Assembly (NCBI GenBank): GCA_965153455.1
Contig: OZ234493.1
Location: 30,990,213 to 31,054,212, forward strand
Reading direction: 5' to 3'
Length of the DNA stretch: 64,000 bases
DNA from: Sphagnum compactum
Taxonomy: Eukaryota
Shown in pieces: positions 1-64,000 of this stretch (within the stretch, counting starts at the first letter, position 1; each line of letters begins with the position of its first letter). The translations under genes were made by a program, and so were the position numbers. The notes beneath the pieces are model-generated. The model was not told the origin of the DNA, searched no databases, and saw nothing but the letters and a program-made list of their open reading frames with translations.

Positions 1-29
1 AATACACTCAATTTTGGCCAAGCACACTA

Positions 30-1060
30 CCCTGCACAGAAGTATCCCCAGTGCTACTGCTGATATAATTGTTGTGCTTGCCCTCAACTCCCTGTCTGTT
101 GAATGCCACAGCCATACTGCTCGACACAAAGTCCAGTAAGAAAGAATTCAGTCCTTGTCACAACATGGAGAGATCTTCTGTTGATGTCCATAGCCAAAAC
201 AGAGAATCTAATACAGGAAAGAGTGATCCTGCAAGAACCTTTCTCATACATTCCAGTGGAAAAAAACTCCTCCTTTCAGAAACAGATTACTAGGATATAT
301 TTGATGTTAAACTGTCCTCCAAAATCACCCTTTGTTTATACTCTCATTCATTGCACACTATGGTGCTAATTACTATAGGATTGTACATGCTTTGCAATCA
401 CATGTTTGGAAGCAGGAATACAGGAGTTTTACACTTATAAATCAAGGTAAAGACTAAACAAAGTGGAGGTGGACAAATCTTCCTACTCTTTTATCAAAAG
501 AAGAAAATCTCTAAACTGTTAGTACATGATCTTTGTGCAAAATGAAATTTCATGTTTAAATGTTGTTGCTTCTCAAGTGGTCCTGTTGTAAAGCTTTTAC
601 TGTCACTTCTGTTGTGAGGAAGTTCCCTATTAGCATGCATTTTCAAGTTGAGCAAGCAACTGGGTAGTGGTACCAAATCTTTACCCAGGTTGTGATGAAC
701 CCATTACACAACCATCTACACTACATGTATTCATGATCAATCCTCATATTACTCTGGACAATGAAATAGAGCACAACCAAAGAAATGGACATTTCACCTC
801 ACGAAAATATCATGTCATTGGTTGTTGATCTAGACCTTGAGGGTTTCCAATATTGCATTGCACAATTTGCAAGTCTAAAGTCAGACTGTTGCTCAAGTAT
901 TCCATGACTTACATTATAGTTCTCGTTGGTCTTCTCCATTCTCTGTTCTACCCCTTTCTCCTGATCTGCCTATTTCCTCACTTGTTCACGAAGATCCTCA
1001 ATAAACCCACTGTGATTCATAAATTACATCAGAAAGATTCTCCAGGAGATCGGAAAATAT
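30..1060 (-). pseudogene. Possible decayed exons of an unidentified gene
   Basis: Minus-strand stretches read like protein but contain stops or frameshifts (FFPLECMRKVLAGSLFPVLDSLFWLWTSTEDLSML*QGLNSFLLDF...; EDLREQVRK*ADQEKGVEQRMEKTNENYN followed by GTAAGT donor near 912). No family recognised. Confidence 0.25.
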
Positions 1061-1879
1061 TAGTCTTCACAGTTACAAATAGAGCCCTTAGACCAAGATG
1101 CTCAGGAAAGAGCCACAACGTATTCTCATACTAGTTCTTATCCCACATGCCAAGTGGCCATGACCTTCAACATGCAAACCTGCAACAATGATATTATATT
1201 CTCAATGTGCACACGATAGCCAACACTACAAGGATACATAGCTTAGACAATATACTTTCATGTTACAATGTTTTGCAATTCAAAAATTGCAAATCCATAA
1301 GAGTTCTAGCACCCATTGTGAAATGTTTATCAACAATTAGAAAAAAAAGGTTTGCAAAAAGTGCTTTCATATTTAAACAACAAACTAATTATTTCTTATA
1401 TTAGCTTGTCCTTGAGGCTTGAAATGCAAATTTCCTTTTCACTTTTTAAATGCCCATCATCATTTCTGTATTGTGTTATGGCCCTTCATTCAACATTCAA
1501 GACTTTATGGAGATTGAATCAATTGTGAATAACATTTGATCTTGCAATCATTTCTTTTCAATTTGTATCTAGTTAAAGATTCATTCATTCATTCATTTGT
1601 TTTCCCTAAAAGTCTATACATACATACATACATACATAGATGCTTTCCACATTTGGTTTGGCTAAATCAATGACACATGAAGGAAAATATTGATTTGGTG
1701 ATTTTAACTAATAATATTGTATTTTTTCAAATTCGACCACTTCAGAATTTTTGATTGAAATAAGATTTTTTGCAACCAAATTTGAAACAAGACAAGCCAA
1801 TCCCCCAAGTGAAATCAAACTTCAAAATGTTATGCCAAGAAATATTGTGATTTGATGCAGAACTAACATAAACCATGCT

Positions 1880-2350
1880 TACATTTTTTCAAAATGGAGT
1901 ACCAAATAATAGTTGGTGGTATTGATTCAATGTCAACATCCTAACTTAACCATTCGTCAAGCAGAAGGATTGGATACGAATGAGCATAGGGACTCACACC
2001 ATTCGTCTTGCAAAAGCTTTTGAAGCAACTTACAATCCCTCTACAATAAGCATAGCTATTGTCTTTCAATCACATTTGAAATTCTAATAAATTGAGATTC
2101 AAGCAAGTAGGCAGTCATGTGCAAAGGTTTTAGCCAAGTAAGGCTCCCAACAAGTGTACAAAACCATATTCAAATATAGGGAATGGTTGATTATTAATTT
2201 TGTTATTAATGTAGCTAGAACATTTTTGCCAAGGTTCTATATATTCAAAAGAAAGAGAATGCACGATGACTACATACAATAATGTGAATTAGGAACATGT
2301 ATGGCTATGCAAATAAACATTAGAAAGAATCTTGTCTTTTGCAACCAAGA
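1880..2350 (+). mobile_element. Degenerate pogo/Tigger (CENP-B HTH + DDE-1) transposase relic, N-terminal part
   Basis: Broken frames give FQNGVPNNSWWY*F..HPNLTIRQAEGLD and FYIFKRKRMHDDYIQ*CELGTCMAMQ, resembling pogo-family HTH/DDE-1 motifs; multiple stops and frameshifts. Confidence 0.55.
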
Positions 2351-4289
2351 AATCAATGACTAGATGTTTTAAATGATTACATATTGATTGTAATTATAGG
2401 ATATTACTTCATATCCTATGTGAATAAAAATCATAATCATATACTAGTGGTGCATTTGACAAGAAAATAATGACATGGTAATAGGAAAAATAACATCATT
2501 TTTTCATTGCAAGTATTCATCCATATGGCTTCCATGATTGATGACAAAATGAAGTGGATGTCTAAAATATCACTTGAAAACATGACTAAGATTAAATCAT
2601 TTAAAATATAATTAAAGTATGCAAATGACGTGAACAAAATGATGTGTCATTACATAAACAATGTGGTCATACAATTATTTTTCAATGTTTCAAAAATAAC
2701 TATTAATAATTTAATATGAATATAAATAGACATAATGAACTACAACCTGTAAAAAAAAAATTGATTAATATTATAGATATAGGTAATACAAAATCCTTAT
2801 TCAAATTTTTAAAAAATATACTTGATATATAATCCATTTTAAATATTCAACGTGAATAAATTAAATATTATACATTGAAATAAAATTTAATGGTAAAAGT
2901 ATGATATATTATAATTATTTTTTATATTTTAATTTTAAAGTAAAATAGAAGTGTAAGAGGTGGGAATACATAAATTATTTTTACATTAAAAATTTATCAT
3001 AAATTTAAGTAAACATATATAAAATATATGTATATAAATAAATTTATTTATTTTACATGTGTAAAAAATACATTATTACACAATTATATTAGATTATATG
3101 TGTAAAAATGAATAAAATTTATAATTTCAGAAAATTTATTTATATTCCTATTATTATTATTATTATTATCATCATTCAAATTAAATTAAAATATTTAAAT
3201 TAAGTTTATACATCATTTTCAATATGATTAATGTAAATACATGGTGGTATGAACTTGGAAATGGAAAAAATACAAACTTCAACATCATTTAAATGTCTTT
3301 TTTTGAAAAATCACTAAATTTAGACTGTAAGAATGGACTTTCATCCACCCATTTTGGATGAGTGTAATGTGCATTTACCTTAAATTCCTAAATCAAATGA
3401 AGATTTAAGATGTGAAAAATATATTTTATTAATTCATGTATTAGCCATAAGGTTTTCCCATCTACATAATGTTTGAATTTAAATTTTCGAAAGAATGGCC
3501 ATTGAAATGTTATTCAGTAACAAAATTCAAATAATTTTCTTTTGAATTGTATTTACATTTTTCGAAAATAAATTATATAGTTGTGTACATTATTGAAGAA
3601 AATTTATGAATAAATTTCATTCTTTTCATTTAAACAAAATTATTAATAAGATATGAATTATCAAATTTGAAGTTTTGTGTAATGTTTAAGTGAAGTCTGG
3701 CTTAAATAGAATTAAAATAAATAAAAATTAAATTATTAACATAAAGTGGGGTGGCTTGTTGGTAAAGATGTTGAATTCCATCCTTGGGGTCCAAGGATCA
3801 AACTTCACAAATGACATTTATTATGGTCAACATTGGAATATTGATTGAATATTCTATGCCTATTTATATTACCTAGGTTAAGTGATTACATAGGTGGGTT
3901 TAAGTAGGTAAATAAAGTGGTTTAGTTAGCCACTTGAATTAGGTTTTTAACCTAGCTTAGGTGGTGACACATGTCAACAATTGAACGGATATAAAATATT
4001 GAAATAAAAAATAATTCAAATAAAAATGTATCTTATTATTTATATTATGTATAACAAATTTATAATACTAAATATTATAATTTATAATAATAAATATTAT
4101 AAATTTAAAAATAATGTTCCCCGAATTTTTGGGTTTAAATTGTAGTAATAAAAATGATTAAACAATGATTAAATTATTATTAATGACTTCACATATGTCC
4201 TTTATGATTAATGTATGATATTTACCACATCATGTCTTAAATGATTATTGTTCTAAATAATTTGTTCATAATGACTTTAAAGCTATTAA

Positions 4290-7200
4290 TGTCACAGATG
4301 ACAATGACATGAGGTTCATCATTTGAATGTTCATCCATGACTTGTAATAAATTTGTATTTAACTTTTAATTGAATTTTAGTTCATTTTTAGTTAACTCGC
4401 ATTCACTTTCAATTCACTTTTAATTAACCCTTAGTTCACTTTTAGTTCATTCTTAATTAACTTTTAATTCGCTTCCAAGTTAATTTTTAATTCACTTCTA
4501 GTTTATTTATACTTCATTCTTAGTCAACTTATAATTTACTTTTAATTGAATTTTAATTCACTTCTAATTGAGTCTTAGTTTATTCATAGTTCACACATGG
4601 GTGCACATTGACACACATTGGTGAACATGGGTCACATGTAGATTAGAAATTTCTTGAGAAATTTCTTTTGAATTAAGTTCCCCAGGGGTATAAATGGAAG
4701 TAAAATTCCCCATTACTTTTAGTTTGTTCAACACCAATTTTGGGTACCTTTTTTGTCATAGCCTTGTTCTGTTTTCATTTTTTCCTTACAATAAAATCTT
4801 ATTGGATACTTGTTCCACATGTGTCATGTTTTTATTCTTGTTCTTCTTATTTCACAATTTGGATTTGGAACTAAGCCAACCTTTATTCTCGTTTTGGTTA
4901 GGAAATCCTATAGACTTGATTATTTTTGTACTCATGACAATTAGTCATTTTTGTCTTTTATGACTAGAATAATAGTCATAAACTCAGTGTCATAGATGGT
5001 AATGCCATGTAATTCATTCATTTGAATGTTCATCCACGATTTGTAATGAACTTGCATCTAATTCCTATTTAATTCTAATTCACTCTCAGTTATCTTTTAA
5101 TTAAGTTGTAGTTCACTTCTAGTTCATTTGCATTTAACTTTTAGTACACTCTTAATGCACTTTCAACTCACTTCTAGTTAATTCTTAGTTAACTTTTAGT
5201 TAAATTCAAATTAAGTCCCAGTTTAGTTCTAATTAAGTCTAAGTTATTTCCTAGATAGCTCCCAATTAACTTTTACTTAAGTCATAGTTAATTCCCAATT
5301 AACTCTCAGTCAATTTTGAGTTAAGTTTTAATTAAGTTTTAATTAATTCATAGTTGACTCTTAATTATGAAGGTTTCTTTTTAAAAAATTATTTGATGCA
5401 CACATAGAAGTTTTTTTAAGCTAAGTCCTCAAAAGGGTATAAATATAAATAGGACCCTCATTTCCTTCAGTCTGTTCAATACTAATTTTAAGCACGATCT
5501 TGCACCATAACCTTGTCATGTTCTTTTCATGTTCATGTATGCATATGGTAGCAAAATAAAGATTCGTTTTCATGTTTGTCTTGCACATCTCGTGTTCTTG
5601 TTCTTAGTTCTTATGTTTTTGTTTTTGAATCACATAATCTCGTCTTGTTCCTTGTTTGAAAGTTAGACGTGGACCTTTCTTTTAGCCTTTATTCTTGTGG
5701 TTTTTTGCGTCTTTGACATTCGGTCATATATTTAAAGATTTTTAGCAGTGAAAATAGTTGCAAATGACACTTTTCATTACATTGGACAAATCACAAAATG
5801 GGTTTTTCCTATTAGTGGATGTGGCATGTTTCAAACCCATAAAAACAACCTTTTAAAAAAAAATTATGCAATGGTTAAAAACAATTATTGCAAACTAGAC
5901 AAGAGAACTTTAGTAAGTTGGGTAGACAAATATTTAGACCAAGCTTTGATCAAGACAAACATAATGGCCAGGTTTAGAACTACAAGGATCTAGTTATTAA
6001 ACCTTAACGCCATGGATGAGAAAACAAACCCTAGTAGTGTGTACACAATAGTCAATGTGACCAGGGACAAAAATGATGATCACATATCAAATTAGGAGGA
6101 AGATGATGAAACCTAATGGGGAGAAGGTCTTTAGTTGCAATAGAGATGTTTAACGTAACAACAATAGGTTTAGAGTCACAAGCTAATGATATGCATGAAA
6201 ATCTACCCAGGTACTATGTGGTTATGCTTCAAATCCATGTGGCCACAAATTAAGACATCATAATAGATCCAACAAATTTTGTTTTGAACATAGACAACAC
6301 TACATTGGAGGTGGAAACTAATTACAAGAATTCTAAACACTTAACTTAGGAAACATTGTCAACTAGCAATCTATTTTCCTTACCACATATCCTTATAAAA
6401 CAAATGCATGGAAAGAGCGATTAATAGATTGTTCACAAAACCACATTGTAACTTCAACTTAATATTTAAACATCATGTGATAAAAAGGTATTTAAAATCA
6501 AGCAATAGAAGAAATCACACAGATGTAAAGGAAGGAAATGTAAGAGAAGCAAGTTAAAAAGGTTACAAGTTCATTGATTATAATTGAAAGAATAATTTGA
6601 GGGGAATTTGAAAAACAACAAATGGAAAATTTTATCTTAGCTTGGTCGACCAATGTGGCTCAAAAGGCAAGAAAAAGGTTACATTAGAATTACCAAGTTG
6701 GCCTATGAATTCACCCACTTGGTTATAGGGATGTTGACTCAGGCTGGACAACAAAGGTTTAAAGAAAATTTATATAACAGAATAAGGCATGTATGTGTCA
6801 CGAATGCTAACACCATGAGTTCACATATGAATGTTCATCCATAATTTGAAATGAACTTATACTTAATTCTTAGTTTACATTATGAGAAAATCATCTTTGT
6901 TGCAACTAGGTTATCTACTTGTAATCTAGTTCTATTGGACATTTTTTAGTTGCAACGAACAAGTTGCAATGGACACGATTTTTTCATAGTGTTAGTTTTA
7001 GTTCACTCTTAGTTAACTTTTAATTAAATTTTAGTTAACCTATAGTTCATTTCCAATCAACTATTAATTCACTTTTAGTTAAGTCATAATTCATTTTTAA
7101 GTAAATCTTAATTCACTTTTAGTTAACTCTTAGTTCATTTCCAATTCACTTTTAATTAACTCTCAATTCATTCTTGGTTGAATTTTAGTTCACTTTAATT

Positions 7201-7520
7201 AATTCATAATTCACACATGGGTACACATGGGCCACATCTAGGTTAGAAGTTTAAAAAAAACTTCCTTGAACAAGGTGCCCAATAGGTATATTTATGGAAG
7301 TAGAATTCCCCATTACTTTTAATTTGTTCATTGTTAGTTTTGTAGTACATTTTTTTGTCATAGCCTTGTTTTATTCTCATTTCTTCCTTGCAATAAAATC
7401 TTGTCGGATTTTTATTTTGCACGTGTTGTGTTCTTTTTCTTGTTTTTCTTGTTTCATGATCGAGATTTAGAATTAGGCATATCTTTATTCTCATCCTGGT
7501 TAGGAAATTTTGTAACCTTG
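4290..7520. repeat. Three degenerate copies of a repeat with ~11-bp AATTCACTTTT/TTAGTTAAC microrepeats (approx. 4290-4940, 5000-5560, 6810-7520)
   Basis: Shared anchors 'tgaatgttcatcca', 'ttcacacatgggt..aca', 'aattccccattactttta' and 'gtcatagccttgtt' recur between the blocks. Confidence 0.7.
5790..6020 (+). mobile_element. Degenerate pogo/DDE-1 transposase relic, C-terminal part
   Basis: ORF 5748..5993 and read-through: LDKRTLVSWVDKYLDQALIKTNIMARFRTTRI*LLNLNAMD matches the typical 'NIxxGFRxTGIWPLN' tail of DDE-1 transposases. Confidence 0.55.
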
Positions 7521-7969
7521 ATTGTTTTTATAAACAATATGCAAGCAAAAATGACATGTAGCAATTTTGCCACAATTTCAAACATATGTCTAATAAGTAA
7601 GAGGAGGGTGGGGGGTGGGGGCCTATAATAAAACACCACAAGGATCAACTTTAGAGCACCAACACAAAACTAAGAGCATGATGATGAAACAAAAGGAACA
7701 CAAGTTGAGAATGAAAATCACAACCACAAAGATGAAGATCCTTGGGGAAGTCATTCCTTGTATATTTTAAGAAACATTTGAGACAAAAGGATATTTTTTG
7801 ATATGTTATGAAATTATGGCATATTCTTAGCATATTGTAACTATACTGTAAATATATTTTCAAAATGAATTATTAGCATCCTATTTACATTTAAATTATT
7901 TTAATTTATTTTTTAATAAATTGCACCTTTTTTTTTTTGCACACCGTTTATAAGAAAATGGAAGTGACC

Positions 7970-8760
7970 TCTCGAGGTGAAGATCAGAACTAGTAGTAAA
8001 AGGGATGGCAACAAAGAAAATGACGATCATGAATGGCATAATAGATTAAGTGTGCAACCAAGAAGATGAAGATCGCAATCAAGAAAATGAAGATCACAAC
8101 CAACAATAGAAAAAGAATGGACTAGGAACATAATAATCATCATTAGGAAGATGAAGATTGTAACCATGAATAGAAGGATAGTGGACCAAAAAATTAAAGA
8201 TCACGATCGGCAACAAGAAGATAGGAGACCATGAAATGAATATCGCAATCACAAAGAATAAAATCATGACTAGGATGATGAAGGTCACAACCATGAACAA
8301 GAATTTAAAAATTAAGACCACAAATAAGATCAAGATCACGACCAAGAAGATGAAATTGTGACCATGAACAAAAGAAGATGAAAATTATGACCTACAACAA
8401 ACAAACAATGTGACTAGGAAAATGATGATCATAACTCGTAGCAAAGGGAGTGTGATTAGCTAGATGAAGATCATAACTAGTTACAAAGCAAAATCATGAA
8501 ATAACAAAAGGAGAATGTGACCATGAAGATGAGGATCATGACTAATTATAAAACAAGAGCACAAAGTAGTAAAAGGAGAACACAACCAAGAAGATTAAAA
8601 TCACAACCATTTACGAAACAAGAGTGCAAAGTAATAAAAGGAGAGTGCGATCACAAGGATTAAGATCACACCCAGCTACAACTAACTACAAAACAAGAGC
8701 ATGACCAAGAAGACGATCATCACGACCATGAAGAGGAAGAAGCTTGAGCAAGGATCAATT
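7970..8760 (+). repeat. Degenerate purine-rich tandem array (GATGAAGATCACGACC-like units)
   Basis: Many recurrences of 'gatgaagatc(a/g)', 'atcacaacc' and 'gaccaagaag'. Confidence 0.7.
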
Positions 8761-9417
8761 CAAGCTAAAGTTCTTGGGATGGAGGAGGAAGCTATGGAAA
8801 ATGTGGTTACTATGCCCAGAGTTTAGCACTACGATTCGGATTCAAAATATTAGGGTTCATGGAACATTGATATTCCTATGGCCATAGATCTTTTACCCCA
8901 TTTTTAGATTAAATCAGAACCACAAAAGTCAATGTGAATGTTTATTTAATGAGATATGTTTAATTTGGACATCATCCATTTTTATGAAAGATGAGGAATT
9001 GTTCATTTGCTAATTGTTGAATGTTTGGTTATAGGAGGGAGAAATAGCCCTTGAGGGCTGTAGCCTGAGGGTGTAGACCCCAAAATTAAGGTAGGCCCTT
9101 GAGAGCAGGCCTTCCCAAGCGTAAAGCAGAAGTGGTTCTTTCATTCAAACAGTGGAAGGTTTGCATGTGATCAGCCAATGGGTCCTTCAACTGAGGAAGG
9201 AGGTGCTTTCAAATACAAGGAAAAAACCCTTGGAGTGCTTTAGTATGTCTAGTATGAGTACCTAGTATGTCTTCCTTCACAAGAGATTATTTATTGTAAG
9301 TTTTATGAGAACAATACAATATTATTTTCTGTACAATTTAACAATTTCAACAATTTTCTATAAATGAAAATTCATTTGATTTAATAATCAGAATGCTTTT
9401 GAGATGTACCTACCCAA

Positions 9418-9738
9418 TAAAACAATGGGTGTGTCACACTGTGGCCTTGCCATTTCCAATAAGAAGTATCCTAAGGCAAATGAAAAGAATTATGGAAACT
9501 CAAATATTTCACCATGCAAAAATATAACCTTCAAAAAATCCTCTAAAAAAAACCAAAATCCTTCAAGATATTATAACGCTATAACTAATCTCAAGTTTCA
9601 ACACAAGCCAAAATATCATCTTTCAAAAATCCTCATATAAAAATGGACCTATTACCTAGGGGCCAAAATCCCTTAAGCTACTATACTCTATAATGAATCT
9701 AAACACAATATCCTTGCCTTGGTAGGCAAGGCCGACAA
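9418..9738 (+). repeat. ~320-bp dispersed repeat, copy A (uninterrupted; empty site for the 13223..16049 Helitron)
   Basis: Highly similar to 12959..13222 joined to 16050..16104. Imperfect inverted ends TGTGGCCTTGCC / GGCAAGGCCGACA suggest a MITE. Confidence 0.85.
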
Positions 9739-10583
9739 TTATCCTCCATGGGTCACCTTATAGTTTGGCCCCTAGTTGTAATTTGGCAATAAACCAGATA
9801 TGAAGTATAAATCTTTGAACATCCTTTTATATTTTTGGTTACACACTGGAAACCAAATATAGAAATATGGTGACTTTTACTTCTTTTTTTCTTGCTCATT
9901 TGTATTGAATAAGAATTTCCAAAATCACATCATATCATTTTAAAATTTAATATTTTCACTTTGGATGAGATGTCACCTCTCCAAAACAAGCTACTATGCA
10001 GATTTTTTAAAACTTTTTGTGAAATTTCTCCTAAATGTGAAAGATAAAAAATCAATTCAGTTTACAATATTCCCATTTTCCTGGAAAAAAAAATATTGGA
10101 AAAAAACTTTCACAACATTTGGACTACAATTTTTGTTTGGTAGCATTCTTTAAACTAGGTTTTTTTACTACCTAAGATCCTGTGGCCATTTAATGCTACA
10201 TCCCTCTTGGGATGCTAGCCACTGGCACAACATCAGAAAATTGAAAATAAAATAAAATAAAATAAAATAATATATATATATATATCACAGCTGCTGTGGG
10301 TCCATTGGATGAATGTTTTCCTTTGATCTTTAGATATGCCAAAGCAGTAATCTACCTTTTCCCTTCAAATCTATCCATGACAATCCTTAAATTATGGAAT
10401 GTTCCTGAACTTGAAAGGTGGAGGTCCTGAGAAATGATATGCCCAGTTGCCAGAGTCAATCAGCACCCACCAGTGCACCACCAACTCCATGGTCATTATG
10501 AATCATAACTCACTTGTGGATGAACTTCAACTGAGTTAATAATATCTAAGAACTTGTTATGTAAGAAGTAGGTCCTATTCCTA

Positions 10584-11026
10584 TCTATCTATGAAGTAAG
10601 GGAGTTTGTTTTGTTTTGTTTTGTAGTTATGAGATCCACCGAATTTGGGATGCTTCTGATCGTGTTGTTAGTGTCTTTGGAAAGCTCTTGACAAGGAGGG
10701 GTGCATGGGCTTGGTTCCATGGTGTTTGGACTTGAGGTGCAAAAGTTCTTGAATATTGAATGATTTCTTCACTGAAAATTAAATTAAATCATAGATGAAA
10801 ATTTCAGAGGAATTGGAATGTGCCTTTGGTGTTGTTGGAAAGATCTTGATGAGCAGGATTTAATGGAATTTATTTGGTAAGATTTGGATTCAGAATGTGG
10901 GAGATATTGATTTAAAAATGATTTCTGCCGCTGAAAATTCAAATAAATTCCAAAAAACCAGGTTTTGGAAGGAAAAATCAGTTGAGGACGTGGTAACACT
11001 TGGATCAATGGCACATGCCACACTAT
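10584..11026 (+). mobile_element. ~440-bp non-autonomous Helitron-like repeat, family H1 copy 1
   Basis: A|TCTATCTATGAAG start and ...GGCACATGCCACACTAT|T end; similar along its length to 17320..17756 (-) and 26233..26663 (+); no TSD. Confidence 0.75.
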
Positions 11027-12958
11027 TGTGTATATATATATATATGCACACATAGAGAGATAGTAGGTAAGAAAATAGGTGACCATTAGGGAAGTAGATG
11101 GTTTATATTTTTTGGCTACCTACTTACTAGAACTTATCATAAAAAAATCTGGGAATCTGGGGAAAAAAAAGAAAAGAAAAGGAAATCTGGCGATTCTGGG
11201 CCATTGTTAAAATCCTTTGTATAGGTCTAAATCATATTTTTCAAGTCGAAATTTGGCAAAATTTCACCACCAAAAAAAGGACACTGGTACTCACTTTGAC
11301 AAGTGAAAATTGTTAGTTTCAGTTCCAGTTGAACCAGTGTTGGCCAGGTATCATAATTTTCTCATATTTGCTGGATCTGGTTTTTACAAAATAACTTACA
11401 AGGTTTTGGTTTTCATTTTGTATTCTTAAAAAAAAATCACCATACTGAGACAGGGTATCAATATCTTTCTAAAATAAATTTGAACCGGTTCTCACAATGT
11501 TGATTCTCATTAATTTGAAAACAGTTGGTCATCATTTGACAAGTCTCACAAACTGATTATTATTATTTTTCAAATAAAAAATCTTAACCAAAATTACAAA
11601 CAAATTATTGATTTTATTCTTTTTCTTAAAATTCAAAAGAGCATAACCAATAGAGTTATCTATAGAGTAAGAAAAACACAGCATCATCTGAACCCTGAGT
11701 TTGGTCATACACGGGGAGAGATTTTAAAAAAAACCTTGCAAAACAATACATTAGGAGAGAGAAACCCAACAAACAACCAAATTTGTGGTAAGCTGAGTTT
11801 CATCTTGTCTTCCCATTTTCCTGAGCACCTCCACTGCTGTCTATATAGTAAACCCCTTCTATAATCACCCCCATTTTAGTCACATTCTTGTTTGTGTCAC
11901 ACATTTTTTTTTTGGGAACCATCTGTTTTAGTAAGAAATTCAATTTTTTATAATCATTATCACACTCGTTAGTAACACAAAATATTTGCAAATCTTTCTT
12001 TGTAACTAACTGTGACTATAATGAGGAAAACCTAGAGCAAATATTAGGGTTTTATAGATTGTAATTTCCTTTGGCAATGTTAATGCTACTTTGTGTTTAA
12101 GTTGTGCAAACTAAGAACAATGAATTCAATTGAAGAGAAAAAGAAAAAATAACTTTCTAGTGCACACAAGCAAAAAGATATGTGAATTTGTTAAGAAAGC
12201 AAAAAATCTTAATTCAGAAAATCTAATTAACAAGATACACAAGCAAATAGTTAAGAAGGTCAAACTCAATATAAATTGTCATATTAGAACATACAGAAAT
12301 CACAACGTTTTTCAAATCTAATAATGCATAATAGAGTCTAGAATAACATGTGTAAAAAATTTAAACAATTGACACCTTTATTCTATCATAAAAAGAAGTT
12401 TTTGTAAGGTTTTTTTGTCGCCTATAGTCACAATCTTGTAAGGGTTTAGATGAAATGTGAGTATACTACACGTTTAAATCACAGACTACTCAAATTAGTT
12501 CGAACTTTGTACACTAAACATTATACACTGTACTTTGAGAACCTGACTCCGGTAATGAGATTTTATCTCACCTGGGTCTCAATATTTTTTTTTTTTCCTT
12601 AATCTGATTCTTACATAAGTAAGACATGATGATCGGGTTTTCAATCAGGGTATCACTGTGATGCCCTAAAAGGTTAAAATAAAGAAATGCTGGTAACCAC
12701 CCAACACAAGTGGCTTAGACATAAGTAAGGGTTGGTTTTACTACCAATTGTTGGGTTGTTAGTACAATTTGGTTGTTACTTGGTAGATAGTATAGAAAGC
12801 AATTCTAGCTAACCACAACCGTTAGCTAGGGAACTGGAACTTGAGAGAATCCTGTTTCTGACTACTATGTAAAGCACTGGCAATATTTTTTCCACTGTTT
12901 TCTAAAGGCACATTTTTCTAAAGCAAAATCTGTCCTCTGCCAATGCCAAGGCATTTTT

Positions 12959-13222
12959 AAAAACAAAGCGTGTGTCACACTGTGGCCTTGCGATTTCCAA
13001 TAAGAAGTATATTAAGGCAAAAGAAGAATTATGGAAACTCAAATGTTTCATCATGCAAAAATATAATCTTCAAAAAATCCTCTAGAAGAAACCCAAACCC
13101 TTCAAGATATTATAACCCTGTAACTAATCTCAAGTTTCAACACAAGCCAAAATATCATCTTTCAGAAATCCTCATATAAAATAAGACCTATTACCTATGG
13201 GTCAAAATCCATTAAGCTACTA
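12959..13222 (+). repeat. ~320-bp dispersed repeat, copy B left part (continues at 16050..16104)
   Basis: Aligns with 9418..9683 up to ...TTAAGCTACTA; the remainder TACTCTATAATGA(G/A)TCTAAACACAATATCCT resumes at 16050. Confidence 0.85.
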
Positions 13223-13452
13223 TCTATTTATATAATATCCTTGGGTGGTCGTCCTTTCCATCCATTCGTTCCGTCATTCGTCCATCCAAGTTCCTCATCC
13301 CGGAAGAAGAAGATGATGGAACGGGAGGAGGACGACGACTCATGGCGGCGGCAGCAGTTTATCCACATGTTCATGTGATCCTGTTAGCGCAGTTTGTTTT
13401 AGCACTGCGAAATTATTTTTGTGTGGTCTGCAGGAATTTAGCAGAGCGAGTG

Positions 13453-13581
13453 ATGGAGGGCCAGCAACAACAGAAACCAAATGGAGGCACGAAGAAGAAA
13501 GATACCAGTCCGAAGCTGCCAAAGAGAGGAGACATCTTATGGGGGATCGTCACACCAAAGGAGCTCAAAAGTAAGAGATGA
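13453..13581 (+). CDS. 42-aa small ORF inside the Helitron, resembling uncharacterised plant small proteins with an LP(P)KRG motif
   Basis: MEGQQQQKPNGGTKKKDTSPKLPKRGDILWGIVTPKELKSKR; the MEG start and LPKRGxI motif recall the plant 'LPPKRGQIK' small-protein family. Confidence 0.35.
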   Translation: MEGQQQQKPNGGTKKKDTSPKLPKRGDILWGIVTPKELKSKR

Positions 13582-13833
13582 ACAACTTTAAGGCAGTACG
13601 TGGAAGCGCCTGGAGGGAAGTGGTGGCAGTGGAGTTCAAAGAAGACTGGGTTAGTCTTCCAGATGATCAACTCCCTTCCAGGACTAGCTTCCAAGTTTGA
13701 AATTTATCTTTGAGTAACAAACTATGAAAGACTAACCCACTTGAGCTTTCCGTGAGTATACGGTAGTCTATCAACCAAAGAGTCGATTCCAAACTGCAAA
13801 AAATGAAAATTTTTAAGACATCTTCCTGCCCTT

Positions 13834-14412
13834 CTAGAGTGGAAACGCAGTTGAAAAGCTGGAAAATAGACATTCAAGTCTCTCACCAATCATCATCTTG
13901 GCATGCAAATAGATCCTGAAGCGGCGGTTGTAGTGGCTGTTATCTTCTGGGCTCTGTGTAGGCACATATTCACCCTCTGTCTTCGGTTTGGGATTTCCAA
14001 TTTCGGTTGGGATTGTTCCTGTGAAGGAGTTGGAGCTCAGATCCAGATGCTGCAGAGTTGTGATGGAGAAAAGCTTGGGAGCCAGAGTGCCAGAAAGACC
14101 CAGTTGGTGAAGAGTCACTCCTGAGACTTGCCCCAAGCTGTTGCAGGTAATTCTTGTCCAGTGACATGGTCCTTGCATGTCAGGAGCTGCTAGCACCCAA
14201 TCTGGATATGGATCTGCTCCTTGCCATGTAGTTCCTTGCTTGAATGCCCATAATGCTGCTATGTCATTGTCGTCGACCACAGATGCAGCTGCTGCAGTAA
14301 CAACCATGACAACTTGAAGGTGGTTTCTTCTTCCAGCTAGACGGCCTACAAGAAACAGTAGTAGCAGTAGGATCAGCAGCAACTTGATGAAGCTCCATGA
14401 TCTCTGAGCCAT
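13834..14412 (-). CDS. Chimeric ORF: LRR receptor-like N-terminus (signal peptide, LRRNT, ~2 LRRs) fused in frame to a phospholipase D fragment
   Basis: MAQRSWSFIKLLLILLLLLFLVG (signal peptide), DIAALWAFK..PDW..PCHWTRITC (LRRNT), LSGTLAPKLFSITTLQHLDLSSNSFTGTIPTEIGN (plant LRR), then PKPKTEGEYVPTQSPEDNSHYNRRFRIYLHAKMMI (PLD second HKD region). ORF track start at 14511 is an upstream alternative. Confidence 0.75.
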   Translation of the reverse strand: MAQRSWSFIKLLLILLLLLFLVGRLAGRRNHLQVVMVVTAAAASVVDDNDIAALWAFKQGTTWQGADPYPDWVLAAPDMQGPCHWTRITCNSLGQVSGVTLHQLGLSGTLAPKLFSITTLQHLDLSSNSFTGTIPTEIGNPKPKTEGEYVPTQSPEDNSHYNRRFRIYLHAKMMIGERLECLFSSFSTAFPL

Positions 14413-16377
14413 CAACTGTCCAGGAAGCTGAGCAAAAGCAACAGTAACAACAAACTGTGTGGTGGTTCTTCCTCTTCCAATGCTGATCATGAGCTGCTTC
14501 ATCAAGCTCATGGAGCTAGAGAAGATTGATACCCATCACTCTGAGCTGCTTTTGAAGCTTCTGAAGCTTCTTCTTCCTCTGACCATGAAGCTGAAAACTT
14601 AGACTCAAAGCTGAAGTTCTCTCACCATAAGTCTTGGTCCCATGAAGCTGAAAGCTTAAACTCAAAGCCTAGACTTTTCTCTTAGTAACTCCTTCTCTTC
14701 TTGAGCAGGAACCGATGAAAACATTCTCCATAGCTGGCAATGTAACAGTGCTCAAGGGAAGTTCAACTTCTGAACTCTAGACTTGCTTGAGCTTCATGTT
14801 CTCATGATGAAAACTAAGCAGCCTTGGAAAAGATCCATGGAAAAGCACAAGACATGGGAATGAACATATTTTAATGCCCTCATCAGCAAGTCTTCTTCAT
14901 GGCCAAGACTCTCTTGATTGTCTGTCTGTCACAAGCCCTCCCTTTTTTTTTGATCTGAAAAATCAGCTTGATCATCATCATCATCATCATTTGCCACATA
15001 TATAGCAGGCACATGAACAACTGTGGAAATTAAGAAGCCAGACATATCAGCAATGTGTGCAAAGGAGCCAAAATTTTTTTGATTGCTCAATGCAAGCTGT
15101 CAAACACTGATCCTACTGAAGAGTCTGCAGCAGATCATCTTTTTTGCTTAGGTACTATCATCCTATTGGAAATGGTGCTTTTGGATGCAGAAGGTGTTAC
15201 AGATTTTCAGAAGTAACTTCTGATGCTTTATAATTAAACCAATGAATGAAGAGGAAGAAGAGTCCCCTTTGGAAGGCCCGCGCGTTCGCCGGAACCATCT
15301 TGCCCGAGAGAGGCACTCTGCTCGATCTAAGGAGCAACGTGCAGCGGATGCTAGCCGACGTCCTCCTTGGGGGTAAGGGGGTTAGGGTTAGCACTGGATT
15401 ATAATGGATTATGGAGTAGGTTCAAAATTATTCTTTACTATTTTACTCAGTAATGGTAGAGATAAAGCCATGAAAAAAGTCAAGGTTTGCATACGTCAAT
15501 GGTCATTTTTTACTTTGCTTTTGTAAGTGCATCCCAACTTGACTGCCTTTAATTGGGGCTATGATGTGCATTGGGTCATCAATTTAAACTGTTTTTAGAA
15601 CATGTGGGCATTGGACACGACTCCACCCGGCTCACCCGGCCCACCCCCCCAAGATGCAAAACATTATCTCCCCACCAAACTTAAGGGGGTTAGGGTTAGC
15701 ACACCTTTCATAAATGCGTTTCAAAAGAAGAAAGCTTGGAATTTGCCCAAATCCTCCACAAATCTTGGCAATTTCAAAACCTGTTTTTTTTCTCCTCAAA
15801 ATGTGCTGATTCAAAACTATTTTTTTTCACCCTCCTGAAAATGTGGCGATTTAGTTTTTTTTTTGGAAATTTTCCAAAACGCTCGCTTCACCATGTATGT
15901 TTTCATGGGAGACTTTTCAACGGATTTTCGCCACAAAAAATAAATAAAATAAAAATAAAATTAGCTGCTTTGCACCTTTGTGTGTGTCTCTCTCGGTTTA
16001 AAGAAACCAAGGGACTTCACAGTGTCCGAAGGTCACGGGTACCCACTAGTACTCTATAATGAGTCTAAACACAATATCCTCGCCTTGGTAGGGAAGGCCA
16101 ACCAAATGCCCATTCCAACTAGTGTTCCGACTTCAAAACATCTCGCCCCTTTTTGGCCATTCTTCCCATGATATCCTCACAAGAACTTTGTGGATGTTTT
16201 ATGCAGGTAAAATCAAATACCCGGCCCCACACAGGTTCAAACTTCACCCTGGCCCTGGGCGGCCAATCCATGTATAAAGTCAAGGCCACCGTTTGGAATC
16301 TAAATTGCTACTTGTGGGACTTTATGAAGAGACAACTTTTGGTTGCATTGTCCTTGAGGTTTAGGTTAAGATACAGG

Positions 16378-16606
16378 TGGTGCATTCACACTTGGTGTTA
16401 GGGGACTCCACCCTGGAGTCCCCTAACACCATGCTAGTCATTTAGGATTTACATCTACTTACCATAAACATTTTATATCAAGCTCTCATTATTGTAACAT
16501 TAATAAGCTCTCATCCATTTAAGATTGGGTGCCAACTAGGATGCCACTTAGGATGCCACCTAGATTTTCATTTTACACGGACTTAACATCAAGTGTGAAT
16601 GCACCA
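16378..16606. mobile_element. ~230-bp MITE with 23-bp terminal inverted repeats
   Basis: TGGTGCATTCACACTTGGTGTTA ... TAACATCAAGTGTGAATGCACCA (22/23 match); no clear TSD retained. Confidence 0.8.
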
Positions 16607-17319
16607 GAAGTGTTAGGTATTCAATGGATTTCTCCAATGTGGTGAACGTATTTACTAAAGCCCACATTGGCCTGACACTTTGTTCCAAATCTCAATCCAT
16701 AGTTGCAGTGTGGTAGAAGGAGTAGGTAGCTGTTTAGATAGTTTATGACCTTTTTTTGGTGGAGAGACGGTAAATACGACACGCCCCCACCTGCCCCCAA
16801 ATCGAGCTCGCTCTGGAGCTCGCTCTGTCCGGCGCCTGTTTTTCTTATCTTCTTGCACATGTTTTTGGGCCCCTGCATGATTCGGCATAAAACCATGCAG
16901 CATGGTTCTACATGTTCTTGTAATTTTGCAAAAGAACAGAATGACGTTCTTTTCACTTATTAATTAATTTACGTCCTGCAGCAGCTCACCGGATCCGAAA
17001 CCAGAACCTTCCAGGTGTTGAACACGCTTCCAACTGCCACAACCAGTTCTCCGCAGGGCTGCACTGTCAGGCCCAGAAATGGGGCCGGACAGTGCTCGAT
17101 GGCGGACATTTAACGTCTCGCCTTTTTTCTGGAGCACCAATAAGTTCTATACATTACAAAAGTCTCTTACTATTGAAGAACATGAAAGCTCAGACTTGCA
17201 CCGAACCCTGTCTGAATATGCCCCCTTTGGTTTAAACGAGAGTAATGAATGTAGTCCACTCCTAGCAAAAGACAACATTCAAGTTGGTGGTTTTGATGGT
17301 GCCCAAATTTCAACAATAA

Positions 17320-17756
17320 CAAGTGTGGCCTGTGCCGTCGGGCCCAAGTGTTACCATGTCCTCCACTGATTTTTCCTTCCAAAACCTGGTTTTTGGGAAT
17401 TTATTTGAATTTTCAGCGCCAGAGATCGCTTTAAAATTCCATATCTCCCACATTCTGATTTCAAATCTTACCAAATAAATTCCATTAAATCCTGCTCATC
17501 AGGATCTTTCCAACAACACCAAAGGCACATTCCAATTCCTCTGAAATTTTCAGCTATGATTTAATTTAATTGTCAGTGAAGAAATCATTCTATATTCAAG
17601 AACTTTTGTATCATAAGTCCGCACGTGTGAAGCCCATGCACCCCTCCTCATCAAGCACCTTTCCAAAGACACCGAGAACACGATCTGAAGCATTATCACC
17701 CTTCGGTGGACCTCATAACTACAAAACAAAACAAACTACCTTGCTTCATAGATAGA
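17320..17756 (-). mobile_element. Helitron-like family H1 copy 2 (reverse orientation)
   Basis: Minus strand reads A|TCTATCTATGAAG ... GGCACAGGCCACACTTG|T; homologous to 10584..11026. Confidence 0.75.
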
Positions 17757-18289
17757 TTGGCCAATACAACCCTAGGTCTAGTCAACTTCCTCTTCTAGGA
17801 GTTGACAAACCCAATGCCAGAGACCAGCTCCTGGGACTGACACTCTACTCCCAAAGGGACCTGCTATCTATCACACTCTAACCTTGCCAACTTGGCCTGT
17901 TAATCCACACCAGTTCTTGTTTGGTCATTTTTGCAGTGGGCCAACCTCTGCAGTGCATGTGGTGCTGTTGTGGCTAAAAGCAAGTTGGTGTAGGAGTTCT
18001 GTCTGAATTGCCCCAGTAGCACCTTTTTTATTATTTCGATGTGACTGCCACTTAAATCCTGAATTTTCGGTGTCCCCTCCTAAAACTCTAAACGTGAAAA
18101 CATCTGGTTCTCATTGAAATGAACTTAGAGTTTTTGGGCTGTTCTTCAATAGCATTTGGTGTTTTGATGGTGAGGTGTGAAATATTCTTTTGAAATCTGA
18201 CAATTACTTGGGAGCAAACTATAAAATTTTCAGGTGATGAACAATTGTTCGAATGCACTTTTTTTTAATAAAAAAACTATAAGAAACAA

Positions 18290-19600
18290 AAGTGACCTAG
18301 AAAATTAATCATTATGAAATTCACAAAGAGCAAAGTATCTCAACAAAAAGCACAAACAAGAAATGAAGTTTGTAACACCATTAGCAAACACAAGCAAGGG
18401 GATTGAACCCCTAATACGGGCCTTTCTGTACAAGTCACAACATTTTGGTTAAAAGATTCATATCAACTGGGGGCACCATCCACACTATTGCAATCAATTT
18501 CATTGTGAACTTAAACATGCCCCATTAGTAATCAAGATCACTAGTATTCAAAAGCTCTTGTATCATAACATTTTTTGCATCCACCTTGTGAGATTTGCTA
18601 AGAGCAAAAAGTTATTTTAAAAACCTCAAGGTGTTTGGCAAAAGATGCATCACTATCTGGGTGCGGTCACAGTTGGGGTTTTAACACATCATGTACATTT
18701 TACCCCATTTATGTGTCACAAAGGACTTTTGAGGTTCTAAAATTTTGAATCAAATTTGGAAAGTTCTTTGAATTTTTAAAGTTTTAGAATTCCACATATT
18801 TTAGGGTATGAATTTTTTTTTAATGTGGTTAATAAGTTTTTATTCTCTTAAATTTTTCTCATCAAATGTGTATTTATTATATGAGTCCTTTTGATAGTCC
18901 TCTGCAAATTTGATTCATGTCTAACACATTGTTGTCCACTTTGAAAGGTCTTAAATCAAAACATAATGAATGTGTTGATCATTAATTAGCAATGCATTGC
19001 AATGACTCTTTCATAAAATCCAAGGGCATTCACATCAATTATTACTGAAGAGCAAGACCATTCCACACAAAGCTAAAACCTTACAATGATTTGTCTAAAA
19101 TCCACACATTACAATTAATGAGTTGAAAAAAAGCCTTGAAGCTTCAATACACACAACAGAAAAAAAAAAAAAACATAAAACAAACAAGTACTTCCCCTTG
19201 GTTGTGTGAAATGTTCATTCAAACTTGAACATTAATTTTCAATTCTCAAACAAGAAAATTTTGATTGTGAAACCCTTTGAATCTTGATTGATTGTCACCT
19301 CAAGGCTCACATTGCAAAACCTCAAGTGCATAACTTACAAGCTACATTGAAAACCAACTTTGGCAATTATAAATGATTTTTTACAATTGTTTTGCAGTGT
19401 TTCATTACAAGAGGTGGTTAATTAGTGATGAGTGAAACAAAAAAGAGATTTGCAATGGTGACATCCCATGCACATTATGCAAAACTTATGTTGAAGGTTT
19501 AGGGTTTCTTGCAAATAGGCCATTTGGATGGCTCAAATGTGGTAATCTATGACACCAACGGCTTGCATACACATAGTTTGGCAATGTTCATAGAAGATTT
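18290..19600 (-). mobile_element. Highly degenerate hAT-like transposase relic
   Basis: Broken minus-strand frames give ..HPDSDASFAKHLEVFKITFC and LDY*WxMFKFTMK...PVDMNLLTKML, resembling plant hAT transposase C-terminal regions; many stops. Confidence 0.35.
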
Positions 19601-21811
19601 AGGGTTTCAACTTGCAATTCCATATCATGATTTCTAAACATTATGGTCAATTGTATGATTTTCAAAAAAATAAAATTTCCTTCCTTTTTGTACAAGTAGT
19701 TACCTTTTCTTAAAAATAAAAATTTGGTAATAATTTGCTAAAACAGACATTAATCCATGCTCTTTGAAAAAATGAGTAAAACCTAGTTGATTGGTAGGGC
19801 TTTAGTAGCAAGGTAGCATAAGGGACCAACAAGGATTGTCCTTAATTGTAGGTCTTGAACAAACAAATAGTTCATGGGGCAATGGTTTTGCTTCCTATTC
19901 TTTATGGTAAGTTCAAATTAGTGTTGTGCATGTAAGTATAAATAACCATTTTACATGCCATGTAAAACCATGTAAATGTCAATCACAATGCATAAGGGTA
20001 TTACACTACCCGTGCTATCTTTGGAGATTATGGTTTGTCAGAAAATAAAGGTATTTGCACCTCAAACTTTTCATTGATAACTATGGGTTTCTAAAACAAC
20101 AAGGCAAGAACACAACAAAAGTAAACATGAGGAGGGGGGGCTAACTTGAAACAAGTTGCTTATGAAGCTTACAACAATGCTAGGAATTACAAGATGACCA
20201 TGATCCCATGACTTAAACTTGCAAATATTCTAAATGAATAGGAACAACATGGGGAGTTCACCTTAAATTCTAATCCTTGTTTTGCACGACCAAAATGAAA
20301 GGAATTGTAAAACAACCACAAAAAAAAATAAAAAATGCAACACAACAAGGTAATGAATAATTAGTAAAAAAAACTCATTTGAAACATTGTTGGAGCTTTG
20401 AACAATGTAAAGAATTGTAAGATGACAACATCATCAACTACACTTGCAAACAAACCATAAACAAAGGAGAAGAACATGGGGGAACTCATAAGATCACAAG
20501 GAAAAAAGTTTTGCAAATATCCTTTCTCCATACCTAACCCTCTCTTCTTTTCTAACGATCTTTTTTTTACCTTGTGCATACTATTTGTGAAACCCTTTCC
20601 CCTGCTTTTCCTTCTTTCTTTGTTGAATTAACTTCATTTTAATAAGTATTGTTTTGAAAAAAAAAGAAAAAAGAAAATGCAATATCACATTTGCTATCAC
20701 ATGTTCTGTTAATTTATTTGTTTACACTCTTTTGTGCAATGTGTAAAATTATATAAATGTATGTGACTTTTAAAAAAAATTACACTTACATTTATCATGT
20801 TTTACATGGGGTGAAATAACATGACACAATTTTATATTTATAACTATACGTTCAAAATTATACACTTACACTTACTCGATATATATAGATATATATACAC
20901 AACATTGGTTCAAACTAATGTTGATCTAAGACCTAGGATTGGTAGGTGTACATGGTAAAAGCCTCATCACAAATTCATGCCAGTCAAAGCTTGGACCCAA
21001 CCCAAGAATGCTAATTAAGGTCATCTAGACTCAACCCTAGAACCAGCCCTATGATCTTAAGGCCAAGTTATAGGAGGTACCAGCGCTCCACCGAACTTTT
21101 GTCTTGTGTTCTTTTGTTTGATGATGAGCCTATTTCATTAACTTGTCTAATTTTGAGACCCAAAGAGGACTATTTGAAATTCTCCCCCGGTTTGTTTACC
21201 GGTATAATTTATAGCAGTGAACCATCGGGCAAAAAAATTCCCCCCTTCCCCATGCCCTCCTACACGTTGGGTTTCAAGTTCAAGCCAAAACTGTAGCCCC
21301 CAAATCAAATTTGTTGACTTAATCTTACGTAGTTTCATTTGATGCGCAACAAATGAAAGAAGATCGCAACTTTGTTTGAAAAACTTGTCTAATTATGGGC
21401 TGATTCTGTGATTCATATCATCCATGATGTAGAATCAATTTGAATCCAGTCATATATACCTAGTCAAGTGAACATTATTAAGATGATTATCACTTATTAA
21501 AATAACAAATTATTGTGGAAGAATAATCAGAAAATAATCAACCTTTGAACCAGCATTTTTTTTTAAGGCAAAATGTCTCATCCTGGTGACAAATAGAAAG
21601 CCAATATAGTGCAACTGATACAGAGGATTTGTTTTTGGAAAAATGGCCGAAAGTCACAAAGTTTAGAGAAAAAAGATTCTGAAATCACCAAATTTAGACA
21701 AGAGGTTCTAGACAATAGACACATCCGTAAAGTAACCCTGTTTTTGCCCTGTCTTTGGGCCTCCTTTCACCCCTATCCCCTCTTTCAGTGTTATCCACAA
21801 AGCAAACACAT

Positions 21812-22753
21812 TCTATATAGTAAAGGACGTAGTGGTCCTGAAGCTTTGGGATGAAATGACGTTTTTCATCCATCCGTTCGTCATCCGTCCCGTCATCCAT
21901 CCAAACAGAACAAATATATATTTTAAAAAGGGAAAAAACTAGAAAAAAAATAAAAACAGAAAAACACTTTAACAATTAGAAACTTTTTGTAAACACTTAA
22001 ACATGAAACAAAAAAGGGAAATGCAGTAAAATAATCCTAAAAAAAATAAAAAAATAGATGACAAAAAATAAGAAACAAAACAGAGAGCAAAAGAAAGAGA
22101 AAAAAACCATACTTGAAAAATAAATGAGGTTTGTCTTCTTTTTCCAAACTTCAAACCTGCATCTAATCAAACAAAATAAAAAAAGTTTTGTTTAATTATT
22201 TTTATTATAAAACATATTAGAAAAACTAGATTTTTTTTGGAAAAGAAAATAGAAACTAAATAAATAAATAAACGCATAAAAATAGAAAAAAAATGAAGAT
22301 ATACAAAATAAGAATGGAAAAAATAAAACATGAAACAAACATAAACAAAAAAAAGTAAAAACACAAAAACTATAAAAAAGGAATGGAAACAAATGAAACA
22401 AGGAAAGGGAAATACAGTAAAATCATTTTAAAAGGAAAAAAATTACAAAAAAGAAGAAACCAAATAAAGAGTAGAAAATAAGAAAAAATAAAACTTATAA
22501 TAATGAAGAAAAACCCTACTTGAAAAAGAATGAGGTGTGTCTTCTTTCTCCAAACTTCAAACTTGCATCCAAATAAAACAAAATACAAAAGTGAAAAAGA
22601 ACACTTTGTTTTTATTATACAAAATAATAATAAAAACAGAAAACACATAAAAATAAAAAATAAAAAAGATAAAAGTTTTAAAAAAAAACTAAAACATGAA
22701 CCAAACATTGTTGAAATAACACACCTGTGCATTAGGCAGGGGGTTCAAACTAG
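21812..22753 (+). mobile_element. Non-autonomous Helitron, family H2 copy 1 (A-rich interior)
   Basis: 5' TCTATATAGTAAAGGACGT with CCATCC/GTCC-rich subterminus; 3' CCTGTGCATTAGGCAGGGGGTTCAAACTAG|T (hairpin + CTAG). Confidence 0.75.
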
Positions 22754-23721
22754 TTTTATTAAATCTCAGTACGAAATGCTGAAACTCAGCATTTAATGCA
22801 CAATGTTGGGGACTAACTATAGCACTTGTACAAGTAGGAGCAATGAAAATATCTGTAGCAGCAGTGGTGGCGCTCAGGAAAAAGGAAAGTCAGGATGAAA
22901 CTCAGTTTACCACTAAAGTTGATGGTTTTCTGAGTTTCAACCCCCCCCCCCCCTTCAATGCTAATGTACTTTTTTTCAGGTCTTTTTTGAACCAGAACCC
23001 ACCCTGTGTGTGACCAAACTCAGGGTTCTGGTGCTGTGTTTGTCTTACTTTACGGTTAACTCTACTAGTGTGTCACCTACATAGACCCAGTTGGGAAAAC
23101 AACTGAAAATTTTAAACCTGACTTTGATGGATTTCTCAAGTACCTCTCAACAAGTGGCGGTGTCAGTAAGTTAGTAGACGTAATATTTATGATTCAATTT
23201 TTATACTCAACACTTTGTTCAGTTTAGTTGACAATCCTGTGCAACTGGGCTAGGCCTCTGGCAGCTCCATTTATGGTTTTTGTTGACACGAGAACTCCCA
23301 TCATGATGCCCACTCTGGCCCACTCTTCCTCCCCCAGCTGCCATGCCATGGCTCTCTCTGCATCAATTGCTTACAATCAGCTGCCGCGTACATGCATGCC
23401 TGGGTTATTAAGTTGGGTAGTTGGCAATGACATAATTACTTATTCAAGAATGTCAATGGGATAGTAAATGATCATCAAGATTCGTGCTGGATTTTTACAT
23501 TCATTGCCAGAGACGCGCTCCTCACCTCTTCCATTTAAGCTGGACCTTGATGCACTTTGCTGTATCACAAGTCTCTCACCCAGTATTAGTCCAGCTTGTT
23601 GAAGTCTCTCGATCTCAGTTGCTAGCTGTTCCTTCGGTCGTCTAGAGTCTAAGGTGAAGTGGGTTTTGTGATCTGAGAAGATTCTAGTAAGAGGGATCTT
23701 CGATCTGCTGCTGCTGCAATC

Positions 23722-24516
23722 ATGGCGAAGCTGTCACCTGCTGCTGTAGTATGCATTGGTCTGCTGGTGGTTATGGCTGTGGCGACTCAAGTGACTAGTG
23801 CCAGCTGCCCAAATGCTTACTATTACTACTCGTGCCTGAGCGCAGCACAGAACCCCAGAGTGTATCCGAGCTCCACTTGCTGCGGCTTGATCAGGAAAGT
23901 TGGCCTGACGGCCGGAGGACCCGCGTGTCTGTGTGCGATGGCGAAGTCCGGGACGTTCAATGTCAATTTCTATGCTGCTCGATCCTTGGTTTCCAAATGC
24001 GGACTCCCCAACCCCACCGGCTACGTTTGCAGTACGCGTTCTTTCTTCGACTTTGCAAAACCTAGAATCGTTATTTCTACTACTACTACTGTGCTGCCGA
24101 TCAAATCTTCCAAAGCTGTCCACTCTCTCTAGTCTTGCCTAGCCGGCAGATCAAGTAGCTGCTGGGCCTAGCTCGTTTTCTGAATATGTGCATGAACTCT
24201 TATAATAAGCTGCTTTCAGTTCAGGTTATGTTCTATCTTTTCTCTCTTGTGGAAGTGATTAATATAGGAGCTCCTTCTGAATATTCTGGTTCAAGTTCTA
24301 GTCTTGTCATCGCTACTAGTACAGCAGCTCGAGTCTGATTGTCATGATTTCACCACGTAATTATTATAAACTTCGAATATTGAAGGATTGTATGCATGCT
24401 GCAACTGATCATTACTTGGCTTGTGGGACTCATACCAGACTGATGCAGTTACCGATCACTTGGAGTATCCGGCTGAAGCACTAAGGTTATCTCGATTACT
24501 CATTCTCCTTCTATAA
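23722..24516 (+). CDS. Non-specific lipid transfer protein (nsLTP, 8-Cys motif). Exon 1 23722..24031; candidate exon 2 24449..24516 (uncertain)
   Basis: Signal peptide plus C-X8-C-X14-CC-X14-CLC-X21-C-X9-C. GT (GTACGC) just after the last Cys codon is a typical LTP intron position. The second exon is chosen from a TGCAG acceptor giving ITDHLEYPAEALRLSRLLILLL*; the unspliced ORF ends at 24132. Confidence 0.85.
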
Positions 24517-25733
24517 AAATACATAGAGTTTAGTTCTGATTCTATTTGATGTAGTGTCATGTATTTGAGTATAATAAAATAGTATATTTATTGTATATAT
24601 TATGTCTCGTATTTGACGCAACCCAGTTAGTCATAACCGTTCTCTTTTTTTGTTTTTCCCACACTTTCTTCTTTGAGACATTGAGCATGTAACCTTTCGG
24701 GCATGTTTGAACTAATAATCTATTAGGAGGCAAAAGAATCTCAGTATGGGTATGGACGGGATGGATCAGTTACAAACTCGTCACAATCGAATTGTTTGTA
24801 TAGATTACATGAAATGAAATGCTAAGTTCTAAGGTCACTCATCATAAACCCAGTTACAGCAGAAGTAAAATACAGAACATGTCAGGCATGTGAACTTTAG
24901 TGTTCCAACGACTACTATTAAATTGTTCTAATAATCCTTGCTTTGCACCTCATTGCAGACAGCGGAATGCAGGATTGAATCCAGGAAGATTGTGAGGATT
25001 GACTAATAATTATTCCTTAAATCCATTCTAGCAGTTGCCAAGGTTGCCTATCCTCTGGAGAAGAGTAGCTGGAATTATGGAAGATTATCTACTTTAATAT
25101 GTGCAGCGATGACGCTCGCTGTGCAAACCATTTTTGTTGCCCTGTTCCAACTTCCAAAATAAGATACTTAATACTCTATTTTAACTATGATGTAATTGCT
25201 TGGTGCCACTGGGTGTTTCCTTTTCCAAGTTTGTGATGTAACTACATTCCAAATTGAATATGATCATCCATATGTATCAATGCATTTTGGCTATATAAAC
25301 AAGATATGAAAGTTCAAAAAAATTGAGCAATGTCCAAGTCTATAATTTGGTTACTAGAGCTGGAACCTAAACTTGGAGAAATATGGTGATTTGGAAAAAA
25401 GTTTTGCACATAGATGAGAGTTGTAGTAGGATAATGATTGGCGTTTTTGTTCACACTGAATGAAGTTAGATTTTTTAGTGTAACTGAGTATAATAATGAT
25501 TTTACATGATTTTAAAGCAGCCTCTAGCTATGGATAAATTTATGGAATGTACCTATATGAAGATCATTTTGTAATTTGGAAGACATGCTTATTATGATTT
25601 AAAACCTAAAGTCTTGTAAGGCCCTCGGGGCTCATGTGAGGTGGGGCTGAGCACAGACCCTGTTCTGGTCATGCCCTCCCCCAAAGACCTTACACCCAGT
25701 GTAAAGCTCCATTGCTTTTATTTATGAAAGACA

Positions 25734-25843
25734 TTTCATGATAACATATGAACTTCTTAAAAACAAAAAGTTCCCATGCTTGCCAAAATTTGGTAAGTAT
25801 GGGCACTTTTGTTTTCTAAAAGTTCATATATAATATCATGAAA
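25734..25843. repeat. ~110-bp near-perfect palindrome (foldback)
   Basis: ATATGAACTTCTTAAAAACAAAAAGTTCCCATGCTTGCCAAA is followed almost directly by its approximate reverse complement TTTGGTAAGTATGGGCACTTTTGTTTTCTAAAAGTTCATAT, flanked by TTTCATGATA/TATCATGAAA. Confidence 0.8.
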
Positions 25844-26232
25844 TTATGGTAAGCATGGGAACAAGCATGAAACTTCTTAAAAACAAATGTTCCCATGCTT
25901 CCGATGGTAAAAGTTCCCAAGCATCGGATTCATTATTTGTTCCACAATGCCCTGTTGCAACACTAGAAAAATGGCAACTTCGCTTTATGGGTGCTGTGCA
26001 AATGGAGTTGTAAACTGACCCCCCAAACAAACACCTGGCAAAATATACAGCCACCTACATCAAGGCACAAGCACCAAGTGTAGCTAAGCGTTTTGTAGAG
26101 ACTTACTTGGCAGCCAAGTTTGGCAGGCCTGAAATCTTACAGCAGTGTTCTTTAGGGCTTTTAGTCCACATGTCAGAGAAACTCCATCAGTGGTCAGTAG
26201 GGTATTAACAACTTTTGCACAGTGGGTATATA

Positions 26233-26663
26233 TCTATCTATGAAGGAAGGTAGTTTGTTTTGTTTTGTAGTTAAGAGATCTGCCAAACCGGGATGTTTCA
26301 AATCGTGTTCTTGGTGTCTTTGGAAAGCTCTTGACGAAAATGGGTGCATGGGCTTTGGTGCCATGACATTTGGACTTCCCGTGCAAAAGTTCTTCAACAT
26401 CGAATGATTTCTTCACTGAAAATTAAATATTTAAATCATAGCTGAAAATTTTGGAGGAATTGGAATGTGTCTTTGGTGTTGTTGGAAAGGTCTTGATGAG
26501 TAGGATTTCATGGAATTTATTTGGTTTCAGAAATTGGGAGATATTGATTTTTAAATTATTTCTGCTGCTGAAAATTCAAATAAATTTCAAAAAACCAGGT
26601 TTTGGAAAGAAAAATCAGTTGAGGACGTGGTAACACTTGGGCCAATGGCACAGGCCACACTAC
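26233..26663 (+). mobile_element. Helitron-like family H1 copy 3
   Basis: A|TCTATCTATGAAG ... GGGCCAATGGCACAGGCCACACTAC|T; homologous to copies 1 and 2. Confidence 0.75.
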
Positions 26664-28854
26664 TTTGCATTAAGAAACCACATTGGTAAATCCCTACCCG
26701 TCAAGGGACTCTACCATAACAAAAAAGTTCTTCTCCTGTACAGATGTCTATCTATTACTTTAGAGTTTCCAATCCAAATAAGTCATGTGCTTTAAGTATA
26801 GCCCATTATCATTTACCTCACTTTCTTCTGAGCTCTTCATTCTAAAGGGCATTATTGGATGTTTGATATTTAATGCCCAGCACAGTTTGCACCGTACATT
26901 ATGGAAAGATCTGCCACCCATCAATTTCTGGCCCTCAAATATTAAAATATTAAGATTTTGGAAATGATACCAAAAGTGTGGTAAGGGCCATGATTTGTGG
27001 TTTGGAAGATTTCAACTAGGTATAAACAAACATATTTATGGATGAATTGAAAATAAGTGAAATGGCTTAAATCTTAAGCACTATTTTTATTCTCAAATTT
27101 TTAGTACATATATTCTTGATTATTTGAATTTAAACTATGACACCATAATTTTGCAAAATTTTCACATTTCTTTTTTGTTGAACAAAGCACAAGACTTTTC
27201 AAAGAATTTTTTATTATAAAAAAACACTTATCTTTAGCAAGTGCTCCATCTACAACATAGCTTCTAGTTCAAATGTCAAAATCTGAAAAAAATACTATAA
27301 AATAATGTATTTCCCATTCTATGGCTTATTTTCAATGACAACAACAAAATGGATGTTACAAAAACAATCATGAATAGAGCATATAAATAATATGTTTTGA
27401 CCTTAGGATTAAATATCCATCCTAGGGTCAAAACATATTATTTCTAGCCATAGTTGTTTGTGTGTTCAAATGGGAGTTACAATGTGATGGACAAGGTAAC
27501 CAACAAAAAGTTGTTGGGTTATTGCATATAATTACTCCACAACCTGGGACGGGGTGAAAAGGCGGGGTGAAAAGGGGGGTTGGGGGGGGGGAGAACACAA
27601 TTCAAAAATAAATAAATAATATGTGAGGAAAAATATAGGTTGCTATATATTGGTTGTTGAGTAAAAATATAAGTTAATAAGTTCAAAAATAGGGTTACGT
27701 ATATTTTGAATATAAAATTATAATTAATATAAGGTATGTGCAAAAAAATTAATATTAATTTTTTTAATTAAAAATAACATTTGCATTAAAGATTTAAAGT
27801 ATTAGTTGTTAGTAGGTTCAATAATTTTGAAATAATGTTTTGATTAATTGTATAGGGTGATTATAAGGTCAATTTTTTATTTTTTTATTGTGGGGTGTAC
27901 ATTGTGCAAGATGACAACATTTTGAACTATGAGAAGTGTAAAGACATATTGATTAGATTGTCTTGATGCAATTTTTTTGGAAGAATTTGTGACTAATAAA
28001 AGTTTGTAAATTTTATTTTTTTTCCTTTCAATTACATTCCATGGTTTCATTTTTTCTTTTAGCTACAAACTTTTCTAGCTACAAATTTTCTAAAACAAAT
28101 TTTTCAATTAATATAGGGTATTGAAATTGGATGCTAGAAAAAAATTATAAACAAATATAGGGTGACTAAAATATGTGCACATTAGAAAATTAAATAATAA
28201 TAGGGGTGAGAGAAAATATAAATCCAAAACTTAATACCCCCACCAAAAATAATTGTTTGACGCACGTAGGTCACAAAAATAACATTAAGTGTCCCCCTTG
28301 GGCTCCACAAATGTAATGACATCATGTGCGATAACTAGGTAGCTCAACCTAGTTATCTAACATAACTAGTCATGGATGGTCATGAAATAGTCATTTGTTC
28401 CCCTTTGACTAGATGTATTATAGACACAAGTTATGGGAAAATAGGTCAATGGCATGCCTTCCCTTGAAGGTCAACTCAAGTTATGAATGACAATCAATTG
28501 TGTGGCATGGTGCACATGGATTATCACTTATAACATACATGCAACCAACCAATCGTGTTGCGAAACGTTCCTCAATGTCAACTAGTTTTGTTGTGAGAAT
28601 AGTCAAAGTTTGATCCATCAATAATGGCACATCACAATATGGAAATGAAACTTGTATAATGTAAATTATTGCATAAAGTACCCACATTATGAGAAAATCA
28701 AAGATTTTGTAATTGGGATTGCAAATATATTTTTGAATTGTAATGAACATTTACAACTCATGATATTAATACAATGTGAATACTATTGGACAAGTTGTAG
28801 CAATTGCACTACACACCCCAAAGTTGTATATAGTATTGTGTATTACTAAATATA

Positions 28855-29527
28855 CTAGTCTCGACCCCGTGCCTAATGCATAAGTGTGTGTGCATTTTGA
28901 CAGTACATATTACAAAATTACAATTACAAACTACATTTCCAACACCTCTTTATATACGGAGTGGCAACAAAATCGGCCAGACAGACACAAAAACAAAAGA
29001 AAAGAACAGAGAAAAACACAGTAAACAACAACTCACACCCGGCAGGCCGAGAAGGAAATGAAACTTACCAGAAATGGAGGAGAAATTGAGAGAGCAGAAG
29101 TCAAGGAAGTGAGAGTAGCAGGAAGAAGGTACAGCAGGGGCAGTAGTAGCAGCAGCGACGGAAGAAGAAGAAGAAGAATGGCGAAGCGAAGTTGTGGCAG
29201 TAGTAGCACAGAAACAGAAGAAAGGGAGCAAGAAGAGCGTCATCTTGGTTTTGTGGTATCGAGCTCCTCTGCCATAGCTGCCATTTGGTTTCCTTTCTTC
29301 CCTCCTCTCAAATCCCACCCCCTCTTCCACTCCCTTTCTTTTTGTTTGTTGCTACCCCCAGGCTGCTTATCTCGACACGTATTGCCTAGATAAGACAGCC
29401 CTGCGCTTTCCTTTTTCGGAGCTAATAGGGTGTCAATTCGCATGGATGACCGGACGGATGGACGAAGGGACGACGAGACGGATTCAGGGGAAGCTTCATT
29501 TCTCATCCCGACGTCTTTTACTATATG
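28855..29527 (-). mobile_element. Non-autonomous Helitron, family H2 copy 2 (GC-richer, gene-like interior)
   Basis: Minus strand 5' ATATAGTAAAAGACGT..CGTCCATCCGTCC and 3' ATGCATTAGGCACGGGGTCGAGACTAG|T; termini match 21812..22753 but the interior differs. Confidence 0.75.
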
Positions 29528-32500
29528 TAATGTGCAACTCAAGTGCAACTAGATGCAACTATTTTGCAATTATTAGGTATCCATGTTAATTTCTTGCACA
29601 AATGCCCATGAATGAATGGAATGAAAATATGACTTTTCATTCATTTGTTGACAGATGAAATTTGTTCATATCCTTTGTAACATATGTTTAATTATTTTAT
29701 CACTAGTTATCCATGTTAGATTATCGTACAAATGTTGTGGATGAATGTAATATTACATGGGCTTTCATTCGTCCATCAATGAATGAAACATGTTTATGTC
29801 CAATGCAACTAACTTGTAAGTAATGCATTACCGAATTGTATTATCTTGCAACTATTGGATTTTGCCAATAATATTATGTTACAACTTGAATTCAATTAGT
29901 GTAATATTAAATTCCAACTTATCATGGAATTACGTTGCAACTAATGTCCATTTATGAATAGTATTATTTTGTGTTTACTACGATTGGCAATGACTATTTT
30001 GCATCATAAAACATGCAGTTACATAAGTGCATTACAGAAATAATAACAAACATCTTGCTCTGATAATATAATTGTATTCAATGTCAGAAAATACAACTCA
30101 TATGAACATTTTTTGTTATTCATGGTCCCTTCCAATGGTATGTATGTTATCCATCTTTAATGTTAAGTTAAAACTTGTTAAAACTATTGTAATAAAATAT
30201 CCTACCTAATATTTATTGTTATATAGTGTTAAAAAGTCCACCTTGTCTTATTCAAAAATTGATCTATATTTTAATAATTACCAAATGTGAAATGGTGCTT
30301 GCACATCAATGTAAAAATAGTTTTATTACAATGTGAAAAATAATTTAATGATCATATTCTAAATCTAAGTAGGAGCCTTCCACAACTATAATGCGATTAT
30401 ACATAATGTCATCATTAACTTATCATTGAAATTCACTATAACAACACAACATAGCAATACAATGATTAAATTACAACTTTTACATTTACAAACAACCATT
30501 TAAATTCAAAATAAAGTGTCATAAACAATATTGAAATATATTCATCTTGATTTATTTTCACATATAGGTGTGTAAACTTACTTTCACCTTGTTGTTTTAA
30601 CATATATGTTTATTGAATTTGAATGTTTTGAAATGTGCACATCAAATTTGATAATCAACAATCCATTTTAATTGTATAAAACTTAATGTCAACCTAACAA
30701 AATTATTTTTTATGCTCAAGAATATTTGATATTTGTGTGGGTAGTTGAAAGTTAGTTGTACATTAGTTGCAATGGACATTTGGTTACATGGTAGTTTGGT
30801 TTTAGCATACCCATTTAGAAATATTGAAGTTTATTATGTAAGATCCAGGCATGTACAAGACAATGACATTGGTAATACAATGCAATCATTACTTCAATCT
30901 CATTTATGAACAACCATTCAAATTCAAAATAAGGTGTCATAAAAAAATTGAAATATAGTGGTTTTGAATTTATTCACATGTAGATGTAAACTTACCTTCA
31001 TTGCTTTTGTTGTATTAACACAAAAATCTATCAAACTTGGATGCCTTTGGACTTGGACCATCAAAGTTCATAATCAATATTTCATTGTAATCAAGTATAA
31101 AATCTAACAACCTAACAACATAATATTCTTATGCACCAAAATAATAAATGCACAAAACACCATGGGTGTTGAATTTGAATATTTATATTCATTACACCCA
31201 AAAATTAAAAGTTGTTATAATTTCACACAATCATCAAGAATAAGACTTTGATAGTTTTAATCAATTAAAAAATTGCTCAAACAAAAAAATGAGCAACAAA
31301 AACATAATTATTTTCATTTCATGTTATATAAATGAAAATGATTTTTTTTCTACCTTGATTGTCTTTTTTTTAAATTAAAATCCAAAATGCAAAAGATTGT
31401 TATATAATATGTCTCTTAGTTGGTTCATAAGAAACCAACAAACTTAAAATTTAAAAGAAAAACCATTTTTATTTTTATTTTATATTTTTAAACATAAATG
31501 CATAATAATTGTAGATGGAAGTTATAAGATCTACAAAAACCTATAACCATGTGTCATAAGGCCTCACATATCTTGCAAAAATTTGAAATTTGCCTAAGAA
31601 GTTGAAATGTAATTGTACACTAGTTGCAATGGACATCTAATTGCATGGTAGTTGACAACTAGTTACAAAGGAATTGAAAGTTCCAGATTTGATGGATAGT
31701 GATAATGCATACACTTGGCATGACTATATGCATCAATGTTGTACGTTAAATGCAAGGTAGTTGTTACTTGAATGTTGCATTTTTGCTAGTTGTATGGTAG
31801 TTGCCACTTACAACTCTCATGCAACTTGCCCACAAACTCAAAATGCAATTGGTTGACCACAACTATATATATGGTGTGTATTACATTTGTGTAGGGGTCC
31901 ATCTTGCAACTAACATGCAACTATAATAGGACTCTGTGAATTTTAATTCCCCATATTTACATTGAATAATTGTAATGTAATTGCACAATAATTACCTCAA
32001 ACACTTAGTTGCATGGTAGCGAAGTTTCCACGGACACAATTTTCATATTAATGCAACTAATGATTGCCTATTCTTGGTTTTTTGGAAAAATCATTAAGTT
32101 AAAATGTCAAACTTTTGTAAAATGGAAGACCCTTTCATAATTATAAACATGCATTTGTACATTGGTTTTTTTAATTAATTTCAATCATATAAGACAAGAG
32201 ACAAAAATGGTTGTAGTCAAAACATACATCATTTTTTATACAAATGTGACTAAATTTGTTTTGACTAAGCATCTAGTAATGTTTCTATTTTGACAAAAGT
32301 GTTTAATGTTTGTTTTGATTGAAGTGACTAAGTTTCTAGCTAATATGGTATGCCTAGGGTTGTGACTAATTTGACTAACATGTGTGTGCTAATATAAAAG
32401 TGCCACATGGCTTGTCTGATATGACTAATTTGATTACAACATATAATTTTATTCCATGTGTTTACTAGTCAAAATGAAAGTATAAATCCATATTCACAAA

Positions 32501-35500
32501 GTATAAGAGTAATTGAAAGTAAATGCCCAATGTTTCAACTTCTAGAAACATAGACTTAAGGCCACTTTAGACACGGGTCCAAGGACCAAAAGCCTAGAGA
32601 CCAATTTGAAACAAATGGAACCTTGAATTGGACCCTTCTTCACATTAAAAAACATTTTTTCTTATGGTATAATGAGTGTGTCTAAAGGCTTGGGGTCCAA
32701 TTTGAAGATCCAACATCAAAAATGTGTAATTAACATGTGAGAGGATTAGGTTAACCTTTGGTTTTTACCCTTTTTTCCCCTTTTTTTCATGGTTTTTTTT
32801 TTCCTTTTTTTCTTCTCTTTTACTACACACAATGGATCTTCTTTCCAACTTCTTCACCTTTTAATGTGGAATGGAGGATAATGTGATACCTCTAAACATA
32901 GCAAATGAATGTCTTTTACTAAATATGATGTAACCCCAATAGATAAAAAAATATTTTCGCATGCAACATTTGATTATGATGCATAGTCATTGCACCCCCA
33001 ACTGTAACAAAATTGCCAATCATACAAGACTTTTCTTCATTGAAATGCATGAACATGACGCTCATTTGCTTGAAATTAGACAAAACAATTGCAAAATAAA
33101 TAGTTAATGAAAATCCCAAATTCCTATCATATGGGATATTGACCTCTAATTATAACAACAAACAACAATTTAACATACATCTAAGTTTGCATTTCAAGTT
33201 AAAATTACAATTTTCATTTCATGACAACTCTACATATAGCAAATCCATATATTGGAGCTTACCATTTCTACAAATTAAAAAATTTACCAAGGCTTTAAAG
33301 TTTAATGCATATGTAAAACAAGTACCCAAGGCTAACATGCAATCCAAGGCTAAACCCTTGTTGCAATTGTAGAACAAAAAAGAAACCCAAGGTAGCTACT
33401 TGCAAAATCAAATCATTTGTTGTCTTTCCAACAAAAGCAAATACCAATTTTGCAAAACAAATATAAGACCAAGGCTATCCATGGACTACCTCTAGAGAAA
33501 ATAAAACTTGATGACCATTCACTTTACAAATCCATGGATTGCTTGTGTAAAACAAGAGTGCTCATCAAATGATCACCATCTTCCCCATTGGCTTTTCAAA
33601 TTTCCAACATGTATAAATTAATGACAAACAATTTCTATTGAACAAATATTTGACCATAGTGTTGGTTGAAAAATATCCAAAAGGAAAACAAAGAAACAAA
33701 ACAAGAAGGGATAAAAGTAAAAAACACAAAAAATTTGTGAAAATTATTCAAAGAAACAAACAATAGTGAAAATATGAATGAGACTTTATATTAACAAATG
33801 AACATGATCAATGAATGGCTTACATTTGGTTAGGTGTTTTTAGCTTGTTAGACTATAGCTTCTTCTTTTTCTATTACCCTTTGAATAGCCTTTTAACTTG
33901 CAAAATTTACTATACTCCCAATTTTTTATGCCAAAATTGAAATGCCCACTTTTTTTTGTGTTATTCACATAACACACTTCATCTACAATTTATTAAACAC
34001 ATTGGGCCTACTATACCCATATAAAATTCATATACAATTTGCATTATGAACATATAAGCAAGTGCAAATGCATAGAAGGGAACCAGAAAAGCAAAATCTC
34101 TTATATGGCTTTCCAATTGGGGTTTTGTTTTTTAATTTGTTGTTGCCTTTCCAGATTCTTACCTCGACATACCCTTAAGGTACTTGGACCTTCACACAAT
34201 CCAACCAAACAAAACCACAAACAATCCAATATGTAGTTTTCAACTACTTCACTATTAAATGGGTGGGGCAAGATGTAGGAATATGAAATGATATTGTCAA
34301 TGCATTTATAAAGGTTAATCTTCTATTAATAAGGTGTGTAGACCTAGCTACTTAAACCATGGACTAATCTCCTCCCACACCCTATTGGGTGTTCTTTGAA
34401 ATTGGGTTTTAGTGCCAATCAACACATGGGGAATGTGTATCCAAACACATTTCGGTGCCCCACACAAAACCAAGTTTGAACCCACTACCTCCTTAACAAA
34501 AAATGAACTGTGTGTTTCAAGTTTGGTTGCATTGTTGAAAACCAAATGCTAAGTTCAAACTTTAAATTTTGCAATTCCAAGGATTCTCGAAAGTGCAACT
34601 TATGAATGCTTTCCACATTGCACTAGTGGAACTAATGAAGGTGCAACGAAATAGCATGAGCCCCACCTACCCCCTTGGCTAATTACTTATGGGCTACTTA
34701 TTTTGGAATATTCTTGGAATTTTTTGAATAAAAGTTTTCAAAAAAAAAACTTGAAAAATCTTGAAAATTTTCATCACACTATTGTATAATGCAAATTTTA
34801 TATGAATTTTGAGAAAAATATGTCATTTTCAAAAAAATTCAAGTTCATTTACAATTCTTTTTACTATTTAAAAATATTGGTTATAGTGTTTTCAAAGTGT
34901 TTTTGGGTATTTATCATTCATTAGATTAATTTCAAACTTTTAGAATATATACCAATACATTGAAAATAACATTATGTAAAAGCAATTCCATTTGGAATTT
35001 TTTATTTTGTTTTTTAAAATATTAGATGTACATAAAACCAAACATTTGTTACACTTGTTGTGGTACGTGTTAATGTGATTGCACCCATGGGTTCCATTTC
35101 CTACCAAATTTCCAATTTGTGTTATTTCACTCAAAATTCCATCCATCAAATATGGAAGAAAAGTTCAAGACTTTTTTTTCATAAATATTTTGATTTAGAA
35201 AAACATTTGGGTTTCCAAAACTTCAATTCACACATCTTGCCACACTAACCTTCAAAATTCTAAGGTAACTTGATAAAAGGTGTGTAAAGGTAAGGTAAAA
35301 ATAAAAGTACTTGAAGTTTAACATTTGCAAACATCTAAAACTTGGCTACATGTGGACCAAATGGATCTTTCATAACCTTTTCAAACTCTAGAGGCAAAGG
35401 ATCAATTTTTGTCTTCATTTTTTAAAAATTTAAATTAGTGTGGTTTTTTTGGCTGAACACATGCTATAATATTGAATGGTACACTTTTTTTTTGCTTAAG

Positions 35501-35539
35501 TCTCAAATGAAATTTTATTTAATATTTTGGATTATATTG

Positions 35540-37420
35540 AATATCCAATAAAAAATGGTTGACAGTCAATATTCCTTACACCTTATGTCAAAAATTTACA
35601 AAATCACCCCATTAAGTCTTATTTAATGAGCATGTCCCAACTTTTTAAACTTAAGTCTAAAACTAAAATTTCATTTTCACAAAAAATTGAGTTTTCATGT
35701 GTTACTGAAATTTTAACAATGAAATTATTCAAAATTCAATATTTCTTACAAAGCAATCATGTCCTTGGGTAATACCACTAGGAACGTCACACCTTGATTT
35801 TCTTGGACCCATCAAACTTTGAAAAAAATAGGAAACACTTAAATGAACATTTTTTTATTTTTTTATTTTGGAATACATTTATTAGGTTCAATAGATTTTG
35901 AAATCTCAATAATATCAAAAATATTATGTATTTTGATGTTCTTAATCATTGCATTTAAAAACATTTCAAGAATGTAGCACTTGGTTTTTTTCCTTTTTGG
36001 TCAGGAACACAAATTTGGAACATGATTTATGAATTTTTTTCTTAAGGTAATTTGGAAATCATTTTTTTATTATTTTTAATTTGGAAATTAATTGATTAAA
36101 TATGATTTAATTATGAATTTCCAAAGTTGAGGTTGTCAAATTTTTTAGGGGCCATTTTAATTAAAAATATAAATTTCAAAATTTTTCCAATTTCAAAAAT
36201 TCCCAAATAAATTTCAAGCCATATATTAGATCATGCAATTGATAAACATGAAAAAATAATAATTTATAATTGTGAAAACATTTAATGAAAAGGGCCCAGA
36301 AAAATGATTTGGCTGTTTTTGGTTCCTTAACCATTCCTTAAGGGGGTTCCTAGTGGTACCACCCAAATATCGATTCGCCTTACACTTTAAGTCAGAAAAC
36401 TACAAAATCAAATGTATTAAATCCTACTCATTACTAAACATTTTCTAATAACACTAAGAACACATGCCAAAATTCAATTTTCATTTTCACTAAAAGTCAA
36501 ATTTGTACTTGTTATGGAATTTGCTCTAAGAAAAGATGATTCAAATTTCAATATCTCTTACACCTTAAGCTAAAAAAATTGCAATTGTTTCCATTAAATC
36601 CTATTCATTGGTTGTTTTGCAACAATAACTAGAATTCACCCCAACATTTAATTTTGGCTTGAATTTAAAATCCATTCACATTAAAATGGAGTTTTCACAA
36701 TTTGTTATTGAAATTTCAATGAAATTTTTTCTTAAACTTCAATAATAGGAAGTGCCATGGTTGAAAAATTATAAAATAATTTCCATTAAATCATACAAAT
36801 TCATTGAAAGGGCTTTCCATAGACACCAAAAGCACACCCAAACTTTTTTAACCTAAGTTTGAAAACCATTCACAATAAAATGGAATTTTCACTTATTATT
36901 GAATATTAAGTGATTTTTTTTTTCAAATTTCAATATTTCCTACACCTTAGTCCAAAAATTGTGAAATCACCTCCTTTAAAGTGTACTCATTGAGGGAGCT
37001 CCAAAAACACAATATTGCACCTTAAATTCCTTAACTCAAGTCTAAAATCCAATTTTCATTTTCATAAAAATTTGGGTTTTTTTGTGTTATTATTATTTTT
37101 AAAAACAATTATTGAAAATTCAATATCTTTGCATTTTACGTCAAAAGTTTATGAAATCATATCCATGAAATCGTACTTGTTGAAGGCTTTCCAACAATAC
37201 CAAAAACACACCTAACCTCGCCTAAATTTTTTAGTTCTAATTTATTGAAATTTATATGAAAATCATTTTAATATGCAATAACTTATGCACCTTGTGTAAA
37301 ATGAATTGGGTGCGCCCCAACTCATTGAAAGTTTTCCAATTGTACCAAAAGCACAATAGGAAGTGCCATGGTTTAGAAGAGTTCAACATGACGAAACAAA
37401 CAAACTACATTACTTGATAA
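35540..37420 (-). repeat. Degenerate tandem array (~190-bp units) related to the internal repeats and 5' end of family H1
   Basis: Recurring 'ttcaatat(t/c)tc(c/t)tacacctta', 'ccattaaatcct', 'tttccaacaatacc'; ends in AAACAAACAAACTAC, like the reverse complement of the H1 5' GTAGTTTGTTTTG. Confidence 0.55.
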
Positions 37421-38879
37421 TAGGACCATGATAAACAATAATTAAAAACACAAGAATTTTACTTATTATATTTAGTAATTAAGATTTTGAAATAATTACA
37501 TATAACATGTTTTTCAATTTTAATATCTCCACGTCATAAAAAATAAGCACTATAATCACAATGCGATATATGTGGATGAGATTGATTTTAATCACATTAG
37601 TTAAATTGAACAACTCATAAGTGTAGCATCCACCATGTGTTTAGCCTAATGTTCAATTTGACTAAATAACTAGTTTTTCCTAATCGAAACATACATACCT
37701 AATTTTTTATGTTAGTCAAATTAGATACTATTAATAATTTAAAGTTAATATCATTAACTCTATAATCATCTTAATTATGATGCTACTAGTGTAAAAACAA
37801 TGTTTTTGTTGCACCAATAATCTAGCGATATTTTCAAAAACTAAATCACATTATCCATTCCAAGATAGGGTCCAATTTATTAAACTATTAATTCTTCGAT
37901 TAATGGTTCTTCAATTTATGAAACCCATCAATTCCAAATACATGAAGGTAAATTGTAAATATATATTATATAAATATTATATATACCAATAAAATGCTCT
38001 AAAACCAATTTTATATATTTAAATTAAATAAATAGATAATTCAAAGACCCCACTCACTTTGGGAGGCTCTAACTTTTGCATTTTTGACCTAATTTGGTGT
38101 TTGCAAAGGGCTACTATTGGTTAGACTAGTGCCCTACCAAAAGTCTTGGAACACCAAGGCCATCAAATGTCCTGTCACTGAACCCCGAGCTCTCTAAGTG
38201 TTTGGTGACCAGCCTAGCACATTTGAATTAGACTCATTTCCATGCCCATTATTACTCAGTTGTGGATGAACCTCAACTGAGTTACTATCTGGTTTCACCT
38301 TGGTTAATCGATTTGTGGGAAATAGGTATGGATGAATTCCATCCATTATGATTGAAAATGGATGTCCATGGATGATTATGGTGAAATCAATCTACTTATC
38401 TACTCTCCTTAATTAGTAGGTTAAGTAGATAGTTTCGTACCCAAGTAAGGGCTATTTTTACTACCTACCTAATAACAACCTGCTTGTGGGTTGTTGGTTG
38501 GTAGGTAGGTAAGTAGAAAAAAAAACCAAGCAATTGAGCTAACCACCATGGTTAGCTAAGGAACTGAAACCCAACAGAAAACTGTTTCCTGATCACTTAC
38601 CATTCATCCTTATTTTCAAAAATGTTGAAATTTTTCTCTCTTTTTTTCCCTAATAACGAAAAACAAATTGTGAAAGAAAAAATATTGAATCTTTGAGAAT
38701 ATTTTATTTTTCGAAATGAAAATTTCAAAATCAATTAATTATTCAACAAACAAGTGTCAAAGCTAACCAAGGTAACTAACTACAGTAATATAAAACTTGT
38801 CAGAAGTTAGATCTTTTTTGTAAAAAGAAATTTTATTTTAAAAAATTTATATCAATAATATCACATTCAAGAAAACATT

Positions 38880-39560
38880 AGAATCTTATTAAAAATTCAC
38901 TCTCAATAATATCTTTAAAAGCAAAAATAAATAAAACAAAATTAAAAATAGAAAAAGAATCTCTAAATAATATACACAAAACATTGAAATCTTTTTTTCA
39001 AATTTCACTTTCAATAATATGTTTAAAAGTACACAAAACCTTTTTTTTTTAAAAGTAGAAAAAGAATCTCTAAATAAATATACATAAAACATTAGAATCC
39101 TTTTTTTAAAAATTCACTATCAATAATATCTTTAAAAGTACACAAAACCTAAAACCAAAAGAAGAAAAAGAAAAAGAATCTCTAAATAAATCTGAAAAAA
39201 TTAGAATCTTTATAGAAAAATTCACTATCAATAATATCTTTAAAAGCACACAAAACCTAATTTAACAAAAAATATATATAGAAAGAAATCTCTAAATAAC
39301 TATACACAAAACATTAGAATTTTTATTTTTAAAAATTCACTATAATAATGTCTTCAAAATCACAAGAAACCTAAAATTTTAAAAACTATTGAAAAAATAA
39401 ATCTCTAACGAAGTATAGAACACAAAACACTAGAATCTTTTTTATTTTAAAAAATAATTCACTATCAATATTATATTTAAAAGCACACAAAACCTAAAAA
39501 CAAGAAAATAAAATCAAAATTGGAGAAACTATTTAAGTCTAAATAAATATACATAAAACT
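38880..39560. repeat. AT-rich tandem array, ~6 units of ~110-130 bp, immediately upstream of the membrane-protein gene
   Basis: Repeated AAATTCACT(A/T)TCAATAATATCTTTAAAAG(C/T)ACACAAAACC ... GAATCTCTAAATAA ... AAACATTAGAATC. Confidence 0.8.
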
Positions 39561-39718
39561 TGGAACAAAAGACATGCAGTGATGATGATGATGATGGCGG
39601 TGGTGGCACAGCAGCGATGTCGCTGTAGCACTGTCGTCGTCGTTGTCGTCGTGCGGGGCTCCTTTCAGAAGGATTCGCTAGCGCTGTAGAAGGAGCGAGC
39701 GCTTGCTTCGTGGCGGCG

Positions 39719-42700
39719 ATGGTCAAGGGGAGTTGGTGCAGAAGGAGTGGAGTAGGAGGAGGAGGAGGAGGAATGGAAGCCTTGTCCTCCTCGACTTCCT
39801 CATCTTTTGTTTCACGAAAGAAAAACACTCTTGGTGTGGGAAGAAGACTTATTAGAAGAAGAAGAAGTAGTAGATTCGTTTTGGTGTATTTGTTGGTTTT
39901 TCTTTGGTGTTGTTGTGGTTATTGTACTGGCGTGCTAGGTTTTGTTCGCTCTTCTTCTTCTTCTTCTTCTTCTACTACTACTACTGATCGGAAGTCGGAG
40001 AGTGAACAAGGACAAGAACCTGCACAAGGAGAAGGGTCTTTGTTTTTGAGAACAAGTGTGGTTGGTGGTGGAGGACGAGATGGTGGTGCTCAAAGGGGGG
40101 GTTCGTCTTTGGAGTTTGGAATACTAGCCAGGGGATTAGGTGAAGAGATTCAGGTGGTGAGTAAGGAGGGGCCGATTCAGGAAGATGAAGAAGAGATTGC
40201 AGGAGATGGAGAAGTGGAACGCCGGATCTTGCGCCAGAAGGCGGATCATGCAGAAGCCAGCGCTTCGCCATCGGTATTAGGGTTTCCTTTTCCCTCTCTC
40301 CCTCCCCTTGCTCTGTTGCGATGAATCGTTTCCTGGTCCTCCTCGGTTTCTTTTGCTCTAGAGGTGGAACTAGTTCCACCTCGTTTTCGTTCATTTCTAG
40401 CCCAGATTGTTTTTCCTTCACTTCACAAGGTCCCTTCTGAAGGTTTTTCAACAGGATCTAGCCAGTTGTTTCTATATGTCTGCCTCTGTCTCTTTGTCTC
40501 TTGCTTGCACTTTTTTTTTGGGCTCAGCTCTCCTGCAAATGATGCAGTTAGTATCTAATCTACACATTGGACTAGGCACGGATCCTTTCCAGTTTCTAGA
40601 ACACTTTTTTAATCTGTTTTCGAGGGCATGAAACAAATTGGTAGCAGCTCTTACATCACTGTGGTTGTTTACTCTAATTTATGCCATTTTGATGCAACAT
40701 AGCTGCTGTAGAGCTGTTGAAGGATGGCTTGCTCATTAACCTGGAGTCCAGGTCAGGTGGATCAGAACAGTTTTCTGGTTCTCCATTTTCACATATTTCG
40801 CCGCAACACTTTGGGTTTTTAGGGTTTCCTAGCTCTCAACAAGCATGGTTTTTATACCAGTCCGTTGCTTGATGTTGGAATTTTTCTTTGACATTTGTAC
40901 CTACCAGTTGTCTCATTAGGAGGGGAATTCTTAATTTCAGGCAAATTTCAACATGATGACTATTGCTCAGATGGGACCAGGGTACAAATCTGGGCTTGCA
41001 AACTTCTGTTTGAACAAAGGAGTTTCAAAGTGTATATGATATTGTTGCCCACTCTGATCTGTATCACAGGAAGCCACTGTAAAACCTAGTTCCCAAAGTC
41101 TTCAGTGCTCCTTCAACAATAATGGAAAATTTGACTTCATGGACATGCTGATAGGTAGAGAATTCTGGGGTGAAGAATGATGCAGGTCAACAGGAGGAAA
41201 GTCCTAACAAGTCACCCCAAGATGGCCAGAATGCAAATCAGACCATGGAGGCTTCAAATGATGTGGGAACTCCTCCAGAACCTGGCAAGAATGACACAGG
41301 GACCACTAAAGAGGATGATGTGCCTTTGCAAGAAAGAGATTGTCATAGTGAACCTCTGTTTGCTGACCTGAAGGCTGGTGATGGTGAGTTGTGATGAATG
41401 CATACAATTCAAATGACAATGACATGATATTGAGCTTCTTGGATAACACATGGAATTTAATGTTGTATGTGTTGTATGATCTGAATGGTTTTTTAGAATG
41501 AGCACTGAGGCAATCCCTTTTCTTGGCAATGCAGGCGACAGTGGTTGGACACTGACTGTGAATAACACAGGTAACAATGAGCTGCAAATCAAAGTGATTG
41601 CAGAGTCACTAAATGCAAGTCCAGCGGAGTTCTCATTAAAGAATGGAGAAGGAAACACAGTAAGTTGAAATGCAACTCAGATTATGAGGTCTTGAGCAGG
41701 ACATTCCAGGTCTTTCCACTGAAAGGTTCTTTTTGTTTGGAAGTATCAGGTCAGAGGTAAAAACCATCATTAGGTTTGCAGGGAAAGGCACCTTGTTTGT
41801 GACTTACTCTGTTGCAGTCTCTTGTGCATTCCATGTTTTAGTACTGTTTTGGAAGGACAGGGTGGCAAGAGGGATGTGATGAATAGCAGAATAGGGGACA
41901 TTGAGATCAGCAATGAAGAGGAAGATTGCCTAATTCCTAATGTTCTTGTCATGAATTGGATGTGTTGCTTGACCTGAGTCTGATACATGTGGTGACTCTT
42001 TTGCAGGTTGCAATCACTGTTGTTGATAAGGGTGGAGGCAAAATTAACATAACTTGGGGATCAGAATATTGCCAGATCACTGTGCCTCCACATGGTTTAC
42101 CACCATCCCAGCTGCCAGGCCCTGCCAATCTGAGTTTTATTCCTCTAACGAGGACTGGCTATATGCTGTTTGGAGGCACCATACTGTTTGTGACAATCCT
42201 AGGTACAACATTTGTTGAAATGTTCTAGAGGTAGCTGCATTTCCTCTACAAAGTGTAGGAGTCTGCATCTCTTGATTGAATTTTTGCATTGCCTGTACTA
42301 GATTTCTGCATGTCGATGACAATAGTTTGGATTCATGAGCAGTGAGCTGTTTAGTGTACTGCTATTATTCTGTGTTCGTAGATTTTCTTTCAAACCTGGG
42401 TTTGTCTCTATGATCTTTCAACAGTAACATTGAACTGGTTACTTGCTGTATTGTTAGGCATTGCTGGTATATGGGGATGTGTCTCATGGCGCAAACGGGC
42501 ACAGTGGCCTGGTGGGGGTACTGCGAAGTACCAAGAGCTGGAGATGAGCTTAGCAACTGTTGATTCCTCAAAGAAGGATACAGAGGAAGGCTCTATATCA
42601 GCTGAAGGATGGGATGAAATCTGGGAAGATGATGAGTGGGAGGATACTGAAGCTGTAAGGTCCTCATCTAATATGCAGACATTGTCTTCACAGGGGCTTA

Positions 42701-42750
42701 ATGTTCGACGTGCAAACAAGGATGGATGGGACAGTGCCTGGGATGATTAA
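39719..42750 (+). CDS. Uncharacterised plant membrane protein (AT3G51580/DUF7356-like), 465 aa. Exons 39719-40273, 41155-41383, 41535-41659, 42007-42202, 42458-42750
   Basis: GT-AG junctions with consistent phases (total 1398 nt). N-terminal hydrophobic segment, TM helix GYMLFGGTILFVTILGIAGIWGCV, and the conserved tail YQELEM...EGWDEIWEDDEWED...LSSQGLNVRRANKDGWD. Confidence 0.85.
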
Positions 42751-43330
42751 AAGCAGAGTTGTATTATGCAGGGTCTCCTTAAATAGTTGAAACACTTGTA
42801 CGAGTGGAGTTGGTGAGAGGGTGTGAGAAGTTGTACCCATATACACTTTTGTCATTTCTTTGAGGCCTTAGGCCACATGCCAAGTTTGGGAGGAGCCCCC
42901 AGAGCAGGAGAGGTGGAGCATAGATTGGGTTGTGTGGGCTTGGAACGATAGTCCTGTGCCCTGTATGGAAAGGGCAGATAGAGATAGGTGTAGAGGAAGC
43001 ACATTAAATCACACTTACCAAACATATTGTAGGCTTATCAACTTTCAGATTCAGAGAAAGTTATTCATTTGGCTTGGAGTAGTGTTCGCAGTTGCATTTT
43101 GGTTTGTTCTTCACAATGATTGACTCTTCAAACAGTAGCCTCAATAGTTTGATCATTCAAAGGTATGATAACCGCATGGCTTGTGCCTGGGTGTGTTTAT
43201 GTTGTGTCCAGGGACCAGGGACCACACGTGTGTGATTTTGGCAGTCTACTGATGATATAGTGTCAGGAGGAATTTCTATATGGCTACCACTTATGATGAA
43301 GTTAATAGTCTGAAATTTTGTGATTGGCAC

Positions 43331-45135
<1,805 letters not shown>

Positions 45136-48100
45136 AAAAGTCAGTGACAGCAATTCTATCTGTGCATCAAAATTGAGCAGCACATGAAATGAAAACAATC
45201 TCAAGTATTGGGTAGGATGGCCGTAGTATTTCCTAAGTTCCAGATGCACTGAAAATGTCTCTGGTAACCTACAAAGATCCAGCCAGAAAAAACAAGTAGT
45301 CTAGCTTCAAAAGGCAACCCAACACAATGGATCCTTCCACCATGTCTCCAAAGAGACATCCACACAAACCCAGCAAGAATGAGAGCTTCAACAGACAATC
45401 CAACCTAACTTTGAACCTGGTTCTTTAGGAGTTAAATTTAGTTAGTTATGATTTTATTTTTCAAGCAGATTTTTGGGAATTTGTTTCCACTTAGTTATGA
45501 GCAGTGTTTTCCTTTTCAATTTTCTCGTGTTGCACCCAAAGTTTCACAAGAGGATTTAGCCAAATCTGGCTACAAGACAAAATAGAGACATTAGATAATA
45601 ATATAAGAATCCTATTACATGTTGGTGAACCTCTAGAACCTATTAGCTAAATATGGCAATTTCAAAAGAAGAAAGCTAAAAATTTGCCCAACTCCTCTAA
45701 AAATCATGATGATTTCATAACAAGTTTCTTCTTCCTGGAAAGATGGAAGAACAATTTTTTTGGGAATTTTTCCAAAATCATCCCCTTGTCTAATATATAG
45801 CTTGGGATTTGTCTTTTTAGCAAAATAATTTAACAACAAAAAATATATCACTGGTTCTGAGTTTTTGAAGAATTGTTTTAGGAGCTTTTTGTATTGTCAC
45901 TAGGCTTCTCTGTGAATCATGGGTGTGGATGGTGACAAAGGGCAGAGTGATGATGGTAGAGTAGTAGGTGCAATGCAACTTGGAAATGAAACATATGGAT
46001 TGGAAGAGCAAGTGAAGGTTTATTGAGCTTGATTTGAGAAGCACAAACTTCTCCCAAGAGGAGCTCCACTGTGGTTTGGTCTTTGCACAATATATTTTGG
46101 ATGAAGTAAAAAAAATTGGTTTTTTCGGTTTCGATCAATAAATTTGCATAAGATCCATCACCCAGTAAAATGATCTCTCCTAATTGGCTTTAGTGGTTGA
46201 ATCTAAATAGTCTTTTGCCTTATATTGTGTCATTTTTCTTAATTATGGCGGAGGATTGGGAAACAATTGTAGACCATGTTGGATGTGATAAATATTGTTA
46301 AATCCTTTTTTTTATAAAAGTATGCATGGATATGTTCTTGCTACTTGCAACACATCATCAATGTGTCTTTAAATGCCAAAATCATGTGAACAAATCTTGC
46401 AACAAGAGCAACCAAAAAATGGAAAAAAGAGAAAGAGATTTATTTTTAAAAGGTCATATATCCATATGATCGCATGAATAATTTCTTGTTTCAAATTTTT
46501 ATTTGATAGTTTCTAACAATTCAAAAATCATGTAATTCTCAAGATGTTTTGATTTGAAAATGGCATTTTGAACGTTTGAAACTAATAATTGAGTAAAAAC
46601 ATTTGGGTATTTTTTATTTGCATTTCATATTTTCTAATAATTCAAAAATCATGTAATTCTGAAGCTTTTTTTATTAGAAAAATGGCATTCTTAAATTTTT
46701 GTTGTGTATGTTAGTTGCTCCTAATATGCAAGTTGAATTGTATTTTTCTTACATCCCATTCCTTTATTTTTCATGAATCCCAAACTGGTTGAAAACAAGG
46801 TCTAAGGACATGTCAATTCACAATGCTCCAAAGGGCTCCACAATGGCACTTTGTAGATCCACGTGCCAAACTCTTTGTGTAAATGTTTGCTTAGCTCAAT
46901 TTTGAGCCCCACCATGCAAGCAAAATCAAGTTTGCCATCACCAAATTCATTGTGCCACCTCCACCTCCATGCCAACATGTCTTGGCATCAATTGTTTAAT
47001 TGCATGAAAGCATTTTGCACAAGTTGTGTGAAAATTTTCACATTTTATGACAGCTTCACATTGTTTGGTTGCACAAGGGTTCTTATAGATGTTTGTGTGA
47101 CATAATTGCTTTGTAATGCCTATTTGCACAAAAATTTCTAATGCATGTGCATGTCTAAGCTCTCAATTTCAATGGACCATTAATGAAGCACTCCTAGGTT
47201 TGTCAATTGGTATTGGGGATAAAAAATCTTGTTGATCTTTATTTCTGTATGAAATGTAAACTTAGGATACATTTCTTGACTCTCACAAAAAACAACATGG
47301 GAGCTTCAAGTTGGAACCAATACAAGTTTTAAAATGAAATTCGTAGTCATGTCAAATTTCATAAACAAAGAAAATAAGGTGGTTAGTGTAGTTTGGGGTC
47401 AAAATGGAACATGGATGAACCTCAGGCAACTCACATTCACAATTTTTATAATTGCTTAGATTAGGGGGAGAAGTCACCAATTTCTTTCTTATGTTATATG
47501 TTGTAGACAACAAGAAGGACTACAATGAAGTGACACAAATTGTCAAAATTCCCAAATTAAGAATCATTTTGCTTTGTAAGTTCATACCTCCATTTGGATT
47601 TTGATTTAACCCACTTCCCTTCTCATGCCTTAGCCTTGACCACAAGCCTAAAGCTAGGCTCATGACAATTAGAGACAAATACAAAACAAAATAATGATTG
47701 AAAACAAAAGACTAAACAACGTAAAGGGCTTTGAACATGGGCCAAGAATACAAATGCATAGAGGATTGACTTTGAATTCATAATACATACATGGAACTTT
47801 GAAAAGAGTTTACAAATCAAAACTTCCACTTCTTACAACTTTGAAATGATTTGTTGGAAGACTTGTGGGCACACAAAGGCTCGAACTTTTATTGAAATGA
47901 AATGAAAAATCTTCATTGTGTGCTTTCCAATTTCACTTTTGAATTGTTATGGATCATGTTGAATCAAAAACATTGTTCAAAGAAATTTGCACACTACATT
48001 TGTAATTTTGTCAAGGCAACAAATTGCATCTACCATGGCCATGGTGTAGGGTCTTGCTTATGATGTTTGTAGCAAGTCTTAGTGTTCGCATGTTCTCTAT

Positions 48101-48977
48101 CGTGTGTTCCAATTTTGTTGCTTGCAATGTTTGTGCATGAAAGAGGGGGGAGGGGTGAAGCAAATTCCCATTCATCAGGAAGTTTAATTATGCTTGGGCA
48201 GTACATTCCAATTGGTGGCAATGTGAGCTATTCAAGTCACCAACAACAATAACAAGCTCATGACATTGTGTGGGGTTGTGAGTGCAACCATGTGTTGTCA
48301 GAACTTTTCAAGTTCTTTACATCTTCACAAATAACATTTATTCACATGCATCCATCATCTTGATTAACTCTTTAGTCATTGTGAATAGTTGGAAGACCGA
48401 TTGATCTTCTAAGATCTCAGCCTTCTTGAATGTGGCTATAGTCATGTTTTCAATAACTTGCACTTGAGTGTGCAAAACAAACTTTTACCACAGGCAGTGT
48501 GACTGTTACTGAGCCTTTTATTATGCACCATTGGACTTGCTCCAACAAGAAAATGACGACTATGGAACAACCTCTACATGTTGAGTAATTGTTCATACTT
48601 TTGCAAAGACTTGCATCTCAAGTGATGAGGGATATGAGAAATATGAACAAAACTTTTGCTTTTGTTATGTGTGCAGTGTGCTTTCTTCTTTTCAAGTATC
48701 TGCTTCCTGTTGGCGGGTTGTGTAGCTCTCTTGCTCTAGGAATCTGTATGTGTTGTCCAGCTTCTTTGAGAAAGCTTAATGAAACAATCCACTTGTTCCA
48801 GAAGTTGTAGAGTAATGTGGTTGCACCAGTCTTCTTCCCCACATGAATAGCAAGGTGCTTGTGTTCCATAGTGTGGATGACTGGTTTACCAAGTGACACC
48901 ATAATTATTGCTGGGATTTGACTAAAATGGATTAGATCTAGTAATAATTTCACCCTATGATCCATTTCAGTGACCCC

Positions 48978-51403
48978 CTAGAGTCTTCTCAGCAGTTTTG
49001 GTGTCCATCTAATTCCTCTCTCCTTGCGGGAAAGGTGAATGCAGATCTCAGTTGTGTACTTAAGGCCTGCTTGCTGGAGTGCAACTTTTGTGATTTTGTC
49101 TGGAGAAAAACCTGCTTGTGTCATTTGGTCATAAACTGAATGAGCATCAGCCAGTTGTTTAGCTCGACAATATGTTTGTATCATGATGTTGTAAGAGACT
49201 GCATCAGGGGCAATCCCTTGCACATTCATTTATGAAACAAAATGGCAGCTTGGACAGAGTAGCCTTCTTGTCCATATGAACCGAGAAGGATATTGTAGAG
49301 AGTAACATCTGGCTGGCATCCTGTAGCCAGCATTTCATTGAAGTGTTTTCCCACTTCCTGTAACATGCCATGTCGGCCATAAGCTTGTATGATTGAGCTC
49401 CATGCCACCACATTGGGTTTGAAGCCATCTGCTTGCATTCGCCTAAAGACTTGTGAAGCTTCTTCCACTAGTCCTGCTTTCCCGTACACAGAAACCATGA
49501 GACTGTAAGTGGTCAAATCGGGACAACACCCTGACCTCTTCATTTCAAGAAAAGTCTTGATTGCTTCCTGATGCTTGCAGGCACAGCTATACAGCTGAAT
49601 CAATCCTGTCACCACATTTGGCTCCAGCCCTGCTGCTCTGAGACTAGTAAATACCCCAATGCCTTCCTTATGTTTGCCTGCTCGGGCATACATTGTAAGC
49701 AAGGTATTGTAACTGACAAGGTTGGGAGTGGCATCAGTCAAATGACACATTTCATGCATCAAGTTTGAAGCTGTCTCCACATATCCCACTTTGCTTAGAA
49801 CAGACAGGAACATGTTGTAGGAGTTGCCAGTGCACAGAAAACTTTTACGCTTCATACTTAGAAAGACTTTCTCTGCCTTTTCAATCGGCAAGCCAGCTCT
49901 TCCAACTGCACTCAAGAGAGTATTGAATGTGATTTCATCTGCATGAATCCCCTGCAGCACCATATCCTCGTACAGCCTCCATGCCTTATTGAAATTCCCA
50001 ATTCTTCCATAAGCACCTATCATTGCATTATACATGTACACTAATCTTGGGACCTCCAAGGACAACATGGAGTCAAAAACCTCCTGCGCTTTGCTTACCA
50101 TGCCTACACGTCCCAACACCCCAATCATTGAACTGTAAGTGTGTCCATTTGGTTTCAATCGTCGTCTCTGTTGCTGCATCCAACTAAACACTTCAAATGC
50201 AAGTGCTCCCTCTCGGCGAGATCCGAGCTCCTTGATGACGTTGGAAACGTCTACCCTGGTGATCTTTCCAGCCCATGAATTGAGCATGTTTGTGATAGAC
50301 TGTGTGCGTCCTTCCACCACAGCAGATGATGGGTGTCTTTGGTTTCTCAGCAGTTCACCTACAATTGTCTCAACTCTCTGTCTGCAATCTTCCTCCGACC
50401 ATGGTAGTTGTGGAGGCATTTGTCGTACCCGGATTTGTCCTTGCCAGACGCTCTTGCTCTTCTTCTTCCTCTGAGTTTCAACAAATAGCATATCCTCCTC
50501 CAAATCCTCCATTGTCAACAAAGAATCTGCTTTCTCCTCATCCTCATCCTCCTCTTCTTCACAAAGAGCAATAACAATACCAAACAACTAGTATCAGCAA
50601 CAAATGCACTTTGTATTTTCTCCTGGTTATTTGTTGATCTCTGTCCATTGGTACATGCAATTCTCAGACTTGATATTTGTACATAATTCTCAGAGGAATT
50701 GAATGAGAAATGATGGCCATTTAAAAAAAATAAAAATTGCTGACATCAAAACCCTAGTGGAGGACTTGCAAACTGAGAAGAAGGGAAATCATGATTAAGG
50801 GGCAATCTAAATCAACTGCAAGAACAAATTGGCAAGAAAGAAGAAGATAACAAAGCCCTTGCCTCCGATTCTTCATACAAAAGAACCATAGAAGAAGCCC
50901 CTGTATGCAGACAAGCACTGCAAAGAGCTTCTGAGTTCTCTTGGTAGAGAAATCCATTGCATTTGCATGTTGAAGCATGGATCAGAGATGGGGGGTTTTT
51001 ATTTTTTTTCTCCTGTTGCAAATCGTGGAGAAAAACCCACCACCGTTTGTTCGTGGAGAAGGGAAGTCTTGGATGGAGCTCAAGTGTAGCAGCAAATCAG
51101 CAGCATTACTGTATGCATCCAGAGAGGAGCAGCCTTGAGCAGCAGCAGCATCCACACTCTTCTTCTTCTCCAACTCCCCCAGTCTGCAGCATTCTTCTTT
51201 TGCTCCACATCCAAATCCGCGGTCGCGCACACACCCACTTCCGCCCCCTCGTTCTTCTCAGCTCTAGCTACGACCAACACCAGCTTCTTCTTCTTCTTCT
51301 TCTCTCTATTCATACTCGGTCCAAGCTTTCTCATGGGGAAGTTCGACCTGCTAAACCAACTAGTTCCGGTTGTATCGGACACGCACAGGCGAGACACAGA
51401 CAT
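48978..51403 (-). pseudogene. P-class pentatricopeptide repeat (PPR) gene with two -1 frameshifts (pseudogene or assembly error). Exons 51403-51041 and 50556-48978; 647 aa if restored
   Basis: About 11 PPR repeats (PNGHTYSSMIGVLGRVG, DEITFNTLL, PNLVSYNTLL, PDLTTYSLMV, PNVVAWSSII, PDVTLYNILL, PDAVSYNIMI) and a transit-peptide-like N-terminus. The frame breaks at a G5 run (51176-51180) and an A3 run (49229-49231). Confidence 0.8.
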
Positions 51404-51619
51404 TGAGAAGGAAAACGAAAGGGATACGACAGCCCGAGAAGAAGAAGAAGCAGACTGGTTCCTAGATTAGAAATCACAGCAATCTCTCACAGGCAAAAAG
51501 AGGAGCGTGGAGAAGGAGTCGCATGGTGAAGAAGAAGAAGAAGAGGCTTGGTGGTGGTGCCAGGGTTGGAGAGACGACCTTCCCACATGGTATGCATGCA
51601 TGGGCATGCGAAGAGAGTG

Positions 51620-51720
51620 AGAGATGTCGCAATTCCACAACTACCCACAAGAAAGAGAGATGTCGCAATTCCACAACCACGACAAGAACGAGGATGTCGC
51701 AATTCCACAACCATCCACAA
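51620..51720. repeat. Three ~35-bp tandem units (GATGTCGCAATTCCACAAC) upstream of the PPR gene
   Basis: Direct visual match of three copies. Confidence 0.85.
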
Positions 51721-52009
51721 GAAAGAAAGATGCGAGGCAAGGATGTGGTAATCCGTAGAAGAGAGAGCAGTGGGAAGACTGTCGAATTGCAGCGGCTGCT
51801 GCTGCATCCTCGGCCTTCCACTTCTTATCTATCTCACAACAACCCCGAAGGCAAAGAGAACACACTCCTCAGAAACCTAGAAAACTGCAAAAACAGAAAG
51901 CGAAATTCTTTATTCTTGGCTATGGAGATACCAGATCAGACAAAAACCCACAGGAAGAATCAGATCAGAAACGACCCACACGAAGCGTCATATCAGACAC
52001 AGCCCACAT

Positions 52010-52235
52010 TATGGAAATTCTTTGATTCTTGATTTGCAGAGAGATGGAGATCCGACATGACCCAAGATTTGCAACACAAACTTCTTTTCTTTGAGTCTTG
52101 GCTGCAGAGAGACGAAGATCAGATCAGAGATCACCCAAGATTTACAACATAAACTTCTTCACAAATTCTTTGATTCTTGGCTGCAGAGAGATGGAGACCA
52201 GACATGACCCAAGATTTGCAACACAATCTTCTTCA
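52010..52235. repeat. Three ~75-80-bp tandem units upstream of the PPR gene
   Basis: TTCTTTGA(T/G)TCTTG..TGCAGAGAGA..GAT/ACC.GA..ACCCAAGATTT(G/A)CAACA repeated three times. Confidence 0.8.
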
Positions 52236-53339
52236 CAGAGGGTTGGGAGGGAGGGGTGGGCAGGGGGGGATTTTATTCTTGCAAATTTCTCTGGCACAGA
52301 TTCTTTTGTTGAAAAACACTCTGTTTTTTTTCTATCAGAGTTTTTGTTTGCAACTGTTTTGTTTGTTTCATTTCCTCCTCATCAGTCTGCTCACTATTTT
52401 TTGAGATTGCCATCTGCAGAAACAAAAAAGCCACTGCAGACTGCAAGTAACTTCAAAAAGGAGGGAGAGAGAGAGAGAGAGAAAGATCATTTCCTCTTGA
52501 GAAATCCTTTCTTCAAGTCTGTGTTTGAGATGATCCTTCTGAACTCAAGATTCCTATCTGTGAGCCCACCAACCATTTGCTTCTTCACCTTCCAAGGTTG
52601 GCAGAGAGACAAACAATCACAATAGATATCTAACACATGCCAACCACCCAAGACCCAATACCTTTCAGTCATACATCTGACAGACAAAAGACATCACCAT
52701 GCTTGCTTGTAAATTGATGACAAGATGCTAGTGTCTTGATTCTGCCAAGCTTCTTCTCCAATAAGAAAATTAGACAGCAAAGGACTAGTCAGTAGTGTAT
52801 CAGTCTCCAGGAGGAAGCCATTTGTCATACAAAAACAGCACCCAAGAAAAACAAAGAAGAAAGAGTATCCATAGCCACAGCAGTAGTTGGTGGTACATGG
52901 AGTTCAACTCAAAGAGAGAGACCATAGGTATTCAACTGCAGCTGAATCTTCCAGCTTCACCCACAGATGATAGGACTTTCTGTGTGCTTGTTGGAGATCT
53001 GGACAGACGTTAATGTGTCTCGATGATCAATCACCCCACCCGCACTCTCATGTCTTGATGATCACCCCACCTGTGCCCTCTCTCCTGGATATTGCAACTG
53101 CACAACAATGCACATGAATGGCTCATCCCAAAGTTTTCCATGCTGTAGATCTCAAGACACAGCAGTACACCATCACAGGGAGACTGAGACTGTTGGAGTT
53201 GAGCTTGATAAAATTGGCTTTTACTTGAGAGCCTGTAACTCAATACTGGATTTTGAAGGGCTACTGCTTGAGCAAGTCTTCTCTTTTACTGTCTCTGAGT
53301 CCATAGAATCTGCCGGGCAGCATGATGGTGTATGTGTTG

Positions 53340-56300
53340 CTATGATAGCTTCAACTTCAGCATTTGTAATATGCTTATGGCTCTGTTTGCGAGTGCATCA
53401 TCTTCTAGGTGCCAGTCACATGCCAGCACCAATGCCAGTATTCCTCCACCATCAATATTTGTCCCCTGCAAATGGTAACCCTTTGCAACTGCTAAATCAT
53501 GAGAGGAAGTCTCAGGGGACACACGAATATGTATTGATTTGCCTTGTATGCTTTCTTCTTTCTCCTCTAAAACTCCCTCGCCAAAGGACTCAACCAGATG
53601 CAGATAGATCAAGTGAAGAATTGCAGATGATGTCATTGGCTCTAGGGCAGTGGTGGCTTCTTCTGTTCTCACACTAAGAAGTTCCAGATCTTGTTGACCT
53701 TTACTCCCATTTGACAGGCTCTCAACCGGGGTGGATGGATCCGGGATGGCATTGATATCGAGCGTGATGCAGCCACTGTTGACCATTCTGTCAGAATTCT
53801 CAAACCTGTTGGTCACCACCATAGGAGATGATGGGCCAGATACGTCTCTGAATGCTGGAGACTCGAATTCAGAACCTTCTTCTCCTGAGTCTTCCAACAC
53901 TGGCTCCCGCTCCAGATCAAGACTTAGGTGCCGTTGTAAGTCCATGCGGTACCGTTTCTTGGACGTCTCTTTCTCCATTTCCTCCTAAAAGCAAAAACAT
54001 GAACTCTGCTTAACCACAACACCCTTCAGAAACTAGCAACAGATTGTTAGCTAAGAACACATAAGATTCAATATGTGTTGCAGGATCCCTCTTACCTCAT
54101 CTGATACTTGAGGAATGTTTGTTTCCATAGCCACTGGACTTTCTGTGCTGCCAGCTTGAAGAGGTTGTACAGATTCAGGTGATGGTATGTTCTGGTGGTG
54201 ATGTTCCAGTGGTAACAAGTTGTCGCAAGCAAGGTACATTGGACACATGCATGAGAAGCTCATGCCATGTGATGCTACCCCTAAGACAGATTCGACTTCA
54301 CTTGGGTGGATTAGTTTGATCCTCGAGGAGTCCTCCATAATCAAGACTCCTTCTACCGGAACTCCCGCTCTCACATGTGGCAGCTGCTGCCCCTGGTGAA
54401 CTGTCTGCAGCTGCCGTTGGGCATCAGGCAAAGCCACCGGATTCATTTCCTTAGCCATCTCTGCTGCTAAAGGGACAGCTGTTGCTTGTTGGATAATGGA
54501 CTGGTTAACAGGAGCCTTGAGGAGCTGTTTGGAAATGCCCATTTTCACCAAGCAGCGGGATTCAACTTCAATGGTCTCAAGGTTTGCTGGATCATAACAT
54601 GGAATGCCTGCAATGATCACGAATGACAGATGTGAGTGATTTGCAACAACAGGATCCAAAAGAGGCTCAAACTCTGGTGTTTCTGCTGCAACTTTTTGTG
54701 AACTTAAACCCTAAATCCCCCTTACACACCCATCGTTTGCAAATTCACTTCTGACTACAACTGGTGAACAAACAGTAGCATGTTCTCAGCACAAGCATCT
54801 TCCTCAAACCTCAACACCATGACCTTGAAGAAAAACAAGTTGGATGGTGGTCAGTTGTGAACTTCTCACCTAAATCTGTGGCAATCTTGTTCTTCAACAG
54901 GACCATTTTCAGCTTCTCTCCATGAACAAGGACTACATTGCGGGGTGCCACATGCTTGACAAGGTCTAGAATGCCCTTAGCATCCGTGTGGGCACTGAAT
55001 GACAAGTGCTGGACCTGTAATATGTAACATAACAACAATGGGGATGAGACTCAGGATTTTGTTTGTATAGCTAGGAAGAGCATTGCGAGACCACATTGAT
55101 TGGGACAAGTTGCAGTAGCTTCTTTGAGGAGGTCACTGAGAGATGTGTATATATGAAAACAAGGGGTATGATAGTATCACACTGTTCCAAACCTGGCAAC
55201 GCACATCCAACTGCGTGCGTTTGTCAATATCAATTTTGGTAGGTTTTCCGGACATCAACTTACTCCCAACAGTTCCTGCAACACAAAATCTGCTCCCACA
55301 CTGTCAATGATGCTCAAGGGAAAACAAGCCAGTGTACAAACCAGTGTTGCGCGGGTACCTGGTTTGGAGGTTTAGAACTGGAGGTTCTGGTTAGTAAAAC
55401 CCGAACTGGAACCAAGTTTGATTTTTGGAACTGGAATTAGAACCAGGGTTCCCAATTTTTTAGGAACTGGGACAGGAATTAGCAATGGAAGCAGGGTTCT
55501 CAAGCTTTTAGCAACTAGAACTGGAATGGGGACCTAGAACTGGATTCCAGGCCCCATTTCTTTGGGAACGAGAACCAGAACCAAAACTGTTCTAAGTTTT
55601 TTTAAAGAACTGGAACCAGAGGTTGTTCATAAAAGTCAAGAACCACCCAACATTGGTACAAACTCGATACACAAACTCAGATTAGCAACACCAACCCTGA
55701 CATGATGTGCATCAAAGTAGAAAATGGATCAGTGATCATACACGGCACAGTGCAGAACCAGCTACAGTTGTGCATGGATTGTTACTCTAAGGCCCATTTG
55801 CAAACTGATGAGTGGGTTTGCTGCCTGTACTGTGACTGGCAAGTAAGCATGAGATCAATTTCTGCACTGAAATGGTAGCAATCTTTTGAATTTATTTGCA
55901 CATGTGTTGGGCCGAAAGAAGGAGAGAGACAGAGAAAAAGACAGTAAGCAAGTGAGAATTTGCACCCCGGCAGGATGATCATGTTGGCGTCTGAAGGTGC
56001 CCAATGCTTAAAGACCTCCAGAGACAGGCCTCCACTCAGCATTCCAGGCGTGGCAAACAGAACACAAGGCCCTGGTGCATCAATCTGAGAGCGCTCGAAT
56101 GGAGTCACTGGAATCAACAAGAACACTGCATCATTTGCTGCCAAAGTACACAATGTCTGAGCTCTCAATCAGACTGCAACATCTACTGCACATGATGAGA
56201 TTGTTCTATCACAATGTGGCAACAGAATGGGTTTCTTTTAAATACCATGTTTGAAGTCAAATGTGTTGCGAGTGACATACGTGTCTTTAACTTTCTGGTT

Positions 56301-59300
56301 TGTCCAGCTGATTAACAGCTTGTAATACACATTTGCCTGCATGGTTAGCCCTGCATCAACCAACTGCTGCACTCATATCTCCTCACCACAGCCTTTGTGA
56401 CATGAAATTTCAACACAGCAAAGACAGAGATCACTTCCATCATGTGCGTTTCTCATGTGATTTTCAGACTTTTTGTTGCAGGCACACATAAAGAATGAGC
56501 TAACAAAGTGCTTGGCCTGAGAAAGATGGGCAGTGTTGGTTGCCTCCAATGTCATGGCAAAGAAAGGACGAGTGCATAGCCATTCTGCCTTCCCGAAACT
56601 ATTACCCATTTGACAGACATACCTGCAGAGAAGTAAATAGGGACTTTGAGATTCGTGCGTTCCCAATACTCATCAAGTAGTATACACAATTCCTGCCAAC
56701 AACCAACAAACTCAGCAATTCTTGCCTCAACCCAACTTACATCCAACATCAATCCTCATCAATCTACAACATTCATAGTAAAGACTGCAAACCAGCAATT
56801 CAACAGTGAAATGTAACTGTGAAAAATGAAAGTGGATGTATTGCAATGTGCAGGTGCACATCAGTCAGTAACTGGGCCAGTTATGGTTCTTCATATTGAA
56901 CTATGACAAATTCTACCCTACAACAATGCACTGGCAGTTGCAGAACAGCTTGACATACAGGTGGGTCTTGTAAGCCATACCTGAGCCCTCCCAAGGGCAA
57001 ACACAGGGATCAGCACTTTTCCACCTGCTGCCACACAAGTGTGTACCTGCCACAACAACCATCATGCTAGATCAGCTGGGGAGCAAGGCAACAAGGGGGA
57101 ATGACCACCCCCAAGTTGCAAAGGAAAGCACTTCTCACAAATACTACACATGCACTCCTGATCAAGTGTGGTGCAATGTAAGCTTACGGCTTTCAAAAAG
57201 TCTCGTTCACGGGCACGTTTGGAATCACGTACAGTTGTTGCATATGTGGATCTGAAAACATGATGATCAAACATGTCTGCTCAAACCTTTTCACAAGGAA
57301 TCCTGTAGTGGCTACTTCCAATGATAATGATACTGCTACTCCCACAGGCTGCTGACAAGGGACTTATGGTGCTACTACTATCAGAGGAAAAAGCACAGGA
57401 AGGAGTAGAAAACAAAAGGTAGCTAGCTACAATTGCAGGTATCCTCCTACTCTGTGATAAGTAGGTCTGGTTCCAGACGATCTATCTGAGCAGCTCCGAG
57501 ATGGCGATCTGGTGTCATGTTATAGTCTCCTGTATACACCACGGTATCATCCCCTGCTTTCACATAAAACATGGCTGCACCAAGCACCTGCAGGCCGGTT
57601 TGTGTGCAATATTTTCATCAACAAGTAATAATAGCTCCAAACATGAGAGATACATGATGATGATACACCAGAACAGACCTTGATATCCATCCAGTGAAAC
57701 CTTTGGATTTACCCCACATGGTGGAGAAGCAAGCATCAATATGGAGAAGGAACTCAATCTTACATGGCCTGCATAGTAAGCTCTTATCTCCAGGTCTGCA
57801 TCCACCTTGATCGTCTGCCGCAAATCAATTGCTGTCACTGTCAACCCTCCCACCCGTCCCCCAAGAACCACTGCATGTTGACTCTACTTTCCAGATGAGG
57901 CGCAAGTATAAGCAAGCAAAAGCTGGTCATGTGACAAGATGGGTTGGTGATTGGTTGGAGGATCCTACATTCTCTTTTTTACCTCTCCAAACTTCTGCCT
58001 TAAGCTTGCCTTTTGCATTTCAGAGGCATCAATCTCCTGTGACTCAAGAGAAGGAGAAGACCCAAGGAAACCAAGAAGAAAGAGGAACACACAAAAAGAA
58101 AATCCAAATGAAAAAGCCCAACAAAAGAAGAAGGACGAACAATCGGGGAAATCAGATGCAAAATTATAAGAGAATGAACTTCTACAGATGAAGAAAAATT
58201 GCATGAGAGAAACTGGCATCCAGCTTATGCACGCAGGTAAGTATTCAAACCATCTAGTGCACAAGTGGTTGCCAGAAATCTGAAGAAACTAATTGAAGAT
58301 CATGCAGGGATGCAAGCAAGAAGCCCCACAAGGGAAAAAAAAAACTGACCCCGTTTCATGCACTGCTGAATCTGCAGAACACTGAACTGCTCTTGCTCAC
58401 CCTTTCTATCCACCATCACCTTCCGATAATCCTCCAACATCAAAGGCGCCAGTGCTTTGGTTGGGTACTGCACAAAGAACCAAAAAAAAGTTGAGCAAAC
58501 ACACTGAGAGCACAACCACCAGAGAACAAAGGTCTCGTGTACAGGTAGGGAGGTAAGTCTGGAAAGCCCCCACAAGAAGAGATCATGAATCTTGACATCC
58601 CATGAATTCCAACAGACAATTCATTGTGATGATGCTTTTGAACTTACTGTCATGTAGATAGGACCTTCATAGCCACAGATTTCAGTGAAGTATGGAAGAG
58701 CGCCGATGTGATCCAAGTGACTGCAATACCACCATTTTGTCCCCACAGATTTGTCAAAGCAAGAAATGGAGAAGCAGCAAAAACCATTGCTGAGGGGAAA
58801 AACTTTGTTGGATCCTCCTCTTCTATCAACCAAATTTTGAGACCAGAATTGTCAGAAACAAGTTTTCATATTGAAGAAGGAAGGATCAATTCCACATGAA
58901 TCCATGACATTCAAGGCTCAAGAAAATCATACAACGGGGTTTAGGGTTTGGCACTTCAGAAGACAGAGAGTGTTTAGGGTTTGGAGCTCAAGAAGATAGA
59001 TAGCAGAGAAGGTTTAGGGTTTGAAGCTCAAGAAGATAGATAGCACAGAGGGTTAAGGGTTTGGAGCGAAGATGGATAGATAGTTAGCAGAGAGGGTTTG
59101 GGTTTGGAGCTCAAGAAGATAGATTGCAAGAGAAAGACAGGAAGGAGAATAAGGCGTGCATTGGTTTAGGGTTTGGAGCTCAAGAAGATGGATAGATAGC
59201 AAGAGAGGGTTTAGGGTTTGGAGCTAAAGAAGATGGATAGATAGCAGAGAAGGTTTAGGGTTTAGGGTTTAAGGTTTAGGGTGCTCAAGAAAATTGCAAG

Positions 59301-59711
59301 AGAAAGAAGGGAAGGAGGAGGCACGGATGTTTACAAATGGGTAACGATCACGCAATCGATAGCTTGAGTGTAATTGCCGGTCTTGGAAATGAAAGAGAAA
59401 TCCGGATAGCGTCGCTCATCCTGAAAACCCATGTGCATACCGCAGTCGAACATTACATTCTTGCCACCTACAGTGACAATGACGCAGCTCTTTCCCACAT
59501 CCTGACCAGCTCCTGTAATCAAATCAATCAACCAAAACACCCGCCCACGAGAAACAATTTTGCAATCAATAATTTGATCCGAGCGAGCGAGCGCCAAGGC
59601 AAAACCCAAAGAGGCAAAAGAATCTGAAAGCACAAAAACACAATCTGCAACAAACATTGCGGCACAGTTTTGTTTTGTTTTGTTACCAAGAGGAACACAC
59701 TTGATCAGCAT
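53340..59711 (-). CDS. CPSF73-II: CPSF73-II / Integrator subunit 11 (metallo-beta-lactamase/beta-CASP endonuclease), 816 aa. Exons 59711-59687, 59512-59335, 58720-58648, 58467-58350, 57837-57764, 57587-57451, 57251-57188, 57046-56981, 56692-56623, 56350-56246, 56107-55966, 55289-55193, 55014-54870, 54607-54096, 53984-53340
   Basis: [105 protein letters not shown]. All 14 introns are GT-AG and the summed CDS is 2451 nt, in frame. Confidence 0.95.
55342..55655. mobile_element. hAT-type MITE in CPSF73-II intron 11 with 8-bp TSD
   Basis: TSD GTACAAAC at 55334-55341 and 55656-55663; TIRs CAGTGTTGCGCGG / CCACCCAACATTG; interior rich in GGAACT/GGAACC. Confidence 0.85.
58935..59290. repeat. Intronic ~40-bp tandem array containing telo-box/telomere-like TTTAGGG units
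   Basis: About 8 copies of GGGTTTAGGGTTTGGAGCTCAAGAAGATAGATAGCAGAGA, ending in GGTTTAGGGTTTAGGGTTTAAGGTTTAGG; lies in CPSF73-II intron 2. Confidence 0.85.
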
Positions 59712-60362
59712 TGCCCCCGGTTTTTTCTAGCTGCAGAACTTGAGATTGAATTCGCAATAACGTTGTTGAGATCGCATGAGAGAAACTCCAGAAGAAGAGC
59801 CTCACGTCAAGACTTCTGGAGATGGGTCCCGCAAGAATCTGTCTGTCGATTCCGGCAATCCTTCAACAACCCGCGTTTGGCTTAGGGTTTTTATCTATCC
59901 CTTGAGGAAATCCACTCTTGGGTGCTTCCAGGATTGGCAGCAGTTCCTCTCGAGGAATGCTGACGAATCTAGGGTTTGGGTTTTATAGCCGCGAGAGATA
60001 GATAGATAGATAGATAGATGGGTACATGCACTCGCGCGAGATTCTAGTCTGCGACTTCTCGCAATCGTCTTGAGGACCCATTTCGCTTCTCAATCTCTCC
60101 ACCCATCATCCGCATCCCCGCAGCTGAGGGATTCGAGAATCTAGGGTTTGGATTTCCATAACTGCGAGCGATAGATAGATAGATGGGTCCATGCGCACGC
60201 GCGAGATTCTAGTCCGCGACTGCTCGCAATCGTCTTGAGGAACCATTTCGGTTCGGTATCTCTCTACCCACCATCAGCATTCTCCCCCAGCCGAGGGATT
60301 CGTGAATCTAGGGTTTGGATTTCCGTGCGGAAGCCACCTTTGATGCACGCTTTGGTATCGGC
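59712..60362. promoter_or_regulatory. Candidate bidirectional promoter/5'UTRs (651 bp) with four telo-boxes and a ~170-bp tandem duplication
   Basis: Divergent ATGs at 59711 (-) and 60363 (+). TAGGGTTT at ~59883, 59970, 60142 and 60309. Units 59965-60136 and 60137-60303 each contain (GATA)n and CGCGCGAG. Confidence 0.65.
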
Positions 60363-62189
60363 ATGGCAAGCACGAGCGCGGCCTGTCAACGGCAGTGGTT
60401 GAGTCCTGTGTGTAGCGTACAGACTGCTCCAGAGAGCCATCATTGGAGATCTGTAGCTAAACCTGGCACTTGGAGAGTAGCGCCTTCTTCTTCTTCTTCT
60501 TCTAGGGTTAGGAGGAGTTCCTCCTTCTCGTTTTCTCGGCCGGTTGATGGGTCATGGGAGTTTTCGAGCAATGCAATGTTTGGAGGAGGGATGCAGTTAC
60601 ATCTTGCATTCAATGTTGGCAGAGGAGCATTTGGGCACAGGAGAGGAGGAGCAAGAGGAGGAAGAGAAAGAAGAGGAAGGCAAGAAAGAGGGCCTCTTGT
60701 TGTCAAGGCAGCTGTGTTCGACCAGCTCACGAATAGTCTGGAAGCAGCATGGAGCAAACTGCGAAAGGAGGACGTTCTGACAAGAGAAAACATCAAGGAG
60801 CCCATGCAGGATGTAAGAAGAGCTTTACTGGAGGCTGATGTGAGCTTGCCAGTAGTGCGTAGGTTTGTGAAATCAGTTTCAGAGAAAGCAGTAGGCACAG
60901 GAGTGATCCGTGGAGTGAGACCAGATCAGCAGCTGATCAAGGTGGTGAATGACGAGCTGATGAGTCTGATGGGTGGAGAGATGGTGGGCTTGGAGTTCTC
61001 CAAAACAAAAGGAACTCCCACTGTCATTCTCATGGCAGGTTTACAAGGAGTGGGCAAGACAACTGCCTGTGGGAAGCTGGCTCTCTACTGCAAGAAGAAG
61101 GGCAAGAGCTGTATGATGGTGGCAACAGATGTGTACAGACCAGCAGCCATTGATCAGCTTGTCACCCTGGGCAAGCAGGTGGATGTTCCTGTGTTTGAAG
61201 CTGGGAACCAAATCCGACCAGCAGAGATTGCCAAAAGGGGACTTGCAGAGGCGAAGAAGAAAGGAGTGGAAGTAGTGATTGTGGACACTGCAGGAAGATT
61301 GCAAGTAGATAGAGGAATGATGGATGAACTGAAGCAGATCAAACAAGTGGTGAATGCAACAGAAGTGCTGCTGGTTGTGGATGCCATGACAGGACAAGAA
61401 GCTGCAAAGCTTGTGGCTTCTTTCAATTTGGAAGTGGGCATTACTGGAGCTATCTTAACCAAGCTGGATGGTGATTCTCGAGGTGGTGCAGCATTGAGTG
61501 TGAAGGAAGTCTCAGGCAAGCCAATCAAGTTTGTTGGAGAGGGAGAAGGGATGAATGCATTGGAGCCTTTCTATCCTAATCGAATGGCGAGCCGCATTTT
61601 GGGAATGGGAGATGTGTTGACATTCGTGGAGAAGGCAGAAGAAGTGATGCTGAAAGAGGATGCTGAGGAGATGCAGAGGCGGATATTGGAAGCCAAGTTT
61701 GATTTCAATGATTTTCTGAAGCAAAGCCGCAATCTGGCACGCATGGGTTCAATGGGTGGTCTTGTGAAGCTCATTCCTGGCATGAATAAGGTGACTCCGC
61801 AACAGATTCGTGAAGCTGAGAAGAGTCTCAAAATCACTGAATCCATGATCAATTCAATGACACCCAAGGAACGCGCAGATCCTGAGCTTCTTGCAAAGTC
61901 GCCTTCACGAAGGCGACGAGTTGCACTCGGTTCTGGAAGAACCCAAGAGCAGGTCAGTGCTTTAGTCTCACAGATTTTTCAAATGCGGGTTCGAATGAAG
62001 AACCTGGCAACTATGATGCAAGGTGGTTCAATCCCTGGTTTGGAAGGACTGGATGACCCACTCAATGGCAGATCAAAAGCAGCACCTGGCACTGCCAAAA
62101 GGAAGAAGAAGACTCGATCCGGATTTCAATCCCAGCTCATTGGCTCAGGAGCAGCAGATGCTCCAAAAGGTTTCGGTGCCAAGAAATGA
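60363..62189 (+). CDS. FFC: Chloroplast signal recognition particle 54 kDa subunit (cpSRP54/Ffh), 608 aa, intronless
   Basis: Ser/Arg-rich transit peptide, then [52 protein letters not shown]-domain FDFNDFL...NSMTPKER...GSG, and basic tail [10 protein letters not shown]. Confidence 0.97.
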
Positions 62190-62865
62190 AACCGAAGAGG
62201 TAATTATGCTTCTCGAGGTATTGTGCTTCTTTGTACACACACACACACACACACATGAGTTTTATGTGACACTACTTGTATTGTCTGTACATGAAAGATG
62301 TCAAAATCAGAGAATCGCAGAAGGGAGAAAATTACTAGAATTTGCAAGGGGCTTTTGGTAACTGCAGAGAAAATCACATGGGGATCTGACAAAGAAATGA
62401 TTGAGTTACATTGCTTTCTTGATCAAATACAAAGGTTTAGGATTCCAAAACACCCGGATCCAGAGTACTACTAGGCTGCAAACTGAAATTGAAAATGATG
62501 ATATCAATCATGTATGAACCGAAAATGCAATCAAAAATATTTTTATGATTCAAAGGCAGCAGCTCATGACATGTTTGGTTCAAAGTATGAAGTAGCAATT
62601 CGTCAGCAGACAACTAACGCTACTCCGCAACTGTTTCTGCAACCCTTTTCTTCCAGTATAAAACTCTTATATACATCCTTTTGCATCTTTCCTTCTTGTC
62701 TTCTTCGCAGTTTGCACCCAAGTGCAAGGTTTTGTGGTCAAGTAGAAGGAAAGGATCATGTGTACCTATGCTTTTTAAAATTTTGGTTTGGTTTTAGGTA
62801 ACTTCTTTTATGCATTACCAATGACATTGAAGATTCATGCATATTTCTTGTTTGGAGGAGTTTGA

Positions 62866-63005
62866 GATCAGTTTTATTGATCATAACATATGCTTCAAAA
62901 TTTGTTCAACACACACTTCCTATTAAGTGACCTGATGAATTTTATTGATTGTAACATATACTTCAAAAAATGTCAGAAGCACACCTCCTATTAAGTGATC
63001 TGAAC
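62866..63005. repeat. Two ~68-bp tandem units
   Basis: TTTTATTGAT..TAACATAT.CTTCAAAA...CACAC.TCCTATTAAGTGA.CTGA occurs twice. Confidence 0.75.
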
Positions 63006-64000
63006 TTTGAATGTTGAAAATAAATTATCGTCCTCCATTGACCTATCTTTGTTGAAGACTAATTCAAGTAGTAAAGTTGCAGCAACGAGAATCCAAATAG
63101 TGGATATAGGTGCAATTCAATCTTGTTTGTTGAGTTCAAATTATTCAGTTTTTGACAACATCAAACAATTTCTTTTTAGCCTGATTAAATACATTGAATA
63201 TATTGAGAGGTTTTCATGTGTAGTATCCAATGGGCTGCTGAGGTGATTAAGTGCATGGGAACACAAAATCTGAATGAGTCTGCTTGGTAATTTTGTTCAA
63301 ATTTTTGATGGCTCCAAGTATTTTTGATGGGTGATTAATGCATGGACGCTTCTGGAAGCTTCCAACCTGGTGCTTTTGGGATTTCTGCGTGAAATTTTTG
63401 GGTGCGAGAAAGTTAGTAGGAGTAAACAAGGTTCAGTAAGAAAGTAGAATCTAGTGGGAAGGCAAGATGAGCTTGGGCAAGATCCAAGCTTTTTGTGTAC
63501 CAATCTGTTGTGAAGAAAAGAAGCATGGCATATGGGTCTGTAAAAGCTAGGCATGCGATTCTATCCCCATTAGTTCAGCTGTGTTTTGTGAATTGGCATG
63601 TTGGAAGTGTTCACAGACTCCCGATCGGTGAGATTGCTGAGCTCATTTGAGGTGTGGGTCAATTGGAGATCAATTATAGAGTGTGCCTTATGTGTTTATT
63701 ATTATTTCATAGAAGAAAGCAAGGACAATGATAATAAGATGCATGGTCTGACCTCCACAAACAAGATTGAATTGCAAGTTGCATGCTAGATTTTGAGCAG
63801 AGGTGAGATAGTAGCTGTAAGTTCCAAGTGTTTTCAGTAGCTCAAAGTGAAGAAAATGCCCATGCTCTTCTTGCCTCTGGTTTTGGTTTTGGCATTGTTT
63901 ATAAAATTTAAGAACCGGTTTGAACATAGCATCCGCTTCCATGTGCACACTAATATTCCTCAAGGCTGAAATTTTTGTAGGTACACAACTTTACAAAAAA

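Follow-up and report, generated by a model that had tools for sequence, protein, structure and literature searches.

Within the 64-kb window (the whole stretch of DNA that was analysed, from a bryophyte host, probably a moss), two copies of a ~320-bp interspersed repeat lie on the forward strand, one of them intact (copy A) and the other (copy B) split by an insert with gene-like content. The features of this locus are as follows, in window coordinates.

9418..9738, + strand: intact paralogous copy (copy A) of the ~320-bp high-copy interspersed repeat, a proxy empty site
12959..13222, + strand: left part of the split repeat, ending ...AAGCTACTA; 266 nt, 91.0% identical to copy A
13223..16049, + strand: very probable non-autonomous canonical Helitron with 5'-TC, 3'-CTAG, an A|T site, no target-site duplication (TSD) and no terminal inverted repeats (TIRs)
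13223..13538, + strand: 5' family module, with the left terminal sequence TCTATTTATATAATATCCTTGG and ~300 bp common to other members
13539..15232, no strand assigned: cargo (~1.7 kb), in none of 120 other loci with the family 3' end
13837..14535, - strand: chimeric LRR-PLD open reading frame (ORF) of 233 codons, antisense to the element
13837..14001, - strand: phospholipase D alpha fragment, one exon piece with the second HKD region (...IYLHAKMMI), then intron read-through
13993..14511, - strand: 5' part of an LRR receptor(-like kinase), with an upstream ORF, signal peptide, LRRNT_2 and first LRR
15233..15394, + strand: internal module found in some family members (L002, L008, L054, L082, L093, L115) at 76-85%
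15682..15780: second internal family segment, shared family sequence
15873..16049, + strand: 3' family module, ending with TTCACAGTGTCCGAAGGTCACGGGTACCCACTAG; its subfamily is common to RepHel-coding loci
16050..16102, + strand: right part of the split repeat, starting TACTCTATAATG; repeat end at 16101/16102

The insertion site and its boundaries

Read from the letters, copy A runs ...AAGCTACTA|TACTCTATAATG... across 9684|9685. In copy B, ...AAGCTACTA stands at 13214..13222 and TACTCTATAATG resumes at 16050, so that the insert between the two halves occupies 13223..16049 (2,827 bp), with TCTATTTATATAATATCC as its first letters and ...GGTCACGGGTACCCACTAG as its last. Local alignment of 9380..9800 with the joined flanks (12920..13222 plus 16050..16150) returned a single colinear block of 318 columns (9419..9736) with 26 mismatches and one 2-nt gap (~91% identity, counted from the printed alignment). 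No gap fell at the A|T junction in this alignment, which indicates that no base was duplicated or lost at insertion, and the two copies also paired in separate comparisons (200 nt at 92%; 266 nt at 91.0% plus 58 nt at 91.4%). One T fits equally well on either side of the boundary, which is therefore ambiguous by 1 nt. A preliminary description of this DNA had proposed an intact repeat at 9418..9738, a second copy split at A|T by a 2,827-bp insert, and no TSD, and all three hold, the first over the aligned 9419..9736, the second by letters and alignment, and the third because the joined flanks are colinear with copy A at ~91% and ungapped at the junction. It had also taken copy A as the exact empty site; copy A does align without a gap and can stand as a proxy, but it is a paralogous copy of an abundant repeat and not the orthologous pre-insertion allele.

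The ends of the insert carry the features that define HLE1 elements in excerpts of two sources, namely 5'-TC, 3'-CTRR, an A|T target and no TSD (PMC11417382, PMC4778049). By our own estimate, a random insertion would show TC, CTRR and an A|T target together at its ends with a probability of roughly 1e-4. The first 18 nt share no similarity with the reverse complement of the last 18 nt, a search for inverted repeats found none joining the ends, and this absence of TIRs tells HLE1 apart from HLE2/Helentron. Canonical Helitrons typically have a short hairpin about 10-12 nt before the 3' end; the one that the preliminary description had also claimed here is weak, no better than chance: the folding energy of the last 60 nt is -5.7 kcal/mol, shuffled sequences give -5.75 +/- 2.12 (z 0.02), and 91 of 200 shuffles fold as well. 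The 3' sub-terminal region does contain a 6-bp stem, imperfect through one T.T mismatch and with a GAA loop, ending 13 nt from the end (its 3' arm being fixed by the search pattern in the compared copies), as well as an 8-nt palindrome, GGGTACCC.

Four public sequencing runs were compared with the locus as Logan contigs, the best of which cover a 0.60 share of the sampled words; two runs labelled 'moss metagenome', with a share of 0.20, were left out. Runs X1 and X2 contain the exact flanks, with 0-1 differences across 290-679 nt, and the contigs break inside the repeat, whose summed contig depth exceeds 1e5 in the four runs, versus ~20-45 for the single-copy flanks; loose contig ends occur at 16101/16102 in all four. 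Direct joints from 13222 to 16050 were present in X1 (4 contigs), X9 (1) and X11 (5), with sides of at most 53 nt, and they come from other copies of this abundant repeat. No orthologous empty site was seen in the Logan contigs, which break inside the repeat. The interior of the insert was covered only by ~98% pieces, whose differences from the window fall at identical positions in each of the four runs. This could mean either that the insert is absent from the samples or that a low-depth variant was dropped by the assembler. Of the 35 difference rows displayed within the insert, 20 are transitions at which the window has A/T and the runs G/C, and 4 are the reverse; this bias shows decay of the window copy and is silent on when its pieces arrived.

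Family termini, backbone and RepHel-coding relatives

Copies of the ends were sought in metagenome contigs of a related host. At least 120 of these contigs contain an exact match to the final 22 nt of the insert, and homology ends at CTAG in 121 of 121 listed matches; CTAG itself is common to them by construction, as the 22-mer was what was searched, and the search placed no constraint on the sequence upstream of it. At positions -33..-23, outside the 22-mer, consensus frequency is 0.79-0.98 in the 107 distinct copies listed, and at -70..-41 it is 0.36-0.66 (a few positions up to 0.79). Conservation of these 11 additional nucleotides argues that the matches are homologous and not due to chance. 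Among the matches listed, the 3' end is followed by 105 distinct flanks (96 without near-duplicates), and base +1 is T in 92 of the 96 (A in 3, C in 1). The last ~34 nt (TTCACAGTGTCCGAAGGTCACGGGTACCCACTAG) are conserved in all subfamilies among the matches listed, and the ~60 nt before them define a subfamily common to the window and the RepHel-coding loci, with 87.5-95% identity between window positions -78..-23 and L011, L025, L036, L037 and L095.

The 5' end (TCTAYTTATATAATATCC...) was found in the fetched loci at 25 places with 16 distinct upstream flanks, among the matches listed; 23 of these copies start with TCT and 2 with TTT, and the window has TCTATTT at 13223. The preceding base is A, as in the window, in 8 of the 16 distinct flanks listed and G in the other 8; among the G-preceded flanks, two form canonical CTAG|TC tandems, and TAG or TCG closes several of the rest. 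Both termini are therefore multi-copy with unrelated flanks in the related-host contigs, and neither has a second copy within the 64-kb window. Depth in the runs is high over both insert ends but is confounded there by low-complexity tracts.

Several loci code for RepHel domains upstream of the same 3' end. PIF1 lies 240 bp upstream on the same strand in L011 (E 7.9e-54; no Rep domain was found in 7 ORFs upstream of this helicase) and also upstream in L032 (E 1.8e-58), and Helitron_like_N is so placed in L083 (E 2.5e-48). L010 has Helitron_like_N (1.3e-13), PIF1 pieces (1.1e-14, 9.7e-34) and the 3' end in that order, with a broken reading frame, and in L036 and L025 Rep-like sequence, helicase-like sequence and the 3' end of the window's subfamily are colinear. 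By tblastn, helicase similarity occurs in 18 of 120 loci and Rep similarity in 7 of 120, among the matches listed. All of the fetched loci are cut, and none holds a complete intact autonomous element with both termini. RepHel similarity was found nowhere in the 64-kb window, which makes the element non-autonomous, as the preliminary description had held; at 2,827 bp the insert is too short for RepHel. Its broader reading as a Helitron is likewise sustained, by TC at 13223, where the homology of other copies begins, by CTAG at 16046..16049, where homology stops in the listed matches, and by the multi-copy termini, the T at +1 and the RepHel-coding relatives.

Family backbone accounts for the first ~300 bp of the element, for its final ~180 bp and for two short modules in between. 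Within the 5' module, 13223..13287 is 89% identical in L010, L081 and L120, and 13247..13538 is 89-90% identical in L044 and L083. The module at 15233..15394 has a 36-nt core at 97-100% in family members, and its last 21 nt are directly repeated at 15682..15702. The pieces between the ends had all been taken as cargo; this is correct for 13539..15232, but 13223..~13538, 15233..15394, 15682..15780 and 15873..16049 are shared family sequence.

The LRR-PLD cargo and its origin

On the antisense strand of the cargo, two gene fragments are joined in frame. The PLD piece is an exon piece followed by a GT donor and intron read-through, and it is without 15 nt (5 residues) of the host-type gene, which a contig of run X2 has at 13927. 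Residues 179-233 of the ORF are 78% identical to P0243, which matches residues 470-668 of plant PLD alpha 1 (6kz8) with E 1.1e-88 in a search of solved structures; Pfam did not recognise PLD in this protein, whereas the structure search did. The LRR piece has LRR_1 (E 1.8e-4) and LRRNT_2 (E 5.5e-4) in Pfam, and ORF residues 9-145 are 87% identical to P0241, a host-type protein with LRRNT_2. These identities agree with the earlier proposal that the gene-like pieces are captured host fragments. Both of these nearest proteins come from JGI contigs and not from the window's own genome. No parent gene emerged from the protein search, in which multi-LRR proteins swamp the list and the best local identities are 36-66% over short stretches. 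A 4,045-bp contig of run X1 aligns through its final 725 bp alone, to 13992..14707, which points to another locus where the LRR piece is present and similarity is lost precisely at the LRR|PLD junction.

We conclude that 13223..16049 is very probably a non-autonomous canonical (HLE1-type) bryophyte Helitron that carries LRR and PLD cargo and was mobilised in trans. It is a clean textbook Helitron, and this kind of element is already known. A RepHel protein of the same family would have supplied the activity in trans, presumably through single-strand transfer of the rolling-circle or copy-and-paste type demonstrated for Helraiser. The inclusion of an intron and upstream sequence suggests that the host gene fragments were acquired at the DNA level, perhaps before or during an earlier transposition, and the chimeric ORF would then be no resident gene but a by-product. 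Annotators should treat the 233-codon LRR-PLD frame (13837..14535) as transposon cargo and refrain from naming it a receptor gene.

It is unlikely, though worth weighing, that the Helitron is genuine and the LRR and PLD pieces entered the already inserted copy later, as filler of double-strand break repair or by local rearrangement, and were never mobile. The interior 13539..15232 has 0 blastn matches at E<=1e-5 in the 120 other family loci, among the matches listed, so that mobility of the cargo is not demonstrated, and a Gly-Asn codon pair is common to both sides of the LRR|PLD junction (EIGN / LGN), a microhomology of the sort that end-joining also leaves. Against late entry, interior pieces at ~98% occur in runs of three species labels at a depth 2-12 times that of the single-copy flanks, an excess that would suit several copies but that paralogs within the gene families could also produce. 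In plant Helitrons, moreover, intact termini usually enclose chimeric cargo of several fragments, as described in excerpts of PMC2267711 and PMC4778049.

Some of the family's habits raise the question of whether two or more tandem or nested elements are present, with the 3' ~800 bp being a separate short member behind a truncated cargo-bearing one. Head-to-tail CTAG|TCT... tandems are common (L010/L120, L028, L044, L045 and L117; degenerate in L008/L054), and a contig of X1 and X2 has the 3' end, 32 letters resembling the 5' end, and then sequence from 15359 onward. The 21-nt direct repeat (15374/15682) and variants in X1 and X2 that skip 15395..15779 also indicate internal restructuring. Inside 13223..16049, however, neither terminus has an internal match and no ...CTAG|TC... 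junction is visible in the sequence, and we consider this arrangement improbable. Finally, a genomic patchwork pasted by repair into a break in the repeat, with TC...CTAG and A|T arising by coincidence, would suit the lack of a TSD, the mosaic content and the lack of a second copy of the ends in the window, but it is effectively refuted, with a negligible probability, by the identity of both ends with the conserved ends of a family of at least 120 copies, where homology stops at the exact bases, and by a 3' end common to RepHel-coding members.

Relation to known Helitrons and target choice

The single Helitron with captured cargo that we favour closely resembles the gene-fragment Helitrons of maize and other flowering plants, which in the excerpted text of PMC2267711 have TC/CTAG ends, an A|T target, no TSD and no TIRs, together with short conserved termini around a variable interior of unrelated host gene fragments including introns. 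Head-to-tail pairs with a G/T junction are also described there (PMC2267711). Occupied/vacant polymorphism is the standard validation of maize Helitrons. The present element differs in its bryophyte host and weak 3' hairpin. Rolling-circle elements and domain capture are already known in moss genomes according to passages of PMC4683698 and PMC11417382: Helitrons in Physcomitrella are reported in work cited by the former, and the latter describes HelenSM92 of Sphagnum magellanicum, an HLE2 element with a captured GIY-YIG domain. HelenSM92, as HLE2, has short TIRs and a T|T target, whereas the present family is HLE1 (TC...CTAG, A|T); the family is set apart from the catalogued moss elements by their descriptions only, in the excerpts of these sources, and may equal a catalogued family.

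Helitron content is little described in this bryophyte lineage, and the base-exact termini with the 34-nt conserved 3' end provide a seed for cataloguing a family of at least 120 copies in related host DNA. With a lipase exon fused behind a signal peptide and an LRR module, the element would represent DNA-level exon shuffling by a Helitron in a non-seed plant, and existing knowledge of the Helitron mechanism is unchanged by these findings.

A natural data set on Helitron target choice is available in the ~100 independent insertion sites, among which one landing site recurs. The repeat position corresponding to 9684|9685 was hit independently at least 5 times by different subfamilies (the window, L009/L033, L066, L083 and L087), and a positioned TATAA/ATAAT box lies at +6..+12 downstream of the 3' end in family flanks. 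Helraiser (Helibat1), an experimentally active bat element, has the same terminal di- and tetranucleotide, the AT target, a preference for AT-rich sequence that is most marked beside the 3' end, and a RepHel with a Pif1-like helicase, as described in excerpts of PMC4778049. Its termini would not be expected to resemble those of the present family in sequence; the downstream preference of the present family differs in being this positioned box, and the family is known from sequence alone. We tentatively suggest that the family, instead of accepting every AT-rich A|T, may read a composite target, ...TA|T plus the TATAA/ATAAT box 6-12 nt downstream, which resembles its own end junction, CTAG|TCTACTTATATAAT, and that a single surface of Rep might serve to recognise both the target and the left end of the element. 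Such a target would explain the recurrent landing site, the frequent head-to-tail arrays and the positioned downstream box together. Compared ungapped with the family 5' end, the 3' flanks gave 6.16 matches of 16 versus 5.64 (sd 1.74) at random A|T sites, and given this small excess 'left-end mimicry' is put forward here only as a hypothesis.

As for the landing repeat itself, further copies at 78-95% occur in 15 of the 120 fetched loci, among the matches listed. Judged by eye, the in-window copies have no TIR at their very ends and no clear duplication, and they carry a sub-terminal inverted 9-mer (GGCCTTGCC/GGCAAGGCC).

Boundaries and target of the insert

Set into the second of two copies of a ~320-bp repeat, the sequence at 13223..16049 is a non-autonomous HLE1 Helitron with well-defined ends and a chimeric cargo of host-gene pieces. 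The first copy is intact (9418..9738), while the second is broken off after ...AAGCTACTA (13222) and picks up again with TACTCTATAATG (16050). On alignment, the joined flanks formed with the intact copy a single colinear block of 318 columns (9419..9736), with 26 mismatches and one 2-nt gap distant from the junction (~91% identity, counted on the alignment) and with neither duplicated nor lost bases at the junction. The preliminary description had proposed this alignment as a check on its reading of a repeat split at A|T by a 2,827-bp insert without target-site duplication, and both points are borne out; the pairing of split and intact repeat was also recovered independently in two further comparisons. 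The insert begins with TCTATTTATATAATATCC and ends with GGTCACGGGTACCCACTAG. Its boundary is ambiguous by 1 nt, as one T may belong to the sequence on either side, and the Helitron convention used here (A|TC...CTAG|T) is one of two possible readings.

The target is the repeat itself, neither a gene nor a unique site. Among contigs of four public sequencing runs placed on 12300..17000, summed depth exceeded 1e5 in the repeat parts vs ~20-45 in the unique flanks, with loose ends at the repeat's right border (16101/16102) in all four. Copies of the repeat (78-95%) were found in 15 of 120 fetched metagenome loci (L numbers below), which were picked for the insert's last 22 nt. Given this depth and these copies, the "exact empty site" claimed for the window is a paralogous copy; it legitimately fixes the boundaries but is not the pre-insertion allele. 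Directly right of the Helitron lies another very high-copy repeat (16382..16695), in which each of the four runs shows sharp loose ends at 16542 and 16606.

The same position (...CTA|TACTCTATAATG) is also filled in four further copies of the ~320-bp repeat (L009/L033, L066, L083, and L087), by insertions of four different 3' subfamilies, to which the window adds a fifth; it is a recurrent landing site. The flank TACTCTATAATG bears a TATAAT-like box at +6. Among the matches listed for the family 3' end, 38 of 92 distinct non-tandem downstream flanks have the start of a TATAA or ATAAT at +3..+16, mainly at +6..+8, compared with 5 of 92 flanks at +23..+36 and 4.8% of 1,880 random A|T sites in the same loci (binomial p 8e-26), so that more than mere AT-richness characterizes the downstream flank. 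Helraiser likewise favours AT-rich DNA, most strongly next to its 3' end (PMC4778049), so the TATAA/ATAAT positioned mainly at +6..+8 in the present family is a sharper form of a known bias.

A Helitron family in a related host

The last 22 nt of the insert, searched as an exact match in public metagenome contigs, occurred in at least 120 of them. Among the matches listed, similarity runs upstream and ends at CTAG in 121 of 121, followed by 105 distinct downstream flanks (96 without near-duplicates), in which the base after CTAG is T in 92 of 96, A in 3, and C in 1. Across 107 distinct copies listed, the 11 positions directly 5' of the 22-mer keep consensus frequencies of 0.79-0.98; among the matches listed, positions -70..-41 show mostly 0.36-0.66 (a few up to 0.79), with several subfamilies. 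A ~34-nt conserved terminus on divergent bodies is the usual pattern of Helitron families. The 5' end was found again at 25 places in the 120 loci (16 distinct upstream flanks), where similarity always starts with TCT (TTT in two) and is preceded by A in eight flanks and G in eight, two of the latter being exact CTAG|TCT tandems. Within the 64-kb window, neither 150-bp terminus had a second copy.

Coding sequence for Rep and PIF1-type helicase (RepHel) adjoins the shared 3' end. In one locus (L011), 240 bp separate the 3' end from a frame of 474 codons for PIF1 helicase (E 7.9e-54), which lies upstream on the same strand; PIF1 (1.8e-58, L032) and Helitron_like_N (2.5e-48, L083) adjoin the 3' end in two others. 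In L010, Helitron_like_N (1.3e-13) is followed by broken PIF1 pieces, the 3' end, and a tandem 5' end with 89% identity to that of the window; in L036 and L025, Rep-like and helicase-like coding is colinear with a 3' end that belongs to the subfamily of the window (91% at positions -78..-23). By tblastn, helicase similarity was present in 18 and Rep similarity in 7 of the 120 loci, with no RepHel similarity in the 64-kb window. With a 3' end conserved in at least 120 contigs, a recurrent 5' end, and RepHel beside the shared 3' end, the Helitron signatures described earlier (TC, CTAG, A|T, no target-site duplication) hold. The 3' hairpin, by comparison with shuffled sequence, is weak, as folding of the final 60 nt gives nothing better. 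The contigs are eukaryotic (NB-ARC, ankyrin, and LRR genes) and carry the window's repeats at 84-95%, which points to the window's own host or a close relative; that they are distinct from the window's own genome is the main limit on the evidence from family copies.

Head-to-tail pairs, in which CTAG passes directly into TCTAC, TCTTC, TCTAT, and the like, were found in L010/L120, L028, L044, L045, and L117, with a degenerate pair in L008/L054. In the runs X1 and X2, a contig passes from the 3' end through 32 letters resembling a 5' end to 15359 onward. PMC2267711 describes such G/T junctions in maize and bat Helitrons. Most of the rare cases of A after the 3' end belong to one recurrent junction (L034, L063, L072, L100, L106, L109), where a ~200-bp mini-element with both ends leads without a break into an A-rich module, the one that makes up window 22250..22700 as well; such junctions may represent composite elements or read-through beyond the first 3' end.

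Backbone and captured gene fragments

A blastn comparison of the insert with the 120 loci separated backbone from cargo.

Segments of the insert shared with other family members
13223..~13538, backbone, matched in up to 16 loci (13247..13538 at 89-90% in L044 and L083)
15233..15394, backbone, matched in 6 loci
15682..15780, backbone, matched in up to 8 loci
15873..16049, backbone, up to 137 hits

The stretch 13539..15232 had no blastn match in any of the 120 loci. The earlier view that the gene-like pieces between the ends are cargo stands for this stretch, with its host-gene pieces; the four segments above are family backbone. A 21-nt direct repeat containing GGGTTAGGGTTAG (15374..15394 and 15682..15702) flanks 287 bp within the Helitron; contigs in X1 and X2 skip 15395..15779, and in other family members the repeat unit is single at a given site.

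Within the cargo, a minus-strand open frame of 233 codons (13837..14535) joins two unrelated pieces at ~13992. Residues 9-145 share 87% identity with P0241, an LRRNT_2-domain protein of 156 residues from a JGI contig; in Pfam, the window frame scores 20.6 bits for LRRNT_2, barely below the 20.7 cut-off, plus one LRR. Residues 179-233 share 78% identity with the end of a second JGI protein (P0243), which matches residues 470-668 of Arabidopsis phospholipase D (PLD) alpha 1 (6kz8; E 1.1e-88). The PLD match spans the second HKD region (...HAKMMI) and runs on into an apparent intron after a GT donor, which indicates copying from genomic DNA, not mRNA. The window's PLD piece is 15 nt short of the host-type gene, and an insertion of exactly this length is present at 13927 in one X2 contig. 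A 4,045-bp X1 contig matches the window with its final 725 bp only (13992..14707; 11 differences, 9 gap letters); as its match ends at 13992, another locus has the LRR piece and diverges exactly where PLD starts. This matches the expectation for a parent gene with its captured fragment, and we infer which locus is the parent.

Between them the four runs bear three species labels, and in none does a contig span either insert junction. The unique flanks in X1 and X2 equal the window with 0-1 differences over 290-679 nt, and the insert interior appears only as pieces at ~98%, differing from the window at identical places in all four runs. Among the 35 best-supported difference rows within the insert, 20 transitions have A/T in the window vs G/C in the runs and 4 the reverse, a bias that C-to-T decay of the window copy would fit.

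Overall, the preliminary description was right in observation and interpretation, with corrections to the hairpin, the extent of cargo, and the nature of the empty site. Gene capture, tandem junctions, and AT-rich targets are established features of Helitrons, elements that PMC4683698 and PMC11417382 already record from mosses; the insert is a further case, not a new kind of element.

Other repeats and resident genes in the window

A different Helitron-like element of ~940 bp occupies 21811..22753, with 5' end TCTATATAGTAAAGGACG and 3' end ...GCATTAGGCAGGGGGTTCAAACTAG, then T; on its left, one T fits inside or outside the element, so that the target is either A|T or T|T. Five other copies of its 3' end (L067, L090, L103 twice, and L108) are all followed by T and unrelated flanks, that in L067 in tandem with a matching 5' end. 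The element interrupts another interspersed repeat, of which L031 (925..1000) has an uninterrupted paralogous copy. Satellite-like tandem arrays with an 11-bp period (4304..5405 and 6959..7207) lie in the window's most AT-rich part.

Further repeats and genes
10580..11033, 17341..17760 (inverted), and 26232..26670, ~450-bp interspersed repeat, three copies (84-93%), also in L017, L025, L086, L101, and L117
23677..24132, plus strand, single long frame, small cysteine-rich secreted protein, presumably a lipid-transfer protein from its translation
49226..50587, minus strand, single long frame of 453 codons, which we take from its translation to be a pentatricopeptide-repeat protein
60363..62189, plus strand, chloroplast SRP54 (cpSRP54), 608 codons in a single frame without introns

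The cpSRP54 protein shares 98% identity with a JGI protein; among named proteins the closest, at 81%, is that of the moss Ceratodon purpureus, which identifies the host as a bryophyte and probably a moss. An interstitial array (58931..59284 and 59966..60005) of ~40-bp units, each with plant-type telomere-like TTTAGGG motifs, lies ~1 kb upstream of the cpSRP54 gene.
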